Shown here piece by piece: positions 1-64,000 of a stretch of 64,000 nt of DNA. This stretch comes from Clostridia bacterium (lineage in GTDB: Bacteria; Bacillota; Clostridia; Oscillospirales; CAG-272): NCBI GenBank assembly GCA_017623975.1, contig JAGANX010000037.1, positions 310 through 64,309 of the forward strand. The letters are read 5' to 3'. A program made the translations under genes and the position numbers. The stretch's first letter is position 1; every line of letters starts with the position of its first letter. Below the pieces are notes generated by a model. The model was given only the letters and a program-made list of their open reading frames with translations, had not been told where the DNA came from and made no database searches.

Positions 1-2111
1 GCTTCATACTCTTGAATATAGGAGTATTCAGTCACCTCATCCTTTGTTACCTTTACATATGCACCGATTGCTATTTTAGCAGATTTTTGCGCGTCTGTTT
101 CCAAGCCGATAATTTTAAGCTCAAAGGCTACTAACTCTTGGTTGTAAATCTTCCAGCTTATAACACCGTTTGCTTTATTTCCGTTTTCATCAAAAATATC
201 GCTTTCGCCAAGTACGCCCTGTGCCACTGCAAACACACCGTACGTTACTTCTTTACCTGTATTTTCCTCATATGCGCTAATAGCCTCTTTGTTTACCACA
301 AAGCCAATTGTCATACTGTTAGCATCATTTTCCATAGTAGATGTACCAAGACAAACAAACAATGGGCTTACAGTGGATTTTTGATTATATGTACAGCCTT
401 CCTTGTTGCAGGTTATAATTTTGCTGCCTGCTGTGTAGTAATTTACATAGGAAATTGCTTCGCTGTATTCATGTGCTCCGTTATAGAACGCATCACACAA
501 GGCATATCCTGATATTACGTGCCTACCGCTTGCATAAGCATCCTTGTTTGAATTATACGCTTCTAATGTTACAATATCAGTAGTGTCATCCGCTTTAACA
601 CCTGCCAAAACTGTGTTAAGATAAGTTTCATCACTGCTTGTTACAAAGAAACAGATGTTATTTACATACCTGTTATTAAACGCATTCGCAGTAATGCTTG
701 TAAGTGTGCTTGGTAAATAAACCGCTTTAATTCTGCCACAGTTTACAAATGCTTCTGTACCGATTGTTTCAAGGTTAACGCTTAAAATGAAGTTTTCGGC
801 ACCGCAGTCAGCAAAGCCGTATTGACCAATGGATTTAACAGTGCTTGGCAATTTTACGGTTTCAACCTGCCATTTGCTTTGATATCTGAACATAGAACTT
901 GGAATCAATGTTATTGATGTGTTTTCAAGTCCTGTAACGCTTTCCAAGGAATTACCGCAGAAATGGTTGTTGCCGTTTAATGTAGTCAATGTGCTTGGGA
1001 AGGAAAGAGTTTTAATACCTGAACTATTGCAAACGCAGTTACCAAGTGTTGTAACACCGTATGGAATATCCAAAGCAACCAATGCTGAACAGTTTTCAAA
1101 GGCTGCTTGGTCAATTACCGCATTCTCCCCTGCGTTACCCATAAATGTAACAGTTGTAAGCTGCTTGCAGTTTTGGAATGCATAATCATCTATCAATGTA
1201 AAGCCGGCAGGGATAGTAACGCTTGTCAAGCTTCCACAGCTGTAAAATGCCTTGGTGCTTACTGTTTTAAGTGTTGACGGTAAAGCAACGGTTGTAACAG
1301 CAGTACCCTCAAAGGCTCTGCTGCCCAAGCTTGTCAAATTCTCGGAGAATTTAACTGTTGCAAGGCTGCCGCAGGATGTAAATGCCTCATTGCCTATTGT
1401 TTGCACTGTATCGGGAATTGTAATGCTAACAAGTCCGTCACAATCATAAAACATACCGCCGCTAATAGTTGTAAGCGAGCCCAAATCAACATTTGCTAAT
1501 TTAGGGCAGGTGGAAAATACGGATGTGCCGATTGATGTAACATTGCCTTCAAACTTAACTGAAACAAGATTTTGACATTTTGCAAATACGCTGTTATAAA
1601 GTTTATTAACAGTGGATGGTATTACAATGCTTTCAAAGCCTGTGTTTTCAAATGCGTTGTCACCAAGTGATGTTGCATTACCGAAATCAAAGGAGTTAAG
1701 GGAGGTAAAGCCCTTAAATAATCCGGTGGGAACGGCATTATCCATTGCCTTGTCTTGTGTAAACCACTTAACCTCTGTACACTTAGTAAAGGGTGAGGCG
1801 GGCTGGTTCATTCTGTTCACAGGTGTGTTTGAGCCGTAAACCTTGGTAACAGAAAAGTCAAGACCTGTTACCTGTGTCATGTCAACCTCTTGTGTAAAAT
1901 CCACATCGGAATAAAATTTATATTCCTTAAAGTTTATTCTCGGATGGCTGTCGCTTTCAGCATTCTGGGTATAGACTGTTATGTAACTGTCGCTACCTTC
2001 AAATCTTGCGCCGAATTCAATGTAGTCACTCGGTGTTTCTGCGCTTACCGAAATTGCAAAAACGCAAGTAAGCAATAACACAAGGGACAAAATGGTTAAT
2101 AATTTTTTCAT
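1..2111 (-). CDS. Secreted BspA-type leucine-rich-repeat surface protein (N-terminal ~703 aa; C-terminus lies beyond the window start)
   Basis: Not in the ORF track because no stop codon falls inside the window. Hand translation of the reverse complement from ATG 2111-2109 (GGAGAA RBS at 2121-2116) gives the signal peptide MKKLLTILSLVLLLTCVFAISVSA. Repeated ~23-25 aa units follow (AFxxCxxLxxVxxPxxVxxIG) and the frame stays open to nt 1. Confidence 0.8.
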   Translation of the reverse strand, partial: MKKLLTILSLVLLLTCVFAISVSAETPSDYIEFGARFEGSDSYITVYTQNAESDSHPRINFKEYKFYSDVDFTQEVDMTQVTGLDFSVTKVYGSNTPVNRMNQPASPFTKCTEVKWFTQDKAMDNAVPTGLFKGFTSLNSFDFGNATSLGDNAFENTGFESIVIPSTVNKLYNSVFAKCQNLVSVKFEGNVTSIGTSVFSTCPKLANVDLGSLTTISGGMFYDCDGLVSITIPDTVQTIGNEAFTSCGSLATVKFSENLTSLGSRAFEGTAVTTVALPSTLKTVSTKAFYSCGSLTSVTIPAGFTLIDDYAFQNCKQLTTVTFMGNAGENAVIDQAAFENCSALVALDIPYGVTTLGNCVCNSSGIKTLSFPSTLTTLNGNNHFCGNSLESVTGLENTSITLIPSSMFRYQSKWQVETVKLPSTVKSIGQYGFADCGAENFILSVNLETIGTEAFVNCGRIKAVYLPSTLTSITANAFNNRYVNNICFFVTSSDETYLNTVLAGVKADDTTDIVTLEAYNSNKDAYASGRHVISGYALCDAFYNGAHEYSEAISYVNYYTAGSKIITCNKEGCTYNQKSTVSPLFVCLGTSTMENDANSMTIGFVVNKEAISAYEENTGKEVTYGVFAVAQGVLGESDIFDENGNKANGVISWKIYNQELVAFELKIIGLETDAQKSAKIAIGAYVKVTKDEVTEYSYIQEYE

Positions 2112-2151
2112 ACTGTTCTCCTTTTCTAATATATATCGTCAAAGATATATA

Positions 2152-2240
2152 CTTCTTTATTTCTTTTTTTATTTCTTTTTCTCTTTTTTCTTTTGCTACT
2201 TTTCTTTTTTCGCTTTTTCTTTTTTGTTTCTTTTTTCTTA
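2152..2240. repeat. ~90-nt polypyrimidine (+) / polypurine (-) tract upstream of the LRR gene
   Basis: The + strand reads cttctttatttctttttttatttctttttctcttttttcttttgctacttttcttttttcgctttttcttttttgtttcttttttctta, almost only C/T. It lies 40-130 nt upstream of the minus-strand ATG at 2111. Confidence 0.7.
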
Positions 2241-2273
2241 GGTTGAACCTTTGGTTGAACCTATGGTTGAACC
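2241..2273. repeat. Three tandem copies of the near-palindrome GGTTGAACC with a 12-bp period (candidate operator or iteron-like site)
   Basis: Read directly: ggttgaacc ttt ggttgaacc tat ggttgaacc at 2241-2249, 2253-2261 and 2265-2273. The array sits ~130-160 nt upstream of the minus-strand LRR gene start. Confidence 0.6.
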
Positions 2274-2587
2274 GTATGCTATATAGTAGTTTGAAGCGTT
2301 GCTTCAAGCAAAGCTAATAACGATGTTGCGATAAATTTGCAAATATTTTCTTTTCAAAGAAAAGAGGGGCAGTTAGGGGCACTTTTTTCTGATATAATCA
2401 AAGTAAAGAAATAAATTTATCTCTTAAAAAATGGGATATTCCGCTTTTTCGTTGGCTTCATAAAATGCTCCATTAAACATCTATTTTCTATATTTTAACA
2501 CATTTGCAATGTAACAGTCAATATTTTTTGTTAATAATTATTAATCTTGCGTATAAAATGCTCTTGATGCAAAAGCAACCGCCAATA

Positions 2588-3190
2588 TTAAAGAACCGTT
2601 TCCAAATATGATTTTAACTTTTTCGCATCACCGTCAAAAATATAACCGTTCAAACCAAATTCTATTGACGATTTTATGTTGTTTTCGTTATCGTCAACAA
2701 AAACGGTTTCCTTTGGGTCAAGATTATATTTTTTGCACATATAGTCAAAAATGCGGTAGTCAGGCTTGGTTATGCCTATTCTTGCAGAAAATACACATCC
2801 GTCAGCGTAGTTTAAAATATCAATTTCGTGGCTGTGGTCGGCAAAGTAGTGAGAAATGTTGGAAAGAACAAAAACCCCTGTCCCGTATCTTTCTTTTATA
2901 TATTTTATAAGCTCCTTCATTCCGTCAATTTCGGGAATATTGTATATCCAATTCCAGTGTATTTTTTCTGCCGCATCCCACAAGCGTTTAGGCAATCTTT
3001 CACGACACAGCTCAATAGTTTCCTTGTCTGTTATAGTACCTAAATCGAGTTTGTCCCAGTAAAGACGGTCAAAAACAACATCCGAAAGAAGCTTAACATC
3101 ATTCTCATTTTCCACATACTGCCTTACCATATATTCAGGCTCAAAGCGGACAAGCACTTGTCCAAAATCAAAAATTACGTTCTTAATCAT
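2588..3190 (-). CDS. HAD-superfamily hydrolase (subfamily IA, YihX-like phosphatase type)
   Basis: 200 aa. N-terminal motif I is VIFDFGQVLV; later motifs are LSNIS and VFVDDNENN. The start overlaps the mntP stop (ATGA at 3187-3190). Confidence 0.75.
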   Translation of the reverse strand: MIKNVIFDFGQVLVRFEPEYMVRQYVENENDVKLLSDVVFDRLYWDKLDLGTITDKETIELCRERLPKRLWDAAEKIHWNWIYNIPEIDGMKELIKYIKERYGTGVFVLSNISHYFADHSHEIDILNYADGCVFSARIGITKPDYRIFDYMCKKYNLDPKETVFVDDNENNIKSSIEFGLNGYIFDGDAKKLKSYLETVL

Positions 3191-3765
3191 CCTATTAACC
3201 CCGTTATAAAAATCTCAATGCCGATAGCAATTAAAATGATTCCGCCAAAAATTGTTGCTTTTGTTGAAAGTTTAGTGCCAAAGGTTTTACCAATAACAAC
3301 ACCACCCAAGCAAATTCCAAACGTTAAAGCAGTAATTATCAAAATCGCCGTTAATGCCTGCCAAATATTATGCTCTGCAATAGTGAAGCCAACACTTAAC
3401 GCATCTATTGATGTAGCGACACCCTGTATCAAAAGGGCAATAATGCCGACCCTTTGCGGCTCATCCCCTTCCTTGTGCATAATGCCGTCAAGAAGCATTT
3501 TGCCGCCTATAAGCAATAGTAAAATTAGGGCAATCCACGGTATATATTTTTCAAAAGCGGAGAATTTTTCAAGGATTGTGTGTACGCACACCCAACCTAT
3601 AAGTGGCATAAGCCCTTGGAAAAAGGCAAATATGCCTGCTATACCAAGCATTTTTCCCTTTTTCATCCCTTGCTCATTAAGTCCGTTTGCAAGGGAAACG
3701 GAGAATGCATCCATAGCAAGCCCTATGCCTAAAAGGATACATTCCAAGAAAAACATAAAATTCAT
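3187..3765 (-). CDS. mntP: Manganese efflux pump MntP
   Basis: 192 aa, multi-TM. LGIGLAMDAFSVSLANG and a second GVATSIDALSVGF half are the characteristic duplicated MntP/DUF204 motifs. Confidence 0.85.
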   Translation of the reverse strand: MNFMFFLECILLGIGLAMDAFSVSLANGLNEQGMKKGKMLGIAGIFAFFQGLMPLIGWVCVHTILEKFSAFEKYIPWIALILLLLIGGKMLLDGIMHKEGDEPQRVGIIALLIQGVATSIDALSVGFTIAEHNIWQALTAILIITALTFGICLGGVVIGKTFGTKLSTKATIFGGIILIAIGIEIFITGLIG

Positions 3766-3766
3766 A

Positions 3767-5401
3767 TCAATACTTTTCCTCGTCAGGTGTGTTTAATTCA
3801 TAATAATATTCAAGCAGCTCGTGAGAATATTCCTCTATTCTGCCAAAGGGTAAAATAAGCATACGGCTAATACCGATTTGCTCAACAAAGGAAGGATTGT
3901 GGCTGACAACTATAATCGTACCTTCAAAAAGGTTAAAGTTGCCGCCTATAACCTTTTGTGTTTCCGGGTCTAAATGGTTTGTCGGCTCGTCAAGTATCAA
4001 AAGGTTTGCTTTTTCCAAAAGAACCTTGCAAAGGGCTACCCTTGCTTTTTCGCCGGGAGACAAAACCTTTACCTTTTTATTTACATCATCCTCATAGAAA
4101 AGAAAGTTAGATAAAGCACCACGGAGTTGCCACTCTGTATATTTATCTCCGTCAACATTTTGGAGTATTGTTTTTTCAGGGTCTAACTGTTCAAGCTCCT
4201 GTGCGTAATAGGCAATGTCTGTTTTGTCATTATATCGAATTTTGCCACCCTGTGGCTGTAAAATATTCATTATAAGCTTTAAAAGTGTAGATTTACCAAC
4301 ACCGTTTTCACCCACAACCAAAAACCTCTCGCCCCCATTTATTTTAAAGGACAGGTCTTTATAAAGGAGTGGCTGGTCGGGATAGGCGAATTTCAAATTC
4401 TCCACTTCAAGAGGGATTTTTGCCCCCTCTCGCCTTGGCTTGATATCCATTTTAACTCGCTTGTAGGTTTTTAAGCGGGTTAGCATTTCCGCCCTCTTTT
4501 TTTCAAGACGAAGGGCGCGCTCCTGTCCCATACGCTTCAAGGCGTGGTTGGTTTGGCTCGCCTGCTTTGCACGAAGGACAAATTCCTCCAAGGTTTTTAT
4601 TTCCTTTTCCTGCTGTACAATTGTCATTTCACGCAGGCGCATTTCCTCGGCGTATTTCTTTTGATATGTAGTATAGTCACCGTCATACATTTGTATTTTG
4701 TGGGTGATTTTATTTATGAGCATTGTTTTGTTTATGACTTGGTTTAAAAACTCAACATCGTGGCTGATAATAAGCACCATTCCGTTATAATTTTTAAGGT
4801 ATTTGGTTATGTAGTCCTTGGTTAATACATCTAAGTGGTTTGTGGGCTCGTCAAGAAGCAAAATTTCAGATTTGGAAAAAAGGAGCTGGCAAAATGCCAT
4901 TTTAGACTTTTGTCCGCCCGAAAGCTCACTCATTGGGCGTTCAAGCAAATCAAGGTCGATGCCCATTTCATCAATCAAATCAAATAAAATATCCTCAGCA
5001 TCGTAGCAGTCGTAATATTCAAGTAGCTCTTGCACCTTGCCCATACGGCGCAACAGCCTTTCTTGCTCCTCATTTTGTGCGGTTTCAAGCCTTACATAAA
5101 TGTCATTAAGCTCATTTTCAAGCTTCTTAATCGGACGCCCTGCACGAAGGTAGTCCCAAACGGTTTGGCTCTCATCCTCCACCACAATTTCCTGTGGCAA
5201 ATAGCCGATATAATTGCTCGTTGAGATAAAACCGCTATCAAGCTCCTGCTGCCCCAAAAGTACCTTGAAAAGGGTGGTCTTACCTGCACCGTTTACGCCA
5301 ACGATACCCACCTTGTCACGGTCGCTTATCACAAACTCCGCATCATCAAAAATAGTCTCCACGCCAAAGGCAAGAAACATATTTTTCCCACGCATAGCCA
5401 T
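3767..5401 (-). CDS. ABC-F family ATPase (two ABC cassettes, no TM domain; translation-factor type)
   Basis: 544 aa. Two Walker A motifs (GVNGAGKTT, GENGVGKST), two LSGG signatures (LSGGQKSK, LSPGEKAR) and a charged inter-domain linker. GGAGG RBS lies 8 nt before the ATG at 5401. Confidence 0.85.
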   Translation of the reverse strand: MAMRGKNMFLAFGVETIFDDAEFVISDRDKVGIVGVNGAGKTTLFKVLLGQQELDSGFISTSNYIGYLPQEIVVEDESQTVWDYLRAGRPIKKLENELNDIYVRLETAQNEEQERLLRRMGKVQELLEYYDCYDAEDILFDLIDEMGIDLDLLERPMSELSGGQKSKMAFCQLLFSKSEILLLDEPTNHLDVLTKDYITKYLKNYNGMVLIISHDVEFLNQVINKTMLINKITHKIQMYDGDYTTYQKKYAEEMRLREMTIVQQEKEIKTLEEFVLRAKQASQTNHALKRMGQERALRLEKKRAEMLTRLKTYKRVKMDIKPRREGAKIPLEVENLKFAYPDQPLLYKDLSFKINGGERFLVVGENGVGKSTLLKLIMNILQPQGGKIRYNDKTDIAYYAQELEQLDPEKTILQNVDGDKYTEWQLRGALSNFLFYEDDVNKKVKVLSPGEKARVALCKVLLEKANLLILDEPTNHLDPETQKVIGGNFNLFEGTIIVVSHNPSFVEQIGISRMLILPFGRIEEYSHELLEYYYELNTPDEEKY

Positions 5402-5431
5402 AGTTTTACCTCCTTTGCAAATATTTCTTTT

Positions 5432-5460
5432 ATTCTATCACAATTATATGTTCTTTTCAA
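5432..5460 (-). promoter_or_regulatory. Sigma-A-type promoter for the ABC-F/mntP/HAD unit
   Basis: Minus strand reads TTGAAA, a 17-nt spacer, then TAGAAT. It lies between the pheT terminator and the ABC-F RBS. Confidence 0.5.
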
Positions 5461-5463
5461 CAG

Positions 5464-5488
5464 AAAAAGGGCGAAAGCTTCGCCCTCT
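5464..5488 (-). terminator. Intrinsic terminator after pheT
   Basis: Minus strand reads AGAGGGCGAAGCTTTCGCCCTTTTT: a GC-rich hairpin plus T-run beginning 7 nt after the pheT stop. Confidence 0.75.
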
Positions 5489-5494
5489 TTAATG

Positions 5495-7855
5495 TTATTG
5501 CTTCATTTCGATGCCTTGGTTTTTTAGAATTGCGATTATTTTATCAACAATTTCCATAACCTCGTCTTTTGTAAGAGTTCTTTCCTCGTGCATAAAGGTT
5601 AGGCGTACGGTGATTGATTTACCGCTTTCATCCTCGTAAGTGTCAACTACCGCTTCCTTTTTGATAAGTGGGGAATTTACTTCCTTAATAGCGGAGGCGA
5701 TTGGTGCGTACTTATCACTAACGAAGGTAACGTCAACATCAATTGTTGGATACTTTGGTGCTTCAACATAATGAATACCCTTGTTTTCTACGCTAACAAG
5801 CTTATCCATATCAATTTCCAAGAATACAATGCTTGCCTTCTTATCAATCTTCTTTGATACGGTTGGATGTACAATACCAATGTAACCAAGAGAAACGCCG
5901 CCACACAAAATCTCGTTATAATTTCTTGGGTGGATATAGTTAAGCGTTGTCTCAGCACTCTTATATTCAAGGGATTGATGTTTAACATCATCAACTATGC
6001 TTGAAAGGATAGTTGCAAGGTCATAGTAAAGAGTTGCCACATCCTTTGTCTTTGAGAAAAGAGTTACACAAAGCTTCTTTTCCTCCTTGCAAAGTCCGTT
6101 TTCCTTTAAGCCGTTTACAACTCTTGCAATTTCAAACACGCCAAAATCAGCAGCGTAAGAGGTATTGGACTTAACCTGGCAAAGCTGGTTTGGTACCATG
6201 GATTTTCTTATAGTTTCAATATTGGGGTTTGTAGCATTTAAAAGCTTAATATTGTTTTCAATTTCAATGCCAAGCTTCTTTTGCTCATCTGTATATGCCC
6301 AAATATATGAATGTACCTCGTGCAAGCCAAAGGATTTAACAAGGATATCCTTAACCTGCTCGTCAGTTGTTTTTTCAAGGAATGCGCGTACAGGGAACAA
6401 GGGTGCTACGGTTGTATTGATATTAAAGTTATCATAACCGTAAATACGGGTGATTTCTTCAATAATGTCAGCCTTCAAGGTAACGTCCTTTGTTGCTCTC
6501 CAAGAGGGAACGTCAACTGTAAAGCTGTCATTTTCCACCCTTACGCCAAAGCCAAGGGCAGTTAAGGTATTAACTATTGTGTCGTTTGAAATTTCAATAC
6601 CTGTGTATCTGTCAACAAAGCTCTTGTCAAAGTTAAGAGTTACCTTGTCATACTTATAGGCATACTCATCTGTCAATGAGGATGTTACCCTTACACCGCT
6701 GTCAAAATCTGACAAGATTTTAACAAACCTTTCAATTGCCGCAACTGTAAGCTCAGGGTCAAGGCTCTTTTCATAACGCTGTGAGGCATCTGTACGGTGA
6801 GCCAAACGGGATGAGCTTTTTCTTACAGAGGAAGCATCAAAAGTAGCAGATTCAAGAGTTAAGGAGCTTGTATCTCCAACAATTTCAGAATCAAGTCCAC
6901 CCATAATACCTGCAATTGCAACAGGAGAATTATCGTTGCAAATCATAAGTGTATTTTCGTCAATATTACGTTCTACACCGTCAAGAGTTTTGAATGTAAA
7001 AGGCTTATCAAAGCGTTTAATTCTTATCTTTTCAACCTTACGGGAGTCAAAGGCGTGCATTGGTTGACCCATTTCAAGCATAATGTAGTTTGTAAGGTCA
7101 GCCAAGAAGTTAATAGCACGCATACCGCAGTAGAAAAGACGGATACGCATATTAACAGGGCTTATATGCCTTGTTATATTTTCAAATTGCAAGCAAGAAT
7201 ATCTATGGCAAAGCGGGTCCTCTATCTTCAAATCAATTTTAGGAAGATTGTTATATACGGACAAGTCTGCCTTTGGAAGCGGCTTCAATTCCCTGCCGCA
7301 GAGTGTTGCAATTTCACGGGCGATACCGTAATGACCCCACAAATCAGGGCGGTTTGTTAAGGACTTATTATCAACCTCAAAAACTATATCGTCAATTTGG
7401 TAAATTTCCTTTATATCTGTGCCAAGAGCAACATCCTCAAAAATTTCCATAATGCCGCTATTTTCATCACTTAAACCAAGCTCCTTTTCAGAGCAGCACA
7501 TACCGTGAGATGTATAGCCCGCAAGCTCACGAGGAGCAATTGTAATTTCACCGATTTGCGCGCCAAGCTTTGCAAATGCAGTTTTCATACCAACTCTAAC
7601 ATTCGGCGCTCCGCATACAACATCAACAAGGCTTTCTTCACCAATATCAACCTTCAAAAGATGAAGCTTTTTAGACTTTGGATGCTCCTCAACAGATTTA
7701 ATTTCTGCTACTACAACGCCTGATAAGTCAGAGCCCTTATAGAAAATTTCATTCTCTACTTCTGCTGTGGAAAGAGAGAATTTTTGTATTAAAGCGTTCA
7801 AGTCAACGCCGTTAAGATCGACAAAATCAGCGATCCAATTCATTGAAATTAGCAT
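5495..7855 (-). CDS. pheT: Phenylalanine--tRNA ligase beta subunit
   Basis: 786 aa. It has an N-terminal tRNA-binding (OB) region, B3/4 and B5 regions and a C-terminal FDX-ACB-like end. It lies directly downstream of pheS with a 14-nt gap. Confidence 0.95.
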   Translation of the reverse strand: MLISMNWIADFVDLNGVDLNALIQKFSLSTAEVENEIFYKGSDLSGVVVAEIKSVEEHPKSKKLHLLKVDIGEESLVDVVCGAPNVRVGMKTAFAKLGAQIGEITIAPRELAGYTSHGMCCSEKELGLSDENSGIMEIFEDVALGTDIKEIYQIDDIVFEVDNKSLTNRPDLWGHYGIAREIATLCGRELKPLPKADLSVYNNLPKIDLKIEDPLCHRYSCLQFENITRHISPVNMRIRLFYCGMRAINFLADLTNYIMLEMGQPMHAFDSRKVEKIRIKRFDKPFTFKTLDGVERNIDENTLMICNDNSPVAIAGIMGGLDSEIVGDTSSLTLESATFDASSVRKSSSRLAHRTDASQRYEKSLDPELTVAAIERFVKILSDFDSGVRVTSSLTDEYAYKYDKVTLNFDKSFVDRYTGIEISNDTIVNTLTALGFGVRVENDSFTVDVPSWRATKDVTLKADIIEEITRIYGYDNFNINTTVAPLFPVRAFLEKTTDEQVKDILVKSFGLHEVHSYIWAYTDEQKKLGIEIENNIKLLNATNPNIETIRKSMVPNQLCQVKSNTSYAADFGVFEIARVVNGLKENGLCKEEKKLCVTLFSKTKDVATLYYDLATILSSIVDDVKHQSLEYKSAETTLNYIHPRNYNEILCGGVSLGYIGIVHPTVSKKIDKKASIVFLEIDMDKLVSVENKGIHYVEAPKYPTIDVDVTFVSDKYAPIASAIKEVNSPLIKKEAVVDTYEDESGKSITVRLTFMHEERTLTKDEVMEIVDKIIAILKNQGIEMKQ

Positions 7856-7869
7856 TTCTTCTCTCCTCC

Positions 7870-8922
7870 TTATTTATCGTCAGTAAATTGGTCAAGGCTT
7901 GTTAAATTTCCGCTGTTCAAATCACGGATGTCCTTAACACCGTACTTCATCATTGCAAGACGGGTAAGACCAAGACCGAAAGCGAAGCCTGTGTATTTAT
8001 CAGGGTCAATACCGCCCTCTTTTAATACATTTGGGTGAATCATACCGCAAGGACAAAGTTCAAGCCAGCCGCTATGCTTACAGGAGGGACAACCCTCTCC
8101 ACCGCAAATTGCACAGCTTATATCAAGCTCAAATCCGGGCTCAACGAATGGGAAAAAGCCGGGACGAAGTCTAACCTTTAAATCTCTTTGGAAAACCTCG
8201 GAAAGCATTGTTTTCATAAAGAAAATGAGGTTGGAGATTGAAATGTTTTTATCAACCATAACGCCTTCCATTTGGAAGAATGTGTTTTCGTGACACGCAT
8301 CAGTTGACTCGTTTCTAAAACATCTGCCGGGGAAGATAGCGCGGATAGGTCTGCCCTCGTTAATCAAGGCATCCTTATACTTTTTATATATTGCATTTTG
8401 AGCAGCAGATGTGTGGGACTTCAAAAGCTGACCGTTTTCCAAATAATATGTGTCCTGCATATCGCGGGCAGGGTGGAACTTTGGAATATTAAGTGCCTCA
8501 AAGCACTCATAGTCAGTAACAACCTCACTGTAATCCTCAATGTTAAAGCCCATTGTACGGAACACGTTTTCACAATGGCGTTGCACCAATGTAATAGGAT
8601 GATATGAACCCTTTACCAAATGTGTTGGCACGCTTAAATCAATTTCCGGCAAGGAATTAAGCTCCCTTTCAAGCTCAATCTTATTAAGCTCCTCTATCTT
8701 ATTTGCAATCGCTTGTGATGCGTAGCCCTTCAAAACATTAACAGCCTGTCCAAAGCTCTTTTTTTCCTCAGGAGAAAGTCCTCCCATCTTTTTCAAAAGC
8801 TCAGTAATAGAACCGTTTTTACCAAGATAAGCAACACGAATATTTTCGATTTCCTGTGTAGTTGATACCCGGCTTAGCTGACCGTCAAGCTGACTTTTCA
8901 ACTCGTTTATCTGCTCGTTCAT
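7870..8922 (-). CDS. pheS: Phenylalanine--tRNA ligase alpha subunit
   Basis: 350 aa with class II aaRS motifs (FPGRCFRNE, GFAFGLGLTRLAM). GGAGG RBS precedes the ATG at 8922. Confidence 0.95.
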   Translation of the reverse strand: MNEQINELKSQLDGQLSRVSTTQEIENIRVAYLGKNGSITELLKKMGGLSPEEKKSFGQAVNVLKGYASQAIANKIEELNKIELERELNSLPEIDLSVPTHLVKGSYHPITLVQRHCENVFRTMGFNIEDYSEVVTDYECFEALNIPKFHPARDMQDTYYLENGQLLKSHTSAAQNAIYKKYKDALINEGRPIRAIFPGRCFRNESTDACHENTFFQMEGVMVDKNISISNLIFFMKTMLSEVFQRDLKVRLRPGFFPFVEPGFELDISCAICGGEGCPSCKHSGWLELCPCGMIHPNVLKEGGIDPDKYTGFAFGLGLTRLAMMKYGVKDIRDLNSGNLTSLDQFTDDK

Positions 8923-8967
8923 TCTAATCCTCCATATATAATAAAGTAAATATATTATTCAACGCAT

Positions 8968-8996
8968 AGTATAACACAAGAGAATTTGATTGTCAA
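8968..8996 (-). promoter_or_regulatory. Sigma-A-type promoter of pheST
   Basis: Minus strand reads TTGACA, a 17-nt spacer, then TATACT. This leaves only a ~40-nt leader, with no room for a T-box. Confidence 0.55.
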
Positions 8997-9008
8997 CTGT
9001 TTTGTGAC

Positions 9009-9037
9009 TTGACTATTTAATTTTTTTGGTGTAAAAT
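9009..9037 (+). promoter_or_regulatory. Sigma-A-type promoter of the MBL-fold hydrolase gene
   Basis: TTGACT, a 17-nt spacer, then TAAAAT with an upstream TG (extended -10). It is divergent from the pheS promoter. Confidence 0.5.
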
Positions 9038-9067
9038 CATATATATCTTGAAGTTTTGGAGGCGCTT

Positions 9068-9694
9068 ATGATAAAAACCTTTGATTGTGGGTTGCTTGAC
9101 ACAAATACTTATGTTGTTTGGGAAGAAATTTCCCGTGAGTGTATGATAGTTGATTGCGGTGTTGAGCCTAAGATTGTTTTACCCTTTATAGAGGAGCAAA
9201 ATCTTTCAGTTAAATACATTGTTCTAACACACTCCCATTTTGACCACGCGCACTATGTAGAGGAATATGAAAAGCTGTTTTTCGGTGCGCAGGTTATTTG
9301 TCATGAAAATGAAAAGCCCTTGCTTTTTGACCCTGACGGTAACCTTTCCTCTCATATAGGTACGCCACGGGCGTATAGCTGCAACTACACCTATGTAAAA
9401 GAGGGCGATTTTCTTGTTTTAGGAGAAAAAAGTGGGGAGGAGTGTATGAATTTTCAAGTTTTAAACACTCCCGGTCATACTCCCGGTTGCATTTGCTTGT
9501 ATGACGAAAAACACAAAATTATGTTCACAGGGGACACTCTTTTTAAAAGAAGCTACGGGCGAACAGACTTTAAATACGGAGATATGCAACAGATGTATTT
9601 TTCCTTGCGCCGTCTTTACAGAATGGATAAGGATATCACCTTTTACCCGGGACACTACGAGCCCTCTACCATTGGAGAGGAAACAAAACGATAA
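9068..9694 (+). CDS. MBL-fold metallo-hydrolase (hydroxyacylglutathione-hydrolase-like)
   Basis: HSHFDHAH metal-binding motif and TPGHTPG. I prefer ATG 9068 (GGAGG at 9058-9062) over the track's TTG at 9056. Confidence 0.8.
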   Translation: MIKTFDCGLLDTNTYVVWEEISRECMIVDCGVEPKIVLPFIEEQNLSVKYIVLTHSHFDHAHYVEEYEKLFFGAQVICHENEKPLLFDPDGNLSSHIGTPRAYSCNYTYVKEGDFLVLGEKSGEECMNFQVLNTPGHTPGCICLYDEKHKIMFTGDTLFKRSYGRTDFKYGDMQQMYFSLRRLYRMDKDITFYPGHYEPSTIGEETKR

Positions 9695-9723
9695 ACAAAA
9701 AGTCGGCAATTGCCGACTTTTTT
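9695..9723. terminator. Bidirectional intrinsic terminator between convergent genes
   Basis: Perfect palindrome AGTCGGCAATTGCCGACT (9701-9718) flanked by an A-run and a T-run. Confidence 0.8.
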
Positions 9724-10762
9724 AGTTTTGCTGTTCTTCCATATCCTGAGATAGTTCTCTTTGCTCTGAATGGAATTTATCTGCTCTTTTTCTTGAAAGC
9801 TCACTTGTGTGATATTCCTTCTCATCAGGATAATTAATAACAACCTGTGGGAATGCAATATCTATGTTGTTTTCTTTCAAAATCATCCTATATTCACGGA
9901 GCATGTCTCTTTCAACCTGGAATCTAAATTCCTCCTCGCACTTTGCAACTATTTTAATAGTTACATTGGAGTCTTTGTACATACAAACGCCTTTGTAATA
10001 CGGACCTTCCACAATATCAGGTATGTTTAATTTTATTCTTTCCAAGTTGTTTTTGATAAGATTTTCCACAAGTTCAAGGGGAACGTCATATGGGAAGTCA
10101 CAATCCGCAACAGCCAAAGACAGCTCTCGTGACAAGTTGACAACATCGCCTATTGCACTATTATTAATTATCAAAATATTACCTGCGGCATCCAAAAGCT
10201 TAGTAGAACGAATACCTATTTCAATAACTGTGCCACGGAAATTATTTATTGAAATTATCTCACCCACATTATACTCATTTTCAAAAATAATAAATATTCC
10301 TGCAATTATGTCTGCAATAAGCGGCTGTGCGCCAAGACCGACAACAAGAGTTAAAACTCCAACGGATGCTATAAGTGCCGTTGTATCAACACCGCAAGCT
10401 CTTAATATCAAAATTATAATGGCGATAGCACAAGCATATTTTACAAAGCCGTCAAGCAAAGCAAATATTGTTTTTGTGCGGTTGCTTTTTCTCATCCTTG
10501 CCCTGAAAAATACCCTTATCAGCTTGCAAATAGCATAAACGAAAACTATGTAAATTAAGCTATTGATAAGTGTGGGGATGTGCGCCCTTATTGTCGCCCC
10601 TGTTTTTGTAATGTCCCACACATTTTCCTTCATCCACACAGAAATTTCAGCATTTGGTGCTGCAAGCTCTATTATTATGCAGGTAAGAAACGCCAATAGG
10701 AACAAAGAAATTATCGCCATTTCTACCCAAAAGAATACTTTTTTATTTTTTCTGTTTTCCAT
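9722..10762 (-). CDS. Mechanosensitive ion channel family protein (MscS-like)
   Basis: 346 aa with N-terminal TM helices. The conserved pore/beta-domain stretch is LIADIIAGIFIIFENEYNVGEIISINNFRGTVIEIGIRSTKL. Confidence 0.85.
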   Translation of the reverse strand: MENRKNKKVFFWVEMAIISLFLLAFLTCIIIELAAPNAEISVWMKENVWDITKTGATIRAHIPTLINSLIYIVFVYAICKLIRVFFRARMRKSNRTKTIFALLDGFVKYACAIAIIILILRACGVDTTALIASVGVLTLVVGLGAQPLIADIIAGIFIIFENEYNVGEIISINNFRGTVIEIGIRSTKLLDAAGNILIINNSAIGDVVNLSRELSLAVADCDFPYDVPLELVENLIKNNLERIKLNIPDIVEGPYYKGVCMYKDSNVTIKIVAKCEEEFRFQVERDMLREYRMILKENNIDIAFPQVVINYPDEKEYHTSELSRKRADKFHSEQRELSQDMEEQQN

Positions 10763-10777
10763 ATTTTTCTCCTATCA

Positions 10778-12886
10778 TTAAACTGTAAATTCATACAGGC
10801 GATACAGTGAGCCCTTAATTTGAACATGTTCTATTATTTTATCGTAAAAATATTGTTCCTGATTTTCCATTAAGTATAACCAAACGCCTATTAGCTCGCC
10901 CTCGCCTTGATAGTCATCATTAATTATACAAGCTCCGTTTTCACTATCCTGAACTATCATTTCTTCATCGGCGATTATTTTCTCACCTGTGGAATACACA
11001 AGAGTTATGTTATTAAAATCGCAGCTCATGTTTTCAACAAGGGATATTACAACTTCGTTCCCATCATAATCAACCGTTGGCATCGAATACGGTACCTCTC
11101 CCACAGCACCAGAGGGGGTCATGGATAGCGTAACATACCTAACTCCGTCTATTTCCTTACAAATCGTATATGTAAGCCCGTAAGTGTCGCAAGGGATATT
11201 TTCGACTTTAAAAATATAGTCCTTCATTTTATAAGCCTTGTCAATTATAAGCTCGCAATACAAATCAGGGTCAGTTGTCGTAAATTCCGTACAAAAATAT
11301 GCATTCATAGTGTTATCATCATTGTACGATAAAACAACGTCAGATGGGTTGCAAAAGTGTATAGAATACTCACTCTTTTGAACGGTGTAGTCTGCAACGA
11401 AAGAGCCGCTTTCATATAAAATTGTTCCCTTTGAATCTTTTACGTAATATGAATACGAAACAGTTCCTTGCTTTGACTCCCAGCTTATTTGACTTTGACA
11501 ATATTGGTAGTATTCATCATAAATTGGATACTCAACTTCTTCACCGCTCGTTTCATCCCTCACCACAAGAATAGCATCATTTGGCACAATTCCTACCATT
11601 TTCAAATTAGTCGTGTTGTTTTCTAAGTCTATCCACGGTGATGCTTCAAAGAATTTTTGAATTTCAAAGGTTTTTTCGGTGATAAATATATCCACAGGGT
11701 CGCCCATTTCATCAATACCGCTAAGAACGGCAGCCACCTTCAAGGTTGTATTTTTCTCGCTAACCTCCAAAGAAGTACGTCGCACAGCTTTGGAAGATGC
11801 GGCATCAAATCCTCTTTTATCATAAAGCTCACCGTCAAGATACAAATACAACGTAAGTGTTTCAGCTTTTGGCTCTGCCCAAAGATCCTTATTGACAACG
11901 AAGCTAACGTCAAAAGTATTCATTCCCGTGGCTATCAAATCTAAAATTTCCAAATCGGGCTTAGGAATCGGTGGCTCAGGCGGTTGTACCGGTGGCTCAG
12001 GCGGTTGTACCGATGGTTCCCCAACTGTAAGCTCATTTTCCACCTTATATTCACCCACACAGTACCGTGCTCCTTCAATATCACAGAAAATACGCATTTC
12101 TGTTTCTCCGTGGGGAACATTTCTTACATTTCCCACAAAAAATCCATTTTGCAACACAGTGTCCTTATAGTAAACACTGTCTCCGTTTTTCATTTCAAGC
12201 ACATAATCCTTGCCTCGACCATACCCATCCGACACGTATATGGAATACGATACGGTTGCTGTCTTATCATCTACACTTTCATAGAGAAAAACATCAAAAA
12301 CAGCCGTAGGAGTGTCTATATTTGTGGTATAAAAAACTTCTTTGCATAAGGTGGTCTTCTCTTGATTATTTTTCCCAACTAACAAAAGAGAGTATTTCAT
12401 ATTCGGTTTAAGTCCTGTAACAAGATCGCTGTATTCACCGTTACCGTCAACCTGCTGCTCAAAGGAATGATATGGATTTTCCACAATCAAGCTATACTCC
12501 GTTTCCGAATCAAGATCATCAACACTGACACAGTATTCTACATAATCGGCACCTGTGTTAAGCTCGGTTACATCAAGCCTTGGAGATGGAGAGAAAACAT
12601 TTACGCATACCGTTACCGCTGCAACTGCCACCGTAACAATTGAAACAACGGTTGTTGATACGGTTGTTGCGGCAGTTGACATTTTTTCTATCAACCGTTT
12701 AAACGGATTTGCTTTTTTGCGCGTCTTTTTAATGTTCTTAATTTCCGGTTTAAATTCGTGACCGTCACTTGATATTTCTCCGCCTGTTTCGTTAATATAT
12801 GCTGTTTTATTATAAAGCTCGGATTTAAAAGCCTTATGCTCCTCAAAGCGATTATACTCACCACAAACATAATATTCACCCATCAA
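10778..12886 (-). CDS. Single-pass membrane protein with repeated beta-sandwich (FN3/Ig-like) ectodomains; function unknown
   Basis: 702 aa. A ~70-aa cytoplasmic head precedes the TM segment AATTVSTTVVSIVTVAVAAVTVCVNVF. Several ~90-100 aa repeats and a PPEPPVQ-PPEPPVQ linker follow. It lies 15 nt upstream of the MscS gene. Confidence 0.6.
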   Translation of the reverse strand: MMGEYYVCGEYNRFEEHKAFKSELYNKTAYINETGGEISSDGHEFKPEIKNIKKTRKKANPFKRLIEKMSTAATTVSTTVVSIVTVAVAAVTVCVNVFSPSPRLDVTELNTGADYVEYCVSVDDLDSETEYSLIVENPYHSFEQQVDGNGEYSDLVTGLKPNMKYSLLLVGKNNQEKTTLCKEVFYTTNIDTPTAVFDVFLYESVDDKTATVSYSIYVSDGYGRGKDYVLEMKNGDSVYYKDTVLQNGFFVGNVRNVPHGETEMRIFCDIEGARYCVGEYKVENELTVGEPSVQPPEPPVQPPEPPIPKPDLEILDLIATGMNTFDVSFVVNKDLWAEPKAETLTLYLYLDGELYDKRGFDAASSKAVRRTSLEVSEKNTTLKVAAVLSGIDEMGDPVDIFITEKTFEIQKFFEASPWIDLENNTTNLKMVGIVPNDAILVVRDETSGEEVEYPIYDEYYQYCQSQISWESKQGTVSYSYYVKDSKGTILYESGSFVADYTVQKSEYSIHFCNPSDVVLSYNDDNTMNAYFCTEFTTTDPDLYCELIIDKAYKMKDYIFKVENIPCDTYGLTYTICKEIDGVRYVTLSMTPSGAVGEVPYSMPTVDYDGNEVVISLVENMSCDFNNITLVYSTGEKIIADEEMIVQDSENGACIINDDYQGEGELIGVWLYLMENQEQYFYDKIIEHVQIKGSLYRLYEFTV
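11970..12011. repeat. Perfect tandem duplication of a 21-bp unit inside the 702-aa CDS
   Basis: ggtggctcaggcggttgtacc occurs twice back to back (11970-11990, 11991-12011). It encodes PPEPPVQ twice on the minus strand. Confidence 0.9.
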
Positions 12887-13058
12887 GCCCCCCTCCTTTT
12901 CGTCAGTTTATCTACTTAAATTATACCAAATAGTACAAATTCCGTCAATATTTATGATGAAATTTAAATTTGCGAAAATTTCAATTTTCTGTGTTGTATT
13001 TCTTGCAGTTTTATAGTATAATTAAAAAAGTACGTTATTTTTTAAAAGGAGGGGTTTT

Positions 13059-14624
13059 ATGCGTCTTTTATACGGTTCTATTAATGAGGCACTGCACTCT
13101 GTTTTGCCTATTTGCGCCATAGTTTTATTGCTTTCAATATCCCTCTCACCTGTTATGCCGGGCGTTATGGTTATGTTTTTGTTCGGCGCTATGCTTATAA
13201 TTTTCGGCATGAGCATTTTTACAATAGGCTCATCAATTTCCATGGAGCCTCTTGGTGAAGGCATAGGTATTCAATTAAGCAAATCAAGAAAGAAGGTTTT
13301 GCCTGTCTTTATTTGCTTTATTGTCGGTGTACTTATCACTATTGCAGAGCCTGACTTAACCGTGCTTGCGGAAAAGGTGCCCTCCATTAACAACTGGGTA
13401 CTTATTATGTTGGTTGCTTTGGGCGTTGGCATATTTTTGGCGGTTGCTTTTTTAAAAGCCCGCTTCAAAATTAAGCTTGCACATATTTTAGTACCTCTTT
13501 ATGCCTTGGTTTTAATTTTGGCTTGCTTGCCATACATACCTGGCTTGAATATTGGCTCTAAGGAATTTATACCTACCGCCTTTGACTCCGGCGGTGTTAC
13601 AACAGGTCCTATTACCGTTCCTTTTATTATGGCTCTCGGTGCCGGTCTTGCATCTATGCGTAAGGATAAGCACTCTGCCGAGGACAGCTTTGGTCTTGTT
13701 GCCCTTTGCTCCATCGGTCCTATTTTATCCGTTATGGTTCTTAGCTTGATTGCTAAGCCAAATCCTGTAAATGATACGGCTGAAACAATTATTGAGAATG
13801 TTAACACACGCCAAGCCTTTTTAAAGTTTTTAGACCCTCACACAGGCATTTTAAAATATTTTGAAGAGGTTACACTTGCCTTCTTGCCTATTGTTGGTAT
13901 GTTCATTGTTTATCAGCTTATATTTAAGAGATTTAACAAGCTCCAAGTAATCAGAATTTGTATAGGCTTTTCATATACATATTTCGGACTTGTTCTTTTC
14001 TTGACAGGTGCTAACGTTGGCTTTATGCCTGCCGGTCAGCTTATCGGTGAGGTTATTGCAAATAGCAGTTTTAAATTTGCCCTTATTCCTATCGGTATGC
14101 TGCTTGGCTACTTTGTTGTTTCTGCTGAGCCTGCGGTGCATTCCCTTAAAAAGCAGGTTGCAGAGGTTACAAACGGTGCTATTTCTCAGCGGTCAATCGG
14201 TCTTGCCCTCTCTATCGGTGTTGCGGTATCAGTTGGCTTGGCTATGATTAGAGTTTTAACAGGCGTTTCTATTTTGCCGATTATAATAATCGGTTACATT
14301 ATTCCTCTTGTTATTACATTTTTTGTTCCGCCAATCTACACAGGTATCGCTTTCGACTCCGGTGGAGTTGCATCAGGTCCTATGGCAACAACCTTTATCC
14401 TTCCTTTTGCAATCGGTGCTTGCAATGCCCTTGGCGGTAATGTAATGACTGATGCCTTCGGTATTGTTGCTATGATTGCTATGACTCCGCTTATCACTAT
14501 CCAGGTTCTTGGCTTAATTGGCAAAACAAGACAGGACAGAATGATGAAGCGCATCCACAGCGAAATTGAACAAATTGATGACGGTATTCTTTACTACGAT
14601 GAGGAGGTGCAATCAAATGATTAA
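13059..14624 (+). CDS. Internally duplicated polytopic membrane protein of the DUF1538 type (putative transporter)
   Basis: 521 aa with many TM helices. The two halves share TIAEPDLTVLA / VSAEPAVHSL and AFDSGGVTTGPITVPF (from 13578) / AFDSGGVASGPMATTF (from 14349). The family name is from memory. Confidence 0.7.
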   Translation: MRLLYGSINEALHSVLPICAIVLLLSISLSPVMPGVMVMFLFGAMLIIFGMSIFTIGSSISMEPLGEGIGIQLSKSRKKVLPVFICFIVGVLITIAEPDLTVLAEKVPSINNWVLIMLVALGVGIFLAVAFLKARFKIKLAHILVPLYALVLILACLPYIPGLNIGSKEFIPTAFDSGGVTTGPITVPFIMALGAGLASMRKDKHSAEDSFGLVALCSIGPILSVMVLSLIAKPNPVNDTAETIIENVNTRQAFLKFLDPHTGILKYFEEVTLAFLPIVGMFIVYQLIFKRFNKLQVIRICIGFSYTYFGLVLFLTGANVGFMPAGQLIGEVIANSSFKFALIPIGMLLGYFVVSAEPAVHSLKKQVAEVTNGAISQRSIGLALSIGVAVSVGLAMIRVLTGVSILPIIIIGYIIPLVITFFVPPIYTGIAFDSGGVASGPMATTFILPFAIGACNALGGNVMTDAFGIVAMIAMTPLITIQVLGLIGKTRQDRMMKRIHSEIEQIDDGILYYDEEVQSND

Positions 14625-15291
14625 CGAAGAAAGAATTGTATCTCTGCTCTCCATTGTAGGACGAGGTAAGGGCGCACAGTATATTAGAATGGTTAAGGAA
14701 AAGGGCTTGTACCTAAACTACCAGTTTGTGGGCGCAGGCACAGCTTCATCAGAAATGATGGATATTTTGGGGCTTGGAACCAACAACAAGGACATTATGC
14801 TTAGCTTTGGTACATACAAGGCTGTTGATAAGCTATGCGGTGAATTTAGCAAGGCTATTGGAACAAGCGGAAGCTACGGTGGAATCGCAATGGTTATTTC
14901 CCCCTCTGCATTTAGCAGAATTACAGCAGAAATTATAAAACGAAACAGTAAGGATATTGAGAAAGGAGATGGCAACAATATGCACAGCGAATTTGATTAC
15001 AGTTTAATTCTTATTTCAGTAAACCGTGGTTACACCGATGCTGTTATGCAAACTGCAAAGAAGGCAGGGGCAACAGGCGGCACTATTATCAAAGCCCGTT
15101 TGGCGGAAGCACAGGAAATAGAGGCTTATGCTAACACAAAGCTTGATGAGGAAAAGGAAATTGTAACTATTTTAGCTCCTAACAGCATAAGAAACCAAAT
15201 CCTTGAAGATGTAAACCGCGAATACGGTCTTAAATCCGAGGCGCAAGGCACTGTACTTTCTGTGCCTGTTGAAAAGGTTTTTAAAATTTAA
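14617..15291 (+). CDS. Tandem P-II-like (GlnB-fold) signal-transduction protein
   Basis: 224 aa from ATG 14617 (GAGGAGG RBS at 14601-14607); it overlaps the upstream stop by 8 nt. Two ~95-aa halves each look like beta-alpha-beta-beta-alpha-beta P-II-like units (LLSIVGRGKG... and LILISVNRGYTDAVMQTAKKAGATGGTII...). Confidence 0.65.
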   Translation: MINEERIVSLLSIVGRGKGAQYIRMVKEKGLYLNYQFVGAGTASSEMMDILGLGTNNKDIMLSFGTYKAVDKLCGEFSKAIGTSGSYGGIAMVISPSAFSRITAEIIKRNSKDIEKGDGNNMHSEFDYSLILISVNRGYTDAVMQTAKKAGATGGTIIKARLAEAQEIEAYANTKLDEEKEIVTILAPNSIRNQILEDVNREYGLKSEAQGTVLSVPVEKVFKI

Positions 15292-15295
15292 TGAC

Positions 15296-15322
15296 AAAAC
15301 GGCTATCAAATAGCCGTTTTTT
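15296..15322 (+). terminator. Intrinsic terminator after the P-II-like gene
   Basis: aaaacggcta-tcaaa-tagccgtttttt: hairpin plus T-run 5 nt after the stop. Confidence 0.8.
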
Positions 15323-15340
15323 ATTGCTAAAAATTTCCTC

Positions 15341-15369
15341 TTGACAAATTTGATTTTCTTTGTTATAAT
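15341..15369 (+). promoter_or_regulatory. Consensus sigma-A promoter of the LexA-like cassette
   Basis: TTGACA (15341-15346), a 17-nt spacer, then TATAAT (15364-15369). Confidence 0.7.
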
Positions 15370-15372
15370 AAT

Positions 15373-15389
15373 TGGGACAGAGTGTCCCA
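15373..15389. promoter_or_regulatory. Candidate operator: 7-3-7 perfect palindrome TGGGACA-GAG-TGTCCCA
   Basis: Read directly. It starts 4 nt after the -10 hexamer and so overlaps the expected transcription start. Confidence 0.5.
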
Positions 15390-15408
15390 GTTAGTAAAGG
15401 AGATTATT

Positions 15409-16008
15409 ATGGCAGTAAAAAACCAAGTATTGTTTGATAAAATTAAAGCTTGTATTGATAACTTTTTCGACTTAAACGGCTATTCCCCTTCTGTACGTGA
15501 TATTTCCGTTGTTATAGGCACACCGAAAAGTACGGTGCAACGATATCTTGACGCTATGCGAAAATCGGGAATTATTAAAAACGGCAAATACGGTATAGAA
15601 ACAGAACATATATCCAAGACAGAGAGAGCTGTGGTTTGCGTCCCTGTTCTTGGCTTTATCCCTTGCGGTCCTTTAACCGAGGAGGAGGAATATGTGGACA
15701 GCTATATAAAGCTTCCCCGTTCATTCCTTGGCGCAGGTGACTTTTTTATATTAACAGCACACGGTAATTCTATGGTTGAAGCAGGTATTGACGATGGAGA
15801 TTTAGTTGTAGTTAAGCGACAAAATTATGCATCGGGAGGAGATATTATCGTTGCCTTGGCAGACGGCAAAAATACATTAAAGCGGTATTTCCCCGAGCCA
15901 CAGAACAAGCGCATTAGACTGCATCCTGAAAATGCGGAAATGGAAGATTTCTACGTTACCGAGCTTTATATACAGGGTGTGGCGACAAAGGTTATAAAGG
16001 ACTTATAA
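15409..16008 (+). CDS. lexA: LexA-family S24 repressor/autopeptidase (Cys-Gly at the cleavage position)
   Basis: 199 aa from ATG 15409 (AAGGAG RBS). It has a LexA-type wHTH (GYSPSVRDI...STVQRYL) and an S24 dyad (Ser in GNSMVEAGI, Lys in TLKRY). The scissile-site region is VPVLGFIPCGPL. Confidence 0.8.
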   Translation: MAVKNQVLFDKIKACIDNFFDLNGYSPSVRDISVVIGTPKSTVQRYLDAMRKSGIIKNGKYGIETEHISKTERAVVCVPVLGFIPCGPLTEEEEYVDSYIKLPRSFLGAGDFFILTAHGNSMVEAGIDDGDLVVVKRQNYASGGDIIVALADGKNTLKRYFPEPQNKRIRLHPENAEMEDFYVTELYIQGVATKVIKDL

Positions 16009-16265
16009 TGGCGAAATATCAGCGTGTGCCCTTAAATGTTGATGCACTGTTTTTATCAGACGGTACTATAAAGCCGCGAAAAATCATCTTAAAGGACGAG
16101 GTTTTCACAATAGATAAGGTTATTTCGCACAAAAATTACTGCCCAAGAGTCGTACCGTGCGTAGCTCCTGTGGAATATACGGTGACGGTTGAGGGAGTAT
16201 CTAAAAAAATTTATTATGAGCCACACTCGAACATGTGGTTCTCGGTAAAGAGATATGAAAAATAG
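16008..16265 (+). CDS. Small hypothetical protein translationally coupled between the LexA-like and polymerase genes
   Basis: 85 aa. Its start overlaps the LexA stop (TAATG, 16006-16010) and its end overlaps the polymerase start by 11 nt. I recognise no motif. Confidence 0.55.
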   Translation: MAKYQRVPLNVDALFLSDGTIKPRKIILKDEVFTIDKVISHKNYCPRVVPCVAPVEYTVTVEGVSKKIYYEPHSNMWFSVKRYEK

Positions 16266-17487
16266 AGCCATATTACATAGCGATGCCAACTGCTTTTACG
16301 CCTCTTGTGAAATGGTGCTGCAACCGGAGCTTCGGGATAAGGCGATAGCGGTTTGCGGAAATACAGAGGAGCGTCACGGTATTGTTCTTGCAAAAAGCGA
16401 AACGGCAAAGCGCGCAGGGGTGACAACGGGCATGCCCAACTGGGAAGCTAAGAAAAAATGCCCGGATTTAATTATCGTGCCCCCAAGATTTGAATATTAC
16501 GCAAGATTTTCAAAGCTTTTGCGTGGAATATATGAAAGATATACTGATTATATTGAGCCCTTCGGCTTAGATGAATGCTGGCTTGACGTAACAGACAATA
16601 TAAAAAGTCCAATGGAAATTGCCGAAGAAATAAGGCAAGCGGTAAAGGATGAGCTTGGCTTAACCGTTAGTATTGGTGTTTCCTTTAATAAGGTCTTTGC
16701 CAAGCTGGGCAGTGATATGAAAAAGCCGGATGCCATAACAGAAATAAGCCAAGAAAATTTTAAAAGCCTTGTGTGGCCCCTTCCCTGCTCTGAGCTTCTA
16801 TACTGCGGCAGGCAAACTACGCACCAGCTTGAAAAGCTGGCGGTGCATACAATAGGCACTCTTGCCGCCCTTCCCCTTGACTATGTGGAGAAAAAATTCG
16901 GCAAAAACGGACACTCCCTGTGGCTTTTTGCAAACGGACTTGACGAGTCCCGTGTGGCACACAAGGACCATTATGAGCCGCCAAAGTCTATTGGGCACGG
17001 GGTGACCTGTGTTGAAAATTTAGAAAATTATGATGAGGCAAATAAGGTTATAGTTTCCCTTTGCCAAGATATTGGCTATAAGCTGAGAAAGGCTCATCTT
17101 AGTGCCACGGGCGTTTCCTTAACTGTAAAGGACAAAAACTTAGTATGCCAAAGCTATCAGGCAAGGCTAACTGCGCCAACACAGGACGAGCTTACCATTT
17201 CTAAAACTGCATACGAGCTTTTGAAAAAGAATTACGACTTTCGTGAAAAGATAAGGGCGCTCACCGTAACCGCCATAAATCTAACGGATGAGTGTGCGCC
17301 TATACAGGCAATGATGCTTTACGACTATGATGCGGACGAAAAGCGTAGCAAGCTAAACACCGCATTAGATGATTTAAAAAACACCTTTGGCAAGGAGATA
17401 ATAAAGCCCGCCGTTATTTTAGATGAAAATAAAATGCCAAAAAACGCACAAAAGGAAACAATTTTACCGGGAATGATGCATAAATAA
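16255..17487 (+). CDS. Y-family DNA polymerase (DinB/UmuC-like translesion polymerase)
   Basis: 410 aa. The N-terminus ILHSDANCFYASCE and later FGLDECWLDVT are typical Y-family palm motifs. Confidence 0.9.
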   Translation: MKNRAILHSDANCFYASCEMVLQPELRDKAIAVCGNTEERHGIVLAKSETAKRAGVTTGMPNWEAKKKCPDLIIVPPRFEYYARFSKLLRGIYERYTDYIEPFGLDECWLDVTDNIKSPMEIAEEIRQAVKDELGLTVSIGVSFNKVFAKLGSDMKKPDAITEISQENFKSLVWPLPCSELLYCGRQTTHQLEKLAVHTIGTLAALPLDYVEKKFGKNGHSLWLFANGLDESRVAHKDHYEPPKSIGHGVTCVENLENYDEANKVIVSLCQDIGYKLRKAHLSATGVSLTVKDKNLVCQSYQARLTAPTQDELTISKTAYELLKKNYDFREKIRALTVTAINLTDECAPIQAMMLYDYDADEKRSKLNTALDDLKNTFGKEIIKPAVILDENKMPKNAQKETILPGMMHK

Positions 17488-17532
17488 AACACCCTTCTAA
17501 CAAACGGACAAGCCGTGTTGAAGGGCGTTTTT
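17488..17532. terminator. Probable intrinsic terminator between polymerase and the convergent TRIC-like gene
   Basis: AACACCCTTC ... GAAGGGCGTT stem (one mismatch) with a 22-nt loop, followed by TTTTT. Confidence 0.45.
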
Positions 17533-17534
17533 CT

Positions 17535-18269
17535 TTATTTCAACATTATTTCTTCTGTGTTTTCGATTTCTTTATTAGCACTTTCTTCTTTTCTGCTCTC
17601 CTCTTTGAAATTTTCCTTAATACCTTCTCCCTCCCCCTTTGGTACGGGCAAATTCCATTTAAATATAATGGCAAGGACACGCAAGGATATTATAATTAAG
17701 ATTGAGATTAAAAAAGACACAATCGAAGGAATATATTTGTACGTTGACACGTAAAAAATCGCGCCGAACAAGGTTGGAATTAAGTATATATGTTTTCTAA
17801 ATATAAAGGGTATTTCAGCCGAGCAAATATCACGGAGCATACCGCCGCCAACGCCTGTAATGCAACCACAGTACACTAACAAAATCGGGTTTACAAAGCC
17901 AAGCTCCATTGCTGTATTAATTCCCGTTACGCAAAAGACACTAAGCCCGATTGCGTCAGTAAACTCTATTGCAAAATTGTGGCTGTGCTTTGTTAAAAAT
18001 CGTGCAGTTTTCGGCACAAAAGCAAGGGCAAAGCACCCCGCTGCAACTATAAGACAAACAAGAGCTAAAAAGTAATTTCCCTTCACCGTCAATATTCTCG
18101 GCACTACCCCCAAGGAAATATCCCTTATCATACCGCCGCCAAAGCAAGTCAAAAAAGCAAAGACAATGGCGCCAACGCCATCGGTTTTTTTCTTTATGGC
18201 AATAACAGTACCTGATATGGCAAAGGAGATTACGCCTATGTATTCAACTATTCTTAAAATTATATCCAC
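17535..18269 (-). CDS. Trimeric intracellular cation channel-like / UPF0126 (YadS-YicG type) membrane protein
   Basis: 244 aa with two glycine-rich repeats (FGGGMIRD and GVGGGMLRD) typical of UPF0126. It has a charged C-terminal tail. Confidence 0.75.
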   Translation of the reverse strand: MDIILRIVEYIGVISFAISGTVIAIKKKTDGVGAIVFAFLTCFGGGMIRDISLGVVPRILTVKGNYFLALVCLIVAAGCFALAFVPKTARFLTKHSHNFAIEFTDAIGLSVFCVTGINTAMELGFVNPILLVYCGCITGVGGGMLRDICSAEIPFIFRKHIYLIPTLFGAIFYVSTYKYIPSIVSFLISILIIISLRVLAIIFKWNLPVPKGEGEGIKENFKEESRKEESANKEIENTEEIMLK

Positions 18270-18406
18270 GTTTTTATCTCCAAATTTTTTCTATCTAAAT
18301 AATATCATAAAGAAATGCTTTTTTCAACTCAACTTATAGATTTTCTTATATTTATATGATAAAATAAATTTTGATAAATGGTAAATTCCTTTGAAAGGAG
18401 ATTTTT

Positions 18407-19084
18407 ATGGAAATAAAGCCAATCGGATATATAAATACACCCTTCCCCACAAAATTTGGGCTACCAAGACAAAGCGGACTTTGCAAAAGCATAAAGGCTA
18501 CCCTTGTTTTCGAGCCCGAGTATAGAGTGAAGGAAGCATTGCACGGACTTGAAAGGTATAGCCACGTGTGGATAATTTGGGGCTTTTCAGAGAATACAGG
18601 CAAGGAATTTTCTCCAACAGTGCGCCCACCAAGATTAGGGGGTAATGCAAGAATGGGCGTATTTGCCACCCGTTCCTCCTTCCGCCCCAATTTCTTAGCC
18701 CTTTCCCTTTTAAAATTAGATGCTATTGAAAAAACCTGTGACAAGGGTCACGTTTTGCACCTTTCCGGCGCTGATATGATGAATGGCACACCGGTTTACG
18801 ATATAAAGCCTTATCTGCCTCATATTGACAGTGTAAACGATGCAACGGGCGGTTTCAGCACCGAGATTGAGGACTACACAAAAAATGTAATTATTCCAAA
18901 GGAATTGGAAGAAAAAATACCAAAAGACCTGACCCTGTGTCTAAAAGAGGCTCTTTCACAAGACCCACGCCCATCTTATATTGAGGACAGCGAAAGAATT
19001 TTCGGCTTTGAATTTGACAGCTACGAGGTAAAGTTCAAGGTCAATGGCAAGGACTTGTATGTTGTGTCTATTGAGGAAAGATAA
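18407..19084 (+). CDS. trmO: tRNA (N6-threonylcarbamoyladenosine(37)-N6)-methyltransferase TrmO (TsaA family)
   Basis: 225 aa. Motifs: IKPIGYINTPFPTKFGLPRQSG, SHVWIIW, RPN, and GTPVYDIKPYLPHID. Confidence 0.85.
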   Translation: MEIKPIGYINTPFPTKFGLPRQSGLCKSIKATLVFEPEYRVKEALHGLERYSHVWIIWGFSENTGKEFSPTVRPPRLGGNARMGVFATRSSFRPNFLALSLLKLDAIEKTCDKGHVLHLSGADMMNGTPVYDIKPYLPHIDSVNDATGGFSTEIEDYTKNVIIPKELEEKIPKDLTLCLKEALSQDPRPSYIEDSERIFGFEFDSYEVKFKVNGKDLYVVSIEER

Positions 19085-19119
19085 CTTTTTTACACCGAAT
19101 ATACTATTTGCTATAACGC

Positions 19120-19150
19120 AAAAAATCCCACCGTGAAGGTGGGATTTTTT
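19120..19150. terminator. Bidirectional intrinsic terminator
   Basis: aaaaaatcccacc-gtgaa-ggtgggatttttt lies between convergent trmO and the Opp-block end. Confidence 0.8.
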
Positions 19151-19398
19151 CAACTCAAAGCAAAATACATAATAAAGTAGGTAACAATTAAAATGCCTAT
19201 TACTATTAGCATTGGGAAAAACATCATTTTAACCGCTGACCAATAGGTTTGCCATTTTTCACGGGCTGTGGAATGGGGCTTTGGGTTTTTGTTGTCACCG
19301 TACCCTCCCCTACCTAAGCTGGACATATCAACGATAGTTCTGCCATCGTCAACATACGTTACCTTTTCCTTTTTCTCCTTTTTCTTTTTGTCGCTCAT
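19150..19398 (-). CDS. Small C-terminally TM-anchored protein at the distal end of the Opp operon
   Basis: 82 aa with a Lys-rich N-terminus and one TM (MMFFPMLIVIGILIVTYFIMYFAL). Its start is 3 nt after the upstream ATPase stop. Confidence 0.5.
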   Translation of the reverse strand: MSDKKKKEKKEKVTYVDDGRTIVDMSSLGRGGYGDNKNPKPHSTAREKWQTYWSAVKMMFFPMLIVIGILIVTYFIMYFALS

Positions 19399-19401
19399 TT
19401 G

Positions 19402-20517
19402 TTACTCCTCTAAAAGATGGCACGCTGCAAAGTGTCCCTTTTCGTATTCCTTATATTCAGGAGTGATATGCTTGCATATTTCCTTTGCATAAGGGCAACG
19501 GGTATGGAAACGACAGCCCTTTGGTGGGTTGGCAGGAGATGGGATATCACCCATCAGCTCTATACGCTTCATCTTAATATCGGGGTTTGGATTAGGAATT
19601 GCTGAGAACAATGCCTTTGTATATGGATGCAATGGGTTTGAGAAAATATCGTTCTTTGAGCCGAACTCAACCATTGAACCAAGATACATAACGCCGATTT
19701 TATCGGAAATAAATTTAACTACGCTCAAATCGTGAGAAATGAACAGGTAAGCCAAGTTCATTGAGTCTTGAAGCTCTTTGAGCAGGTTAATAATCTGCGC
19801 TTGAATTGATACGTCAAGAGCAGAAACCGGCTCGTCACAAACAACAAGCTGCGGGTTTACACTAAGGGCACGGGCAATACAAATTCTTTGACGCTGACCG
19901 CCTGAAAATTCGTGTGGGTATCTTTCGTAATAGTAATCACGCAAGCCACACTTGTCCATAAGCTCTAAAACGTAATCCCTTATTTCATTTTTTGGTACTA
20001 TATTGTGTACCAAAACAGGCTCGGACAAAATACCGCCAACTGTACTTCTTGGTGGCAAGGAAGAATACGGGTCCTGGAAAATGATTTGCATTTTCTTACG
20101 AATCTCACGCATCTGCTTTGTCTTATAATCAGTAATGTCCTCACCGTTAAATATAATTTGACCGCCGTTTGACTCGTGCAGCTTCAAAATAGTTCTACCC
20201 ATTGTTGTTTTTCCGCATCCACTCTCACCAACAATACCGATAGTTTCGCCGGCATTGAGCTTAAAGGATACATCATCTACTGCAACAAGCTCTTGTAAAA
20301 CCTTACCTGTCAAGGACTTTTTGATAGGGAACGCCTTTCTTAAATGGCGCACCTCCAATAAAGCGCTTGGGTCAAATGGCTTTTTAAAATCTTCTTGTGC
20401 CTGTCTTTTGCGTTCTGCCAAAAATCTTGCCCTTTCAGCCTCATCGTCAAAGTTTGAGAAGTCGCTGATTATTTGTTTTTCAAAAATTTCATTTTCAGCC
20501 ATTTTGTTCCTCCTCAT
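19402..20517 (-). CDS. Oligopeptide/dipeptide ABC transporter ATP-binding protein (OppF-like) with ~55-aa N-terminal extension
   Basis: 371 aa. Walker A GESGCGKTT, signature FSGGQRQR, Walker B VVCDEP, and the C-terminal oligopeptide-ATPase Cys motif CRFHTRCPYA. Confidence 0.9.
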   Translation of the reverse strand: MRRNKMAENEIFEKQIISDFSNFDDEAERARFLAERKRQAQEDFKKPFDPSALLEVRHLRKAFPIKKSLTGKVLQELVAVDDVSFKLNAGETIGIVGESGCGKTTMGRTILKLHESNGGQIIFNGEDITDYKTKQMREIRKKMQIIFQDPYSSLPPRSTVGGILSEPVLVHNIVPKNEIRDYVLELMDKCGLRDYYYERYPHEFSGGQRQRICIARALSVNPQLVVCDEPVSALDVSIQAQIINLLKELQDSMNLAYLFISHDLSVVKFISDKIGVMYLGSMVEFGSKNDIFSNPLHPYTKALFSAIPNPNPDIKMKRIELMGDIPSPANPPKGCRFHTRCPYAKEICKHITPEYKEYEKGHFAACHLLEE

Positions 20518-21844
20518 TTCCGTACAAATGGCACGCTACAAAATGTGTAGGGCTTACTTGTACCATCTTTGGATAGTCACCTTCAAAGCATTTAAGTGAA
20601 CACTTAGAGCATCTTTCCCTAAAATGACAGTAGTTTGGCATATTAATTGGGTTAGGCACGTTACCCGGAATGTTGAAAAGTGTGTCGGAATTAGAATCAA
20701 GCGTAGGCTTTGATTTTTGAAGTCCCATTGTATATGGGTGTAAGGGATTATGGAAAATCTCAGAAACCGTACCCTTTTCAATAACTCTGCCGGCGTACAT
20801 TACAACCACGTAATCCGCCATTTCAGCAATAATACCAAGGTCGTGAGTGATGAGCAAAATAGAGCCATCTATCTTTTCCTTTAAATTACGCAAAAGGTCA
20901 AGAATTTGTGCTTGAATTGTAACGTCAAGAGCAGTTGTAGGCTCGTCCGCTATAATCAAGCGTGGGTTGCACGCAAGTGCCATAGCAATCATAACACGCT
21001 GACGCATACCGCCTGAAAGCTCATGCGGATAGGATTTATACACACGCTCAGGCATGGCAATACCAACAAGATTAAGCATTTCCAAGGATTTATCCTTCGC
21101 CATTTGCTTAGTAGCACCCGGAACGTGAATAAACGTTACCTCGTCAAGCTGCTGACCGATTGTGAAAATTGGGTTTAGCGATGTCATTGGCTCTTGGAAA
21201 ATCATTGCGATTTGCTTACCTCTGATACGGTGTATCTCTCTTATAGGCATTTTAGCAATATCGTAAACCTTTTCCTCTACCTCATATTCCAATACCCCAT
21301 ACTCATTAACCTTTTGTACAGGTACCTTTTCAACCCCGTTCTTTGTTTCCTTTTCCTCGTAAACAACGTTTCCGTCATCATCACGCAAATAAACGGGAAT
21401 CATATTTCCTTTTTCGTCACGCTTAAAGTCGGTAGCCTTAAATCTGATATCACCTGAGTAAATCTGACCCTGCGGTCCTTGAAGCAAGCGCATAACTGAC
21501 ATACTTGTTACACTTTTACCGCAACCGCTTTCACCAACTACGCCAACTGTTGCATTCTTAGGAATATCAAAGGATACACCGTTTACCGCCTTTACAACGC
21601 CTTGGTCCGTAAAGAAGTATGTGTGCAAATCTTCAATTTCCAAAATATTTTTTGAGTCTTTTAACTCTGCTGTGAATTCGCTTTCCTTCGCTTTTCTGTA
21701 CTTATACGCCTCTAAGCGCTTCATTACCTTTTTATTTGCCTTTGCGATTTTACGAATTTCCTTACCTGTTAGGTAAGAGCTTTTTGTTTTCGCCTCTTGT
21801 TCCTTGTTTGCATCGAGGTTTTGGAGTTTTTCGTTTTCTTTCAT
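20495..21844 (-). CDS. Oligopeptide/dipeptide ABC transporter ATP-binding protein (OppD-like) with N-terminal extension and internal insertion
   Basis: 449 aa. GESGCGKSV, LSGGMRQR, IIADEPTTALD and C-terminal CHFRERC. A ~55-aa insert lies between Walker A and the Q-loop. Confidence 0.9.
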   Translation of the reverse strand: MKENEKLQNLDANKEQEAKTKSSYLTGKEIRKIAKANKKVMKRLEAYKYRKAKESEFTAELKDSKNILEIEDLHTYFFTDQGVVKAVNGVSFDIPKNATVGVVGESGCGKSVTSMSVMRLLQGPQGQIYSGDIRFKATDFKRDEKGNMIPVYLRDDDGNVVYEEKETKNGVEKVPVQKVNEYGVLEYEVEEKVYDIAKMPIREIHRIRGKQIAMIFQEPMTSLNPIFTIGQQLDEVTFIHVPGATKQMAKDKSLEMLNLVGIAMPERVYKSYPHELSGGMRQRVMIAMALACNPRLIIADEPTTALDVTIQAQILDLLRNLKEKIDGSILLITHDLGIIAEMADYVVVMYAGRVIEKGTVSEIFHNPLHPYTMGLQKSKPTLDSNSDTLFNIPGNVPNPINMPNYCHFRERCSKCSLKCFEGDYPKMVQVSPTHFVACHLYGNEEEQNG

Positions 21845-21847
21845 CTC

Positions 21848-23056
21848 TTATCTCCTCATCTTAGGGTCAAGTGCATCACGCAAGCCATCACCTACAAAGT
21901 TAAAGCCAAGAACGGCAATTACAATACAAATACCCGGGGACATCCATACGTTAAAGTAGTTCAGTACCTCGTCCGGCTTTGTGGAAATAATATTAATCAT
22001 AGTACCCCACGCAGCATACGGGTCTTTAACACCAAGGCTCAAATATGAAAGTGTAGCCTCATACAAAATCATACTACCAAGGCTAAGTGTCATTTGAACT
22101 ATTAACTGTGGCATAACGTTTGGTATTAAGTGCTTGAATATCTTTCTTGCTGTGGAATATCCCATAGCCTCTGCCGCTACCATATATTCCTGCTCTCTCA
22201 AAGACAAAATCTGTCCTCGAACCAAACGAGCAGTGCCTGTCCAAGAAATCAAGGATAAGCAGCCCATCAAAATATAAATACGGTATGTTTCAAGCTGAGG
22301 TGCTTTTTCAGCCCAGCTGTTAATAACTGTACCTACAATGAGCAAAATCGGAATACCCGGTAAGCACATTAGGATATCGCAAAGACGCATAATTACATTG
22401 TCAACCCAACCGCCAAAATATCCTGCTATTCCGCCTAAAACTACGCCTAAAACAGTAATAATAATAACGGTTAAAAAGCTAACTATCAAGGAAATTCTAC
22501 CGCCATACATAAGACGCGCCAAAATGTCATAGCCGTTATAGTCTGTTCCTAACGGGTGGCTCTTGGAAATAGGCGCAAGCATATTATCCTCTTGGAAGGT
22601 GGTAACTGTCATCTTAACCTCGTATGTTGTTCCGTCCTCCTCTGTTATCATATAATAGGAGGGCGCATCGGGATACTTGATTTTACCGCTTTTATCAAGC
22701 TCAACCTCTCCCCACTGTGTGTAGAAAACAGGACCTAAAAAGCTGAAAAGGAATAAGCCGATTACCATTACAAGTCCGACAACGCTAAGCTTAGAACGGA
22801 AAAATCTACGCACAACCATACGGGTTGGTGACATAAGCTTAACATTTTTGTCAAGAGCATCCTCCTCTGTGGATTGCTTCATTAGCCTTTCTAATCTTTC
22901 CTGCTCTTCTTTTTCCTTTGCTTCTTGAACGCGCTTTTCATAAAGCTCTGCCTCGTCATAGTTTCTAACTATTTCCTCAGACTGAGCAACCATTTCTGTG
23001 TCAGAGGATGCGCCTGCTAACATGCAAACTTTATTAAATTTTCTTAGCTTTGCCAT
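21848..23056 (-). CDS. ABC transporter permease (OppC/DppC-like) with ~95-aa charged N-terminal extension
   Basis: Binding-protein-dependent permease core with an EAA-like motif region (EAMGYSTARKIFKHLIPN). I prefer ATG 23056 (GGAGG at 23070-23066, 9-nt spacer) over 23065. Confidence 0.85.
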   Translation of the reverse strand: MAKLRKFNKVCMLAGASSDTEMVAQSEEIVRNYDEAELYEKRVQEAKEKEEQERLERLMKQSTEEDALDKNVKLMSPTRMVVRRFFRSKLSVVGLVMVIGLFLFSFLGPVFYTQWGEVELDKSGKIKYPDAPSYYMITEEDGTTYEVKMTVTTFQEDNMLAPISKSHPLGTDYNGYDILARLMYGGRISLIVSFLTVIIITVLGVVLGGIAGYFGGWVDNVIMRLCDILMCLPGIPILLIVGTVINSWAEKAPQLETYRIYILMGCLSLISWTGTARLVRGQILSLREQEYMVAAEAMGYSTARKIFKHLIPNVMPQLIVQMTLSLGSMILYEATLSYLSLGVKDPYAAWGTMINIISTKPDEVLNYFNVWMSPGICIVIAVLGFNFVGDGLRDALDPKMRR

Positions 23057-23105
23057 TATTTGCATCCTCCAATTCTAAATTTTTTCATCTTCACGCGCAC
23101 CTCTC

Positions 23106-24101
23106 TTATTCAAGCTTAACGCGTGGGTCAACTACTGCATACATAATATCGGAAAGAAGTACGCCTATTACGCTAAGAAGCGCTAAGAACATATTGTATC
23201 CCATAATAAAAGGAATATCTCCCGAATTCATCGCCTTCAAGGCTACGTTACCTATACCGTCAATATTAAATACCTGCTCGGTAATAAGCGCGCCTGAGAA
23301 AAGTGATGGCAGTAAGCCTGCAAGTGTTGTAACGATTGGAATTAAGGTGTTACGGAAAGCGTGCTTATTAATAACCTTGCTTTCCTTTAAGCCCTTTGCT
23401 CTTGCAGTACGAATATAGTCTGAATTCATAACTTCGAGCATGTTTGTTCTTGTCATCCTCATTCTTCCACCGATTGAAAGAATTACAACGGTGAGTATTG
23501 GCAAGAAGAAGTGTGAGAAATACGCCGGGAGGTTGGCAATACCGGTTTCCGATCCGGTTGCACCAAGGCTACCCGCTATTTCAAACCACCCTAATTTAAT
23601 GGCGAATATATTTTTAAGCACCTCGCCAAAGAAGAATGATGGCAATGAAATGCCTATCATTACCAAAACAGTAACTACATAGTCACGTATTGAATATTGG
23701 TGTGTTGCGGCTGTAATTCCCAAAGGAATAGCTATCAAAAACTCAAAGACAGTGGCAATCAGCGCAATAGCGAATGATGTGCCCATGTATCTTGCTATTT
23801 CTGAGGAAACGGGCCTACCGTTGGTGAAACGGAAGCCAAGGTCGAATTTGCACAAGGCTTTTAGCCAGTTCAAGTAACCTTTTACCATTCCACCAAATGT
23901 AGGATTTTCTTCAAGACCGTACATCGAATACATATTGCTTACTTGATCCTCTGTAAGAATAGCGCCACCTTGGTTAAGGTTGTCGATTTTGCTACGTACA
24001 AAGTCAACGGGCATTAATCTAATCAAGAAATATATAATGATGGAAACGCCTACCAAAATCAATACCGATAATGCTAATCTTTTAATTAAATATTTTAGCA
24101 T
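23106..24101 (-). CDS. ABC transporter permease (OppB/DppB-like)
   Basis: 331 aa. N-terminus MLKYLIKRLALSVLILVGVSIIIYFLI and the YIRTARAKGL EAA motif. Confidence 0.9.
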   Translation of the reverse strand: MLKYLIKRLALSVLILVGVSIIIYFLIRLMPVDFVRSKIDNLNQGGAILTEDQVSNMYSMYGLEENPTFGGMVKGYLNWLKALCKFDLGFRFTNGRPVSSEIARYMGTSFAIALIATVFEFLIAIPLGITAATHQYSIRDYVVTVLVMIGISLPSFFFGEVLKNIFAIKLGWFEIAGSLGATGSETGIANLPAYFSHFFLPILTVVILSIGGRMRMTRTNMLEVMNSDYIRTARAKGLKESKVINKHAFRNTLIPIVTTLAGLLPSLFSGALITEQVFNIDGIGNVALKAMNSGDIPFIMGYNMFLALLSVIGVLLSDIMYAVVDPRVKLE

Positions 24102-24122
24102 CGGTCTTTTTTGTCTCCTATA

Positions 24123-26861
24123 TTATTTTGTGAATTCAATTTCCCAAATTCTGTCAAGAGGAGATGAATATGGGTTGTAAGAGTCAGGTAAAGAGTTAGG
24201 GTCAATTACGTTTGAGTTATAAACGTAAACAACGCTACGCTGATATACAGGAAGCTCGATTGCAAGGTCAAGAATCAAGCCAAGAGCCTCTTTGTAATAC
24301 TCTGCACGGTCTTCCTTAATCTCTGTTTCGCGTGCTTTTTCAATAAGATCGCTAAGGTCGTTCAAAAGGTCCTTTTCTTCTCTTGAACCGGAGGTCTTAA
24401 TTGATGGATAGCCCCAAGCAAGTGTACTTGTTGCTGTTGAGTTCTTGTGATATACCTGGTACAAGTCAGGGTCGATTGTTGAGCCCCAAGCTGCTGCCCA
24501 TACTGTCAAAGAGCCTGTGGAAAGCTTTGTCAATGCCTGTGTATCTGCTTGTACTGTGATTTGCCAGCCAAGCTCGTTAAGAAGAGCTGCTGCATCTCTG
24601 AACACCTTGTATGTTGGGTGGTCTTGTACGTTAGAGCCTGCAATTGTAAATGTCATTCTCAAAGAAGAGCTGCCTGCTGTAACGCCTGCCTTTTCCATAT
24701 AACTAAGGATAAGATCCTTAGCCTCTTCATTGGTGAAACTGAAAATAGGATAATTTCTTTCGTTGTTTACTTCCGGATTTCCTGAGCTGTCCTTTGGATA
24801 TGCCCAGCTTACTGTTGACATTGGCCAGTAAATTGTTTGTGCTGTACCTGTACGGTAGTAGTCAAGAGCCAACTTAGTGTTCATAGCACACATAATAGCA
24901 CGGCGGATGTTGATATCAGGAACCTTTGATGCGTTGATACCGATATAACCGTAACCAAGCTGGTCATTAAGTATGTAGTTTGCACCGCGCTTGTCAAGAT
25001 CCTCAATCTTTGTGAAGTTTGCGTCTGTCAATTGTGGTGTTATGTAGTGAACATTACCTGCTTCAAGCATTGGAAGGGCGTTGGAAGCGCTGAGCACTTG
25101 GTAACGAACCTTCTCTATCTTTGCATTGTTCAAGCCTTCACCTACTGTTTCAAAGTAGTTGTTAGCCTTGAAATATACGATATTGTTGCTGTAAAAATCT
25201 GTATCATTAGGATTATCATCGTTTGAACGGTTTGTTGCCTTGTATGCGCCTGCACCAACAGGAACACTGATGTTAATTGGAGATTGAATAATCTTAGTCA
25301 TAAATTCAAATGAACCCCATTCAACACCAAATTTGTTGCTGTCAAGGTCAACGCCTACCTTTGAGCCCTTACCGTAGTAGTGCTGTGGAGCAACTGCGAA
25401 GGCAAAGTTCCAAACAGCCTTAGGGTCAACGCCTTCAATTGTGATTTCAAGAACGTCATATTCATCACTGTTCTTTACTGTACCGTCTTCGTTATGTTCC
25501 TTAGCTACCTTGTATGTATTGCCGTTTACTGTTACAGTTTCAGCAGCGCCTTCCTTGTGACCAAGGGACACGATACCTTCAATGCTGTCAATCTTCAAGG
25601 AACCGTCATCGCCCACCATTTCGTGAAGGATTACGTCCTTTGCGTTAGAAACGTATTCGTTAAGAAGCGTTTGTGCTGATGCTGTGTATCCGAGAACTAT
25701 ATTAAGCTGACCTGAAATAGTGTCGTTAAATGCATAATCGATAGCCGCTTCTTTTGTGTTGATTTGGTCACCGTATTGCTTTGTTAAGGACTCAATTTGA
25801 GATCTGTCCTCTTTTCCGTTTACCTTAACGTATTTAATTTCAACGTAGCCCTGGGAAGCCATGAAGCAGAAAATTTGATCCTTAAATTCCGCATGGTTCT
25901 TATAAGGTGCTTCTGTATATGCTTCAAGTGCTGTGTTATAAGCCTTTTCAAGCTCTTCCTTATAAAGTCTGCAAATTTCGTTGTAGTCGGTTAAAAGCTG
26001 ATTTTTCCATTCATCATGTGAAATTTCATTTGGCTTTGCAGAAACTGCTGTTTTATAGCCTGAGCTGATTTCAACCTCGGTCAATGCATTGATAGCATTT
26101 CTCATAGCTGTCATATCCGCATAGTATGAGCCTGATGGCTGCTTACCTACTTTTCTAAACAAGTTTACAAGCTCGTTTATACGGGCGCTTGCTCTTTGTG
26201 CTGCTTGCTCGGAAAGCTGTGAGTCAGAGTCTGTTCCTGTGTCGGAATCGATTCTTTGTGTTCTGTATGAGTTCAAGCCCAAAATCTTTGTTGAATAAAG
26301 AGTTGCTGAGCCTGCATATACAGGGTCAAGATATACATAGAGATTGAAAAGCACGTCTTCCATTGTTAACGGATGACCGTCTGAATACTTGATGCCGTTT
26401 TTAAGCACGAAGGTGTACTTTGTTGTATCTGTATCCTCGTCATAAACTGACTGAAAATCCTTTGTTACAACTGCTTCGTTTTCACCAAATGCAACCTGAA
26501 TATCGCCATTTACATATTTAGATGTAAGCATGCCTATTTGTGTCATAGAAACGATTGTGCTGTCTGCACCTGTTGTTGAATAGAATGGGTTGAACAAGCC
26601 GTCCAATTCCTCAGACATGATTACAAATGCACCCTTGTCAACAGGCAAGCTGTTACCGCCTTGGTTACCTGTGTTGCCACCCGGGTTGTTACCTGTGTTA
26701 CTGCTTTGAGTTCCGCCTTGATTATTTTCCCCACCTTGTGAGTTATTTGTGCCGTTTTGAGAGCCGTCTGTTGTGTTGCCACCACCGCAGCTTGCTAAAA
26801 CGCCCACAACACTCATGCACATTACTATGCAAAGTATAAGGGACAAAATTCTCTTTTTCAT
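24123..26861 (-). CDS. Unusually large (912-aa) family-5 (OppA/DppA-like) solute-binding lipoprotein
   Basis: Lipobox LASC and a G/N/Q/S-rich tether, then SBP family-5-like sequence (GIKYSDGHPLTMEDVLFNL, WGSTIDPDLYQVY). It lies directly upstream of the permeases. Confidence 0.8.
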   Translation of the reverse strand: MKKRILSLILCIVMCMSVVGVLASCGGGNTTDGSQNGTNNSQGGENNQGGTQSSNTGNNPGGNTGNQGGNSLPVDKGAFVIMSEELDGLFNPFYSTTGADSTIVSMTQIGMLTSKYVNGDIQVAFGENEAVVTKDFQSVYDEDTDTTKYTFVLKNGIKYSDGHPLTMEDVLFNLYVYLDPVYAGSATLYSTKILGLNSYRTQRIDSDTGTDSDSQLSEQAAQRASARINELVNLFRKVGKQPSGSYYADMTAMRNAINALTEVEISSGYKTAVSAKPNEISHDEWKNQLLTDYNEICRLYKEELEKAYNTALEAYTEAPYKNHAEFKDQIFCFMASQGYVEIKYVKVNGKEDRSQIESLTKQYGDQINTKEAAIDYAFNDTISGQLNIVLGYTASAQTLLNEYVSNAKDVILHEMVGDDGSLKIDSIEGIVSLGHKEGAAETVTVNGNTYKVAKEHNEDGTVKNSDEYDVLEITIEGVDPKAVWNFAFAVAPQHYYGKGSKVGVDLDSNKFGVEWGSFEFMTKIIQSPINISVPVGAGAYKATNRSNDDNPNDTDFYSNNIVYFKANNYFETVGEGLNNAKIEKVRYQVLSASNALPMLEAGNVHYITPQLTDANFTKIEDLDKRGANYILNDQLGYGYIGINASKVPDINIRRAIMCAMNTKLALDYYRTGTAQTIYWPMSTVSWAYPKDSSGNPEVNNERNYPIFSFTNEEAKDLILSYMEKAGVTAGSSSLRMTFTIAGSNVQDHPTYKVFRDAAALLNELGWQITVQADTQALTKLSTGSLTVWAAAWGSTIDPDLYQVYHKNSTATSTLAWGYPSIKTSGSREEKDLLNDLSDLIEKARETEIKEDRAEYYKEALGLILDLAIELPVYQRSVVYVYNSNVIDPNSLPDSYNPYSSPLDRIWEIEFTK

Positions 26862-26906
26862 TTCATTTTCTCCTTATGAATGTATATTAATAATTTTGAA
26901 CGTATA

Positions 26907-28262
26907 TTATTTGGCTATCTTTGAAAAATCAAGAGCAACAGTGTCTTGTGTTACTTCAATAATCAAATCCTGTGCCTTATCGCCAACGGCAACACATTGA
27001 ATTTTTGAATAATCTACACCGTGCCTGTCACCCAAGCCGCAAACAAGACCTATCATATAGTCGCCTGCGAAAGAGCAACCGCTATCAATATTAATAGTTC
27101 CGCTGATTGTAACATTTTCAATAACCGCATTTTCAGAAATAGTACCTGCAAGCAAGCCAAAGCTTACACCGCTTCTAAGCGGAGCGCCTACGTCTATATC
27201 CATTGTTACGTTTTCAAATGCAATGTTTTCAATAACTGCGCCGTCCCCTATCTGACCAAACATACCGATAGAGAAAATCGCCGCACCTGATTCCTGATAG
27301 AAAGCAAGGTTTTTAATCTTTACAGGCTCACCGTTTTCCTTCTCTTTACCAACAAGCTTACCTGTGAATTTACCTGAAACGAAGCTGCTATCCCAGTTTC
27401 GTGTTTTGTTACCTAAATCCAAATCCTGTTGAAGAATGTAGTTGCCGTTTAAGGACATATTCTTTAACTGTGCAACAGTGTAAATATGCTTCCATTCTCC
27501 ATCCATTGTATCAATATAAATCTTCATAACCGGGTCTTTTACTGTTACGTTGCTTTCGTCCAGCGTTCCCGTATGCTTAATGCTTGCCTCGGTTATTTGA
27601 TTTTTTCCCTCAGGGTCAGTATAAGCACCTACAAAGGTCTTACCTTTAATCGTGGGGAATTGATGCATTTTAATGTTACCGCTTTTTGTATCCCATTCGG
27701 GAAGCACCAGCTCCGCACCAACCTCAACCTTATATTCCTTTAACAATTCCGTTGGATTATCAAGTGAATAAAACTCATATTCAAATTGAGGTATCCATGC
27801 GGCATAAAGTGTTTTCACAGGCTCAGACGCCCTATACTCTTTATTGGGATCAAGCTCTAAGCGATCACTTTCAAAGTTCCACGGCTTACTGTATGTATAA
27901 GAAACCTCACCGCTTGCATCGGTTGTTTCAATTCTTTCCTCGTACCAACCCACAAATTGGTATCCCGGGTTTTTAACTGCAAAAACCTTACCTGCGCCCC
28001 TTATTTCATCATTAGGGTTTATTAGCTTGGCTATTTTCTTTCCCTCTTTGGTTGGCAAGCTGTTTAAGCCGTATGTATCAACTATAACAGTTGTACCCTT
28101 GGCAAATTCGCCTCCATTTGCATCGTACTGTATGCTTACCTGATAGCCTTCCTCATCAAGTAACGCATAGTATGCATTATCACCGCAAGAAGTAACAAGT
28201 AAAATGGTAACTATTGCAAGAACCGCAAATAAAATTACTTTTAATTTCTTGTTCATTTCCAT
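26907..28262 (-). CDS. Lipoprotein with Listeria-Bacteroides (Flg_new) repeat and C-terminal GLUG-like beta-helix region
   Basis: I prefer the start at MEMNKKLKV (ATG 28262, AAGGA RBS). Lipobox VTSC. YDANGGEF...GYQFVGWY is Flg_new-like. The C-terminus has IGMFGQIGDGAVIENIAFENV repeats. The track's extra 29 aa translate a hairpin. Confidence 0.7.
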   Translation of the reverse strand: MEMNKKLKVILFAVLAIVTILLVTSCGDNAYYALLDEEGYQVSIQYDANGGEFAKGTTVIVDTYGLNSLPTKEGKKIAKLINPNDEIRGAGKVFAVKNPGYQFVGWYEERIETTDASGEVSYTYSKPWNFESDRLELDPNKEYRASEPVKTLYAAWIPQFEYEFYSLDNPTELLKEYKVEVGAELVLPEWDTKSGNIKMHQFPTIKGKTFVGAYTDPEGKNQITEASIKHTGTLDESNVTVKDPVMKIYIDTMDGEWKHIYTVAQLKNMSLNGNYILQQDLDLGNKTRNWDSSFVSGKFTGKLVGKEKENGEPVKIKNLAFYQESGAAIFSIGMFGQIGDGAVIENIAFENVTMDIDVGAPLRSGVSFGLLAGTISENAVIENVTISGTINIDSGCSFAGDYMIGLVCGLGDRHGVDYSKIQCVAVGDKAQDLIIEVTQDTVALDFSKIAK

Positions 28263-28312
28263 TGTATCCTTTTGTTTACTTATATAGTCTTTTGTTACTA
28301 TCTCTGCCTTAT

Positions 28313-28347
28313 GTCTTTGCCTGCACCCATTGGGTGCCGGCAAAGAC
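28313..28347 (-). other. Intercistronic GC-rich stem-loop without U-run (between proteinase and lipoprotein genes)
   Basis: gtctttgcctgcaccca / tgggtgccggcaaagac form a 17-nt inverted repeat with one mismatch. No T-run follows on the minus strand. Confidence 0.5.
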
Positions 28348-28369
28348 AATTAAGCAGTAAACTAATCAA

Positions 28370-31300
28370 TTATTTTACGGACTTTTTAAGCTTTACAATA
28401 TAAATTACCGCAAATGCTGTACCGCAAACTACCAAAACGGAAAGCACTATAATAACTACAACGAAGCCCACATTAGAGCCCTGTGCGTTTGGTGCTGCTC
28501 CGCCCATTGAATCAACTGTTGGGGTTGAACCCACTGTTGAATCGTTAGTGCTTGGTGTTGTTGTACTGCCGCTGCTTGGGGTGTCCGGTGTGATTGGCTT
28601 GTCGCCACTGCCCGGCGTGCTTGGCTTATCCTGCTCGCCGCTTCCGCTTTGCTCGTCCTTCAAGCGTTGAATTTTGTTTTCCGCTGTAACAAGTGCAGAA
28701 TAATCAGCAACCAATGCCTGCTGGTCTCTTGTGGCGATCTTATTATATGCTTCACGTGCTGCTACAACAAGTGGCTCGTGTGAAAGCCTAATGTTCTTAG
28801 GAATCTTTGCAATTGCCGCAATTGCCGCTAAGGTTTCATCCGTTGCAGAAATTGAACCGTCTATTACCTTGCCAAAGTATTGACCAAGGATAAAGGTTTC
28901 ATAATTCTGTCCGTTTGAAGGTCTTACCATTGTAAGCTTTCTGTCAATATGACCGATGTGGTTCATAAAGTTAGCACCAAAGAATACATCGTAGTACATA
29001 CCGGACGGTACGTTCCACATATAATAATCAACGATGCCTAAGCCGTCTTTAACAAGAATTTCACCGTTATTAAGCGGTAAATTGTATTTTCCGCCACCCG
29101 GAATGTTGTCATAAGAATTATAGTATGCTACATCAAGCTGTTCTTCAAGAATTGGCGCTTCATAGCTCTTAAATATTACTGTTGTAAGGCTGTCGCAGTT
29201 GAAGAACGCCTTATGTCCTATGGCATCAAGAGAATGGGGAAGAACTACTGTTTCTACGTTTGTGCCAACGAATGCGTAAGAGCTTATTCTTACTGTATCC
29301 TCAGCCACTGTAACGTATCCGTTTGCATCTGCTCCACCATAGGTAATAAGCTCATAGCCTGTATTAACCTTACAGTAAAGTGAACCGTTTATAACCTTAA
29401 CTGTATCGCTGATATCGAATGTAAGAGTTACGGTTTGATATTCTTTTCCGTTAAATTCATAAGCACCTATTTGTGCAAAGGGTTGAAGCTTGCAGAATGC
29501 AAACGGGTTATCGCCAACAGACTTCAAGCCTTCACCAAGAGTAATTTCAACATCGAACGCAGTTAAATCACCTTGTGTGTTTTCCTTTTTAAATACGTGG
29601 TCACCGATTACCTCTGCACCTGTTAGGTCAATCTTAGTTATGCCTGACTCTGCAAATGCGTATGAAGCAATTTCCTTTGATGCACCAAGGTTTTGAACGC
29701 TTGTAAGCTTAGGACAGTATGCAAAGGCACCCTCTCCGATATTTGTACCGTTAGGATTGAGCACAACGCTTGTAGCACCGCCTAAGGTGAATGCATAATC
29801 CTCTACCGTTGTTGCACTTGAAAGATCGATGTTAGCAAGGGATTCAGCACCTGCAAAAGCATTGCTGCCAACGGTTTCAACCTTGCCAAGATTAATGTTT
29901 TCAAGCTTTGTACAGCCGTAGAACGCAAGCTCGGGTATTGCCCTTGTTTGCTCACCCAAAGCTACATCTTTAAGCTGTGTACAGTACGCAAACGCACCCT
30001 TTGCAAAGCTTTCAACATTTGTTAAATCAATTGCTTCAAAGGCAGCACCGTAGTATTGGAATACATACTTACCGTTTACAACCATTGGGTTAGTCAAGTT
30101 TGCATCTGCATATACATACTGCTCGTCACCTGAGAAGGCAAGCTCACCAATAGATTTAACATTCTTAAATCCAACGTTTGCACCGCTTGTATCAAGAATT
30201 GCTTTAAGAGCACAAGAGTTATAGAACGCTTGGTTGCCTATAACAATGTTTTCGCCCATTGTTACAGCCTCCAAATCAGCCGCGCCCATAAATGCACTTT
30301 CACCGATTACAACATTGTTACCTATTGTAAGCTGTTTTAACGGTGAATTGTAATCAGGGTAATAATAGTTTTTACCGTTTTTGTAGTAGCTTGATACGCT
30401 CCATCTGCCATCAAGCCTGTTGTTGTACATAAATGCGCCAAGCTCAATTGTTACATCATTGCCGATTGTAATGCTTTCAAGCTTTTCACATTCACTGAAT
30501 GCACCCTCACCAACAAGTACGTTGTTTGGAATAACAACGCTTCCAACATTTGTATATGCAAAGGCATATTTACCAATTGCGTCAAGACCGTCAAATGATG
30601 GGTGTGAGGCGATAGATGTTACAAAGAACGCATAATCACCAATTTCCTCCAAAGCGCCAAGTGTTACGCTTTCAAGCTTTATACACTCAGCAAAGGCATA
30701 TTTGCCAACCTTAGTAGCGCTTGGAATTACTACTTTTGTAATGTTTTTGTTTTCTGCAAATGCGCCCACGCCAATTGTGGTAACGTTTGCATCATCAAGC
30801 TTGAACTCGCCCTTCACGGTTGGAGCAACGATAACAAGCTCTGTTCCATCCTTAGAAAGAATGTATTTGCTTGAATCTGCTTTAAAGCTTGCGTTTTCAG
30901 AAGTAACTGTGAAGCTTGCAATACCTGCGCCTGCAAATGCGTATTCACCGATTACGTTTACATCATTACCGATTGTAATATTAGTTAATGAATCACAGAA
31001 GTAGAATGCACCCTGTGGAATAACAGCTGTATTAATTGAAACGATTTTGTTACCGTTTTCATCAACAGTTTCTATGTCGTTAAGGCTCTTACAATATGCA
31101 AATACGTAAGGACCGTATTTAACGTTTTCTGCATGAACAGTTACAGATTTAAGGTCTTCGTTACCAAAGAAGGCATATCCGCCAACGGAACGAAGTGTCT
31201 TAGGAATTTCAACCTCAACTAAGTTCTTATTGCCTGCAAATGCATAGTCGCCAATTGCACGGGCATTGTCAAGCACAAGCTTTCCTCTCAAATCACAATC

Positions 31301-34300
31301 CTGGAACGCTGCCCAGTTGATAAGCTGAACGTTTTGAAGTCCTGTGCCGCCGATAATATTTCCGTCCTCATCCATATAGGAAATGGTTTTAAGCTTTTTA
31401 CAGCCGTAGAATGCTCCGTATTCAATAGCTTCAACCGTATATGGAATAACTACCTCTTCAAGAGCTGTTAAGCCTGCAAATGCGTAAGGTCCGATTTTTT
31501 CAATACCGATAGGCAAAACTACCTTTGTTATTGTATTCTCACCCAAGAATGCTACCTTTGTAAGGTTAGGATCCTCCTCCGAAATTTCGTCAATACCCTC
31601 TACCTTATCAATATAATCGTAGTTTGAGAATGCGTATTGGCTGATTTCAGTAAGGTTAAGGTCGGCAGGCACAATAACCTCACCGCCTAAGCCGAAGTAG
31701 TGGCTAAGACCGGGACCTGATCTTATCCATGGGTCTTTAACCTCAACGTCAACAGTTTCAGAGAAGTAAGTGTTTTTGCCTTCAAGCACTACCCTTACAG
31801 TTACAGAAGCAAAGCCCTCTGCCTTTGCGGTAACAACACCCTTTTCGTCTATTTCAACAATGTTGCTGTTGCTTGACTCGTATGTTAACCAAGCACCGTT
31901 AAGATAAGGAACAAAGTTTGTTCTAAGCTCAACAGACTCAGACGGGAACATCTTCAAATTGAAGCCGCCGCCAAAGAGCTTAACATCCCCTGTCATTCCT
32001 ATATCTCTTTCATCGTTGTTGAGATAGTAGTATGCTTTCAAGGTCTTATAACCAACAACGTCAAAGATGTCCGCAACAGGCTTATCGTACTCTCTATATT
32101 CCGGGTGGTCCTTGTCATTCACACCGAGAACAGTTATCTTAAACCTTTGGGTTTGACCGCTTGTTGGGTCCTTTGCAACAATCCAAGCATTACCTGCGCT
32201 TACTGCTACAAGCTTATCGTTTACTACCTTTACTACACCGCTGTTGCTTGACTGATACTCAATAAGCTCCTTCCAAGGATTAGTTGTGTTATCAGGATTT
32301 GTTTCAGCGTTTGGATAAAGAATTGGGTTTAACTGATATACCTGGTTGATGCTTAAATAATTTGTTTCGTTTGCTGATTCTTCAAAATAGAAGTCAACAT
32401 ATTCATCAGGTAAGCCGATTTCATATGTTGTCATATTAAGGGCATAGTCATAAGCTGTTACAACAAATGAATTTTTGTTTCTCGCCTTGTCCTTAATTGT
32501 TTGAACATAATCTGTTAATTCAAATTCAACATAGGTCGTATTATTAAATGTAGAATAAACAGGAGTGAGATAGCTTTCAAAGGATTCCATCAAGTTTTCG
32601 TATCCGTCCTTTGCAAGCTCCTCTGCTGTTGCACGTCTTACATAACCGAAGTTAAGTGCCATTGTGTAGTGGTTATCGTAAACCGCTACTCTTGCAAAAA
32701 GCCTATCCTTTTTAAGCTCCTTATCATATTCTGTAAAGAACTCACAATCTGTAATAACAGGAGCCTCGTAGTCAATTGTAATGGGGAACTCGAAGGTGTT
32801 CTTCAAGTTTGTATCTGCTCCGCCGTCACCGTAATCAAGGAAGCCCTCAATCTTAACGGAAAGCTGTGCATTATTAGGAAGGTCGTAGTCCTGTGTATCG
32901 AACTCAACCTCAATGTTTGCAGGATAGATAGAGCCGCCGTCACCGTAGGACTTACGAACATCGTAATCAACAGTCTCAAAAATAACCTCTCCTGTTGCAT
33001 CGTTTGTTATAGTAACAACTATCTTAGCAGCGTTTCTTAAAAGACCTGCCCAAACAAAGCGGAAGGAGTGAACAGTTTCATCAGAATATGAAAGTGCAAT
33101 ATAATCTCTGCTTGCGGAAATAACCTTATCCTGTGGGTTTTGTTGGAAGTAATATGAACCGAGATAGCTTACATAGTCGGAGTAAAGACCACCGATTGGG
33201 CGGGTTGGATAAGCATCCGCCATAATCTTATCGTCTTGTGAAATACCGTCATCAAGCTCGTCCTTATTTGTTTCAAAGTAATCTGTATCAAACAAAGGTG
33301 CCTTTGTCCAGTCCCCGTAGAATGCAAGGAACGGTGCGCCCAAGTCAACATCTGTACCGCTGACTGCATCAAGTGTGATAAAGCCTTCAACGTACATACC
33401 GTTTGCAAAGGACTCATCAAGATACTTCTTATCAGCATCAGACAATGTAATTTTAGCTTCTACAACGGCAACAGTGCCACCCTTTACGGTAACCTTGTCC
33501 CCGTCCTTAGTGCCGTTTGTAACCTTTACAAGCTCAAACTTAGCACCGTTTAAGAGGTAACCCTCCTCTGTAACGGTTGTGTCACCGCGAACTGTTTCAG
33601 TCTCACTAACGCCCTCTGTCATAACGGTTGCAGAAAGACTGTATGTAAGTGAAGTGTCACCGAAGTTGTTAATTGCAAATTTAATGTTGTAAACGCCTGT
33701 CTTATCCTTATCATCACCAAGCTCAATCTTGGTTTTATCCATAACAGAGCCGTCAAGCCTGTCGTATGTTTGGATATAAGCACTTGTTTTAGAAGCGCTA
33801 ACAAGGTTTGCAAGACCTGCACCCTGCTTTCTTACTGCGTAAGGCAAGCCGTTAGTGTTATACATAATGTCAGCAGTTGACATTGTCAAGCAGCTAACAA
33901 GTGCGTTTATTGTTTTTGATTTTTCTCTCTTTTGCTCAGGTGTTGTCTCAGGCATATTTTTAATGAACTCATATTCATTTTCAACATACTGACGCAAAAG
34001 TGCAGTGAAGCCCGCCATGTTAGGACAAGCCATTGATGTACCTGACAAACGGTCATAGCCGCCGCCTGTTACAGCGGACAAGATGTTACCGCCGTGAGCT
34101 GTAATTTCAGGCTTAATGCTCAAATCAGGAGCAGGACCCCATGATGAGAAGTCTGAAATAAACGGACCTGATGTTTGTGTACGGCTTATTTTAATTGTTC
34201 CCTTTTTGCTTGCAGCCAAAAGCTCACCGTCATCCTGTGAAATAGAACAGATAGGAATTGTAATTGTACCTGCGTTCATCTTAATATCACCGGATACATT

Positions 34301-35884
34301 GTTGTAAACGATGATAGCGGCAGCACCTGCGTTTTGTGCAGCCTGTGCCTTTTCTTCAAAGGTAGTCGAGCCACGGCGAACAAGAGCTATCTTGCCCTTT
34401 ACGTCCATACCAAAGTAGTCAGCAGGACGTCCCGCACCCGGAACAACAACGTATTCAAGGTCAATAGACTCAGTTGAGCTTGCAGGCAAGCGGTCCTTTA
34501 AAAGCTCCTCAAAGAAATCCTTTTCCTTGCTGGCTGCGTTTGTAGCCTCAACAAAGTAAATGATAGAGCCGTTATACAAAATATAAGGTGTCTTTTTACC
34601 GTTGATAGATGCAACAGACATAGCACCCTCGTATGTGGAAGGAGAGCCAACTGTTGATGTATCAGGGTTAGTTGTAAGACCTAAGTTACCGTTTTTGTCA
34701 GAGCCGTATGCGGAGTTGTAGCTGTTAGAAGCCGCAACTATTAAGGAAATGCCCGCATCTCTAATCTTTTGATACACATTTCCGTTTACCGCTTCCTTAT
34801 CACTCTCACGGCTGAAACCGCAAGCGGTACCCAAGGACATATTGATTACGTCAACTTCAAGAAGAACACAGTCTTCAAGAGCAGACAAAATCCAAGATGT
34901 ACGTGCGCTCTCCTCAACATCGGAGAAGGTTTTCATAGCAACGATCTGTGCCTGTGGCGCAACACCTGTAATAACATCGTCCTTACCTGCGATAACACCG
35001 GAAACGTGCGTACCGTGGTTGTTATGTAATGAGTAAACATCAGAGTCCGCATCTGCATAGTCAAAGGCGAAGGGAACCTTGTCGCTCATATAAAGGTCAT
35101 CGGCAGTAACACCGTTCATATAGAACTCTGCGCGTGTTTCCTTAGCGGCGAGCAAATCCGCAATCATTTTCTTGGTCAAGCCAAGCTTTTCCCTGTTTGC
35201 AGTGAAGTTATCATCGGAAAAGGCGGTATGCGTATAGTCAAGACCTGTGTCAAGCACGGCAACAACCATGCCCTCACCCTGATACTTGAAATCAGCACTG
35301 TTGAAAATACCTGTGCTTTCATAGAAGTTTACCTGGTTTTCAACAAGCTGAGATTCACACTTTTCATAAACCTCACCAACAATTACCGTGGAGTCCTCGC
35401 CTATCGCCTCACAGGCAGCATCAAAGTCACCCGCTTGAATCAAGATTTCAAATCCACTAAAAATTGTGTTGTAAACTGCACCCTCTGTAAACTTGATACC
35501 CTTGTCCTTTAAAGACTTAATGATGTTAGCCTTTTCAGCACTTGCCAAGGACATAACCTTAATTGCCTCTTGGGAGGATGCAAACTCCGCCATGGACATA
35601 GCCTTATCCGACTCACCGTAAGCGTCCATAATAGCGGGCATTTCCATATCAATAATTATGGAAATTGTATCGGTGTTTTTAATAGTACTCGGTAGCTTTT
35701 GAACAACGTTACCATTTAAAAACTGCTCGATATTGGTTTTCAAATCTCCGTTATACTCGCTAAGGTAACCGCCAAGTGGCACTTTACCCGAAACAGCAGA
35801 GGTACAAAGCGAGATTAACATTGTGAACAGCAACAAAAGTGATATTGCGACTGTTGCTATTCTTGCGACTTTCTTTCTTCTCAT
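28370..35884 (-). CDS. Giant (~2504 aa) cell-envelope S8 subtilase with PA domain, Big_2-like domains, ~820-aa BspA-type LRR region and C-terminal TM anchor
   Basis: Start MRRKKVARIATVAISLLLLF (ATG 35884, downstream of the promoter at 35948-35976). Triad motifs: VLDTGLD (Asp codon 35249-35251), HGTHVSG (His 35006-35008), SGTSMACP (Ser 34034-34036). PA-like GKIALVRRGSTTFEEKAQAAQNAGA lies between His and Ser. LRR units span ~29180-31650. An S/T/P linker, TM and KLKKSVK tail end the protein. Confidence 0.85.
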   Translation of the reverse strand: MRRKKVARIATVAISLLLLFTMLISLCTSAVSGKVPLGGYLSEYNGDLKTNIEQFLNGNVVQKLPSTIKNTDTISIIIDMEMPAIMDAYGESDKAMSMAEFASSQEAIKVMSLASAEKANIIKSLKDKGIKFTEGAVYNTIFSGFEILIQAGDFDAACEAIGEDSTVIVGEVYEKCESQLVENQVNFYESTGIFNSADFKYQGEGMVVAVLDTGLDYTHTAFSDDNFTANREKLGLTKKMIADLLAAKETRAEFYMNGVTADDLYMSDKVPFAFDYADADSDVYSLHNNHGTHVSGVIAGKDDVITGVAPQAQIVAMKTFSDVEESARTSWILSALEDCVLLEVDVINMSLGTACGFSRESDKEAVNGNVYQKIRDAGISLIVAASNSYNSAYGSDKNGNLGLTTNPDTSTVGSPSTYEGAMSVASINGKKTPYILYNGSIIYFVEATNAASKEKDFFEELLKDRLPASSTESIDLEYVVVPGAGRPADYFGMDVKGKIALVRRGSTTFEEKAQAAQNAGAAAIIVYNNVSGDIKMNAGTITIPICSISQDDGELLAASKKGTIKISRTQTSGPFISDFSSWGPAPDLSIKPEITAHGGNILSAVTGGGYDRLSGTSMACPNMAGFTALLRQYVENEYEFIKNMPETTPEQKREKSKTINALVSCLTMSTADIMYNTNGLPYAVRKQGAGLANLVSASKTSAYIQTYDRLDGSVMDKTKIELGDDKDKTGVYNIKFAINNFGDTSLTYSLSATVMTEGVSETETVRGDTTVTEEGYLLNGAKFELVKVTNGTKDGDKVTVKGGTVAVVEAKITLSDADKKYLDESFANGMYVEGFITLDAVSGTDVDLGAPFLAFYGDWTKAPLFDTDYFETNKDELDDGISQDDKIMADAYPTRPIGGLYSDYVSYLGSYYFQQNPQDKVISASRDYIALSYSDETVHSFRFVWAGLLRNAAKIVVTITNDATGEVIFETVDYDVRKSYGDGGSIYPANIEVEFDTQDYDLPNNAQLSVKIEGFLDYGDGGADTNLKNTFEFPITIDYEAPVITDCEFFTEYDKELKKDRLFARVAVYDNHYTMALNFGYVRRATAEELAKDGYENLMESFESYLTPVYSTFNNTTYVEFELTDYVQTIKDKARNKNSFVVTAYDYALNMTTYEIGLPDEYVDFYFEESANETNYLSINQVYQLNPILYPNAETNPDNTTNPWKELIEYQSSNSGVVKVVNDKLVAVSAGNAWIVAKDPTSGQTQRFKITVLGVNDKDHPEYREYDKPVADIFDVVGYKTLKAYYYLNNDERDIGMTGDVKLFGGGFNLKMFPSESVELRTNFVPYLNGAWLTYESSNSNIVEIDEKGVVTAKAEGFASVTVRVVLEGKNTYFSETVDVEVKDPWIRSGPGLSHYFGLGGEVIVPADLNLTEISQYAFSNYDYIDKVEGIDEISEEDPNLTKVAFLGENTITKVVLPIGIEKIGPYAFAGLTALEEVVIPYTVEAIEYGAFYGCKKLKTISYMDEDGNIIGGTGLQNVQLINWAAFQDCDLRGKLVLDNARAIGDYAFAGNKNLVEVEIPKTLRSVGGYAFFGNEDLKSVTVHAENVKYGPYVFAYCKSLNDIETVDENGNKIVSINTAVIPQGAFYFCDSLTNITIGNDVNVIGEYAFAGAGIASFTVTSENASFKADSSKYILSKDGTELVIVAPTVKGEFKLDDANVTTIGVGAFAENKNITKVVIPSATKVGKYAFAECIKLESVTLGALEEIGDYAFFVTSIASHPSFDGLDAIGKYAFAYTNVGSVVIPNNVLVGEGAFSECEKLESITIGNDVTIELGAFMYNNRLDGRWSVSSYYKNGKNYYYPDYNSPLKQLTIGNNVVIGESAFMGAADLEAVTMGENIVIGNQAFYNSCALKAILDTSGANVGFKNVKSIGELAFSGDEQYVYADANLTNPMVVNGKYVFQYYGAAFEAIDLTNVESFAKGAFAYCTQLKDVALGEQTRAIPELAFYGCTKLENINLGKVETVGSNAFAGAESLANIDLSSATTVEDYAFTLGGATSVVLNPNGTNIGEGAFAYCPKLTSVQNLGASKEIASYAFAESGITKIDLTGAEVIGDHVFKKENTQGDLTAFDVEITLGEGLKSVGDNPFAFCKLQPFAQIGAYEFNGKEYQTVTLTFDISDTVKVINGSLYCKVNTGYELITYGGADANGYVTVAEDTVRISSYAFVGTNVETVVLPHSLDAIGHKAFFNCDSLTTVIFKSYEAPILEEQLDVAYYNSYDNIPGGGKYNLPLNNGEILVKDGLGIVDYYMWNVPSGMYYDVFFGANFMNHIGHIDRKLTMVRPSNGQNYETFILGQYFGKVIDGSISATDETLAAIAAIAKIPKNIRLSHEPLVVAAREAYNKIATRDQQALVADYSALVTAENKIQRLKDEQSGSGEQDKPSTPGSGDKPITPDTPSSGSTTTPSTNDSTVGSTPTVDSMGGAAPNAQGSNVGFVVVIIVLSVLVVCGTAFAVIYIVKLKKSVK

Positions 35885-35947
35885 TTTTCCAAATAGCCTT
35901 TCTATAATATACGTGTATAAATTATAATGATAAACATACGTGATACA

Positions 35948-35976
35948 TTTTAGCATATAAAGGTAGAAAATTCAAG
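35948..35976 (-). promoter_or_regulatory. Sigma-A-type promoter of the proteinase gene
   Basis: Minus strand reads TTGAAT, a 17-nt spacer, then TAAAAT with TG at the extended -10 position. Confidence 0.55.
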
Positions 35977-36310
35977 TGCTTTTTGAAGCGTAACGGCGTT
36001 TTTGTCGAAAAAATTTCATTATAGTATCCTGTTTCTCTTTTAACACGGTAAACTAAAAAAGCTGTGTGGTGCTATGTAAATTAGGGAGTTTTGCAATTTT
36101 AGACATTTGTATAAATTCACTTTAATTTGATATACTTTTTGCTTTGTTACTTTTTTGTGACATAAAATTCATTTTTATTTTAAATTTAGTGTTGAGGCGC
36201 TGTTATCTATGGCTTTTTCGTTTTGAAAACTATGAGTATTTTAAATTTTAGCCCACCCTGTGTCGCTTTTTTGCATATTTCTACCTTTTTACTGTCTATA
36301 TAATTCCATT

Positions 36311-36339
36311 ATTGACAATTTAACTGAAATATGTTAAAA
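36311..36339 (+). promoter_or_regulatory. Sigma-A-type promoter of the CxxC-membrane-protein/polyferredoxin pair
   Basis: TTGACA (36311-36316), a 17-nt spacer, then TAAAAT (36334-36339) with an upstream TG. Confidence 0.6.
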
Positions 36340-36372
36340 TAGAATGGAATATTTTTAGAAAGGTAGTTATAT

Positions 36373-37275
36373 ATGTCGAAGGAAAGCTTGAAAAAGATTT
36401 ATTTGATATATGGCATAGTGCTTAGCGTGCTTTTGGCAGTTTTGTCTGTCTTGCTTGTGGTTATGTGTATTGACATTTACAAAAACGAGCCTGATTTGTT
36501 CACCCGTCAAAGCGTTTCAGAGCATTTTGCAAAAATTGCAGTTTTCGTCTATCTTACAATTGCAGTTATAATCGGTGGCGGTATTCTTTCAATCGTTTGC
36601 CCACTTGAAAAAGATAAATTGAAGGGCAGCGTAAAGGACGGCGTTGTTTTAAGACGACTTTCAAAAAAGCTTACCGTTATTAGTGATGAGGCGAGTGCTA
36701 AAATAGAAAAGCAACGCATTATCCGTTTTGCTATGATTATTGTCAGCATGGTTTTGGTAATCGGTGCTACTGTAAGCTCATTTATTCAAGTTCTCACCTC
36801 TTATGATGTTAATGCTGCTATAAACAAGGCGGTTATAAACGGTTGGCTAACTGTAACCTGGCATTTCTTAGCTCCCACCGCTTACCTAATAGTTACCGCT
36901 TACGTTTGTAAAAGAAGCATTAAGAAGGAGCTTGAAGTTGTTAAAGGCGAGCTTAAAAATGCAAAAACAGCGGGGGATGTGTCTAAAAAAGAAGATATCA
37001 CAGCTTCTTGTCAAGCAGATACAGTGGATGACAGATGTCAAGAGCAAGATGAAAAAAATCTTGGTCCCGTTACCAAATTAACAAACGAGCTTGGCGAAAC
37101 AGTTGAGCGAATTAAAACACCTAAAAAATGGCACAAAATCGCTTATTATTCAGTTTTCGGCATCCTTGCCTGCACCGCCGTTACCTTTATCATAGTAGGT
37201 TTAGCAAACAACGGTGCCTCTGAGGTTGTAAGAAAAGCAATTGCAATTTGTAAAGAATGTATAGGAATGGGGTAA
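36373..37275 (+). CDS. 5-TM membrane protein ending in a C-terminal CxxC (AICKECIGMG); function unknown
   Basis: 300 aa: four N-terminal TM helices, a ~75-aa charged loop with two Cys, a fifth TM, then the tail ...RKAIAICKECIGMG. Its stop is 3 nt before the next ATG. Confidence 0.65.
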   Translation: MSKESLKKIYLIYGIVLSVLLAVLSVLLVVMCIDIYKNEPDLFTRQSVSEHFAKIAVFVYLTIAVIIGGGILSIVCPLEKDKLKGSVKDGVVLRRLSKKLTVISDEASAKIEKQRIIRFAMIIVSMVLVIGATVSSFIQVLTSYDVNAAINKAVINGWLTVTWHFLAPTAYLIVTAYVCKRSIKKELEVVKGELKNAKTAGDVSKKEDITASCQADTVDDRCQEQDEKNLGPVTKLTNELGETVERIKTPKKWHKIAYYSVFGILACTAVTFIIVGLANNGASEVVRKAIAICKECIGMG

Positions 37276-37278
37276 ATT

Positions 37279-39384
37279 ATGAACAAAGTACTAAAAAAAT
37301 TAAAAAGCCTTATTCCCTCTAAGCGTAAGCTTATTCAGCTTTATTCGGCACTTTTATTTAATGCTAACATCAAGGGCTTCTTCACAGGCGATATATATAG
37401 AGGCTCTACTAAAAAAATGTGTGCCCCGGGCATTAACTGTTATTCTTGCCCGGGTGCTATTGGTGCATGTCCCCTTGGCTCACTTCAAAACGCCCTTGGC
37501 ACAAGCTCCCACGGTACGATTTTTTATGTAATCGGTATTTTACTTCTATACGCATTACTTTTAGGCAGATTTATTTGCGGCTTTTTGTGTCCCTTCGGGC
37601 TTATACAAGAGCTGCTTTACAAAATCAAAACTCCTAAGCTTAAAAAGAACAAGGTTACAAGAATTTTATCTTACTTAAAATATGTAATTCTCGTTTACTT
37701 TGTTGTCATCATCCCTGTTCTTTATTTACTGTACTCAAACAATTCCGTTCCCGTTCCCGGCTTTTGCAAATACATATGTCCGGCAGGAATTTTGGAGGGT
37801 GCCTTTGGCTACCTATCCCACCCAAGCAACGCGCAGGATATGGCGGCACTTCGCTCCTTATTTACTTGGAAATTCTGTTTAACTGTTTCCATTATCTTAG
37901 GCTCCGTGTTCATTTTCAGGCTATTCTGCCGTTTTCTTTGCCCACTTGGCGCGCTTTACGGTCTTTTCAACCACTTCTCTGTTTTCGGCATCAAGCTTGA
38001 AAAAAGCAAGTGCATAGATTGCGGTCTTTGTGTAAGCAAATGTAAGGTAGATATACGCCACGTTAATGACCACGAATGTATAAACTGCGGAGAATGTATT
38101 GAGGTTTGCCCAACGCAAGCAATTTCTTGGAAGGGCTCAAAGCTTATTTTGCCACCAAATGAAATTGAAAACCCAATCCCTGTGACTGATGATAGCCCTG
38201 AGGATATTAAGCAATTGGCAGAGGAGCAAAAGCAAGAGTTTTTAGCAAGGAACGAAAAAATCAAAAAGCGCAACAAGATACTAAAAATAGTTGTATCCTC
38301 CCTTATGCTGGCGCTTTTAGCCTTTGCTTTAATTTACTATAACTTTATTGATGTACCAAAAACCAATGACAATGAAAACGATAATAACAACACTCAAAAC
38401 GAAACTCCGCTACCGCCTGACGAGGGTAATGATGTCGGTAACATTGTACAAAAGCAGGAGCTTTTGATATTCAACGGTGACGGTGTTAGCGAAGCTGTTA
38501 TTGACCCAACAAGCTACAAGGGTAAGATTGTAATCGTTTCCTTCTGGAATTACGATAGCAACAATTCTTCCTTAGAGGCTCTTGACAAAATTGCAACAGA
38601 ATATAAAGAAAAAGCGGTTGTAATTGCTATACATACAAGTGATAATTTTGACGGTGCTTGTGATTATATTAAGGCAAATTACCAAAATTCTTCCGTTATT
38701 TTTGCAAAGGACTATGCAAAGGATGAAAAGGAAAACATCTGCTTTGCCGCTTACGGTGGTGAAAATGGCAAGCCTTTAACCCTTCTGCTCAACGAAGCAA
38801 GCGTAATCGTTTCTTCCGAAAAAGCAATTATAGGCTATGATGCGCTTAAAGCTGCGGTTAAAAAAGAAATAAGGAACGGTGATGCAAGCAACCCACCTGT
38901 TGTTGGCAACCAGGTTGGTAACCTTTGCCCATCTTACCCAATGGATATCTTTGATGAAAACGGCTTTACAGGTGAAAAAATTGACCCTGTGAAAACCGGA
39001 AAATTAACAATTATCAACTTCTGGGGTACTTGGTGCGGCGGTTGTGTTGCTGAGCTTCCTTACTTTGACAGAATTGCCGGCGAATATAAGGACAAAATTA
39101 ATGTTATTGCCGTACACACTCACTCATTGTTCGATACTGCCGCAGGCTATGTAGAGCAATATTACAAGGACTCCTCTATCATCTTCACAAAGGACAATCC
39201 CATTGACCCTGATGATGAATATTCCGCTGAGGTCTTTTTCAAGAAATTAGGCGGTGGCGATGCTTATCCTATCACTATAATTCTTGATGAAAACGGTGTT
39301 ATTATTAAAACAATTTTCAGTGCTTTAACTTACGAAGACCTTAAAAATGTAGTTGATACTGAGCTTAACAAATACCAAGATTAA
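37279..39384 (+). CDS. NapH-like polyferredoxin membrane protein fused to an extra TM and two TlpA/redoxin-like thioredoxin-fold domains
   Basis: 701 aa. Membrane Cys motifs: CYSCPGAIGACPLG, CGFLCPFG, CKYICPAG, CRFLCPLG. Two ferredoxin motifs: CIDCGLCVSKC and CINCGECIEVCP (38011-38111). Next come the TM ILKIVVSSLMLALLAFALIYY and an N/D-rich linker. Trx-like domain 1 has a degenerate motif FWNYDS (38542-38559). Domain 2 has an intact WCGGC (Cys-Gly-Gly-Cys codons 39034-39045). Confidence 0.8.
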   Translation: MNKVLKKLKSLIPSKRKLIQLYSALLFNANIKGFFTGDIYRGSTKKMCAPGINCYSCPGAIGACPLGSLQNALGTSSHGTIFYVIGILLLYALLLGRFICGFLCPFGLIQELLYKIKTPKLKKNKVTRILSYLKYVILVYFVVIIPVLYLLYSNNSVPVPGFCKYICPAGILEGAFGYLSHPSNAQDMAALRSLFTWKFCLTVSIILGSVFIFRLFCRFLCPLGALYGLFNHFSVFGIKLEKSKCIDCGLCVSKCKVDIRHVNDHECINCGECIEVCPTQAISWKGSKLILPPNEIENPIPVTDDSPEDIKQLAEEQKQEFLARNEKIKKRNKILKIVVSSLMLALLAFALIYYNFIDVPKTNDNENDNNNTQNETPLPPDEGNDVGNIVQKQELLIFNGDGVSEAVIDPTSYKGKIVIVSFWNYDSNNSSLEALDKIATEYKEKAVVIAIHTSDNFDGACDYIKANYQNSSVIFAKDYAKDEKENICFAAYGGENGKPLTLLLNEASVIVSSEKAIIGYDALKAAVKKEIRNGDASNPPVVGNQVGNLCPSYPMDIFDENGFTGEKIDPVKTGKLTIINFWGTWCGGCVAELPYFDRIAGEYKDKINVIAVHTHSLFDTAAGYVEQYYKDSSIIFTKDNPIDPDDEYSAEVFFKKLGGGDAYPITIILDENGVIIKTIFSALTYEDLKNVVDTELNKYQD

Positions 39385-39387
39385 AAT

Positions 39388-39416
39388 AAAAATCTCCGTG
39401 TCAAACGGAGATTTTT
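39388..39416. terminator. Intrinsic terminator (A-run/hairpin/T-run) after the polyferredoxin gene
   Basis: aaaaatctccgt-gtcaa-acggagattttt. Confidence 0.8.
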
Positions 39417-39424
39417 AATTCATT

Positions 39425-39458
39425 AAAATAGAGGCTTTTTTCAAAGCCTCTATTTTTT
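39425..39458. terminator. Second back-to-back intrinsic terminator serving the convergent lipoprotein operon
   Basis: aaaatagaggcttt-tttc-aaagcctctatttttt lies 5 nt from the minus-strand stop at 39463. Confidence 0.8.
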
Positions 39459-39462
39459 AATT

Positions 39463-42306
39463 TTATTCAACTGTTACAGTAAACTCGTACTCGCCTGCAT
39501 TTTCTGCGGAAATTGCAAAGTAAATCCAGTTGCCCATTGTGTCCTCAATTGTAAGTGTATTGTTTTCTACATCTACAAGAGTTGAGCCAGCCATTGACCT
39601 TTCAACCAAGCAAAGATTAGCCTCGCCATTTAATGTAATTGTCAGCTTGCAGCCCTCGTTTGCGGAGAATACATAGTATGTGATTCCGTTTACATCTGCG
39701 GTATATGTACCGCTTTCTGTCACTTCAATAGCATTTTCCTCGGTTGTGCCCTGTGCAAGCTCCTCTGATGTATATTCAAGCAAGATGCTTTCGTTAGCAC
39801 CGTTCTGTGTGGAAACAGCTATTGTATAGAACATATTATTTGTTTCAAATGTATATGTAGCCTTGTCGCCAGCTACTGTCGACATACCTATTGGAGTGTC
39901 GTTTTCGTCAATAATTCCGTCCTCATTTGTGTCAGCATTATAAACCTTAATTACTGCGTTTGCGCTATTTGCGGAAATTGTAAATTTAACGCTTTGACTT
40001 GGACGAACATAAAGTGTGTACCAAACTGTACCGTTTTCCTTAACCTCTGCGGTTTCCTTCATCTCATCTACTGTATCAAAATCAAATGGAGCATCAGCCG
40101 CGCCTGTCTTAATACGGGTAAGTGAGTATGAGCCGTAGTTAGACATTTCAAGAGCAATTTCTTCAAAGTTGGAGGTATATCCCTCGGGATATTCAACCTT
40201 AACTACATAATTATCCGCAAACACAACGTCTGCAAATACTACGCGTCCGTTCTCTCCTGTTGTGCCTCTTACTACCTCTGTTAATTCATCACCGTTTTGC
40301 TTGTACAGTATAACAACAATATTGCTTGCTACATCACCGTCTTTGTTTACATAAATTGTGTAATCAACTTTTTCTTCGCCAAAATTAAATTTTACGGAAG
40401 TAGCAAAGTCAGCACCTACATCAAATCCATTTACGGCAATCAAAACCGTTTCTCCCTTTGAAAGTGGGAACAAGTGCTTGCCATCATCTGTAACAAGACC
40501 TACTCCGTCGCCGTCAAAGTGAACATCAACGCTTGCATCGGTTGTTACGCAAAGAGTGCCGTCTTCCTTTGCTGTGTATGAATAGTAAATTGTTGTATCC
40601 TTTTCAATTGTAGCTTCCTCTGTGTATCCGTCAGCACCCACCTTATCAGTTACATCAAACGGGTTATTGTGTGTACCCGGAGCTTTCATTGAAACGTCAA
40701 CGCTTTGGGCTTCGTCTGCTGTGATAGAGAAAATTGATATTTGTCCTTTTGCCTCGGAAAGATTAAATGTACCGTTAACTATTTGTGAAAGATCATCGTT
40801 ATAATCAAGCTTAACGCCTGTTGAAACAATGCTAACAACCTTTCTGTGTCCGTTAGGAACAGCAAACCAAACTGTTTGACCCGCTTCAAGGTTCAACTGT
40901 ACCTCACCGAGCAATATGATAGGAGATTCCTTGCTTGCACCCGGAATCTTGTTTGTTATCTTGATTTTACCAACAGCTGAGTCATTATAAACGAAGTATG
41001 CAGGCTCTATATAAACGTTATCAGCCCTTAAAACTGCTGTATAGTATCCGTTTGGTGCTACAAAGGTAGCAATACCGTTTTCACCTGTTACAATAGTTTC
41101 AATGATCTCATCATCTACATTATAAACATCAATTACATAGCCGGCAAGCTCAGTTGACACACTAACGGTATATGTAATTTCGGAGTGAGTAACAACCGTT
41201 ACCTCAATCGTCGTAGAGTCGCTTGTGAAATGGAATTTACCGTCATCACCCGCACCAATTACCTCATATGCAGGGCTTACGATAATTACTTCAACGCTGT
41301 AATCGCCTTCACCTAAATTTTCAAAGGTAGCAATGCCGTTTTCGTTTGTTTTAACAACATCTTCAAGGAAGCCGTCAGCATAAAGCTTAACCTGTGCGCC
41401 AACAACAGCATCACCAAACATTGTGGCAACCCTTACAGAATATGTTGCCTTCTTTTTAGCAATAATTGTGCAGCCGTACTCGCCGCTTTCAAATGTTGCT
41501 TGTGCTTGGCTTAAATCATACGCACCACCGCTTAAAACCTCAGTAACCCTTGCACTCAATTCGCCGCCGTGCAATGTGATAACGCCTGTTACCATACCGT
41601 CCGGGTCGGTTATAAGTGAGTCAGCATAAGTATTCTCACCCATTTGGAGCTGAATTTTAGCACCGTCAACCGCTTGTTCTTTATCGTCAAATACATTAAT
41701 TACAACCCTTTGAACGTAAATTACAAGCTCACGTGAGCCTTCGTCAAAATATACATATTCGCTTGAAGCAATAAAATCATCAACGCCTGTGATGGAGTTA
41801 ATCTTTGCCTTCAATTGACCCTCTTTGAGGTCATAAGTTCTTGTACCAACTCCGTCTGCGCCTGTTTTGATAGGCTGAAAGAAGCAGGTTTCGCCTTGAC
41901 AAATTTGAATAGCTGCGCCGTTTACACCCTTGCCTGTTTCACGGTTAATAACCGTAACCTTTACAAGATTTGGGTCATCCTGTGGCTTTTGGTCATCAGG
42001 TGGAGTTACAGTTGAGCTTCCTGCACCTGAATTATCTGTGCTTGGAGTCGTTGTAGAGCTGTTTGTACCCGGGGTGTCTGTACCGGAATTGCTTGTAGAA
42101 TTGTCTGTGCTTGAATTATCTGTATTGCCGGGGTTTTGGCTTGGTGTAGTAGAGTTGCCTGTTGAACCGCTGTTATCAGTTGAACTGCTTGCTCCGCTTT
42201 GTGAGGAGCCTGCGCCACCGTCACCGTTACAGCTACATGATGCAAATACTGCAAGCATGCCAAGCAAAAGCATTAAAGTAGCCATAAGTATAGCAATTTT
42301 CTTCAT
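39463..42306 (-). CDS. 947-aa tethered lipoprotein with four prealbumin/CarboxypepD_reg-like repeats and several PPC-like beta-sandwich modules; function unknown
   Basis: Lipobox FASC and an ~80-aa S/T/N/G low-complexity tether. Repeats resemble VKVTVINRETGKGVNGAAIQI... and YSVRVATMFGDAVVGAQVKLY...NENGIATFENLGEGDYSVEV. Later modules start with N-P-F / A-P-F-D motifs. Confidence 0.7.
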   Translation of the reverse strand: MKKIAILMATLMLLLGMLAVFASCSCNGDGGAGSSQSGASSSTDNSGSTGNSTTPSQNPGNTDNSSTDNSTSNSGTDTPGTNSSTTTPSTDNSGAGSSTVTPPDDQKPQDDPNLVKVTVINRETGKGVNGAAIQICQGETCFFQPIKTGADGVGTRTYDLKEGQLKAKINSITGVDDFIASSEYVYFDEGSRELVIYVQRVVINVFDDKEQAVDGAKIQLQMGENTYADSLITDPDGMVTGVITLHGGELSARVTEVLSGGAYDLSQAQATFESGEYGCTIIAKKKATYSVRVATMFGDAVVGAQVKLYADGFLEDVVKTNENGIATFENLGEGDYSVEVIIVSPAYEVIGAGDDGKFHFTSDSTTIEVTVVTHSEITYTVSVSTELAGYVIDVYNVDDEIIETIVTGENGIATFVAPNGYYTAVLRADNVYIEPAYFVYNDSAVGKIKITNKIPGASKESPIILLGEVQLNLEAGQTVWFAVPNGHRKVVSIVSTGVKLDYNDDLSQIVNGTFNLSEAKGQISIFSITADEAQSVDVSMKAPGTHNNPFDVTDKVGADGYTEEATIEKDTTIYYSYTAKEDGTLCVTTDASVDVHFDGDGVGLVTDDGKHLFPLSKGETVLIAVNGFDVGADFATSVKFNFGEEKVDYTIYVNKDGDVASNIVVILYKQNGDELTEVVRGTTGENGRVVFADVVFADNYVVKVEYPEGYTSNFEEIALEMSNYGSYSLTRIKTGAADAPFDFDTVDEMKETAEVKENGTVWYTLYVRPSQSVKFTISANSANAVIKVYNADTNEDGIIDENDTPIGMSTVAGDKATYTFETNNMFYTIAVSTQNGANESILLEYTSEELAQGTTEENAIEVTESGTYTADVNGITYYVFSANEGCKLTITLNGEANLCLVERSMAGSTLVDVENNTLTIEDTMGNWIYFAISAENAGEYEFTVTVE

Positions 42307-42376
42307 TTCTTATACCTCCTAAGGATTCTTACAAGTGTAATTACACTATCTTAAATTGTCACCGTATTTTGTCACT

Positions 42377-44143
42377 TTAACCGATATATACAACAAAGTT
42401 AAAGTAGATAGCTGTTTGTGCATCTTCGCCCATATATATAATCTCGAAGTTTTGGTTAGCATTAACAACAACGCTAAGTGTACCCATGCCACTTTCAGCT
42501 ACATATTCTATACCGTCATTTGCTATGATTTTTATATTCTCTGCGTTTTTAATAGTGATAGTTGCTTTTGTTGTAGTTCTAAACAAAACGCTTACGTCCT
42601 TTTCAAGCAACGCTGCGTATGTTTTTATGCTTTCACTGCCGTCCGCAGTTAAGGGAGCAGGCTTATTTTGTGTGCCTAATGCTTTTCGATTTTCATATGC
42701 ACAGGCAAAAAGCCATGCGTTTTCTTCAACAACGCTTGCTGCTTCATCTCCAAATATATGAAACTCACTATTCAAGTCGAACCAGCCGTTATGCTCACCA
42801 ATATTCTTTATTGCCTGTGCAAGCTGCTTATTTAACGGATACATTCCATTTGTACCGCATAGCTCTGCGTACTGATAAAGCATATCATTATAGCTTTCTT
42901 TTGCAATAACAGCTCCGCTTTCATCATAGAAAACCTTACCCAGTCTGCCTGTTTCACACATAGCAATAAATGACGGCAAATACTTATAAATCGTTTCCGT
43001 GCTTGTGGAGCTTTCAACAACCGCGCTGGAAATTCTTATGTAAATTATAGGTCCGTCAACAGTATTCAAATGATAATATCCATCATTTTCATTATATACA
43101 ACTGTTAAGCCTTTGTCAGTAACATCGAAATCAACAAATTCGCTGTTAACGTAGCTATCAACCTTTATAGCATTTTTGTCAGCTTGAACATCTGTCCAAG
43201 GCATATTTACCGTGGCATTACCGATTCTTTCAATTTTAAGAACACATCCTGACTCTGTAAAGGAACGAATGCCTATAACAATTTGTGTTGTACCACCCGG
43301 ATTACCGATATTAACGCCCTCGTTTTTAACTTCAAGCTCAAAGGCGCCATCCTTCACTTCAATAGGGCAGGATGCCAAAACATTGTGCGGTGAACCGTAG
43401 TAGCCAAGCGTTACAGCCCTTTTCGCCTCATAGCTAACCCTATAAATACCGCCACGTGTAGGGGTAAATAAGAAATATGAGTTTGCGGGGCGGTCGATTG
43501 TTACATAGGTTGCGCCCTCCTCTACTTGTACTGCATTATATGGGACATGGGTAATACCGTCAGTATCATAAACATAAATTTCTTCTTTGTTGGTTTCATC
43601 TGCATAGCTGCAAAGAGACACTGTTGCCTCAGGCTCCTCAGCTGTTAAAATGCAGGCACTTTTATCATAGTGGAGCTGACCCTCCATTGGCATAACCTCA
43701 AAGGTGTATTCACCTGCTTCAAGCTTAAAAGAAGCATTACCGCGTATCATAGGCACTTGGCTAACTTCTTCTCCATCAGCATTAAACACGCTAACGATAA
43801 CTGTAAAATCAGGCTCGTTACCAAACGCATCAACTGCTTTTACCTTATATGTTATCACTTTTGGTGTTTCTTGTGGTTTATCATCGTTTGTGCCATCATT
43901 TTTGCTATCATCTGTACTGCTTGGCAAGGAGCTCTCTGTATTCGAATCCCCCGTACCAATACTACCGCCAACACTTGAATTATCGCCGCCTTGTGAGCCC
44001 GATGTATCCGTTTGCGCGCCATCGCCTGCTACACTTGATTGAGAGGATTGTGTTGAGCCATCCTCTCCGCCGCAAGATGCAAAGACTAAGATAACGCTAA
44101 AAATCAAGCACAAAAGCGTTAATATAGTAAAAATCTTCTTCAT
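42377..44143 (-). CDS. 588-aa tethered lipoprotein sharing a cryptic DGYYH...YP(L/V) module with the 1137-aa neighbour; function unknown
   Basis: I prefer the start MKKIFTIL (ATG 44143, GGAG RBS 6 nt upstream). Lipobox FASC, an S/T/D tether, one prealbumin-like repeat, then NENDGYYHLNTVDGPIIYI ... MYPLNKQLAQAIKNIGEHNGW. Confidence 0.7.
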   Translation of the reverse strand: MKKIFTILTLLCLIFSVILVFASCGGEDGSTQSSQSSVAGDGAQTDTSGSQGGDNSSVGGSIGTGDSNTESSLPSSTDDSKNDGTNDDKPQETPKVITYKVKAVDAFGNEPDFTVIVSVFNADGEEVSQVPMIRGNASFKLEAGEYTFEVMPMEGQLHYDKSACILTAEEPEATVSLCSYADETNKEEIYVYDTDGITHVPYNAVQVEEGATYVTIDRPANSYFLFTPTRGGIYRVSYEAKRAVTLGYYGSPHNVLASCPIEVKDGAFELEVKNEGVNIGNPGGTTQIVIGIRSFTESGCVLKIERIGNATVNMPWTDVQADKNAIKVDSYVNSEFVDFDVTDKGLTVVYNENDGYYHLNTVDGPIIYIRISSAVVESSTSTETIYKYLPSFIAMCETGRLGKVFYDESGAVIAKESYNDMLYQYAELCGTNGMYPLNKQLAQAIKNIGEHNGWFDLNSEFHIFGDEAASVVEENAWLFACAYENRKALGTQNKPAPLTADGSESIKTYAALLEKDVSVLFRTTTKATITIKNAENIKIIANDGIEYVAESGMGTLSVVVNANQNFEIIYMGEDAQTAIYFNFVVYIG

Positions 44144-44162
44144 ATAATTCTCCATTTACATA

Positions 44163-44191
44163 ACTCCCGCCAAGGAAGGCACGGCGGGAGT
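44163..44191 (-). other. Intercistronic GC-rich stem-loop without U-run
   Basis: actcccgcc (44163-44171) and ggcgggagt (44183-44191) form a 9-bp stem with an 11-nt loop, between the 1137-aa stop and the 588-aa start. Confidence 0.5.
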
Positions 44192-44200
44192 CAAGCTAAG

Positions 44201-47200
44201 TTACTGTTGAGCCTTATCTACCTCAATAAGTCTATATACTTCCGCTGTAACTATATCTACCAAGGATCTTTCAACTGCAACAATTGTCCAGTGGTCAAGC
44301 GCTTCATAAAGCTCTTGAACCAATGCATCAATCTCGCCCGCAATGTCCTCGCTTGCAACATCAGCACTGTCAAGCAATGCATTAAGGTCTGCAAGCTTTT
44401 CATCAACACTCTTCGGTGCAGTCAGTGGTCTATAATAATAGCAAAGCTTTGTCCAAGAATCTTTTACGCCTTCAAATGTGAATTTATCCATCAATGCTTG
44501 AAGCATTACTCCAAGCTCCTTATCAACAGGAACACAGCCCTGGCGTTCAGGATAAATAACCTCTGTGCTTGTTCCGTCTGTACCGTCATCAAGCTTGTCA
44601 AGATATTTTCTCATAGCTTCGGTGTAATCAGGGCCATTACCGTGGTAAATACCCTTTATAATATCTTCCATTTTGTACAATTCCCAGTTTGCATCAAAAT
44701 TGTCGCCCCAAAGCTCTCTTAAAGCTGCCTTACCGCCCTCTTCATAGTAATTTTTGAAATATACGTATGCTTCCCTATCCGTCTCTGTCATACGCATATC
44801 AAATGCGCCTTCTTCAATAAGCGTTTCAAGAGATTGTTTGCCGAAAATATTAGTTGTAAAGTGGAAATCTGCATACACTATTGAACCCAGCTCACCATTT
44901 GGCAAGAGGTGACAATAGTAGCCGTATCTTGGGTCATCTTCATCCTCGCAAAGCTTAACGTCAATGCCCGTTGCAATAATTTCTTGGCTAATTTCATCGT
45001 AAGAGAATACACCCGGTGATGCTTCTTCAAACACATCAAAGGTTTCGCCTACATATTTAAGGTCAAATGTAAATGTACCTGCTGCATAAACGTCATAGTA
45101 CGCAATATCAATGTAGTATTCAACGCCTTCTTCAAAGTAGCCTATCATTGTACAGTTTGTAAGGTCTCTTTCATAAACACCATTGCCGTCCGGGTCAACA
45201 AGAAGCTCAGGACAGTATCTCTCACCTGTGAAGGAATCAAGATAAAGAACTCTGTCGCCGCCGTTTTCATTTACCCACTGCTCAAAGCTACCTATGAACA
45301 CCCATCCGTTCACCTCTTGTGTAGCGTTAGATGTAATACGGTAAACGCCTGATTTTGTAGGAACGAACTTGTAAAGGAAGCCTCTTGGCATAATGATTTG
45401 TGTATATGTTACTGTGTTTTTAAAGCCCTCCTCGCCCTCTAATGTTTCAACAGCATCAAATGCGGAGAATGTTGTAAGACCGCGAATTGGGTCCTCTAAC
45501 TGAGAGGCTGTACCGTATGCCTCATAGTAAGAGCAAAGCTGGAGCCAAGTATTTTCATCATAACCAAATGCTGCTTTCTGCTTAGCAAATTCATCAAGAT
45601 AGCCTTTAAGCTCCTCTGTTACAGGACAATATCCATAGAGCTTAGAGTTAGACGCATAATTACAGTACATAATGAATGAATTGTAAACGTCCTTACCGTT
45701 GTAAATAAACTCGCCTTGGTCAACCAAAACGGTTGTAACGGTAAATCTTTCTTCCTCAGGGAAGAGCAAGGAAAGCTGTGTGTTGGAGCCTAAAAGACTT
45801 GCCAAAAGAAGCGGACCGTCCTTTGTGCCAACGTGGTAGTAGCCATCCTCTTCATTAAACACAACGTCAACGTAGGTTTCAAAGAAGATATCGTCATACT
45901 TGTCAGTTGCTGCATATCTTGGAATATAAGTTTCAATTTCCAATTCCTTTGCATCAACTACCTTAAAGTTGTCAAGATAAACTCTATCGTCGCCATCCAT
46001 ATCGCTTTCATCCTTGATGTAGCAGAAGGCAACCTCATAGGTTCCGTCCTGTGTTGCTACCCATGGGCAACAGGTTTGCCATGGCTCTTGCAGCAAATTA
46101 CCGTCATCGTCCTCCATTGGTCTTCCGGAAATTGTGTAAATATCCTTACCGTCAACCAAAACATAGAGAACGTCATAAAGTCTTTGCGTTGAAGCATAAT
46201 AGTCAAACACAATAGCCTCACCGGCTTTAAGCTCTACATCAACGTAAAGAATGCAGTAAGAGTTGTCTAAATCTACGTTTGTAGATGCCAAGCACTTTTC
46301 TCCATCCTTTTCGTAAACAATAAACGGCCATGCGTATTCAGCATCCTCACCATCGGTTTCAGGTCTGAATGTTATGTTAATATCACCGTTTACAACAGCA
46401 TCCTTAATTTCATTTTCAGGGGACATTTCAATGTCCGGCTTTACCATAGGAGAAAGATCGTAGATTGATGAGTAAAGCTCCTGCTCATAGTTACTTGATA
46501 CATAGTGCTCGAATGCGTTAAAGAAATATCTTTCACCTAAAACGCCGCCCACCTGTATCATAGAAATAACGCCATAACGGTCAATCATTACAGAGCATGG
46601 GTTTACTGTAAAGCCAAATGCTTCTTGAATACCGCTTACATCCTTAACCATTGGGAAGGTTAATGCACAACCGTCCTCTGTATAATAGCCCGGCTTTGCA
46701 AATTCTTCCATAAAATCTCTTATGTTCTTGTCATTATCGGCACCGTATGCGTTAATACCGATAATTTCAATATCGTCACCGTATTTTTCATAAGCTGCTT
46801 GAATGTATGGGAATTCCTCAATACAGTAAGTACAGGTTGTGTACCAGAAGTTAAGCATAACAGCCTTTTTGCCGTTTGCTAAAAGGTCGGAGAGCTTAAC
46901 CTGCTTTGTTTCAATCATACCTGTGTCCTTGTTGTAAACGTATGCAGTAAGCTCAAAGTCATACATTACATCCCCAAGTCCAAGTTGAAGCCCTGAAAAA
47001 TCATTGTCCTCATTGGGAACAATTTCCGTTTTAACCTTGATTTCAACGCCTGTTGTACCAAGCTCATAGAAATCATCATGAACGTAACCGGCAGGGAAAT
47101 TCTCTACATAAACGTATTTAGCATCCTCAGGATACGCTTTCAAAACGACAGAACCGTTTTCCGCTGTTTTACCCCAAGCGGCTGTGCCTGAGCCAAGCTC

Positions 47201-47614
47201 CGCTTCGCTTTGGATAAATACACTTACATTTGGAATAGGCTTGCCTGTATTTTCATCAATGATGAGAATGGTGTATTCTGATTTGTTTGGCTTCGTGCCT
47301 GTACCGTCCCCACTATCAGATGGCTTGGAGCTTGATGTGGAGTTGTTTGTTGAGCCACTGTCAGGTGTGCTTGGTACAGTACAGCTACTGTCACTTGAAG
47401 CACCACTATTGTCAGAGCTGCCTGTTGATGGAGTGGTATCGGTTGAGCCACCGCTATTATCCACAGAGCCGGAGCCGCCAACAGAGCTATCAGGATTAGA
47501 CTGGGAAGAATTATCGGAATTACCCGTTCCTGAGCCGCAAGCGGACAACATCAGCATTACTGCTGTTACTACTAATGCAAGTAAGATTAGTAGCCTTTTG
47601 TTCGTCTTTTTCAT
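44201..47614 (-). CDS. 1137-aa tethered lipoprotein with an embedded TlpA-like CxxC thioredoxin domain and two copies of the DGYYH-type module
   Basis: Lipobox LSAC, an S/T/G/D tether and a prealbumin-like repeat. The Trx-like stretch is KAVMLNFWYTTCTYCIEEFPYIQAAYEKYGDDIEIIGINA (CTYC codons 46823-46834). Later: NEEDGYYHVGTKDGPLLL...CPVTEELKGYL and RYGYYCHLLPNGELG...VPVDKELGVMLQAL. Confidence 0.75.
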   Translation of the reverse strand: MKKTNKRLLILLALVVTAVMLMLSACGSGTGNSDNSSQSNPDSSVGGSGSVDNSGGSTDTTPSTGSSDNSGASSDSSCTVPSTPDSGSTNNSTSSSKPSDSGDGTGTKPNKSEYTILIIDENTGKPIPNVSVFIQSEAELGSGTAAWGKTAENGSVVLKAYPEDAKYVYVENFPAGYVHDDFYELGTTGVEIKVKTEIVPNEDNDFSGLQLGLGDVMYDFELTAYVYNKDTGMIETKQVKLSDLLANGKKAVMLNFWYTTCTYCIEEFPYIQAAYEKYGDDIEIIGINAYGADNDKNIRDFMEEFAKPGYYTEDGCALTFPMVKDVSGIQEAFGFTVNPCSVMIDRYGVISMIQVGGVLGERYFFNAFEHYVSSNYEQELYSSIYDLSPMVKPDIEMSPENEIKDAVVNGDINITFRPETDGEDAEYAWPFIVYEKDGEKCLASTNVDLDNSYCILYVDVELKAGEAIVFDYYASTQRLYDVLYVLVDGKDIYTISGRPMEDDDGNLLQEPWQTCCPWVATQDGTYEVAFCYIKDESDMDGDDRVYLDNFKVVDAKELEIETYIPRYAATDKYDDIFFETYVDVVFNEEDGYYHVGTKDGPLLLASLLGSNTQLSLLFPEEERFTVTTVLVDQGEFIYNGKDVYNSFIMYCNYASNSKLYGYCPVTEELKGYLDEFAKQKAAFGYDENTWLQLCSYYEAYGTASQLEDPIRGLTTFSAFDAVETLEGEEGFKNTVTYTQIIMPRGFLYKFVPTKSGVYRITSNATQEVNGWVFIGSFEQWVNENGGDRVLYLDSFTGERYCPELLVDPDGNGVYERDLTNCTMIGYFEEGVEYYIDIAYYDVYAAGTFTFDLKYVGETFDVFEEASPGVFSYDEISQEIIATGIDVKLCEDEDDPRYGYYCHLLPNGELGSIVYADFHFTTNIFGKQSLETLIEEGAFDMRMTETDREAYVYFKNYYEEGGKAALRELWGDNFDANWELYKMEDIIKGIYHGNGPDYTEAMRKYLDKLDDGTDGTSTEVIYPERQGCVPVDKELGVMLQALMDKFTFEGVKDSWTKLCYYYRPLTAPKSVDEKLADLNALLDSADVASEDIAGEIDALVQELYEALDHWTIVAVERSLVDIVTAEVYRLIEVDKAQQ

Positions 47615-47772
47615 ATCTTTTCACCTCATATAAAATACTATATATAAAAACGTCGTTAAATATAATAGCATACAATTGCAAAAAAATCAACAAAAAATTT
47701 TAGTTTGCTAAAAGAGTAACACACTGTTTACATTTAGTTTATAAATAATAAGTCGCCTTGCCTTACAACAAA

Positions 47773-49005
47773 TTAGAGCTTGCTTTTAAAAAAGCTTCTC
47801 AATTTTGAGCCCTTAGGGAACAATGTCATTCCCAAGGTGTTGATAAATTTGCTGTGGAAGAGCCTTTCCTTAAAGGAATTTTTCTTCCTGATTATGGTAA
47901 TCTCAGCATCTTTGGAATAGGTAATTTTAATACCCTTTTTCTTTTCAATGTAGGAAAGGGAGGCTGCAATATATTCATCGCAAGCATCATAATTTACAGA
48001 CACGTCCTGCCCCTTTTTGTAAATCCAACGCATTACGCTGTCAATGCTTTCAAAATTTTTACCAAGCAAGCCGGATGCAATATATCCATAGCTGTCCTTT
48101 GCCTTTGAAAGGCTCAGCTTTTCAATCTTATATTCACTCTTAACATATTCGCAAGCGCCGTCCTCCTTCAAGGCTTTTGCATAGGAGTAGTGGGTGCGCG
48201 CCATCATTTCATGCCAGCTTTTTATATCTTCCGAAATTTCTTGTGCGTATTTGTTATTTCCAATATTGTTTGAAATAGTTTTTAAGGTTTTCGTCATCGC
48301 ATCAACCTGTGCCACTAAGCTCAAAAAGGAGGAAACGGACACGCTTTGTTCATCATGTAAATGGTAAAAGTAGTACCCTGTGTGGATATTTTTAACCTTT
48401 TTGGCATGCTTGAAGGCAAAGAATGTATTCAAAACATCCTCAGCATAAACCTGTTTTTGCATAATTGCATCAGTTGCTTCAAGGTCAGCCTTTGCCCTTC
48501 TCAAAAGCTCTTTTTTGAAAAGCTTGTTCCACATAACGAAGTAGGACTGCTCTCTGCCGCACTGCGATGTGTATTTTTTCAAAGCCTCGTCACCCTCTAC
48601 ACAGAAGCTGTCGCTAATTGTGGAGTCACCCTTACAGGTGGCAACGCTTGCCTCGGTTTTAAAAGCCCAATCGTTTATAACTATATCACAGTCATCCGCC
48701 TCAGCAGCTTCAAGCATAGGCGCATGATAATTGAATGTAACGGTATCGTCCGAGTCAACAAACGCAATATACTCACCCTTTGCTATCATAATGCCGAAAA
48801 GTCTTGCTGCCAAAAGACCCCTATTTTCTGTTTTTACATACACCGGGTTGTACTTTTCCACTATTTCACGATAGTCTTTCGTTGACCCATCATCAATAAC
48901 CAAAACCTCATAGTCTTCAAGGGTTGAGGTGCAAATGCTATTAAGACACTTATCCAAATATTCCTCTTTCGTGTTGTAAACACACACAATGATACTAACC
49001 TTCAA
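47773..49005 (-). CDS. Family-2 glycosyltransferase with ~190-aa C-terminal extension
   Basis: 410 aa. N-terminus KVSIIVCVYNTKEEYLDKCLNSI, plus VLVIDDGSTKD and YIAFVDSDD (DxD). Confidence 0.85.
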   Translation of the reverse strand: MKVSIIVCVYNTKEEYLDKCLNSICTSTLEDYEVLVIDDGSTKDYREIVEKYNPVYVKTENRGLLAARLFGIMIAKGEYIAFVDSDDTVTFNYHAPMLEAAEADDCDIVINDWAFKTEASVATCKGDSTISDSFCVEGDEALKKYTSQCGREQSYFVMWNKLFKKELLRRAKADLEATDAIMQKQVYAEDVLNTFFAFKHAKKVKNIHTGYYFYHLHDEQSVSVSSFLSLVAQVDAMTKTLKTISNNIGNNKYAQEISEDIKSWHEMMARTHYSYAKALKEDGACEYVKSEYKIEKLSLSKAKDSYGYIASGLLGKNFESIDSVMRWIYKKGQDVSVNYDACDEYIAASLSYIEKKKGIKITYSKDAEITIIRKKNSFKERLFHSKFINTLGMTLFPKGSKLRSFFKSKL

Positions 49006-49149
49006 TTTTCTTACTCCTTTTTAATCAAAACGCATCAGAGATAGCGTTGGATTTCTTAATTACATTATACATTTTTTTCGTTTGCTTGTCAACTATGTTC
49101 ATTTTGTTCAATATTGTCAATTTTTTTACTCAAAATGATGCTTTATTTA

Positions 49150-49178
49150 TTGACTTTTCCTTAATTGTGCGTTATACT
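49150..49178 (+). promoter_or_regulatory. Sigma-A-type promoter of the hydrolase pair
   Basis: TTGACT (49150-49155), a 17-nt spacer, then TATACT (49173-49178). It lies downstream of the track's GTG/ATG at 49165, which argues for the ATG at 49213. Confidence 0.55.
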
Positions 49179-49212
49179 ATATGTAACTATATCTATGTAT
49201 AGGAGGATATTT

Positions 49213-51321
49213 ATGAAAAAAAGTATTGTTGGACTTGTTTTGTCAGTAGCATTGGTTCTATGCTTGTGCTTTTTGATTGTTGCTTGCTCTAACAACAGCT
49301 CCACTGACAGTTCAAGCAATTCCGATATTTCACAAAATTCAAATCAAGGAGGCGGCTCCTCTACGGACAGCACCCAGGGTGGTTCTTCTACGGACAGCTC
49401 AGGTGTTGGTCCCGGTCCTGACATTCCGCCTGTGGAGGAAAACAAAATCGTTCACCTTCCTCTTGATTACAGTACTATGACATATGTAGGAACATCCTTA
49501 AAGGATTTCTCTGCTATGTTTGATGAACAAAACGACCTTGGCGACCCTAAGGCCGACTTGGAAGTGGGAGTGTTTCCGAAATTCCCATCAACCTTAGTTA
49601 CTCTTTACGATGCTGACGGCAACGGCGATATTAACGCAAAGGACAGGGAGCATGTTTACGAGGTAACAATTGATTTGGGTACTGAGCATTACGTTGACTG
49701 CTTATATGTATTCTTTGAAAGCCCCGGGCACGAAATCGTTTTACAAACAGGTGAGCCCTTTAAATACAATAACGAGGTTAAGGCAACTGCCGCGGCTATC
49801 GGTTGGGCTAAGGTTACAATGGATACCACCACAAGATACATAAACGTAAGGTTTAAAAACGGCGAAGCTGTTACAGAGTTATTTGCTTACGGTAGGCGCA
49901 CAGGCGAATACGATAAGGTAAATACCGAGCCACACGATTATAGGGACTTTGATTACTTCCTCGGTATTAACGGTAACCAAGCCGATAAAAACTCAACCAT
50001 CGGTTGTGCAAACTATTTTAGAGATTACGTCAACTGGCTTTGGTGCTTTGATAGGTCCGTTTACCCCAATTCTCCCGGTACAACATTTACCGCTACTATG
50101 TCTGACCGTTATGACGTAACTTATATGATGCTCAAACAATTGGGTGTTGATGCGGTTCCTTGCTATATGTTCCGCCCTGATGATTTTACAACCTCTACCC
50201 TTGAAGACTATATGAAGCCCGAAACGTATGTTATGTACGGTGAGCTTATGTATCAATCCGCTTTAAGATTTGGATTTAACAAGGACAACACAAAGGATAT
50301 GATTAAGGTTCTCGGCTTGCAAAAGCGTTTTAACCTTGACTCTATCACTTGGATCGAGGCAGGAAACGAGCCAAACGGTGAAGGCAACGACGGTTTTTCC
50401 CCATACGAGCTTGCTGCATTTACCTCTACCGCCTATGACGGTCACTGTAACACAGTTATTGCCCCAACAGGCAGCGGTGTCGGCGTAATCAACGCAAATG
50501 CAAACGTAAAAATGTCAATGGCAGGCTTGGCTGGTGTGGGTGTAAGATATATTCAAGCAATGTCCTTCTGGATGGAGCATAACCGCCCCGATGGTGAGCT
50601 TGCGCTTGATGCGTTCAATGTGCATACTTACTGTAAAAAGCTTATCACATACAACGGATATCAGGTTTACGTTGGTGTTTGCCCTGAAATCGGCGAAATT
50701 ACAAAATATGTAAAGCAGCTTTGTGATTGGAGAGATAAATATTATCCCGATAAAGAGGTTTGGTTAACAGAATTTGGTTGGGACACTAATACAAGCTACG
50801 GCACAGAAAACGCATGTCACCCATACGCAGACTTTACAGCAAGAGAAATTCAGGCTATGTGGCTTGTACGTGCTTACTTTATGTTTGCGGAGGCGGGTGT
50901 TGACCGTGCTGCCATGTATATGGCGCAGGACTTAGGCGATGAAGCTACAAGTGTTGGTAAGTACGGCACAAGCGGTGTTATCGACTATTACGGAAATTAC
51001 AAGGATTCTTACTATTACATTTACACTCTCAAAAACACTATGGGAGATATGCACTTTGCAGAGGTTATAGATTCAGGTAATGAAAATGTTTGGATTTATC
51101 GCTTTGAAAACGGTAACGGTAAATCATGCTACGCACTATGGTGTCCTACAATGGACGATATTAGAGTAAACGGTTATACACTTAACATAGACGGCACGCA
51201 GGCTACAATGGTTGAATTTGCAAATGAGGATACAGATGGTGTTTCCACAGATTTAACCGTAAATAACGGTACTGTAACCGTAAATGTTAGTGAAAAACCG
51301 ATACTTATATTCAGCGAATAA
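49213..51321 (+). CDS. Lipoprotein: discoidin/CBM-like N-domain plus clan GH-A-like (TIM-barrel) glycoside hydrolase
   Basis: Start MKKSIVGL (AGGAGG RBS at 49201-49206), lipobox IVAC and an S/G/D tether. Candidate acid/base is WIEAGNEPNGEG and candidate nucleophile VWLTEFGWDTN. The GH family cannot be assigned by eye. Confidence 0.65.
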   Translation: MKKSIVGLVLSVALVLCLCFLIVACSNNSSTDSSSNSDISQNSNQGGGSSTDSTQGGSSTDSSGVGPGPDIPPVEENKIVHLPLDYSTMTYVGTSLKDFSAMFDEQNDLGDPKADLEVGVFPKFPSTLVTLYDADGNGDINAKDREHVYEVTIDLGTEHYVDCLYVFFESPGHEIVLQTGEPFKYNNEVKATAAAIGWAKVTMDTTTRYINVRFKNGEAVTELFAYGRRTGEYDKVNTEPHDYRDFDYFLGINGNQADKNSTIGCANYFRDYVNWLWCFDRSVYPNSPGTTFTATMSDRYDVTYMMLKQLGVDAVPCYMFRPDDFTTSTLEDYMKPETYVMYGELMYQSALRFGFNKDNTKDMIKVLGLQKRFNLDSITWIEAGNEPNGEGNDGFSPYELAAFTSTAYDGHCNTVIAPTGSGVGVINANANVKMSMAGLAGVGVRYIQAMSFWMEHNRPDGELALDAFNVHTYCKKLITYNGYQVYVGVCPEIGEITKYVKQLCDWRDKYYPDKEVWLTEFGWDTNTSYGTENACHPYADFTAREIQAMWLVRAYFMFAEAGVDRAAMYMAQDLGDEATSVGKYGTSGVIDYYGNYKDSYYYIYTLKNTMGDMHFAEVIDSGNENVWIYRFENGNGKSCYALWCPTMDDIRVNGYTLNIDGTQATMVEFANEDTDGVSTDLTVNNGTVTVNVSEKPILIFSE

Positions 51322-51355
51322 TTTTTACAAAAGGCATTTAAAAGGAGAAAACGAA

Positions 51356-53317
51356 ATGAACAAGCCGCAAAAAATCAGAATTACACCGGATATGCTTATT
51401 AATGACTTCGGTGTAGAAAAAATCGAAAACTATTTCTGTGAATTTGACAATGACGGTGACCCTCTATACGGTGAGATAGGTGCCGAGCCGCAAATCCATC
51501 AAAGACATGACCACTGGTGGATTGGTGAAAGTGACCTTTGCTTCACCGTTGATCTCGGTGCAGTTTACCAAATTACAAATATGTACTTCTTTAACAATTA
51601 TGATGCACACAAGCCCGAACAGGACCGGCACGATTACGGTGTTCGTAAGGTAAAGGTTAAGATGGGAACTCCGTTTAGCTGGGAGTATGATGAGGAATTA
51701 GCTCCTGAGGTTAGAAAGTGGACCGGCTTTGAAACCAAGCACGAAACACAGTTCATTAACTTCTCCTTTAACAATAACCAAGCACCTTCCGAAATTATCG
51801 TTTACGGCTACAAGGTTAAGGATGTTATAAAAGACGTTCCCGAGCGTGCGCCACAGGTTTACAAAAAGCTTGATAAATTTGTTGGTATGAACGCATTTGT
51901 TAACGATGCTGACGATATTTGCCGTGCTGTTACCTATATCCGTGAGTATCATCCATGGACATGGACAACCGTTCCGAATGGAGAGGACACCACTCTTGCT
52001 ATGGCTCCAAGCCTTAATAAGATGTGGGACTTTGATGAGTACTACACAAGAATGAAGAGCCACGGAATTAACGTTTGCCCTACTCTTTCCACACATAGCA
52101 GAAGAACACCTAAGGACTTGTCCCCAAATTCTTGGGCTCCTGAAAACTTTTTAAGCTATGCTTGTATGCTTTTCCAATTTGTTGCAAGATACGGCTCAAA
52201 CAAGGATATTGACCCATCTCTCATTAAGGTAGATGAAGGTCAAGAGGTGAAAATTGCCATGGGTGTGCTTGACGCAGTTGAGCCACTTAATGAGCCTGAC
52301 GGAACATGGCTTGGCCGTGAGCAATACTTTACCCCTTTTGAAATGGCTTCCTTCCTTAGTATGTGCTATGACGGACACGAGGGCTTGTACAAGAACTGCG
52401 GCGTTAAGCAGGCTGACCCTAACTTCTTAATGTCTATGTCAGGCGGTGCAGGTCTTTCATATGCAAGGTTGAAGGCTGTTGAATTTTGGTGCAAATGGAA
52501 CAGAAAAGACGGCAAGCTTCCCTTTGATGTAATTAACGCACACTGCTACTGCGGTAAAAAGCTGGACGAAAAGGGCGTTGCTGAGCTTGTTGACGTTAAC
52601 TTGGTTGACCGTGGTGACCAAACAGGTAACATTTTCGTTGGCGTTAGCCCGGAAGAAGGTAACATTACTGCTAACTTTGATTCAATCAGAGATTGGAGAG
52701 ACAGATACTATCCAAATATGGAAATTTGGCTCACAGAGTTTGGTTGGGATACTAACCAATCATATAAGACATCTACATCCTCCCACGCTTATGCAGAATA
52801 TACAGGAAGACAGGTACAGGCTATGTGGCTTGTTCGTGAGTACTTGCTCCTTTCCTCTATCGGTGTTGACCGTGCGGCTATGTATATGTCCCGTGACTGC
52901 GGTCCTGAGGAAACTGCTGTTGGTAAATACGGCTCATCCGGTCTTGTTCGTTTCCCAATTGAGATTACTCCAAACAACGTAATCCAAGGTAACAAGAAGG
53001 ATTCCTTCTATTATATCTACACTCTTAAAGAAACGCTTAAAGATTGTACCTTCGCAGGCGAGGTTGAATCTACAAATGCAAATGTTAGAATCTTCAAGTA
53101 TGTTGACGAGGCGGGTAAGGCAAAATACGCTGTTTGGTGCGTAACATCAGACGGTACAAAGGTACCGGGCTACATTTTGCCCGTTGGCGAGGGTGATTTT
53201 AGCCTTGTTGAATTCGGCTTTGAAAAATACAAGGGTAAGTGGACAGATATGGAAAACAAAAACGGTAAGGTTGTTGTTAACGTGTCTGAATGTCCTGTTT
53301 TTGTGGTTGAAAAATAA
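51356..53317 (+). CDS. Cytoplasmic paralogue of the preceding clan GH-A-like hydrolase (no signal peptide)
   Basis: Start MNKPQKIRIT (AAGGAGA RBS). It shows the same motif pair (EPLNEPDGTW, IWLTEFGWDTN) and collinear similarity to 49213-51321, e.g. DRAAMYM, VGKYG(T/S)SG, DS(Y/F)YYIYTLK. Confidence 0.65.
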   Translation: MNKPQKIRITPDMLINDFGVEKIENYFCEFDNDGDPLYGEIGAEPQIHQRHDHWWIGESDLCFTVDLGAVYQITNMYFFNNYDAHKPEQDRHDYGVRKVKVKMGTPFSWEYDEELAPEVRKWTGFETKHETQFINFSFNNNQAPSEIIVYGYKVKDVIKDVPERAPQVYKKLDKFVGMNAFVNDADDICRAVTYIREYHPWTWTTVPNGEDTTLAMAPSLNKMWDFDEYYTRMKSHGINVCPTLSTHSRRTPKDLSPNSWAPENFLSYACMLFQFVARYGSNKDIDPSLIKVDEGQEVKIAMGVLDAVEPLNEPDGTWLGREQYFTPFEMASFLSMCYDGHEGLYKNCGVKQADPNFLMSMSGGAGLSYARLKAVEFWCKWNRKDGKLPFDVINAHCYCGKKLDEKGVAELVDVNLVDRGDQTGNIFVGVSPEEGNITANFDSIRDWRDRYYPNMEIWLTEFGWDTNQSYKTSTSSHAYAEYTGRQVQAMWLVREYLLLSSIGVDRAAMYMSRDCGPEETAVGKYGSSGLVRFPIEITPNNVIQGNKKDSFYYIYTLKETLKDCTFAGEVESTNANVRIFKYVDEAGKAKYAVWCVTSDGTKVPGYILPVGEGDFSLVEFGFEKYKGKWTDMENKNGKVVVNVSECPVFVVEK

Positions 53318-53330
53318 TTTAATATTTATG

Positions 53331-53364
53331 AAAAGAAGCAAAGCGAGCTCGCTTTGCTTCTTTT
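53331..53364. terminator. Bidirectional intrinsic terminator
   Basis: aaaagaagcaaagcgagctcgctttgcttctttt is a perfect palindrome with A/T flanks between convergent genes. Confidence 0.85.
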
Positions 53365-53383
53365 ATATATTATAATTTATATA

Positions 53384-54331
53384 CTATATTTCACTAAAAT
53401 TAGTTTCCACAACCCTTTCACAGTTGTCCGGTGAGTATTTCCAATAATCTATATGTTTAATATTTTCGGTATCAAGAAAGAATTTTTCCTTACCCCGTGT
53501 AGATAATTCCGCCTCGTGGGTATCGATTATTACAAGCTTGATTTTCATTTTTTCAGGCATAATGCTTTTTATATACACGCTACACGCATCCCCTTGAAAA
53601 ACTCCTTCTTTAAGCTCTGCAAGGCCTGCTAAATTAGGAGCAAGCTCCACAAAAATGCCGTAGCTTTCCACACTCCTAACAATTCCCGATACAGTTTGAC
53701 CTACCTTAAAATTGCTTGCGTTTTCCTCCCACGTTCCAAAAAGCTCCTTGGTTGAAACGTAAATTCTGCCTGTTTCATAATCTATGCTTTTTACAATTAC
53801 ATCAAGCTCCTCTCTTGGAGAAAATCTGTCCCGAGGATTTGATATTCTTGACACGGAAATTGAATCTATGCATAAAAGCGAAGCTACGCCACAGCCCACA
53901 TCCACAAAAGCGCCAAATGGCTCAAAGTGTGTTATTTTTGCGGGAATTATGTCCCCGGGCACTAAGTCAAGAAGATAGTTTTCCATACACTCCCTTTGGG
54001 CTTCCTTTCGGGAAAGTATTGCATATGATTTTCCCTTTTCATTCTTTCCTATTTCCAAAATCTTAAAAGCAACAGGCTTGCCTACCCTTGTTATTATGGC
54101 TATATCCTTTATCGGCACACCGTAAACGCTTTCCTCCTTTGGTATAACAGCATCAATACCGCACAAATCAATATGCATTTCAAGCGTTTGGCTGTCGCAC
54201 ATTTTAACTATTCCTTCAAGTATCCTTCCCTCCTGCCTTGCTTTTTCAAGCATGGCCTCTGAGGAAATATACTCCCTGTTTTCCTTGGTACTTATTAATT
54301 TGCCTTCATAGAAATATTTATTTTCCCACAT
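53384..54331 (-). CDS. S1 RNA-binding domain protein
   Basis: 315 aa with at least two S1-like OB motifs (GDIIPAKITHFEPFGAFVDVG and VGQTVSGIVRSVESYGIFVELAPNLAGLAE). Confidence 0.75.
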   Translation of the reverse strand: MWENKYFYEGKLISTKENREYISSEAMLEKARQEGRILEGIVKMCDSQTLEMHIDLCGIDAVIPKEESVYGVPIKDIAIITRVGKPVAFKILEIGKNEKGKSYAILSRKEAQRECMENYLLDLVPGDIIPAKITHFEPFGAFVDVGCGVASLLCIDSISVSRISNPRDRFSPREELDVIVKSIDYETGRIYVSTKELFGTWEENASNFKVGQTVSGIVRSVESYGIFVELAPNLAGLAELKEGVFQGDACSVYIKSIMPEKMKIKLVIIDTHEAELSTRGKEKFFLDTENIKHIDYWKYSPDNCERVVETNFSEI

Positions 54332-56931
54332 CTCTTCTCTCCTTTGTATAAAAGTTTACCGGTAAGCTTTCGTAAAAAATCAAAAATAACAACTGTAAAT
54401 GAAATGCCTACCACCTTGAATAAATCCACTATTTCCAGCGGTACAGCTCTAAAAGTTTCACCGCCAAAATAGATAAATGCCATTTGCATAACGGAAATGA
54501 ATATCATTATTACCAAAAACGACTTATTCTTTCCTATGTTTGAAAGCACATTTAGTCTTGTCGTTCTTGCTGTAAAGCAAGCAAATATACCTGTAAAAAT
54601 AAACATGGCAAAGAATGCACTAAGAATGTATTTGTCGTCTCCACGCATCAAAATCATGGGCAGAGTGTCGCTTTTTAAGAACCAAACGCACAGTATAAGA
54701 ACATACCCGGCTGTAAAAATAATTTGCTTTGCCATACCTCTTGATATTATTTGTTCCTTGTCTGACTTTGGGCGTCTTCGCATATATTCAGGCAAATGCG
54801 GCTCCTTTGCAAAGGCAAGGGCACCTAAGGTATCCATAATAATATTTACCCACAGCATTTGTGTAACGGTTACAGGATTATCAATTCCAATAAGCGGTCC
54901 GAGCAATGAAATGCCCACAGCTGCTAAATTCATAGTAAGCTGGAAAACTATAAATTTTCTAATCGACTCAAATATCGTTCTTCCGTAAAGGATTGCCTTA
55001 GCTATTGAAGCAAAGTTATTATCTCCTATAACTATGTCGCATGCCTCCTTCGCCACCTCTGTGCCTGAGCCCATTCCAAAGCCCACATCTGCTGCTTTCA
55101 GTGACGGTGAGTCGTTTATTCCGTCACCGGTCATACCTACTACATATCCGCAGCTTTGTGCAACCCTGACGAGCCTGCTTTTGTCAGACGGTAACGCCCT
55201 GGCAACTACCGCCAGCCGAGGCAATATAGTGCTGATTTCTTCATCGCTCATTTGTTCAAGCATACTGCCTGTTATCACTGTATCTCTTTTGGAAAGCAAA
55301 GAAATAATACCCGTATCCTTCGCAATTGCTCTTGCAGTATTAGGGTTATCCCCCGTTATCATAACAACGCCAACGCCTGCGCCCTGCACGCTTTTTATAG
55401 CACTTGGTACTTCTTTTCTTATTCTATCCCTAATTGCAACTAATGAAACAAAAACCAAATCATTTAATGAGGTTGAATTTCCATTTTTAAAAGCAAGGGC
55501 TACTACACGATATGCGCTTTCACCCAATTCCTTCAAATTCCTTTGTAGGCAGCCCGTTATTTCCTTACTAAGCGCACTTATGCTCCCATCCTTATCAACG
55601 TACCAGGTTGATGCGCTGATTAATTTTTCGGGTGCACCTTTAAACAGCATAACTTCCTTGCCTTCAAATTCCGTGCTTACACAGCTATATTTTTTCGCGC
55701 TGTCAAAGGGTATTTTTCCCTTTACATTACAATGCACTTCACTTGATACAAAAAACTCCTTTAAGCACCTGTCCGTTGCGTCACTTCCTATTGCACGTTT
55801 ACCGTTATAGGTTGCATTGTTGCAAAAATTCGCACACAGGGTCACATATTTTTCATATTCCTTTGCTTTTTTCAAGGAGTTTAGGGTTGTATATTTTTCT
55901 CCCCTTGCGGTATAGATTTCTTTAACCTTCAATTTACCTTCCGTCAAGGTTCCTGTTTTATCGGTAAATAAAAGATTTATATTACCCGAGGTTTCGATAC
56001 CAACCATTTTGCGTACCAAAACATTATCCTTCATCATTTTTTTCATATTAGAGGAAAGAACCACGGTTATCATCATAGGCAGTCCCTCGGGCACTGCCAC
56101 AACAACAATAGAAACAGCCAAGGTCAAGGCATTTAAAAGCTTGGAAAGAACAAATTTAATGTCCTTTGCCATTAAAAGAGTTTGTGACCAATCAAAGCCC
56201 GTATCCAAAATAAAGGTGTTAAATAAATAGGCGAAGGCAACCAAAACTGAGGCTATATATCCAAGCCCGCTAATGCTTTTTGCAAGGCTTGACAGTCTTT
56301 TCTTTAATGGGCTTGGGCGGGTTTGCCCACGCAGCTCCTGCGCAACCTTACCGTAGTACGTGTTTTCCCCTACGCCCTCAACCACTGCTTTGCAGTCTCC
56401 GCTTAGTACCAAGCTGCCCTTTAAAAGCTTATCTCCTGCCTTTTTATGAACCTCAGTACTTTCTCCCGTAAGGGCGCTTTCATCAACATATATTTCTCCA
56501 AAGGTAACAATAGCATCCGCAACCACACTCTGCCCTGCATTTACTATGTATAAGTCCCCTACAACTACTTCTTCACTCTTAATTTCGCACACGTCCCCGT
56601 CTCTTTTCACAATTGCGGTTATATTTTTGTTCTGCTCCTTTAATTTTTCAAAGGTGTTCTCCGAGCTATATTCCGAAACCGTGGAGACTAAGCTTGCTAT
56701 AATAATTGATGATAAAATTCCGCCGCTTTCAAACCAATTTACATTGGGAAACATAAAAATTATATTTATAAAAAATGCCCCAATCAGCACTTTTATTATT
56801 GGGTCATTCAGGTTAGATAAAAAGCACTTGAAAAAGCTTTTCCTTTTATATTCCTTCAATTTGTTCTCTCCGTATCTTTCACGGGATTTTATTACATCTT
56901 CCTTACTCAATCCTTTTTCATTTTCCTGCAA
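54295..56931 (-). CDS. P-type (P2, Ca2+-type) cation-translocating ATPase
   Basis: 878 aa. Motifs: DKTGTLTEG phosphorylation site, MITGDNPNTA and MTGDGINDSPSLKAADVG. The N-terminus is a cation-ATPase LSKEDVIKSRERYGENKL. Confidence 0.9.
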   Translation of the reverse strand: MQENEKGLSKEDVIKSRERYGENKLKEYKRKSFFKCFLSNLNDPIIKVLIGAFFINIIFMFPNVNWFESGGILSSIIIASLVSTVSEYSSENTFEKLKEQNKNITAIVKRDGDVCEIKSEEVVVGDLYIVNAGQSVVADAIVTFGEIYVDESALTGESTEVHKKAGDKLLKGSLVLSGDCKAVVEGVGENTYYGKVAQELRGQTRPSPLKKRLSSLAKSISGLGYIASVLVAFAYLFNTFILDTGFDWSQTLLMAKDIKFVLSKLLNALTLAVSIVVVAVPEGLPMMITVVLSSNMKKMMKDNVLVRKMVGIETSGNINLLFTDKTGTLTEGKLKVKEIYTARGEKYTTLNSLKKAKEYEKYVTLCANFCNNATYNGKRAIGSDATDRCLKEFFVSSEVHCNVKGKIPFDSAKKYSCVSTEFEGKEVMLFKGAPEKLISASTWYVDKDGSISALSKEITGCLQRNLKELGESAYRVVALAFKNGNSTSLNDLVFVSLVAIRDRIRKEVPSAIKSVQGAGVGVVMITGDNPNTARAIAKDTGIISLLSKRDTVITGSMLEQMSDEEISTILPRLAVVARALPSDKSRLVRVAQSCGYVVGMTGDGINDSPSLKAADVGFGMGSGTEVAKEACDIVIGDNNFASIAKAILYGRTIFESIRKFIVFQLTMNLAAVGISLLGPLIGIDNPVTVTQMLWVNIIMDTLGALAFAKEPHLPEYMRRRPKSDKEQIISRGMAKQIIFTAGYVLILCVWFLKSDTLPMILMRGDDKYILSAFFAMFIFTGIFACFTARTTRLNVLSNIGKNKSFLVIMIFISVMQMAFIYFGGETFRAVPLEIVDLFKVVGISFTVVIFDFLRKLTGKLLYKGEKRCGKINISMKAN

Positions 56932-57097
56932 TATATCACGCTCCTTTTTGTATATAAATATTCAAAATATAAAAAAATATACCCTAAAAAGCATAGGCAC
57001 GATAAAAACAGTAAATTTTACTTTTTTCGACAAACGGGTTTACAAGGAAGCATTTTTTTGATACAATAAAAATAGAAATAACAAAGGAGGTTTCAAT

Positions 57098-57496
57098 ATG
57101 GGAAAATTCGTTATTAAAAAGACACCGTCAGGAGGCTTTAATTTCAGCCTTTTTGCAAGCAATATGGAGAAAATTGCAGTGTCCTCACAGGTTTATACCA
57201 CAAAAGCCGCTTGTAAAAACGGTATGGTAAGCGTTGGCAAGCACGCAGTTAAATGCATTGAGGAAAACAAAATCGAGGACCAAACCCTTAAAAAGGTTGA
57301 GGGCAAAACCTGCCCTAAATTTGAAATTTACTTTGACAAGGCAGGGCTTTACAGATACCGTTTAATTGCTTCAAACGGCGAAAGTATCGCAATGAGTGAG
57401 GATGGCTATAAATCCAAAAGCGGCTGCATAAACGGCATTAAAAGCGTTAGCGTAAATGCACCGAATGCTGAAATTATTGATGAAACACAGAAATAA
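57098..57496 (+). CDS. YegP-family (tandem DUF1508) protein
   Basis: 132 aa. Two repeats of the type F.L.A.NGE.I..S..Y.SK..C.NGI.SV (FSLFASNMEKIAVSSQVYTTKAACKNGMVSV and YRLIASNGESIAMSEDGYKSKSGCINGIKSV). Confidence 0.8.
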   Translation: MGKFVIKKTPSGGFNFSLFASNMEKIAVSSQVYTTKAACKNGMVSVGKHAVKCIEENKIEDQTLKKVEGKTCPKFEIYFDKAGLYRYRLIASNGESIAMSEDGYKSKSGCINGIKSVSVNAPNAEIIDETQK

Positions 57497-57534
57497 AAAA
57501 TGAGCATAACGAGAACTCGTTATGCTCATTTTTA
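57495..57534. terminator. Bidirectional intrinsic terminator between yegP-like gene and valS
   Basis: ATGAGCATAACGAG-aa-CTCGTTATGCTCAT is a 14-bp stem flanked by an A-run and a T-run. Confidence 0.85.
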
Positions 57535-57539
57535 TTTAA

Positions 57540-60164
57540 TTAAAGTGCCTTTATGGCATCCAAGATGCCTGCCTTTTGGCTTTCGTACTTTTCAAGCTTA
57601 GCTTTTTCGCCGGCTACTACCTTTTCAGGCGCTTTGTTAACGAATTCAGCATTTGAAAGCTTCTTAACAAGACGGTCGATTTCGTTATCAACCTTTTTAA
57701 GCTCCTCGTTCAAGCGTGCCTTTTCCTTTTCTGTATCAACCATTTCAGCCATTGGAATATATACGGTTGCACAAGCGGTGATGATTTGCACCGCATTTTC
57801 CCCTGCGTACTCGGAAACTACCTCAACCTCGGAGGCAGATGCAAGCTTCTTGAAGAATTCCGCTGTTGTGTCATTAAAGCTGTCAGCATACTTTGTAGAA
57901 ATGAAAATTTTTGCCTTTCTTGACGGTGGAACGTTCATTTCTGTTCTTCTTTGACGAATTGCACGGATAGTTTCGATAACCCTTTCCATTGTTTCGCTTT
58001 CAAGGGCGAAGCTATATTCTTCCTTTACCTCAGGATATGTGGAAATCATAATGCTTTCGCAGTCCTCAAAGTGAGGAAGTGACAAGTAAATTTCCTCTGT
58101 GATAAATGGCATAAATGGGTGAAGAAGCTTCAAAAGTGATTCAAGAACATATACAATTACATTTTGTGAAGCTATATTTGCATCAGTGCCTTTGTTTGAA
58201 AGCGTTGTCTTTGAAAGCTCAATATACCAGTCGCAGAACACGTCCCAAATGAAGCTGTAAATCTCGCCAAGGGCAATACCAAGCTCGTATGAATCAAGGT
58301 TATCGCGAACACGCTTGATAAGACCGTTCAATTGGTTCAAAACCCACTTGTCTTGGATACCAAGCTTGTCAACAGATGGCATTTCAACCTTTTCAATATC
58401 AAGGTTCATCATAACGAAGCGGGCGGCGTTCCAAAGCTTGTTTGCAAAGTTTCTCGCACTCTCAATCTTTTCATCGGAGAAACGCATATCATTTCCCGGG
58501 GAGTTACCTGTTGCCAAGGCAAAGCGGAGTGCGTCAGCACCGTATTTTTCAATTATAAGAAGTGGGTCAATACCGTTGCCTAAGGACTTGGACATTTTAC
58601 GTCCCTGCGCATCACGGACAAGACCGTGGATAAGCACTGTGTCAAATGGCTTTTCACCCATATATTCAAGACCGCTGAATATCATTCTTGATACCCAGAA
58701 GGTAATAATATCGTAACCTGTTACAAGAGTGTTTGTTGGATAGAAATACTTCAAATCCTCTGTTTCTTTTGGCCAACCAAGTGTGGAAAACGGCCAAAGT
58801 GCAGAACTGAACCAAGTGTCAAGTGTGTCAGGGTCCTGACGCATTTCCTTACCGCATTTTGGACATTTTGCATGTCCTTCCTTTGTTACAACGATTTCAT
58901 CACAATCATCGCAGTAGAAGGCGGGAATTCTATGTCCCCACCAAAGCTGACGGGAAATACACCAGTCACGGATATTTTCCATCCAGTGGAAATAGTTTTT
59001 CTCAAATCTTTCAGGTACGAACTTAATGTCGCCCTCTCTTACAGCCTTAATAGCAGGCTGTGCAAGCTCCTCCATTTTTACAAACCATTGGAGTGAAACT
59101 CTTGGCTCAACGGTTGTACCGCAGCGGTAGCAAGTACCAACATTGTGTGAGTAGTCCTCAACCTTTATAAGATAGCCTTGCTCGTCAAGGTCACGCACGA
59201 TTGCTTTTCTCGCCTCGTATCTATCCATACCGGCATAAGCAGGATAATCCTCGGTGATTTTTGCATCAGGTGTCATAACGTTGATAATAGGCAAATTATG
59301 GCGCTTACCAACCTCAAAGTCGTTAGGGTCATGGGCAGGGGTGATTTTAACAACGCCCGTACCAAAGTCCATTTCAACATACTCGTCCGCTACAACAGGA
59401 ATTTCTCTGCCTATTAGCGGAATTACAAGGGTTTTGCCGATTATATTTTTATATCTTTCATCATTAGGGTTTACCGCAACCGCAGTATCACCAAGCATAG
59501 TTTCAGGACGGGTTGTAGCAAATTCAAGATAACCGCTACCGTCCTTAAACGGATACTTAATGTGCCAGAAGTGTCCTGCTTGGTCCTCATATTCAACCTC
59601 GGCATCGGAAATTGACGTTAAGCAGTGAGGACACCAGTTAATAATTCTTTCGCCGCGATAAATCTTACCCATGTTATAAAGGCGAACAAATACCTCTTTA
59701 ACAGCCTCGGAGCATCCCTCGTCCATTGTAAAGCGCTCTCTTGACCAGTCACAGGAGGAGCCTAATTTTTTAAGCTGAGAGATAATTCTGCCACCGTACT
59801 GCTCCTTCCAAGCCCAAGCACGCTCTAAAAAGCCGTCTCTACCAATATCGTCCTTTGTTACGCCCTCTTTACGCATAGCCTCAACAATTTTTGCCTCGGT
59901 AGCGATAGATGCGTGGTCTGTGCCCGGGAGCCAAAGGGTGCAAAAGCCACTCATTCTCTTATAACGAATGAGAATGTCCTGCAAGGTATTATCAAGAGCG
60001 TGACCCATGTGAAGCTGTCCCGTAATATTTGGTGGTGGGATAACTATCGAATAGTGTGGCTTTGAATGGTCGATAACAGGGGTGAAATACTTTTTATCGC
60101 ACCAATTATTGTAAATTCTTTCCTCAAACTCATTTGGGGAGTAGGTTTTGTTTAATTCTTTCAT
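57540..60164 (-). CDS. valS: Valine--tRNA ligase
   Basis: 874 aa from MKELNKTYSP (ATG 60164, AAGGAGA RBS). It has HIGH-type PNITGQLHMGHAL, KMSKSLGN and a C-terminal coiled coil. Confidence 0.95.
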   Translation of the reverse strand: MKELNKTYSPNEFEERIYNNWCDKKYFTPVIDHSKPHYSIVIPPPNITGQLHMGHALDNTLQDILIRYKRMSGFCTLWLPGTDHASIATEAKIVEAMRKEGVTKDDIGRDGFLERAWAWKEQYGGRIISQLKKLGSSCDWSRERFTMDEGCSEAVKEVFVRLYNMGKIYRGERIINWCPHCLTSISDAEVEYEDQAGHFWHIKYPFKDGSGYLEFATTRPETMLGDTAVAVNPNDERYKNIIGKTLVIPLIGREIPVVADEYVEMDFGTGVVKITPAHDPNDFEVGKRHNLPIINVMTPDAKITEDYPAYAGMDRYEARKAIVRDLDEQGYLIKVEDYSHNVGTCYRCGTTVEPRVSLQWFVKMEELAQPAIKAVREGDIKFVPERFEKNYFHWMENIRDWCISRQLWWGHRIPAFYCDDCDEIVVTKEGHAKCPKCGKEMRQDPDTLDTWFSSALWPFSTLGWPKETEDLKYFYPTNTLVTGYDIITFWVSRMIFSGLEYMGEKPFDTVLIHGLVRDAQGRKMSKSLGNGIDPLLIIEKYGADALRFALATGNSPGNDMRFSDEKIESARNFANKLWNAARFVMMNLDIEKVEMPSVDKLGIQDKWVLNQLNGLIKRVRDNLDSYELGIALGEIYSFIWDVFCDWYIELSKTTLSNKGTDANIASQNVIVYVLESLLKLLHPFMPFITEEIYLSLPHFEDCESIMISTYPEVKEEYSFALESETMERVIETIRAIRQRRTEMNVPPSRKAKIFISTKYADSFNDTTAEFFKKLASASEVEVVSEYAGENAVQIITACATVYIPMAEMVDTEKEKARLNEELKKVDNEIDRLVKKLSNAEFVNKAPEKVVAGEKAKLEKYESQKAGILDAIKAL

Positions 60165-60194
60165 ATATTTTCTCCTTGCGTTATTGTACAAAAT

Positions 60195-60420
60195 AAAAAA
60201 CGCCCCGACAAAAGCTGTCAGGGCGCAAAATACGCGGTACCACCTGAATTCGTATCAAAAATACGCACTCTATACTCTATAACGTGAGTTGCCCGTTGAT
60301 GGCTACTACTATTTCGCCGTCACCGCTCCAAAGCTACTTCACAGACATTTGCCTACTGTCTTGCACCAATCGACAGCTCTCTGTAAGGTTATCTTCTGTT
60401 ACTCCTCTTTTTCCTTGCGT
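60195..60420 (-). promoter_or_regulatory. T-box riboswitch leader of valS (candidate specifier GUA = Val)
   Basis: Minus strand carries AGAGGAGTAAC and CAGAGAGC...TGGTGCAAG (stem I elements), then GAAGTAG (GTA = rc of 60335-60337). The T-box core AGGTGGTACCGCG is the rc of 60233-60245. The terminator is CGCCCTGAC-agctttt-GTCGGGGCG plus TTTTTT (60195-60225). Confidence 0.85.
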
Positions 60421-60427
60421 TTAGACT

Positions 60428-60456
60428 ATTTTAGCACAAATATATTAAATTGTCAA
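60428..60456 (-). promoter_or_regulatory. Sigma-A-type promoter of the valS T-box leader
   Basis: Minus strand reads TTGACA (rc of 60451-60456), a 17-nt spacer, then TAAAAT (rc of 60428-60433) with TG at the extended -10. Confidence 0.65.
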
Positions 60457-60494
60457 TATTATTATTTTAAAATAACTATGCACTCACGTAAATT

Positions 60495-60535
60495 AAAAAA
60501 TCAAGGTCTATTACTTGACAGACCTTGATTTTTTT
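60495..60535 (-). terminator. Intrinsic terminator closing the transcription unit upstream of the valS promoter
   Basis: aaaaaatcaaggtct-attacttgac-agaccttgattttttt is a 9-bp stem with A/T-run flanks. On the minus strand a T6 run follows it. Confidence 0.75.
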
Positions 60536-60583
60536 GTTAATGGTTATAGGCAGTTACCGCAAAAATCAATTTGTGGCGGTCCT

Positions 60584-60607
60584 TAGCCTTACGGAAATCG
60601 AACCCGT
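60584..60607. repeat. Left arm of a 24-nt inverted repeat; its minus-strand reading is tRNA T-arm/acceptor-like (ACGGGTTCGATTTCCGTAAGGCTA)
   Basis: tagccttacggaaatcgaacccgt. Its reverse complement matches 60838-60861 at 22 of 24 positions. Confidence 0.8.
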
Positions 60608-60837
60608 TTGTCTCGGAACGACAAATCCGTGAGCCTTTGTCCGACCTTTGATTTGAAAGTTTTTTAACTGTCTGCACCAAAGCTCGAAAAAATTCTCTAC
60701 GGATTTATTCGTTCGGAGATGCGAGCAGTTTCAAATGAGAAAATAGGTTGGATTACAAGGCAAAAAAGTGCAGGCAATTAAAGAATTGTCAAACTTTTTT
60801 AACACAGTAAGGCAAGCTATTTTCCATTTCAAACCAA

Positions 60838-60861
60838 ATGGGTTCGATTCCCGTAAGGCTA
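60838..60861. repeat. Right arm of the 24-nt inverted repeat (ATGGGTTCGATTCCCGTAAGGCTA on the + strand)
   Basis: Read directly. It contains the GGTTCGATTCC T-loop consensus followed by 7 nt complementary to the outer 7 nt of the left arm. Confidence 0.8.
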
Positions 60862-60921
60862 CACGCTACTGTCATTCTGAGTATAGCGAAGAACCCTTTA
60901 ACCGATTTAATTTCACGCCTT

Positions 60922-62292
60922 TTAATATAAGCCTTTTGCAATTTCGTTATAAGAAACAGACGTTACGTTTTGGCTGTAACCGTTGTCTTGGCAATATATA
61001 ACCTTCTCCCCGTTATATACATAGCCTGCAATTACAAGCGCATAATCCTTGAAGCTATCATCAATATCTATAATTTTAAATTCATAGGTCAAATATCCAA
61101 AGTCGCTAATATTGGCTTTTACTACGTTAGCCTTATCAAATACATTAACCTCGCCTGTTTCGCTGTTCAACGGACTCTGTCCTCCAAGCGCATCATACAA
61201 AGTAAACACTGCACCAAATTCAAGAGTACCTTCATAAGAATTTATCTTATCATAATCAATATCGTATCCTGCGCAAAGTGACTTTCCGTCAGGGCCGACA
61301 GAATAGCCTTTGAAAGTAAATATTTCCATTGGAGAAGTGTCTTCTTTTTCACTTGTGTCAATTACTAATGCAGGGACTACGCCATCGAAAGTAATGTCAA
61401 CAGCCCAATCACTAATTCTTCCATTATCAAAAACATTTCTTACACAAGGAGTATTTTTGCTCGTACCAGGAGACCTAAGCCACCAATATCCATTTGAAGA
61501 CTCACCAACATACGCATTTTGTGATTGCGCATATTGTGTTGGTTTCTTCGTTTTCAAAGCATCAGTTGGTAAATATGTCGTTGCTTCTTCATAACTAAGC
61601 AAGAACACCTTATCCTCTGTATCCTCACAAACATATGGATTTGAAGCAATGCCTGTGCTTTCTTCGCCATTATTTACAGTTGTCGTAAGAATAATTTGTT
61701 TCTCTAAATCATTGAATGCGGTACAATAAAAAGTTTCATTGAGCCATTTTCTTATAGTGCTCTCTGCGTAATTATTAAGATAAATATCGTTTTCCTTGTA
61801 ATCAACCGGTTGGCTGTCAATTATCATATCACATAGGATCAGTGCTTTATTGTCATTTTCGCTCAATATTGTCCAACTTACAGGCTCATACTGAAACCAA
61901 TATATGTTATTTGTAAAAAAACCATTATCATCTTGATATGAGTCACTGGATGTTCCACTTAGACTGCACCAACTCGAGCGATATGAAATAAAATACACAC
62001 CTCTGTATTTTTCGCCATCCTGTTCTATATCTATATACCACATAAAACTCTTGATTTCATAGTTAGCGTAATAGCCGTAGTCAGTCCAAGCCTGAGAATT
62101 AGAGCTTGTTGGTAATGTGCCCGCTTTTTCGTTCAAAGCCGCTATTGTGGCAGTATCTGTCACCTTGCTTTGTGGGTATGAGCCGAAATAAATCTTGTTT
62201 CCGTCCCTTGTGTATATTTCATCAGCAGAAACTGCCAAAGCAGCAAGGAACACGGAAACAACTGTACAGAATAAAATTAAAAACTTTTTCAT
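60922..62292 (-). CDS. Secreted protein with FGSYPQ...WWLRSPG domain (DUF6273-like, from memory) and a C-terminal beta-rich domain shared with the LRR protein at 1-2111
   Basis: 456 aa. Signal peptide MKKFLILFCTVVSVFLAALAVSA. Motifs: YFGSYPQS, IRKWLNETF, KVFLLSYEEA, GYWWLRSPG and GVVPALVI. Confidence 0.7.
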   Translation of the reverse strand: MKKFLILFCTVVSVFLAALAVSADEIYTRDGNKIYFGSYPQSKVTDTATIAALNEKAGTLPTSSNSQAWTDYGYYANYEIKSFMWYIDIEQDGEKYRGVYFISYRSSWCSLSGTSSDSYQDDNGFFTNNIYWFQYEPVSWTILSENDNKALILCDMIIDSQPVDYKENDIYLNNYAESTIRKWLNETFYCTAFNDLEKQIILTTTVNNGEESTGIASNPYVCEDTEDKVFLLSYEEATTYLPTDALKTKKPTQYAQSQNAYVGESSNGYWWLRSPGTSKNTPCVRNVFDNGRISDWAVDITFDGVVPALVIDTSEKEDTSPMEIFTFKGYSVGPDGKSLCAGYDIDYDKINSYEGTLEFGAVFTLYDALGGQSPLNSETGEVNVFDKANVVKANISDFGYLTYEFKIIDIDDSFKDYALVIAGYVYNGEKVIYCQDNGYSQNVTSVSYNEIAKGLY

Positions 62293-62308
62293 TTTGTTTC
62301 CTATCTCC

Positions 62309-62464
62309 CTATTTTAAAATATCAAATATGCTTGCCGATACATTGGCATTTGTATCATTTGTTTGCGTTAACTTCGCGCCGCCCTCTAATTGAGTTGAAG
62401 ATGCCAAAACAATATCACTTGTTTCAACCAATTCTCTTTCATAAATAGGCATCTTGTATTCCAT
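62309..62464 (-). CDS. Unlisted 51-aa ORF (below the track cutoff) with a strong RBS, 16 nt upstream of the 456-aa gene
   Basis: Hand translation: MEYKMPIYERELVETSDIVLASSTQLEGGAKLTQTNDTNANVSASIFDILK. GGAGG lies at 62476-62472, 7 nt before ATG 62464. The TAG stop is at 62311-62309. Confidence 0.4.
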   Translation of the reverse strand: MEYKMPIYERELVETSDIVLASSTQLEGGAKLTQTNDTNANVSASIFDILK

Positions 62465-62482
62465 TATGTCCCCTCCTTTTCT

Positions 62483-62534
62483 AAAAAAGCAAACCGCTTA
62501 GACACAGGAAGCACCTGTGCCTAAGCGGTTTTTT
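62483..62534 (-). terminator. Very strong intrinsic terminator hairpin sitting directly before the small-ORF RBS (GH43 terminator and/or attenuator)
   Basis: Minus strand reads AAACCGCTTAGGCACAGG-tgctt-CCTGTGTCTAAGCGGTTT: an 18-bp stem with one G-U, followed by GCTTTTTT. The RBS starts 6 nt later. Confidence 0.75.
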
Positions 62535-62614
62535 ACTAATAATTATTGCGTGACAAAATTACAGAGCCTAAGCCCTGCTCAAATGAACAAGTATATTGCC
62601 TGCCTGCCTCTAAG

Positions 62615-62643
62615 ATTATCTCACCCTTCATTTCTTTTGTCAA
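62615..62643 (-). promoter_or_regulatory. Sigma-A-type promoter P2 upstream of the terminator-containing leader
   Basis: Minus strand reads TTGACA (rc of 62638-62643), a 17-nt spacer, then GATAAT (rc of 62615-62620). Confidence 0.5.
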
Positions 62644-62664
62644 CCTTTTTGTTAAATTTATTAA

Positions 62665-62693
62665 ATTATATCACTATCATTTTAAAAAGTCAA
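62665..62693 (-). promoter_or_regulatory. Sigma-A-type promoter P1 immediately after the GH43 stop codon
   Basis: Minus strand reads TTGACT (rc of 62688-62693), a 17-nt spacer, then TATAAT (rc of 62665-62670). Confidence 0.5.
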
Positions 62694-62695
62694 TA

Positions 62696-64000
62696 TTAGT
62701 TAAAGCCAAATTCAATAAAATCAATATAGTCACTGCCCTCATAAACCAAATACAGTGGGTAAATACCGTTTTGGACGTTTAGTGTAGTTTTTGCGATTTT
62801 CCAATCTTGACTTGGTTCAATTCTAATTTCACCAACTGTATTTTCACCTAAAATAACTTTGACCTTGCCATTAGGTGAGCCCATACAGGTGCGGTATTTT
62901 ATACTAAAATCAAACACTCCCTCCACCAAAAAGTATTTATAGCCTATCAAGGTACCGTTTTCGATTTCGGAAATAAACCGTTCCTCGTTTTTGCAAATTA
63001 TGTGTGGCAAGGTCATGTGCACACACTCTCCCCTTGGCATTTTTCCGTTGGTTAGGTTACAGCAAATTACGCTTGGGTATGTGCCATTTGCAATCAACGG
63101 TCCGCCGTTAAGACCGCAAGAGGTTATTTCCACCTGGGGAATTTCACCGTTTGGCAAAATTTTAATCTTCTCTGCACAGCCTTGACGTGAAAGCTCGGTT
63201 TTCGTAGTATGACGGTGATAAAAAACATACCATTCACCGTTTATATACTCAATTCCGCCGTGGTTGTTGCCTGTGCGCATCAATTTGTCCTTTTCTACTC
63301 GTCCGTTAATGCCTATGTCACCGTTTGAAACAATAACACCGCGGTATGTAAAGTCCTTGTCGGGATAGTCGCTTGTAGCATAGCATAGCTCGTGACCGTT
63401 GAATGACGAATAAATAAAGTAGTATTTTTCACCTATTTTTCGCATTGAGCTTGCTTCAAAAAAGGCGTGCCCCTCAAAGGACGTCCCCTTTGTGTACCTT
63501 GGTAAAATGCGATATGGCTTATGCTTTACAGTCAGCATATCTTCACATAGCTCAACTGTATATGCGCCCATAACTCCTTGCCCGTTATTGTACACCTCAT
63601 CTCTTGTTTTACGGAACATTCCCATTTGCTGATTTATGGCAGCTTCCTTTTCCATTTTTTCTTCAAAGTCCCATTGCATACCGTAGTAAAGCCTGATAAC
63701 ACCGTTATCGTTCAGCACTCCCGGGTCAAAAATGATGCCATCGGTCAGTGGTGTGCCGTCAACATTCTTTACATAGCCTAAGAATTTGAATTTTCCCACA
63801 GGAGTGTCGCTAATTGCCACGCTCATTACATAAGAGCAATCGGGATAATGGTGCGCAGAAGAATAGTAAAGATAATATTTTCCATCATTTCCACGCACAA
63901 CATCGGAAGCGAACATATATGGAAAGCGTTCATAATTGGGCTCATTCTTCGCCTCATAAATAACGCCCTCGTACCGCCAATCTTTCAGGTCATCAACAGG
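62696..64000 (-). CDS. Glycoside hydrolase family 43-like (beta-xylosidase/arabinofuranosidase type), N-terminus beyond the window end
   Basis: The frame stays open upstream of the track's Met at 63916 to nt 64000 (...PVDDLKDWRYEGVIYEAKNEPNYERFPYMFASDVV...). It shows five-bladed-propeller-type motifs (GKYYLYYS, YYFIYSS, HGGIEYINGEWYVFYH) plus a C-terminal beta-sandwich. Confidence 0.7.
   Translation of the reverse strand, partial: PVDDLKDWRYEGVIYEAKNEPNYERFPYMFASDVVRGNDGKYYLYYSSAHHYPDCSYVMSVAISDTPVGKFKFLGYVKNVDGTPLTDGIIFDPGVLNDNGVIRLYYGMQWDFEEKMEKEAAINQQMGMFRKTRDEVYNNGQGVMGAYTVELCEDMLTVKHKPYRILPRYTKGTSFEGHAFFEASSMRKIGEKYYFIYSSFNGHELCYATSDYPDKDFTYRGVIVSNGDIGINGRVEKDKLMRTGNNHGGIEYINGEWYVFYHRHTTKTELSRQGCAEKIKILPNGEIPQVEITSCGLNGGPLIANGTYPSVICCNLTNGKMPRGECVHMTLPHIICKNEERFISEIENGTLIGYKYFLVEGVFDFSIKYRTCMGSPNGKVKVILGENTVGEIRIEPSQDWKIAKTTLNVQNGIYPLYLVYEGSDYIDFIEFGFN

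Follow-up and report, generated by a model that had tools for sequence, protein, structure and literature searches.

A NapH-like iron-sulfur membrane protein with an obligate CxxC-tailed partner, proposed as an electron conduit to extracytoplasmic thioredoxin folds in a Clostridia bacterium

Can the thioredoxin (Trx) folds that an uncultured gut Clostridia bacterium encodes on its extracytoplasmic proteins be supplied with electrons by a membrane iron-sulfur (Fe-S) protein instead of CcdA or DsbD? A first-pass annotation of the window (the whole 64,000-nt stretch of contig DNA that was analysed) had suggested as much by analogy with the pneumococcal CcdA-Etrx-MsrAB2 pathway. All of the elements it listed were found where it had placed them, and its interpretation is partly supported. 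Three predicted extracellular Trx folds were indeed carried by two proteins, two with an intact active site (FWGTWCGGC in gene B, FWYTTCTYC in gene E) and one degenerate (FWNYDSNNS in B), accompanied by about 2700 aa of surface lipoprotein (C, 947; D, 592; E, 1137; 2676 aa in all). The arrangement is more than a chance one, because it was seen again across many species. We propose, with a probability of roughly 0.57, that genes A and B form a membrane electron conduit that reduces extracytoplasmic Trx-fold domains, an iron-sulfur counterpart of CcdA/DsbD. The observed basis is domain content, cysteine invariance, the A-B pairing, the B-E linkage, fusion and neighbour variants, and the absence of a DsbD-family gene among the nearby ORFs scanned; the topology, cluster content, electron direction, donor and substrate of A-B we infer. 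The features of the A-B unit are as follows.

36312–36340, + strand: promoter-like site upstream of A-B (TTGACA, 17 nt, TAAAAT, extended -10 TG), the best in the region with 11/12 matches, by consensus match only
36373–37275, + strand: gene A, a 300-aa polytopic membrane protein, last transmembrane (TM) helix at aa 260–278, then a 22-aa CxxC tail
37279–39384, + strand: gene B, 701 aa, an Fe-S module, then one TM helix, then Trx folds
37279–38178, + strand: NapH-like membrane Fe-S module of B (aa 1–300), by Pfam and NCBIfam matches and Cys motifs
38278–38334, + strand: TM helix of B after the Fe-S part (aa 334–352; Kyte-Doolittle 2.59), inside a long helix (308–357) of the AF2 model
38417–38883, + strand: degenerate Trx fold of B (aa ~380–535), lacking active-site Cys; it duplicates the active domain in tandem
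38896–39381, + strand: TlpA/ResA-like Trx domain of B (aa ~540–701), CxxC intact at C586 and C589 (nt 39034–39045)

The CxxC-tailed membrane protein of the earlier reading was confirmed as gene A. Its C-terminus consists of a TM helix followed by ...KAINICTECIGLG-COOH (NCBIfam 'CD1871A'; last residues ...AIAICKECIGMG), with the CxxC at C293 and C296 (nt 37249–37260), and it matched NCBIfam NF040920 'CD1871A family CXXC' just below the 32-bit cut-off (28.9 bits, E 7.6e-7). The last TM helix is flanked N-terminally by K/R, so the tail is predicted to lie outside. The tail motif (TM helix plus NGGxxDVLxKAxxICTECIGLG-COOH) immediately preceded B in 79 of the 80 species loci, including those in which A had shrunk to ~40–50 aa, and in other lineages it was present as a stand-alone mini-protein of 33–88 aa. 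Because only 3 nt separate the A stop codon from the B start, and because the tail motif precedes B in 79/80 species even when A is shortened, A and B are an obligate pair. They make up the core of the locus, and the tail, far from being a side element, was its most conserved feature.

The membrane Fe-S module was borne out by a match of B to Pfam Fer4_5 (46.3 bits, cut-off 22). The module contains a Cys4 motif (C48/C54/C57/C64, NCYSCPGA), three CX3CP motifs (C100/C104, C163/C167 and C217/C221) and two ferredoxin-type [4Fe-4S] motifs (CxxCxxCxxxCP; C245–C255 and C267–C277). All 18 of its cysteines were invariant in 81/81 sequences, and its family comprised 417 50%-identity clusters at E<=1e-30. 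The label 'polyferredoxin' given to B at first holds insofar as B is an Fe-S membrane protein; a better name is NapH-like (Fer4_5, COG0348-type) with extra Cys motifs. The NapH equivalog model gives B 71.5 bits, well short of its 213-bit cut-off.

Four strong TM helices and a weak first one were predicted in the membrane region, with seven K+R in the loop of aa 100–132. The positive-inside rule and the NapH precedent together predict an outer-face position for the Cys4 motif, the first TM helix being weakly hydrophobic, and the AF2 model of the membrane part was of low confidence (pLDDT 40–65). Through the helix at aa 334–352 the chain probably crosses the membrane, leaving the ferredoxin-like domain in the cytoplasm and the Trx folds outside. 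Brondijk et al. in 2004 reportedly placed both termini and the Fe-S centres of NapH in the cytoplasm, and the predicted topology of B agrees with that; E. coli NapH is not known to carry the extra Cys motifs of B. B shares with NapH, NosR and PceC (PF12801, COG0348) its Fer4_5 domains, in which CX3CP motifs sit where TM helices end, and a cytoplasmic C-terminal domain with two [4Fe-4S] motifs. It differs from them in adding the invariant Cys4 motif and a third CX3CP, both predicted at the outer face, in having an obligate CxxC-tailed mini-protein partner, and in its extracytosolic partner, a Trx fold where they have NapG, a reductase or an FMN-binding domain. The locus contains neither nap nor nos genes. 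A published proposal has NapH-like PF12801 proteins serving extracytosolic FMN domains as modules of transmembrane electron transfer (PMC8238504).

Both Trx domains of B were modelled by AF2 with a Trx fold and the Trx order of secondary structure (block-mean pLDDT mostly >88), and the degenerate copy was 35% identical to the active one (E 2e-29). The CxxC of the active domain was kept in 79/79 full-length relatives, many of which carry tandem active Trx domains, and its NCBIfam matches were ResA, StoA and TlpA. These features bear on a different role for A-B, that of a sensor or signal transducer in which the Fe-S/Cys module reports extracytoplasmic redox or metal status and Trx serves as the sensing head. 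Fusions of the B-type module to an Rrf2 regulator (P0498) and to HTH_36 (P0419) hint at sensing roles in some relatives. B itself, however, lacks an output domain and a conserved neighbouring regulator, while the TlpA-like WCG[GP]C, the tandem active domains and a DsbD_N-like fusion fit catalysis and electron delivery, making a sensor very unlikely here.

On the conduit reading, reducing power would reach the Trx folds through A-B. DsbD, CcdA and DipZ (Rv2874) likewise supply reducing power from a membrane protein to extracytoplasmic Trx folds, either fused (DsbD gamma, DipZ) or on separate lipoproteins (Etrx, ResA). Their PF02683 membrane core is absent from this locus; its place in the membrane is taken by a NapH-like Fe-S protein, 18 of whose Cys are invariant, and a CxxC-tailed partner, and the proposed electron source is an Fe-S chain in place of cytoplasmic thioredoxin and a two-Cys relay. 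A Pfam scan of the window, in which ORFs >=150 aa not lying inside longer ones were taken as genes, found no DsbD/CcdA, Msr, DsbA or cytochrome-maturation family, in keeping with the earlier statement that the window holds no Msr, cytochrome-maturation or DsbA-like gene. In the 80 species loci, 19 polytopic ORFs lying no more than 10 kb from B were scanned as well, and none was DsbD/CcdA. In a distant relative (P0502), the Fe-S module of B is followed by Trx and then by a DsbD_N-like (DsbD-alpha-like) domain, as a weak match (23 bits, Pfam cut-off 25). Where the module stands alone (L171, L172), the mini-protein and a separate Trx lipoprotein are kept as neighbours, and in Mogibacterium an extra Trx-like gene lies next to the pair. 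The idea of an Fe-S module in place of CcdA thus gains independent support from the P0502 fusion, from the nearby ORFs scanned and from the resemblance of E to the DipZ ectodomain described below.

The proposed partner of A-B is encoded on the opposite strand, and the relevant features are these.

39387–39456, both strands: two convergent intrinsic-terminator-like hairpins in the B/C interval (39425–39456, +, 14 pairs; 39417–39387, -, 13 pairs)
39463–42306, - strand: gene C, a 947-aa lipoprotein with SpaA/CarboxypepD_reg Ig-like domains, in the same direction as E-D
42377–44155, - strand: gene D, a 592-aa lipoprotein sharing the DGYYH module with E, an occasional neighbour
44201–47614, - strand: gene E, a 1137-aa lipoprotein with signal peptide, lipobox Cys and Trx
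28370–35956, - strand: S8 subtilase, 2528 aa, membrane-anchored, with PA domain and BspA-type LRRs, divergent from A and outside the coordinates of the first-pass annotation

A-B and E-D-C form two separate transcription units that converge on each other; the hairpins confirm the back-to-back terminators described before. An operator common to the two was looked for and none was found. Both observations would suit two independent systems that are merely adjacent within a surface-protein island, B reducing its own Trx as a housekeeping function and E being served by a CcdA encoded elsewhere. So would the 15 of 41 full-flank loci where no Trx protein other than B is encoded within 10 kb, which make E non-obligatory, and the loci L005 and L010, where B has two intact Trx domains and E is missing. 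Comparison across species argues against that reading. Among the 41 species loci whose flanks were complete, 25 encode an E-like giant Trx lipoprotein no more than 10 kb from B; order and strand differ, giving at least four arrangements, and the linkage was strongest in the most distant relatives (9/11 in the 30–42% identity bin, where the S8/LRR neighbour was missing in all loci but one). It persists down to 34–42% B identity with the rest of the island gone. By rough inference, a single E-like gene placed at random in a genome of 2–3 Mb would be expected no farther than 10 kb from B in ~1% of genomes, against the 61% observed. A reverse search from E-specific motifs recovered B in 5 of 7 de-duplicated E clusters with >=8 kb of flank; the E loci L096 and L106 had no B in 6–10 kb of flank. 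In these loci, the scan of ORFs next to the E-like genes turned up no DsbD-family member. The check proposed earlier, whether Trx-bearing giant lipoproteins keep synteny with the Fe-S/Trx fusion, was therefore positive in both directions despite rearrangement and deep divergence, and independent systems appear rather unlikely. Of the lipoproteins, E is linked to the core, a D-like gene accompanies it sometimes (9/41) and C is no conserved member (C-like gene in 4/41).

Lipoproteins C, D and E all carry a signal peptide and a lipobox Cys, together with an S/T/G/N linker of low complexity, which in E spans aa 27–108; residues 20–108 of E are disordered in the model. E continues with an Ig-like domain (aa 112–200), the Trx domain (aa 214–372; AhpC-TSA/Redoxin match at aa 214–357; CTYC at nt 46823–46834), a beta-sandwich (aa ~400–560) and an uncharacterised C-terminal module (aa 560–1137; DGYYH ... 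W.KLCYYY). This module had no match among Pfam and PDB sequences, and residues 584–705 of E align to D 352–498 (E 1e-7). The best Foldseek match of E was the DipZ/Rv2874 ectodomain (E 2.7e-10 over ~390 columns; TM-score 0.36, rmsd ~18 A), which covers Trx plus beta-sandwich. The Trx plus CBM architecture of that ectodomain is given in PMC7479077, citing Goldstone 2016. The Trx domain of E also matched the pneumococcal Etrx structures 4hqz and 2yp6, so that the Etrx analogy was apt. As in the Etrx system (PMC3914529), the Trx fold sits on a surface lipoprotein; in contrast to it, the window has neither CcdA nor MsrAB, the membrane donor is an Fe-S protein, and E, at six times the size, includes a CBM-like domain and an uncharacterised 580-aa module.

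The domain matches also raise the possibility of a non-protein substrate. A-B would then reduce metal (Cu/Fe) in the manner of CcoG, or reduce peroxide or low-molecular-weight disulfides such as cystine at the surface, and E would be unrelated or a substrate-binding accessory. B has a weak Fer4_18 (CcoG-type) match, there is the AhpC/TSA family match, one E relative bears the automatic name 'peroxiredoxin', and gut anaerobes would need defences against O2 and peroxide. This reading is nevertheless highly doubtful. B has no FixG_C domain, the Trx CxxC is of the thiol-disulfide oxidoreductase type (ResA, StoA, TlpA), the conserved partner is another Trx-fold protein, and the Trx domains appear to lack a Prx-type peroxidatic-Cys motif.

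In the proposed conduit, a cytoplasmic low-potential donor, most plausibly ferredoxin, would, on the inner side, reduce the pair of ferredoxin-type [4Fe-4S] clusters in B. Electrons would then pass to sites formed by the inner-face CX3CP cysteines C100/C104 and C217/C221, and on to the invariant outer-face cysteines, namely the Cys4 motif, C163/C167 and the CxxC tail of A, where one-electron Fe-S chemistry would give way to two-electron thiol/disulfide chemistry. B's own tethered WCGGC Trx domain would be reduced in turn and could reduce clients, the genetically preferred one being the Trx (CTYC) of E, whose beta-sandwich and DGYYH modules may act on a putative surface or external substrate. 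Ferredoxin:thioredoxin reductase and heterodisulfide reductase use one-electron Fe-S donors to reduce a disulfide beside a cluster. The likeness to A-B is one of proposed chemistry only: no sequence relationship was detected, and those enzymes are soluble or peripheral, cytoplasmic or plastidial, whereas the A-B reaction would occur on the outer face of the cell membrane.

Electrons could also run the other way. A-B would then be an oxidase of the DsbB/VKOR kind, returning Trx-fold proteins of the surface to the oxidised state so that these form disulfides in the S8/LRR protease and the lipoproteins. VKOR-Trx fusions are membrane-oxidase/Trx fusions and would be a precedent, and the neighbouring secreted proteins contain many cysteines. 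We regard this as the least likely reading: the Trx domains belong to the reductive TlpA/ResA/Etrx types, a quinone-type or other high-potential acceptor is not evident, and low-potential ferredoxin-type clusters would be poor sinks for the electrons of a disulfide-forming catalyst.

No description of the pairing of an Fe-S module with surface Trx was found in the literature searched; the gene set is widespread yet unstudied. The S8/LRR protease is a possible client of the A-B conduit. It adjoins A-B in 17/41 loci, nearly all with B >=46% identical, and the linkage was kept after rearrangement in L013, L021, L029 and L052.

The region comprised two convergent units, A-B on the plus strand and E-D-C on the minus strand, arranged as follows.

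Features of the locus (window coordinates and strand)
36312-36340, plus strand: strong promoter-like site upstream of A-B
36373-37275, plus strand: gene A, CxxC-tailed membrane protein, 300 aa
37279-39384, plus strand: gene B, NapH-like Fe-S module with thioredoxin (Trx) domains, 701 aa, starting 3 nt past A
39417-39387, minus strand: terminator-like hairpin between B and C
39425-39456, plus strand: second terminator-like hairpin between B and C
39463-42306, minus strand: gene C, surface lipoprotein, 947 aa
42377-44155, minus strand: gene D, surface lipoprotein, 592 aa
44201-47614, minus strand: gene E, surface lipoprotein with a Trx domain, 1137 aa

The E/D and D/C intergenic gaps were 45 and 70 nt, and the N-termini of C, D and E each carried a signal peptide with a lipobox Cys, then a long linker rich in S/T/G/N. 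The first-pass annotation had described a surface thioredoxin locus here, and at the level of sequence this observation was confirmed in full. Trx folds were present on two proteins, with an intact CxxC in E and in the second fold of B and a degenerate first fold in B; the roughly 2700 aa of surface lipoprotein corresponded to the 2676 aa of C, D and E together; the convergent units were separated by the two hairpins; and the scanned window ORFs of at least 150 aa included no member of the DsbD/CcdA, Msr or DsbA families. The promoter regions of A and E shared only AT-rich 9-10-mers compatible with chance rather than an operator, and an Rfam scan detected no riboswitch or leader near the locus. 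A G+C-rich hairpin (CTCCCGCC ... GGCGGGAG; window 44160-44195) with no T-run behind it lay inside the 45-nt E-D gap and may serve the E-D-C unit in processing, stability or attenuation.

The N-terminal part of B matched Pfam Fer4_5 (PF12801) over two stretches (46.3 bits, cut-off 22), and Fer4 and Fer4_7 also exceeded their cut-offs at ferredoxin-type 4Fe-4S motifs. All 18 cysteines of this membrane and Fe-S part were invariant in 81 of 81 sequences. Eight of them formed two ferredoxin-type motifs; the others formed a Cys4 motif (C48-x5-C54-x2-C57-x6-C64-P, 'NCYSCPGA') and three CX3CP pairs (C100/104, C163/167 and C217/221). Residues 573-690 formed an AhpC-TSA/Redoxin/Thioredoxin domain above the AhpC-TSA and Redoxin cut-offs, and NCBIfam matches to NapH/MauN and ResA/StoA/TlpA were sub-threshold. 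The two Trx folds of B were tandem duplicates (35% identity, E 2e-29): the second contained 'FWGTWCGGC', with its CxxC present in 79 of 79 full-length relatives, and the first (aa ~380-535, 'FWNYDSNNS') was devoid of Cys and may be a docking or spacer domain in the B of the window. Both were modelled by AF2 as Trx with block-mean pLDDT mostly >88. The Fe-S and membrane part was modelled without confidence, pLDDT falling below 50 at aa 25-66 and 156-165, exactly the Cys-rich loops; this would be expected of cofactor-binding segments and carries no evidential weight. A PDB sequence search with the membrane part of B returned generic ferredoxin motifs only (9sfi_O, a polyferredoxin) and no NapH-like structure.

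Hydropathy predicted four strong transmembrane (TM) helices in B (aa 81-99, 133-151, 194-212 and 334-352) and a weak one at aa ~15-36. Topology was assigned by the positive-inside rule, applied to the ferredoxin domain, the basic N-terminus and the loop at aa 100-132, which is rich in K/R, together with the precedent of NapH, whose termini and Fe-S centres were reportedly placed in the cytoplasm by the experiments of Brondijk et al. in 2004. On this basis C100/104, C217/221 and the two clusters would lie on the cytoplasmic side, the outer face would hold the Cys4 motif and C163/167, and the fifth helix would bring the Trx domains outside.

Gene A ended in a TM helix followed by '...AIAICKECIGMG'. 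It scored 28.9 bits against NF040920 (CD1871A family CXXC motif-containing protein; cut-off 32) over profile positions 2-38 of 38, and a relative, P0312, bears the NCBI name CD1871A family. In 79 of 80 species-representative loci the ORF just upstream of B ended in a TM helix, the sequence 'NGGxxDVLxKAxxICTECIGLG' and a stop codon; the tail of A itself, CKECIGMG, departed from the CTECIGLG consensus of 79/80 relatives. The remainder of A was weakly conserved across the 80 species loci, and in Mogibacterium, Solobacterium, a Lachnospiraceae MAG and two further metagenome contigs the protein had shrunk to a mini-protein of 40-53 aa, helix and tail alone, whose gene still overlapped or abutted that of the module. 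Such genes were frequently uncalled, or wrongly named 'thioredoxin', in public annotation. Since K/R residues preceded the last helix of A and its relatives and the tail was neutral to acidic, the CxxC tail is predicted to be outside. Judged by conservation, the core of the locus is A plus B. The proposal in the first-pass annotation of a joint thiol-redox system was partly supported: the synteny stood, and the core unit and its membership had to be corrected.

The family to which B belongs is large. Full-length B retrieved more than 5000 90%-identity clusters at E<=1e-5, mostly from gut and rumen Clostridia MAGs, under no public names other than '4Fe-4S binding protein' and 'redoxin' or 'redoxin family protein'. 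The Trx fusion was present in all of the top 120; most relatives had a single Trx domain (about 515-540 aa) and some had two active ones. With aa 1-300 of B as HMMER query, 417 50%-identity clusters spanning several architectures were recovered at E<=1e-30. In two loci a stand-alone module of about 295 aa had the mini-protein and a small, unfused Trx lipoprotein as direct neighbours. In one (L172:4178-5888) a 188-aa Trx lipoprotein (CGYC) came first, then a mini CxxC ORF that had not been called, then a 295-aa module; in the other (L171:1165-2786) the order was mini-protein, module and a Trx-like lipoprotein gene broken by a stop codon (a pseudogene or else an artefact of assembly). The distant relative P0502 consisted of the module, a Trx domain (WATSCGPC) and a C-terminal DsbD_N match (E 8.5e-5, 23 bits, short of the cut-off of 25). 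The DsbD_N-like region carried 'YQSCNESSCFIGE', where E. coli DsbD-alpha has 'YQGCADAGFCYPPE'. A 43-aa '...KAITICLECIGIG' ORF preceded the P0502 gene, and the locus (L170:5846-11685) continued, after this CxxC mini-protein and P0502, with a 1212-aa PQQ-like beta-propeller protein that may be a client of P0502.

Two relatives combined the Cys4 + 3xCX3CP + 2x[4Fe-4S] membrane module with regulatory domains: P0498 was fused to an Rrf2 transcription-factor domain, and in P0419 an HTH_36 domain preceded the module. Their sequences suggest membrane-tethered redox-sensing regulators that use such a module as their base. The two fusions also hint at a sensing role for A-B itself, a reading that we regard as improbable.

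The linkage between B and E-like lipoproteins was assessed in both directions. Close relatives (59-73% identity) were rejected as evidence because they reflected simple colinearity and kept unrelated flanking genes too; the 80 species representatives were used instead. The forward test covered the 41 species loci with at least 8 kb either side of B. An E-like protein (900-1200 aa, or a short form of 590-680 aa) lay within 10 kb of B in 25 of these, always with an intact CxxC, and any second CxxC Trx-fold protein was found near B in 26/41. The frequency by identity of B was as follows.

Loci with an E-like gene, by identity of B
30-42% identity: 9 of 11 loci
42-46% identity: 5 of 10 loci
46-50% identity: 5 of 13 loci
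50-70% identity: 6 of 7 loci

E-like genes occurred in several arrangements: downstream of and convergent to B, like E itself; downstream, the S8/LRR gene (which in the window encodes a 2528-aa subtilase) being displaced to the far flank (L013, L021, L029, L052); upstream and co-directional with B (L051 Anaeroplasma, L055 CAG:307); and upstream and divergent (e.g. L071, L077). The S8/LRR neighbour was essentially restricted to loci in which B was at least 46% identical. D-like and C-like genes were present in 9/41 and 4/41 loci, respectively, and C is probably a passenger.

For the reverse test, metagenome contigs were searched with E-specific motifs outside the Trx domain (DGYYHVG, SWxKLCYYY). 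B lay beside E wherever contigs were long enough, with L096 and L106 as genuine exceptions in which E occurred without B; seven de-duplicated E clusters had at least 8 kb of flank, and five of them carried B. Conserved synteny of the Fe-S/Trx fusion with giant Trx lipoproteins, a check suggested in the first-pass annotation, was upheld in both directions. Relatives of E were fewer than those of B in the database. At an assumed density of about one E-like gene per 2-3 Mb of genome, chance would place one next to B in about 1% of cases. None of the 19 polytopic ORFs (170-330 aa, at least five hydrophobic segments) located 10 kb or less from B across the 80 species loci belonged to the DsbD family. 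The alternative that B and E are independent neighbours, with a CcdA encoded elsewhere, we consider rather unlikely. In one of the 80 loci (L071:13840-14562) a TauE/SafE-family membrane protein was encoded about 2.3 kb downstream of B; we take this family to be possibly distant kin of CcdA-type transporters, and it was the sole such polytopic neighbour near B.

The Trx domain of E (aa 214-357) scored above the AhpC-TSA/Redoxin cut-offs, contained 'CTYC' and followed a lipobox. In the AF2 model of E (mean pLDDT 85.3) this domain had block-mean pLDDT mostly >88 and dominated the Foldseek matches of the whole model. The best PDB matches were the C-terminal ectodomain of DipZ/Rv2874 of M. tuberculosis (2hyx, 5cyy; E 2.7e-10, prob 1.00, ~390-400 columns), but with a TM-score of 0.36 and an rmsd of ~18 A; both values may reflect a different relative orientation of the domains. 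ResA and Etrx were next. According to PMC7479077, which cites Goldstone et al. 2016, the CcdA-family electron transporter DipZ has an ectodomain in which a carbohydrate-binding module comes directly after a Trx-like domain. No Pfam CBM match was obtained in E, and its beta-sandwich had no Pfam or PDB sequence match. The C-terminal 578 aa likewise had none, even with a 16-sequence profile. In this part C694 and C1027 were invariant and C515 and C1058 nearly so. It comprised a family-specific DGYYH ... W.[QK]LC[SY]YY module (E aa 560-1137, window 44204-45937, minus strand) that recurred at D aa 202-498; W.[QK]LC[SY]YY occurred twice in E, and D had the two shared segments in reverse order. A peroxiredoxin reading of the AhpC/TSA matches was rejected because the active sites were CxxC of the TlpA/ResA type.

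Known families were compared with these proteins. The membrane core of DsbD/CcdA (PF02683) has two essential Cys in TM helices, and A, B and the scanned ORFs had no PF02683 match; A-B and E would resemble DsbD/CcdA with TlpA/Etrx partners in operation without belonging to that family. B belongs to the NapH-like Fer4_5 superfamily (PF12801/COG0348), with its CX3CP motifs on TM helices and C-terminal 2x[4Fe-4S], motifs invariant in the relatives of B, yet fell far short of NapH proper (TIGR02163, 71.5 bits versus a cut-off of 213; NF007013, 54.2 versus 234), and no nap genes (NapG, NapA context) were found in the window. The second Trx domain of B, behind a TM helix, and that of E, behind a lipobox, were of the TlpA/ResA/Etrx type, with PDB matches to ResA, StoA and Etrx. 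Of the suggested analogy with the pneumococcal CcdA-Etrx-MsrAB2 pathway, only the Etrx-like Trx fold was retained; CcdA and any Msr domain were missing from the scanned ORFs of the window. No Pfam family of ferredoxin:thioredoxin reductase or HdrB (CCG) was among the matches of A or B, and likeness to those enzymes is mechanistic speculation.

A role as modular units of transmembrane electron transfer serving extracytosolic FMN domains has been put forward for NapH-like PF12801 proteins (PMC8238504), and that flavinylation survey described no Trx-coupled form. Beyond it, the literature searched yielded no link between NapH-like proteins and thioredoxin, nothing on CD1871A or the C. difficile locus tags, and no description of a CxxC mini-protein combined with a Cys-rich NapH-like module, an extracytoplasmic Trx and a DipZ-like lipoprotein. 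The case for electron delivery to extracytoplasmic Trx is one of architecture, namely the Trx fused to B, the DsbD_N-like region of P0502 and the DipZ-like model of E. Pointers to a CcdA/DsbD-like role are the E-DipZ match, P0502, the unfused arrangements of L171 and L172, the lack of DsbD-family members among the 19 polytopic ORFs near B and the NapH-like precedent.

A-B is most likely an Fe-S conduit that exports reducing equivalents to its tethered Trx domain, which would then reduce clients, with the Trx domain of E as the preferred one. The donor would probably be ferredoxin, since menaquinol would be too oxidising to reduce Trx-type disulfides, and ferredoxin is central to many Clostridia of this sort. 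The ten extra Cys of B and the two of A could form further clusters, a cluster-adjacent redox-active disulfide, or both, and such sites would permit conversion of one-electron to two-electron transfer as in ferredoxin:thioredoxin reductase, to which no sequence kinship was found. We assign a probability of about 0.3 to A-B representing an unrecognised class of transmembrane disulfide reductase, in which a membrane-spanning Fe-S chain performs ferredoxin:thioredoxin-reductase-like chemistry at the outer face; the clusters would be ligated by the 18 invariant Cys of B and the CxxC tail of the mini-protein. A metal, peroxide or small-disulfide reductase seems improbable, and so does operation in the reverse, oxidising direction.

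To our knowledge, thiol routes from cytoplasm to extracytoplasm are either Cys relays (DsbD/CcdA) or quinone-linked oxidases (DsbB, VKOR). An Fe-S conduit coupled to Trx would be a further solution, in a compact two-gene unit, that ties surface thiol redox to the ferredoxin pool of strict anaerobes. It suggests how gut and rumen Clostridia might keep or make thiols on an oxidant-exposed surface, or open disulfide-rich substrates. If the Fe-S transmembrane disulfide-reductase chemistry is true, it could be categorically new and would give ferredoxin-based anaerobes CcdA/DsbD-independent power for surface thioredoxins. One possible use would be the reduction of disulfide-rich external or surface proteins beside the giant protease and peptide importer; because the neighbours are an S8/PA/LRR protease, an M26_N-like lipoprotein and an Opp importer, such reduction could, speculatively, aid proteolysis.

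These neighbours belong to a surface and peptide-acquisition gene run at 19402-35956 (minus strand). The S8 subtilase (2528 aa) has a PA domain, nine BspA-type LRR stretches and N- and C-terminal TM helices, the M26_N-like lipoprotein has 480 aa, and the SBP_bac_5 protein of the Opp-type ABC importer is unusually long (912 aa). The S8 protease and M26-like pair adjoined A-B where B was at least 46% identical, rearranged loci included. Three large ORFs of 718, 677 and 702 aa (49165-53317, plus strand; 10778-12886, minus strand) had no significant Pfam match; the 718-aa ORF had a weak Glyco_hydro_cc match only, and its relatives stayed downstream of a GT2 gene in several loci. At 15382-17487 (plus strand), a Peptidase_S24 (LexA/UmuD-like) gene and, behind it, one for a Y-family DNA polymerase (IMS) look like an SOS-type mutagenesis pair. 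A T-box leader (Rfam RF00230, 146 bits; 60216-60424, minus strand) lay directly 5′ of a class I tRNA synthetase gene with a Val_tRNA-synt_C domain (57540-60191, minus strand).

Follow-up and report, generated by a model that had tools for sequence, protein, structure and literature searches.

A two-gene operon from the genome of an uncultured gut Clostridia lineage is proposed to encode a membrane complex that carries cytoplasmic reducing equivalents to a thioredoxin at the cell surface and is driven by Fe-S clusters. We give this reading a probability of about 60%; it is inferred, and no biochemical or genetic data are available for any member of the family. By inference, the operon is functionally analogous to DsbD/CcdA, on an unrelated Fe-S scaffold, and probably constitutes a new, biochemically untested way of sending reducing power out of the cell. 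The operon is contained in a window of 64,000 nucleotides (GCA_017623975.1, JAGANX010000037.1:310-64309), which is the whole stretch of DNA that was analysed and from whose first letter all positions are counted. A preliminary description of this DNA, made from the sequence alone, had suggested a route from a polyferredoxin to an outer thioredoxin. That interpretation is supported, with the direction of electron flow and the mechanism remaining inferred; topology, prior characterisation and cysteine conservation were examined, and none of them refuted it.

To our knowledge, every route characterised so far for keeping surface thioredoxins reduced is a thiol relay of the DsbD/CcdA type, fed by cytoplasmic thioredoxin. 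Whether the present system represents a third, mechanistically distinct envelope-reducing class, in which an Fe-S polyferredoxin and a CxxC micro-protein of ~45 residues export ferredoxin-derived low-potential electrons to surface thioredoxins across thousands of gut Clostridia lineages and rely on neither DsbD/CcdA nor cytoplasmic thioredoxin, is in our estimate an evenly balanced question. If true, strict anaerobes would have their ferredoxin pool tied directly to envelope thiol maintenance, a task that includes protein folding, repair after oxidative stress and possibly sporulation or the activity of surface enzymes. A function would then be available for the CD1871A micro-proteins (at least 6,663 clusters), for many proteins labelled only '4Fe-4S binding protein' and for the CX3CP motifs of NapH, NosR and RdhC, which have long lacked an explanation. 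Since a split form of the operon is already a gut-microbiome marker of immunotherapy toxicity, knowledge of the mechanism would be useful at once. Complementation assays with ccdA/dsbD are standard.

Operon organization

The upstream gene (gene A) and the downstream gene (gene B) are on the plus strand in the same reading frame and encode proteins of 300 and 701 residues, respectively (Table 1). The TAA stop codon of gene A (37273-37275) is separated from the ATG of gene B by the trinucleotide ATT, which is the 3-nt gap of the preliminary description. The ribosome-binding site of gene B, GGAATGGGG, lies within the 3' end of gene A, an arrangement suggestive of translational coupling. A promoter-like site, a consensus match only, is found 33 nt 5' of the start of gene A, and a GGT-rich ribosome-binding site precedes its ATG. 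Genes A and B form one bicistronic operon, with the GC-rich hairpin behind gene B as its terminator-like end. The exported proteins encoded in the neighbourhood are rich in cysteine, with 24 cysteines in an S8 peptidase and 20 in a TlpA-domain lipoprotein.

Table 1. Features of the operon, with positions in the window and residue numbers of the encoded proteins.
Feature	Position	Strand	Remarks
Promoter-like site	36312..36340	+	TTGACA, 17-nt spacer, TAAAAT, extended-10 TG; 11/12 consensus matches
Gene A, 300-aa membrane protein, five TM helices	36373..37275	+	Hydropathy, AlphaFold2, homologue alignments
Last TM helix and C-terminal tail of gene A, aa 264-300	37162..37272	+	CD1871A-matching part
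Gene B, 701 aa, NapH-like polyferredoxin, TM helix and two thioredoxin folds	37279..39384	+	Pfam, NCBIfam
Outward loop with four Cys, C48-x5-C54-x2-C57-P-x6-C64-P	37420..37473	+	Family-invariant; absent from E. coli NapH
Inner CX3CP motif 1, C100/C104-P	37576..37593	+	Cytoplasmic TM end; common to NapH; Fer4_5, alignment A4
Third CX3CP motif, C163/C167-P	37765..37782	+	Second outward loop; family-invariant; absent from NapH
Inner CX3CP motif 2, C217/C221-P	37927..37944	+	Cytoplasmic TM end; common to NapH
Cytoplasmic 2x[4Fe-4S] ferredoxin domain	37993..38142	+	Pfam Fer4, Fer4_7
TM helix aa 332-357, cytoplasm to outside	38272..38349	+	Hydropathy, AlphaFold2, charge bias
Thioredoxin fold 1, degenerate	38431..38883	+	AlphaFold2 pLDDT ~90; BLASTP against domain 2
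WNYDS in place of WCxxC, fold 1, aa 423-427	38545..38559	+	
Thioredoxin fold 2, ResA/TlpA-like	38896..39381	+	Pfam, Foldseek
WCGGC, fold 2, aa 585-589	39031..39045	+	
GC-rich hairpin, A and T runs on its flanks	39387..39417	.	Directly after the gene B stop

A conserved set of three components

A gene ending in C-x-E/Q-C-(I/V)-G-x-G-stop lies directly upstream of the polyferredoxin gene in 82 of 82 species-level loci, and by their sequences these upstream genes are assigned to the NCBIfam CD1871A family. The thioredoxin is fused to the polyferredoxin in 58 of the 82 loci and is encoded by a separate, adjacent gene on the same strand in 22. That the polyferredoxin, the CD1871A-type tail and the ResA/TlpA-like thioredoxin form an obligate set, either fused or adjacent, is strongly supported by this comparative evidence. 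No other neighbour was found to recur across most of the 82 loci, and no conserved electron-donor gene was found near them. Among gut Clostridia the set is very frequent; cultured carriers include Enterocloster hominis and Peptoclostridium acidaminophilum, in which the RefSeq annotation contains the three parts.

The earlier reading would have been refuted if the fusion were a common and already characterised family. Common it is, since clustering at 90% identity leaves more than 5000 clusters of the fusion protein and at least 6663 of the CxxC tail, but no functional characterisation was found in the literature, and the database names for the family are generic. The only report found is a 2025 preprint, limited to an association, which describes a 'novel operon' of gut Clostridia consisting of a 4Fe-4S ferredoxin, a TlpA-family disulfide reductase and a CxxC protein as a gut-microbiome biomarker that is statistically linked with side effects of immunotherapy, without a mechanism and without topology or family analysis (bioRxiv 10.1101/2025.11.06.686285). 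Its three components are the same and match the split form of Lachnospiraceae-type loci, whereas the window contains the fused form, with a duplicated, half-degenerate thioredoxin and a five-TM tail protein of 300 residues.

The CxxC-tail protein

Gene A was described earlier as a 300-residue, five-TM protein ending in AICKECIGMG, with which the open reading frame, the hydropathy profile (four strong TM segments and a weak one) and the AlphaFold2 model (helices 3-38, 45-75, 105-143, 150-199 and 253-280, and a tail helix 282-299) all agree. The N-terminus is predicted to be inside and the C-terminus outside. All of the 49 full-length homologue clusters end in C-x-E-C-I-G-(L/M)-G, and the CxxC cysteines C293 and C296 (nt 37249-37260) occupy invariant columns in alignments A3 and A5.

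The small CxxC proteins that the preliminary description tentatively mentioned beside clostridial 4Fe-4S proteins could be identified as NCBIfam NF040920, the 'CD1871A family'. Positions 2-38 of this 38-position model match residues 264-300 of gene A with 28.9 bits, a near miss that is formally below the cut-off of 32. Gene A has the TM helix followed by a C-terminal C-x-E-C-I-G-x-G tail and is located directly upstream of a '4Fe-4S binding protein', as expected for the family, but with 300 residues and four extra N-terminal TM helices it fails the small-size feature (~40-50 residues; typical members have 44-50). From these sequence features it is classified as a long form of the CD1871A-type CxxC-tail subunit. 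The number of TM helices in the tail proteins is always odd (1, 3 or 5), and their N-termini are rich in K and R. The short tail thus probably faces outward, an orientation that is derived from charge bias and TM parity only. One tail protein has been named 'predicted metal-binding membrane protein' by JGI.

The polyferredoxin core and its topology

The membrane part of gene B consists of a NapH-like four-helix core, a cytoplasmic 2x[4Fe-4S] domain and one further TM helix. Pfam matches were obtained with Fer4_5 (PF12801; 46.3 bits against a gathering threshold of 22, in two stretches), which together with the polytopic membrane context and the ferredoxin motifs assigns gene B to the NapH-like polyferredoxin superfamily, with Fer4 (30.3 bits against 21.1) and with AhpC-TSA/Redoxin, while a PDB profile search gave matches limited to the ferredoxin-domain region. 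The two CxxCxxCxxxC ferredoxin motifs noted before start at C245 and C267 and comprise cysteines 245, 248, 251 and 255, and 267, 270, 273 and 277. Of the four CxxxCP membrane motifs that had also been claimed only three are true (C100/C104, C163/C167 and C217/C221); the fourth match, CIEVCP, is part of the second ferredoxin motif. Besides these three, the core has the N-terminal cluster of four cysteines listed in Table 1. In alignments A1 and A2 the Fe-S module keeps all of its 18 cysteines without exception, and in a set of 122 representatives, taken from clusters at 50% identity, they are nearly invariant, so that the motif set is not due to chance, and the non-conservation among orthologues that would have refuted the earlier reading is not seen. 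The ten membrane-core cysteines are invariant, and six of them, located in outward loops, are missing from E. coli NapH.

The TM helix at residues 332-357, which in the fused form is the single one between the ferredoxin domain and the thioredoxin, has KIKKRNK on its N-terminal side and an acidic, N/D-rich linker on its C-terminal side, with average K+R counts of 5.0 before and 0.7 after the helix. The mean positive-inside bias of 76 homologues assigns the ferredoxin domain, the N-terminal tail and the loop of the first CX3CP motif to the inner side and the segment past TM4 to the outer side. The comparative evidence thus strongly supports a cytoplasm-facing orientation of both NapH-type CX3CP motifs and of the ferredoxin domain, and a position of the six family-specific invariant cysteines in two outward loops, near which the partner CxxC tail is probably located. 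The spatial clustering of these cysteines is unresolved, and the AlphaFold2 model of the membrane core has low confidence (pLDDT 36-65). As we know of no assembly of Fe-S clusters outside the cytoplasm, the outer cysteines are expected to be thiol/disulfide or metal sites, or to belong to re-entrant loops; which of these applies is unresolved. N-terminal extensions of the polyferredoxins are mostly charged and without a signal peptide, a few have TM helices, and the tail motif, which was looked for in these extensions, is present in none.

Such a core could in principle also operate as a pure thiol cascade like DsbD, with a cytoplasmic thioredoxin reducing the inner CX3CP cysteines directly and with the Fe-S clusters off the electron path, in a structural or regulatory role such as oxygen or redox sensing. 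In its favour are the ten invariant membrane-core and two tail cysteines, where proline stands beside cysteine much as in the helices of DsbD/CcdA, and the iron content of NosR, which does not exceed 8 Fe and implies that its CX3CP motifs are probably not clusters (PMC5928378). We consider such a cascade unlikely, because the eight ferredoxin cysteines are invariant or nearly so in fused and unfused members alike, which argues for a core catalytic role, and the 82 loci show no linked gene for thioredoxin or its reductase.

Comparison with NapH, NosR and RdhC

The label 'NapH-like' given to gene B is appropriate as a description of likeness and not as a family assignment. Gene B meets the NapH motif test, which requires two cytoplasmic CX3CP motifs and two CxxCxxCxxxC(P) motifs. 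In alignment A4 with E. coli NapH (22% identity) both pairs of motifs are aligned, C100/C104, C217/C221 and all eight ferredoxin cysteines forming invariant columns, whereas C48, C54, C57, C64, C163 and C167 have no counterpart in the E. coli protein. YccM is 27% identical to gene B over residues 19-281. Membership of the NapH family was nevertheless rejected, since the scores with the NapH/MauN models are below the NCBIfam cut-offs (TIGR02163, 71.5 bits against 213; NF007013, 54.2 against 234) and nap or mau linkage is absent: no nap (napG/napA) or mau genes were detected close to the operon in the window, and none recurs as a neighbour in the 82 loci. Gene B, unlike NapH, has no NapG/NapA partner, and NapH has neither a thioredoxin nor a CxxC subunit.

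These differences also bear on the possibility of a NapH-like respiratory module, i.e., a quinol dehydrogenase or electron input that connects the quinone pool to an extracytoplasmic acceptor with the thioredoxin as adaptor. The homology to NapH and YccM is real, and NapH-like proteins serve respiratory reductases (PMC8238504), but the failed NapH/MauN cut-offs, the absence of nap, nos, rdh or cytochrome genes from the window and from the recurrent neighbours of the 82 loci, and the presence of six extra outward cysteines and an obligate CxxC subunit not found in NapH make this distinctly unlikely.

In the wider context, NapH-like proteins have been proposed to be modular conduits that pass electrons through the membrane and are fused to FMN domains outside the cytosol, as in NosR and PceC (PMC8238504, PMC5928378). 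Like gene B, NosR and RdhC/PceC have a NapH-type helix core with two cytoplasmic CX3CP motifs and a redox domain covalently attached on the outer face, and NosR shares the cytoplasmic 2x[4Fe-4S] domain. The outer module of these proteins is, however, an N-terminal, flavinylated FMN-binding domain, in contrast to the C-terminal thioredoxin of gene B, which follows the extra TM helix and stands for thiol chemistry. The present system, moreover, is without ApbE, nos or rdh genes, and only here are the six extra outward-loop cysteines and the obligate CxxC-tail subunit found. Even in NapH, NosR and RdhC the role of the CX3CP motifs is unresolved (PMC5928378).

The thioredoxin domains

Thioredoxin domain 1 is not detected by the Pfam scan, but the confident AlphaFold2 model and the BLASTP similarity to domain 2 (36% identity, E=1e-30) indicate that it is real, in line with its earlier description as a duplicate decayed to WNYDS. 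Its cysteines are missing also from the closest relatives (P0002-P0007). Domain 2 retains the reported WCGGC motif, with C586 and C589 invariant, so that the catalytic CxxC feature is met by this domain and not by domain 1; from this motif domain 2 is inferred to be the active one. It matches the Pfam families AhpC-TSA (44.2 bits against 26) and Redoxin (42 against 26.6), and Foldseek relates it to ResA, CcmG, Etrx and TlpA with target-normalised TM-scores of 0.56-0.86. The named-subfamily cut-offs are not reached (ResA 57.4/170, StoA 43.1/210, DsbE 32.2/123, TlpA 32.1/230). Active sites across the family follow the pattern WC(G/T/P/S)(P/G)C.

The placement of the thioredoxin folds outside the cell by the extra helix, as originally suggested, agrees with the charge bias of the 76 homologues and with the 22 split loci, where the separate thioredoxin has a lipoprotein signal peptide/lipobox or an N-terminal TM anchor, which places it outside the cell. 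These lipoboxes and anchors show the same YYNF motif as TM4 in the window. A cytoplasmic placement was not seen, and the outward orientation is strongly supported by comparative evidence, although by prediction only.

A reductive direction of electron flow is inferred from the thioredoxin-type active sites and from the best structural matches, which are the reductive envelope thioredoxins ResA, CcmG/DsbE, Etrx1/2 and TlpA; the origin from an uncultured gut Clostridia lineage fits this direction. In the reverse case, the thioredoxin would be DsbA-like and re-oxidised by the cysteine-rich core in the style of DsbB or VKOR-thioredoxin proteins, the electrons passing via the Fe-S clusters to a cytoplasmic acceptor. 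Bacterial VKOR-thioredoxin fusions exist, with an architecture that resembles gene B, the neighbouring exported proteins are rich in cysteine, and no evidence presented here fixes the direction. An oxidative direction is nonetheless judged improbable, as the active sites are WCGPC, WCGGC or WCTPC and not CPHC, the top structural matches are the reductive proteins named above, low-potential [4Fe-4S] ferredoxin domains accept electrons from thiol oxidation poorly, and the hosts are gut anaerobes.

TlpA and FetE are among the structural matches, which leaves some room for metal handling, with a cysteine-rich core that reduces Cu(II) or Fe(III) and a thioredoxin that takes part in metal insertion of the TlpA/Sco type. 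The NapH-like protein CcoG reportedly carries out Cu(II) or Fe(III) reduction. A weak match to Fer4_18 and the JGI name of one tail protein point the same way, but the former is below threshold (26.8 bits against 27), no copper/iron transport, Sco or oxidase genes are linked in the window or the 82 loci, and the thioredoxin partner, universal in the examined loci, keeps CxxC and not the CxxxC of Sco. This function is barely tenable.

Proposed mechanism of reductive electron transfer

For the preferred reading, export of reducing equivalents to the surface thioredoxin, the following steps are proposed. The two [4Fe-4S] clusters would be loaded by a cytoplasmic donor of low potential, which in this anaerobe is probably reduced ferredoxin; because the membrane part is an Fe-S protein, the donor is likely to be of the ferredoxin type rather than a cytoplasmic thioredoxin. 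The inner CX3CP pair would be the site where the one-electron chemistry of the Fe-S clusters is turned into two-electron thiol/disulfide chemistry. Ferredoxin:thioredoxin reductase and HdrB, Fe-S enzymes that reduce disulfides, serve here by analogy only: the proposed chemistry, feeding a thioredoxin-type CxxC, is the same, but these enzymes have no sequence relationship to it and are either soluble or peripheral, and the present system would add transmembrane transfer. The reducing equivalents would then cross via the cysteine-rich, possibly re-entrant outer loops and the partner CxxC tail and arrive at the WCGGC site of thioredoxin domain 2. This domain would reduce disulfides or sulfenic acids of exported proteins or surface redox enzymes, the neighbouring TlpA-domain lipoprotein being a candidate target, and the cysteine-less domain 1 would have no catalytic part and serve to bind substrates or as a spacer.

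The proposed task, inferred only from fusion, fission and gene adjacency, is the same as that of DsbD, CcdA and ScsB, which deliver cytoplasmic reducing power to membrane-tethered, outward thioredoxin-like proteins. Unlike the system in the window, however, these have no Fe-S membrane part and do not require a micro-protein subunit, and their transmembrane domain (PF02683) has no match in the gene A or gene B protein at E<=0.1. The likeness extends to the acceptor: the DsbD/CcdA/ScsB proteins serve ResA, StoA, CcmG, Etrx and TlpA, and the acceptor domain of gene B is structurally of the ResA/CcmG/Etrx/TlpA type.

Operon organization

Genes A and B lie on one strand and in one reading frame, and encode a 300-residue protein with five transmembrane helices and a C-terminal CxxC tail (gene A) and a 701-residue polyferredoxin with thioredoxin folds (gene B). 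The preliminary description had proposed two adjoining open reading frames with a 3-nt gap, which is borne out: the TAA stop codon of gene A is followed by a single ATT and then by the ATG of gene B. The ribosome-binding site of gene B, GGAATGGGG, is located within the 3' end of gene A. A strong sigma-70-like site (TTGACA, 17 nt, TAAAAT, with TG) is present 33 nt upstream of gene A and a hairpin terminator follows gene B, from which it is inferred that the two genes form a self-contained bicistronic operon. An Rfam search for regulatory RNAs in or near the operon revealed no element, its sole match being sub-threshold and situated on the terminator hairpin. Read-through of the TAA and the single ATT codon would give one product of 1003 residues; no homologue was found in which the CxxC tail is naturally fused to the N-terminus of the polyferredoxin.

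Positions of the operon and of neighbouring genes
Feature	Position	Strand	Properties
Operon of genes A and B	36373-39384	+
Gene A	36373-37275	+	300 aa
Junction of genes A and B	37273-37281	+	TAA, ATT, ATG
Gene B	37279-39384	+	701 aa
Surface S8 peptidase	28370-35956	-	2528 aa; PA, fn3_5 and LRR_5 domains; 24 Cys
Large predicted lipoproteins/secreted proteins	39463-44155	-
Predicted lipoprotein	44201-47614	-	1137 aa; signal ...MLMLSAC
Large predicted lipoproteins/secreted proteins	49165-53317	+

Domain structure of the gene B protein

Pfam matches in the 701-residue protein comprise two copies of Fer4_5 (NapH-type membrane 'CX3CP' segments), Fer4 and Fer4_7 at residues 239-288, and AhpC-TSA, Redoxin and Thioredoxin at residues 573-680. 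The AlphaFold2 model, based on a 76-sequence alignment, contains a long helix (residues 308-357) and two thioredoxin folds (residues ~395-532 and ~555-700) with pLDDT values of ~90; the membrane core is modelled poorly (pLDDT 36-65). The two folds are duplicates sharing 36% sequence identity (E=1e-30), in agreement with the earlier proposal of a NapH-like polyferredoxin carrying tandem thioredoxin folds. As had also been noted, the active-site motif is WCGGC in domain 2 and WNYDS in domain 1; the latter copy is, to judge by its motif, catalytically dead.

The best named relatives in NCBIfam are NapH/MauN and ResA, but every named family scores far below its curated cut-off. The protein is thus NapH-like and ResA/TlpA-like, yet not a member of these families. 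Membership of NapH, ResA, StoA and TlpA is ruled out by the same cut-offs. Foldseek matches include ResA, CcmG/DsbE, Etrx1/2, TlpA and FetE, all of which are envelope thioredoxins tethered to the membrane. With the full 701-residue model Foldseek retrieved only thioredoxin folds and no membrane-core structure, and phmmer and profile searches of PDB sequences for a solved NapH-like membrane core matched thioredoxin and ferredoxin parts only.

Membrane topology and conserved cysteines

The topology of the polyferredoxin was predicted from hydropathy and charge bias, averaged over 76 homologues. Lys and Arg residues number 5.8 in the N-tail (15 aa), 5.6 in loop 100-125 (26 aa) and 5.0 in the ferredoxin domain and the segment preceding the additional helix TM4 (14 aa), all predicted to be inside, and 2.2 in loop 38-75 (38 aa), 2.1 in loop 156-192 (36 aa) and 0.7 after TM4, all predicted to be outside. 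An independent line of evidence comes from loci with separate thioredoxin genes, 22 of 22 of which start with a lipoprotein signal (ISGC, LLGC, VSGC, LTAC and others) or a transmembrane anchor, the anchors sharing a YYNF motif with TM4 of the window. Together these data place the thioredoxin folds outside the cell, as originally suggested, and, since only one helix lies between the ferredoxin and thioredoxin parts of the fused proteins, the Fe-S domain inside.

Of the four CxxxCP motifs originally described in the membrane core, three are present as such (C100/104, C163/167 and C217/221), together with an N-terminal Cx5CxxCPx6CP cluster. Alignments A1 and A2 show no variation at the ten membrane-core and eight ferredoxin cysteines, and 122 representatives clustered at 50% identity show almost none; C586 and C589 of the active thioredoxin are invariant in the fused proteins. 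Alignment with Escherichia coli NapH reveals that the two proteins share the pair of inner CX3CP motifs and the pair of ferredoxin motifs, whereas NapH lacks C48, C54, C57, C64, C163 and C167. These six family-specific cysteines fall exactly within both loops predicted to be extracytoplasmic. A quinol-linked role resembling that of NapH is not excluded, despite evidence against it.

The CxxC tail of the gene A protein

The last 37 residues of the 300-residue protein match NCBIfam model NF040920, 'CD1871A family CXXC motif-containing protein', scoring 28.9 bits where the cut-off is 32. All 49 full-length homologue clusters end in C-x-E-C-I-G-(L/M)-G. A profile derived from the tail retrieves at least 6663 clusters, mostly of 44-50 aa, which NCBI labels as CD1871A family and sometimes as 'thioredoxin'. 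In the window this micro-protein subunit has expanded into a protein with five transmembrane helices. A literature search found no functional data on CD1871/CD1871A.

Tail proteins contain one, three or five transmembrane helices, the number being odd in every case; an AlphaFold2 model of the window's tail protein was obtained alongside this comparison. Because, in addition, the last helix is preceded by K/R-rich sequence and the tail itself is near-neutral, an N-in, C-out orientation is favoured. The tail CxxC is therefore placed, with moderate confidence, on the outer face beside the six family-specific cysteines.

A three-component set

In 82 of 82 loci, each from a different species, the ORF immediately preceding the polyferredoxin gene on the same strand carries the tail. 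When thioredoxin-domain and polyferredoxin HMMs were run on all ORFs of these loci, the thioredoxin was found fused in 58 (53 with one domain, five with two), encoded separately immediately downstream in 13, encoded immediately upstream of the tail gene in nine, and not found in two, one of which is a truncated contig. In RefSeq, cultured Peptoclostridium acidaminophilum has the three parts annotated together, as 'TlpA disulfide reductase family protein', 'CD1871A family CXXC motif-containing protein' and '4Fe-4S binding protein'. The fusion/fission pattern provides strong, though purely comparative, evidence that polyferredoxin, tail protein and thioredoxin work jointly. No further neighbour (donor enzyme, Msr and peroxiredoxin were sought) recurs across most of the 82 loci.

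Of the 120 nearest homologues, 74 carry a single thioredoxin domain and 37 a pair of active domains; the other nine, to which the window's clade belongs, have just one CxxC despite their length. The thioredoxin domain has been duplicated repeatedly in evolution; the two copies hardly differ from each other in homologues P0044 and P0082, pointing to very recent tandem duplications. P0044 also carries a polytopic insert between its ferredoxin and thioredoxin parts and P0082 an N-terminal polytopic extension, and the C-terminal module of such proteins is evolutionarily plastic. In five loci of the window-like lineage (L037, L038, L047, L049 and L060) the ORFs for polyferredoxin and thioredoxin share 3-19 nt, with the thioredoxin ORF beginning just ahead of the YYNF anchor; these are either true fissions at the TM4 boundary or assembly frameshifts.

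Homologue P0292 (668 aa) combines polyferredoxin and thioredoxin (WATSCGPC) with a C-terminal region containing a YQSCNESSCF motif. A DsbD-alpha-like domain in this region is unproven (Pfam DsbD_N, 23 bits against a cut-off of 25), and was not confirmed by a phmmer search of the PDB or by BLASTP comparison with E. coli DsbD-alpha; if real, it would represent a DsbD-like alpha/gamma pair on an Fe-S core.

The naming gene of the CD1871A family, CD18710 of Clostridioides difficile 630, is in a region listed in the literature as a conjugative transposon, and the P. acidaminophilum module is located on an 809-kb megaplasmid. The module may be horizontally mobile.

Proposed mechanism and relation to known systems

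As far as sequence comparison and prediction allow, the set of components, their topology and the conservation of the cysteines are established. The route itself is inferred: a cytoplasmic low-potential donor would charge the 2x[4Fe-4S] domain, the inner CX3CP pair would couple Fe-S to thiol chemistry, the outer-loop cysteines and the tail CxxC would pass reducing equivalents on to the thioredoxin WCxxC, and the thioredoxin would reduce extracytoplasmic clients. What CX3CP motifs do has not been resolved for NapH, NosR and RdhC either (PMC5928378). Thioredoxin-type active sites and the ResA-like fold favour the reductive direction over an oxidative, DsbB/VKOR-like role, but do not exclude the latter. 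There is likewise evidence against, but no exclusion of, a thiol cascade driven by cytoplasmic thioredoxin with the Fe-S clusters as accessories, and metal reduction.

NapH-like proteins with fused extracytosolic FMN-binding domains (NosR, PceC) have been proposed to be modular transmembrane conduits, in a survey that does not describe thioredoxin fusions (PMC8238504). A 'novel operon' of gut Clostridia, comprising a 4Fe-4S ferredoxin, a TlpA disulfide reductase and a CxxC protein, has been offered as a predictor of immune-related adverse events, with speculation at annotation level only (bioRxiv 10.1101/2025.11.06.686285); it corresponds to a split form of the window's system. Literature searches on CD1871A, on PF12801 with thioredoxin and on related combinations found no functional study.

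The proposal that a polyferredoxin-thioredoxin fusion serves as a route for reducing power has withstood every test possible in this analysis. The finding is real, the family being widespread and named only generically in databases, and in the window's variant the thioredoxin is both fused and duplicated. The system is classified as a NapH-like conduit joined to an envelope thioredoxin pathway, the probability that it constitutes a separate class of envelope-reducing machinery being roughly one in two.

Neighbouring cysteine-rich exported proteins

The predicted 1137-residue lipoprotein contains a TlpA/AhpC-TSA-like domain (aa 214-357, CTYC motif) and an extensive C-terminal region rich in cysteine, with 20 cysteines overall, and may be a client of the reductase or a parallel acceptor. 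Near the operon in ~10 of the 82 loci there are comparable thioredoxin-domain proteins of 600-1200 aa. The S8 peptidase is transcribed divergently from the operon, an adjacency kept in loci L001, L004 and L005 and in ~16 loci of the lineage, which could reflect synteny or a functional link; this is undecided. The large lipoproteins and secreted proteins, a SpaA/CarboxypepD_reg-like protein of 947 aa followed by proteins of 592, 718 and 677 aa, contain 0.8-2.1% Cys, which is high for Gram-positive exoproteins and would be consistent with a requirement to maintain thiols at the cell surface.

Follow-up and report, generated by a model that had tools for sequence, protein, structure and literature searches.

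A conserved pair of tethered lipoproteins carrying a thioredoxin domain and DGYYH modules may form the surface arm of a thiol-reducing system in a clostridial proteinase locus

The stretch of DNA analyzed here (64,000 nucleotides of contig JAGANX010000037.1 from an uncultured gut Clostridia bacterium; hereafter, the window) encodes three large tethered lipoproteins, which we term P1, P2, and P3. We tentatively propose, at a little short of an even chance, that P1 and P2 make up the surface arm of a thiol-reducing system that works outside the cytoplasm as part of a proteolytic feeding locus, with a giant S8-PA-LRR cell-envelope proteinase as the likeliest client. Stated more broadly, the P1/P2 unit probably delivers reducing power either to the giant protease or to its protein food. 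The true conserved partners of P1-P2 are a Fer4-thioredoxin gene pair encoding a presumed membrane iron-sulfur reductase and the S8 proteinase, a partnership that the initial annotation of this DNA had not seen. The features are collected in Table 1.

Table 1. Features of the lipoprotein locus and its partners (nucleotide positions are those of the window).
Feature	Residues	Position	Strand	Basis
S8-PA-LRR cell-envelope proteinase (D212, H293, S617)		28370..35884	minus	
Proteinase C339	339	34868-34870	minus	
Proteinase C355	355	34820-34822	minus	
Convergent pair: 300-aa membrane protein with a CxxC tail and 701-aa NapH-like polyferredoxin with fused outward thioredoxin domains		36373..39384	plus	Pfam, NCBIfam
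Bidirectional terminator-like hairpins, P3 stop to convergent Fer4-thioredoxin gene		39387..39456	both	scan
P3 lipoprotein, 947 aa		39463..42306	minus	ORF; Pfam SpaA, CarboxypepD_reg
P2 lipoprotein, 588 aa from MKK		42377..44143	minus	ORF; AlphaFold; homologues
P2 lipobox C24; tether; Ig-like; PPC-like "X"	24; 25-92; 94-182; 184-312			
P2 DGYYH module	325-490	42674-43171	minus	
P2 C-terminal beta-sandwich	492-588			
P1 lipoprotein, 1137 aa		44201..47614	minus	ORF; Pfam Redoxin/AhpC-TSA; AlphaFold; Foldseek; family alignment
P1 signal peptide and lipobox C26; disordered tether	26; 27-108		minus	AlphaFold, family alignment
P1 Ig/prealbumin-like domain	110-198		minus	
P1 thioredoxin domain, ResA/TlpA class	210-375	46490..46987	minus	alignment, Pfam, fold
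P1 active site C261-T-Y-C264	261-264	46823-46834	minus	
P1 E267	267	46814-46816	minus	
P1 P339	339	46598-46600	minus	
P1 jelly-roll beta-sandwich	385-558	45941..46462	minus	AlphaFold strand pattern
P1 DGYYH copy 1 (D590-G-Y-Y-H594; C663, C694)	560-706	45497..45937	minus	BLASTP, alignment
P1 PPC-like beta-sandwich "X" (FVPTKSGVYRITS)	715-866	45017..45472	minus	BLASTP, hhalign
P1 DGYYH copy 2, long helical insert (C1027, C1058)	868-1066	44417..45013	minus	hhalign
P1 C-terminal three-helix tail	1068-1137		minus	
Promoter-like site 5' of P1: TTGATT, 17 nt, TATTAT, with TG		47662..47690	minus	consensus match only

The ORF coordinates agree with the three co-directional genes described initially, with gaps of 57 and 70 nt; the longest P2 ORF is 592 aa, and the protein is 588 aa if counted from MKK. 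An operon is likely because the genes are co-directional, a consensus scan of the P1-P2 and P2-P3 gaps revealed no terminator-like sites, and a bidirectional terminator-like site follows P3. A GAGGTGA ribosome-binding site lies after the promoter-like site of P1. The lipobox cysteine claimed for all three proteins is invariant (P1 C26 in 36/36, P2 C24 in 37/37, and P3 C24 in 17/17 sequences), and the low-complexity S/T/G/N tethers, about 70 to 80 residues long in P1 and P2, are predicted to be disordered, with pLDDT values below 50 at P1 20-108 and P2 21-91 (mean pLDDT of the models, 82.5 for P1 and 85.2 for P2). The layout said to be common to all three proteins held for the lipobox and the tether, but the DGYYH module is absent from P3. 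Likewise, prealbumin-like repeats are present in P3 (three Pfam SpaA matches, 59.7 bits, together with CarboxypepD_reg), whereas P1 and P2 have one Ig/prealbumin-like domain each.

Comparison of 80 loci from different species revealed P2 directly downstream of P1 in 75, and the conserved core is P1 then P2. The 132 P2 homologues, all from uncultured Clostridia, are unnamed or called "hypothetical," and orphan P2-like genes also occur. P3 was present in 14 of the 80 loci (17 homologues) and is a lineage-specific Ig/beta-sandwich protein outside the conserved core; in more distant loci its place is taken by a 157- to 298-aa protein; three such loci were inspected, and the protein is Ig-like in two of them. 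In P3 the tether is followed by prealbumin/SpaA-type Ig repeats and then by about four further beta-sandwich repeats, and hhalign moderately supports (probability 79%, E 1.6e-5) a beta-sandwich in common with the P2 C-terminus. P3 may be an optional Ig/beta-sandwich stalk protein.

The TlpA-like domain proposed for P1 was borne out by Pfam matches of residues 214-357 to AhpC-TSA (47.8 bits) and Redoxin (37 bits), both exceeding the cut-offs, and by Foldseek matches to ResA structures (TMt 0.75-0.82). The best PDB sequence matches were pneumococcal Etrx and ResA structures, and the top NCBIfam matches were ResA (54 bits against a cut-off of 170), StoA (32.6 against 210), and TlpA. The likeness noted between this domain, in which NFWYTTCTYCIEEFPY is present, and the thioredoxin domain of the polyferredoxin gene (region of NFWGTWCGGCVAELPY) was recovered as 33% identity over 42 aa (E 2e-7). 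C261, C264, E267, F268, P269, and P339 are invariant across 36 aligned sequences, with P339 where the cis-Pro is expected. The CxxC motif is conserved in orthologues, being present in all 36 aligned sequences and in 118/120 homologues, in the context C-x-[YWFP]-C-x-x-E-F-P; the two remaining homologues are truncated. The residues between the two cysteines are T-Y or S-W, unlike the x-P that ResA/TlpA usually have, which leaves some doubt about the redox direction.

The unnamed module reported as two copies in P1 and one in P2 was found in those places by BLASTP (P1 584-705 versus P2 348-494, E 9e-8) and by profile-profile comparison of the two P1 copies (hhalign probability 97.6%, E 2.8e-12). 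The DGYYH motif of copy 1 is invariant in the family alignment, and for copy 2 C1027 was present in 36/36 sequences and C1058 in 34/36. Searches of Pfam, NCBIfam, and PDB sequence profiles and of Foldseek placed the module in no characterized family, and P2 gave no match in Pfam; most of the P1-P3 sequence is without an assignable family in profile and structure searches. Judged by these comparisons, the DGYYH module is a previously undescribed domain family of about 150 aa, and at least 1,293 protein clusters contain it. Among 49 long members, redoxin accompanies it in 23 and is the sole functional fusion partner, the others being Ig-like or dockerin domains (two module-bearing proteins carry dockerins); single-chain fusions in the order redoxin, Ig, X-DGYYH were also found. 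The same genome encodes a third DGYYH-type lipoprotein, with no adjoining redoxin gene. The PPC-like domain "X" is shared by P1 and P2 (P2 198-244, BLASTP E 2e-4; hhalign probability 52%, E 1.4e-4), and one homologue matches Pfam PPC (E 0.002). The P1 jelly-roll contains a conserved vicinal pair, C515 and C516 (32/36 and 29/36).

The Fer4-thioredoxin pair, the presumed electron source, lies within 10 kb of P1 in about 40 of the 80 loci, and the S8 proteinase does so in 52, in two different arrangements. In a sample of 150 genomes of the same family, 12 DGYYH-positive and 138 negative, the thioredoxin-fused Fer4 protein accompanied the module in 12/12 genomes and occurred in 0/138 of those lacking it, an association that persists when the genes are on separate contigs or 18 kb apart. 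S8 orthologues of at least 59% identity were found in 10/12 genomes with the module and 0/138 without it. A class-level sample of 399 genomes had S8 genes at or above 42% identity in its five module-positive genomes alone. Where giant S8 genes occur in module-negative genomes, they keep Opp-type neighbours, and no homologues of P1, P2, or the Fer4-thioredoxin protein were found near them. Some P1-P2 pairs (e.g., L055) have neither the S8 nor the Fer4-thioredoxin gene within 10 kb, and genes inherited together as a linked island can give the appearance of functional coupling.

A cysteine pair in the proteinase follows the system. C339 and C355, which we take to correspond to about positions 114 and 130 of subtilisin BPN', are kept in 49/49, and both occur together in 54 of the 56 S8 genes of module-positive genomes versus 0/17 of module-negative genomes, counts behind which stand few independent lineages. 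The proteinase of two module-positive genomes (G373 and G222) is C-A. In the S8 tree, the CC state is found in two separate clades, both module-positive, and four module-negative lineages each replaced a different Cys of the pair (A-C, S-C, C-S, C-A). The two residues probably lie too widely spaced to form a disulfide, so it is not obvious how they would work as a pair.

We hypothesize that electrons pass from the cytoplasm through the NapH-like polyferredoxin and its own outward thioredoxin to the P1 CxxC and on to a client disulfide at the surface, in the direction of reduction, with the lipid anchor and disordered tethers holding P1 and P2 away from the membrane. The DGYYH modules, each behind a beta-sandwich, would dock or recognize the client, and the conserved Cys pair in each P1 copy may join in thiol exchange. 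The proteinase appears the likeliest client because it is co-inherited with the system and because, in its catalytic domain, C339 and C355 are found together only in the presence of the system; the system would maintain both the reduced state of the proteinase's thiols and its activity.

The synteny and co-occurrence data above also fit a system in which dietary or host proteins with disulfide bonds are bound by the DGYYH and beta-sandwich modules, reduced at the surface by P1/P2, cut by S8, and imported as peptides by Opp. The several putative binding domains and long tethers of P1 and P2, the dockerins, as in extracellular degradative complexes, and the Opp-like genes flanking giant S8 genes elsewhere are consistent with this. 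We nevertheless consider such substrate unfolding unlikely, though worth serious thought: it leaves the tracking of the system by the proteinase's own Cys pair unexplained, many relatives run giant S8-Opp loci without P1/P2, and no ligand-binding family was recognized in the modules.

Defence against oxidative damage, in which P1 would shield the surface proteins of a strict anaerobe by passing electrons to a repair enzyme there or by acting on peroxides, appears improbable. Among PDB entries, P1 matches Etrx2 (4hqz) and related pneumococcal thioredoxin lipoproteins best by sequence, and the fold agrees, AhpC-TSA is the best Pfam match of P1, and a desulfoferrodoxin gene lies near one related locus. 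However, no Msr or CcdA/DsbD was found in this genome (54% complete) or in the conserved neighbourhood, the active site is a CxxC with no peroxiredoxin-type peroxidatic motif seen, and about 800 extra residues and the S8 link would be left unexplained. A structural or adhesive role, with Ig, PPC-like, and DGYYH domains binding host or dietary polymers and the thioredoxin as a minor accessory, seems a shade more doubtful still. While adhesin-type beta-sandwich domains make up the bulk of the mass, the jelly-roll is similar to the carbohydrate-binding-like domain in DipZ, P3 is made of SpaA/prealbumin repeats, and the third DGYYH-type lipoprotein is not beside a redoxin gene, the essentially invariant CxxC and surrounding motif, the strict co-occurrence of the module with the Fer4-thioredoxin fusion, and redoxin as a recurrent fusion partner argue against it. 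The classical ResA/CcmG/StoA role in reducing apocytochrome c or a spore-cortex protein is very improbable, since ResA and StoA lead the NCBIfam matches with scores far under the family cut-offs, and the architecture and neighbourhood are unlike cytochrome c maturation or sporulation loci.

Among known systems, PrtM of lactococci is a maturation lipoprotein encoded beside the cell-envelope S8 proteinase PrtP. The P1 gene likewise stands beside an S8-PA proteinase gene, often divergently, an adjacency that by analogy suggests a dedicated proteinase helper; PrtM, however, is a PrsA-type peptidyl-prolyl isomerase, whereas P1 and P2 have no rotamase domain in Pfam or NCBIfam searches and their proposed chemistry is thiol-disulfide exchange. 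Bacillus subtilis ResA/StoA and Bradyrhizobium TlpA share with P1 the fold and the CxxC-x-x-E-(F)-P motif, and P1 has an acidic residue (E267) at the ResA Glu80 position, but the dipeptide differs, and nothing points to their clients (cytochrome c, spore cortex, CuA) as targets of P1. Mycobacterium tuberculosis DipZ (Rv2874; 5cyy, 2hyx), the top Foldseek match of the P1 thioredoxin and jelly-roll domains (5cyy, E 4.6e-10, 402 columns), also has a thioredoxin-like domain followed directly by a carbohydrate-binding-like jelly-roll. The relative orientation of the two domains differs, as the overall TM of only 0.37 indicates; DipZ also lacks the DGYYH module and, in contrast to the lipoprotein P1, is joined to a membrane domain of the CcdA/DsbD type. 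Streptococcus pneumoniae Etrx1/Etrx2 (4hqz, 4hqs, 2yp6), the paradigm of surface thioredoxin lipoproteins (PMC3914529), are, like P1, lipid-anchored, outward-facing, and TlpA-like (PDB sequence match E 1.8e-7; fold TMt ~0.7), and each would be the last carrier of electrons exported from the cell. Etrx is a single domain of about 185 aa fed by CcdA and serving MsrAB2, whereas P1 adds its extra domains to reach 1137 aa, neighbours a polyferredoxin-thioredoxin protein and a proteinase, and comes from a genome in which no CcdA or Msr has so far been found. If our proposal is correct, the P1/P2 system would be a variant of the Etrx/ResA/DipZ-type systems that serves proteolytic feeding.

An ORF check upheld the three minus-strand reading frames of the initial annotation, here called P1, P2 and P3, with the lengths and the 57- and 70-nt gaps that it had assigned to them. 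Because neither gap contains a terminator-like site, a bidirectional terminator pair lies 3' of P3, and a promoter-like site (accompanied by a ribosome-binding site) lies 5' of P1, the three genes are likely to form an operon; an Rfam scan of window positions 36000-49400 gave nothing meaningful. Each protein had also been described as starting with a lipobox Cys and an S/T/G/N/D-rich tether of about 70-85 residues. Indeed, the signal peptide ends at this Cys, which is invariant within each family, and the tether is unstructured in the AlphaFold models (pLDDT <50 at residues 20-108 of P1 and 21-91 of P2). Judged from sequence, namely the signal peptide and the lipobox LSAC with an invariant C26, P1 would reside outside the cytoplasm.

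Positions of the lipoprotein genes and of the domains of P1 and P2 (genes in window nucleotides, domains in residues)
Feature	Position	Strand	Remark
P1	44201-47614	-	ORF, 1137 aa
P2	42377-44143	-	ORF, 588 aa counted from MKK start
P3	39463-42306	-	ORF, 947 aa
Bidirectional terminator pair	39387-39456		3' of P3
P1 Ig-like domain	110-198		AlphaFold model
P1 thioredoxin domain	210-375		AlphaFold model
P1 jelly-roll	385-558		AlphaFold model
P1 DGYYH module 1	560-706		AlphaFold model
P1 beta-sandwich X	715-866		AlphaFold model
P1 DGYYH module 2	868-1066		AlphaFold model; helical insert
P1 three-helix tail	1068-1137		AlphaFold model; close relatives only
P2 Ig-like domain	94-182		AlphaFold model
P2 X	184-312		AlphaFold model
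P2 DGYYH module	325-490		AlphaFold model
P2 C-terminal beta-sandwich	492-588		AlphaFold model

The TlpA-like domain proposed for P1 was borne out by both family and fold searches. Pfam matched P1 only to AhpC-TSA (PF00578, 47.8 bits, cut-off 26) and Redoxin (PF08534, 37 bits, cut-off 26.6), within residues 214-357, and the thioredoxin domain alone of the P1 model (mean pLDDT 82.5) matched ResA structures in Foldseek with a TMt of ~0.8, ResA rather than the peroxiredoxins giving the best structural matches. The closest curated NCBIfam families were ResA, StoA and TlpA, all far under cut-off: P1 scored 54, 32.6, 26.7 and 23.4 bits for ResA, StoA, TlpA and DsbE against cut-offs of 170, 210, 230 and 123, and it lies outside all four at the equivalog level. 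In the P1 alignment C261, C264, E267, F268, P269 and P339 are invariant (36/36 homologues), and P339 is, from its position, probably the cis-Pro of the domain. Conservation of the CTYC motif in orthologues proved to be that of a CxxC with a variable dipeptide: 118 of 120 homologues carry C-x-[Y/W/F/P]-C-x-x-E-F-P, the other two being truncated sequences, and xxEFP follows the CxxC in all 118, its Glu being the acidic residue of the ResA Glu80 type. CTYC is the commonest form (63 of the 118) and CSWC the next (22), followed by other aromatic forms, while the Pro of the C-x-P-C typical of ResA, TlpA and StoA was found in only 7. Since Pfam, Foldseek and the invariant CxxC-x-x-E-F-P motif agree, we assign the P1 domain to the ResA/TlpA class as a genuine oxidoreductase whose aromatic dipeptide is unusual. 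We rejected an AhpC-TSA peroxiredoxin, as the site NFWYTTCTYC is a thioredoxin-type CxxC and has no Pro four residues before T-x-x-C. The jelly-roll that adjoins the thioredoxin domain carries a vicinal Cys-Cys, C515-C516 (window 46067-46072), in a W-x-x-C-C-P-W motif; the two residues are kept in 32/36 and 29/36 homologues.

The module said to be common to P1 and P2 (the DGYYH module) was recovered in both proteins, residues 584-705 of P1 aligning with 348-494 of P2 (BLASTP E 9e-8), and its second copy in P1 matches the first-type profile (probability 97.6%, E 2.8e-12). The signature runs in the order D-G-[YF]-Y-H, G-P, Y-N, G-x-C-P-[LV] and W-L-x-x-C-x-Y, and a Cys pair is kept in each P1 copy (C663 in 32/36 and C694 in 36/36 homologues; C1027 in 36/36 and C1058 in 34/36). 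A catalytic triad of its Asp, His and Cys is unsupported, the Cys lying in a hydrophobic terminal strand (W-L-F-x-C-x-Y). Like the initial annotation, we found no family for the modules: Foldseek on AlphaFold models and profile searches placed DGYYH in no characterised family. Nothing among PDB sequences matched the profile under E 0.3, and whole-chain Foldseek (P2 model against PDB and BFVD, P1 model against PDB) returned nothing for the module, giving only generic multi-beta-sandwich and thioredoxin matches with TM <=0.15 outside the P1 thioredoxin domain. When the window proteins and sets of 37, 36 and 49 family members were scanned against Pfam and NCBIfam, neither DGYYH nor the jelly-roll received a family.

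When searched against 1.84 billion cluster representatives, the DGYYH profile matched 1,293 proteins at E <=1e-3 and 824 at <=1e-10. These are of three kinds, P2-type (~420-530 aa), P1-type (~950 aa, with 2-3 stretches) and longer chains, several of which run from an N-terminal redoxin through Ig domains to a C-terminal X-DGYYH unit (X being the putatively PPC-like beta-sandwich that precedes the module). A redoxin domain is present in 23 of 49 members exceeding 600 aa; beyond it, only Ig-like domains and, in two members, dockerin could be recognised. These dockerins, of type I (two proteins among P0258-P0395, alignment A5), suggest that DGYYH proteins may be attached to cellulosome-like scaffolds in some species. 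Elsewhere in the window's genome, contig C66 encodes a third lipoprotein, of 605 aa (L098 2590-4407, + strand), which combines a DGYYH-type module of divergent sequence (GFYHKYD ... DDQWLFACGYYE) with a tether and with Ig and PPC-like domains; no redoxin gene adjoins it, and it is flanked by a vWA-rich membrane protein and a >1190-aa lipoprotein with Cys/His-rich repeats.

P2 (model mean pLDDT 85.2) has no Pfam or NCBIfam family (window protein; Pfam also across homologues), apart from a Big_1 or CarboxypepD_reg match in 6-7 of 37 homologues. P3 matches SpaA/prealbumin (PF17802, 59.7 bits, cut-off 23.1) in three stretches and CarboxypepD_reg (PF13620) at 38.4 bits, above cut-off, with more beta-rich repeats after these; for the first domain of P1, SpaA significance is reached by homologues only (20/36). 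The P3 repeat at 542-643 resembles the C-terminal sandwich of P2 (hhalign probability 79%, E 1.6e-5). The X domains of P1 and P2 are moderately similar (BLASTP E 2e-4; hhalign probability 52%), and X resembles P3 weakly (hhalign probability 13%). PPC (PF04151) matched no window protein and one of 36 P1 homologues, at E 0.002. For X and the C-terminal domain of P2, Foldseek brought up the collagen-binding domains of ColG (5iku) with a probability of 1.0 but a low TM. Cys co-occurrence across the P2 family resolved no clear disulfide pairs. Five P2 homologues (P0066, P0070, P0076, P0118 and P0119; alignment A1, columns ~100-800) contain extended insertions in which Cys-rich repeats recur (D-E-N-G-D-x-x-C-D-x-C, and G-H-x-E ... 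C-T-E-D-G ... C-S-V-C), resembling chains of small knotted or metal-binding modules.

Mapping of the DGYYH profile, as the initial annotation had proposed, revealed a patchy distribution: the module was found in 12 of 150 sampled genomes of the same family, in neither of two from the same genus and, in a class sample, in 5 of 398 others. P1 homologues number >1,136 in 90% clusters and occur in at least 385 species-level genomes, every one a gut MAG with the label Eubacteriales, Oscillospiraceae or Clostridia; the names given, where any exist, are 'redoxin domain-containing protein' or 'TlpA family protein disulfide reductase' of uncultured Clostridia. The window's genome is itself a MAG, 54% complete. 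Both same-genus genomes (G431 and G520, each 97% complete) are without the module, the fusion of a NapH-like polyferredoxin to thioredoxin domains that is encoded convergently in the window, and an orthologue of the window's S8-PA-LRR cell-envelope proteinase, and for this reason the cassette as a whole has the look of an accessory island that is inherited patchily.

Across the 80 loci compared, P2 directly follows P1 in 75, and the S8 proteinase lies <=10 kb from P1 in 52, placed either directly upstream of P1 in divergent orientation or on the far side of the Fer4-thioredoxin pair, that is, the polyferredoxin-thioredoxin gene and its CxxC-tailed membrane partner, which are present in ~40. 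P3 is found in only 14 and GT2 and GH-like genes in 13; in three more distant loci the third position holds a 157-298-aa protein, Ig-like in two. The P1-P2 pairs of one subgroup stand alone amid unrelated genes, and orphan P2-like genes were found. Contig C61 of the window's genome (L097 1453-3246, - strand) encodes a 597-aa lipoprotein with an S/N/G tether, a long helical region of foldase-like appearance and, at the C terminus, a thioredoxin domain of TlpA-like type (WGTWCGPC), 47% identical to the thioredoxin domain of the polyferredoxin.

The 150 family genomes comprise 12 with the module and 138 without it. The thioredoxin-fused polyferredoxin was present in 12/12 module-positive and 0/138 module-negative genomes, 9 of the latter having a thioredoxin-less NapH-like protein (~310 aa) alone, and the co-occurrence persists where 18 kb or a contig boundary separates the genes. 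S8 orthologues of >=59% identity were found in 10/12 module-positive and 0/138 module-negative genomes. Giant S8 genes of lower identity (43-47%) are present in the family sample without the P1/P2 system; among the class-sample genomes, only the five that are module-positive have S8 genes of >=42% identity.

Counted from the MRRKK start, the proteinase has the catalytic triad D212, H293 and S617, and two of its cysteines, C339 (LEDCV) and C355 (GTACGFS), are invariant in all 49 S8 genes beside P1/P2. Both are present (the CC state) in 54/56 S8 genes of module-positive genomes and in 0/17 of module-negative genomes, which show A-C, S-C, C-S, C-A or neither; G373 and G222, genomes with divergent P1 matches, supply the two exceptional genes, which are C-A. 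In a FastTree phylogeny the CC state falls in two separate clades, both module-positive. This correlation, over few independent lineages, suggests that pairing of C339 and C355 is tolerated, or useful, only alongside the redox system. The two cysteines presumably align at ~114 and ~130 of subtilisin BPN', the latter just past the substrate-binding strand 125-127; because these positions are probably too far apart for bonding, a regulatory disulfide was set aside. Two further cysteines are C620 (window 34025-34027), three residues past the catalytic Ser (G-T-S-M-A-C-P) and kept in 28/49, and C546 (window 34247-34249) in the PA-domain region, kept in 45/49.

The evidence best fits a reading in which P1 and P2 would act together with the Fer4-thioredoxin pair as a surface thiol-reducing accessory unit of a proteolytic feeding locus, and we favor the S8 proteinase itself as the candidate client. 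The main rival replaces the proteinase as client by its substrate proteins, which would be the molecules reduced. An Etrx-like role in oxidative repair is less well supported. Pneumococcal Etrx lipoproteins are, with ResA, the closest solved sequences to P1; neither a CcdA/DsbD donor nor a surface Msr client is found in the conserved P1/P2 neighborhood, nor any PF02683 or PF01625 match in the window's 54% complete genome. A mainly adhesive role of P1 and P2 is likewise less well supported. A classical ResA role is also less well supported, the ResA-like fold standing beside a sub-cut-off equivalog score. Within the thiol-reducing reading, a further proposal, which we consider unlikely as it stands, is that DGYYH would be a new thiol-redox client-adaptor, possibly redox-active through its Cys pair, forming with the P1 thioredoxin and the Fer4-thioredoxin reductase a dedicated, energy-coupled redox switch that gates a giant surface serine proteinase in gut anaerobes.

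To our knowledge, the extracytoplasmic thiol chemistry of strict gut anaerobes and protein digestion by uncultured Clostridia are both poorly known, and literature searches on the P1/P2 architecture or a thioredoxin-proteinase link returned no relevant paper. The cassette brings an unannotated domain family of at least 1,293 clusters, a testable client hypothesis in that the proteinase Cys pair is seen only where the system exists, and a candidate downstream acceptor for the window's presumed CcdA-independent Fe-S/thioredoxin electron exporter. If the link is real, this would be the first thioredoxin relay outside the cytoplasm that is dedicated to a cell-envelope proteinase, and it would assign a function to hundreds of ruminant and other gut metagenome proteins that are now annotated only as 'redoxin domain-containing'.

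The C-terminal ectodomain of DipZ (5cyy), a thioredoxin and CBM-like tandem shared with P1, was the top Foldseek match of P1 (E 4.6e-10, ~400 aligned columns, TMt 0.37), whereas the CcdA/DsbD transmembrane fusion of DipZ is absent from P1, whose sole membrane element is the lipoprotein signal peptide. With PrtM/PrsA, P1 and P2 have only gene arrangement and lipoprotein nature in common, the parvulin-type PPIase domain being absent from the window proteins (no rotamase family in Pfam or NCBIfam). The system is outside the ResA/StoA/TlpA equivalogs, DipZ (no CcdA domain) and PrtM (no PPIase domain). In its working, the P1/P2 system probably comes closest to the Etrx and DipZ ectodomains, to which it would add a new domain family.
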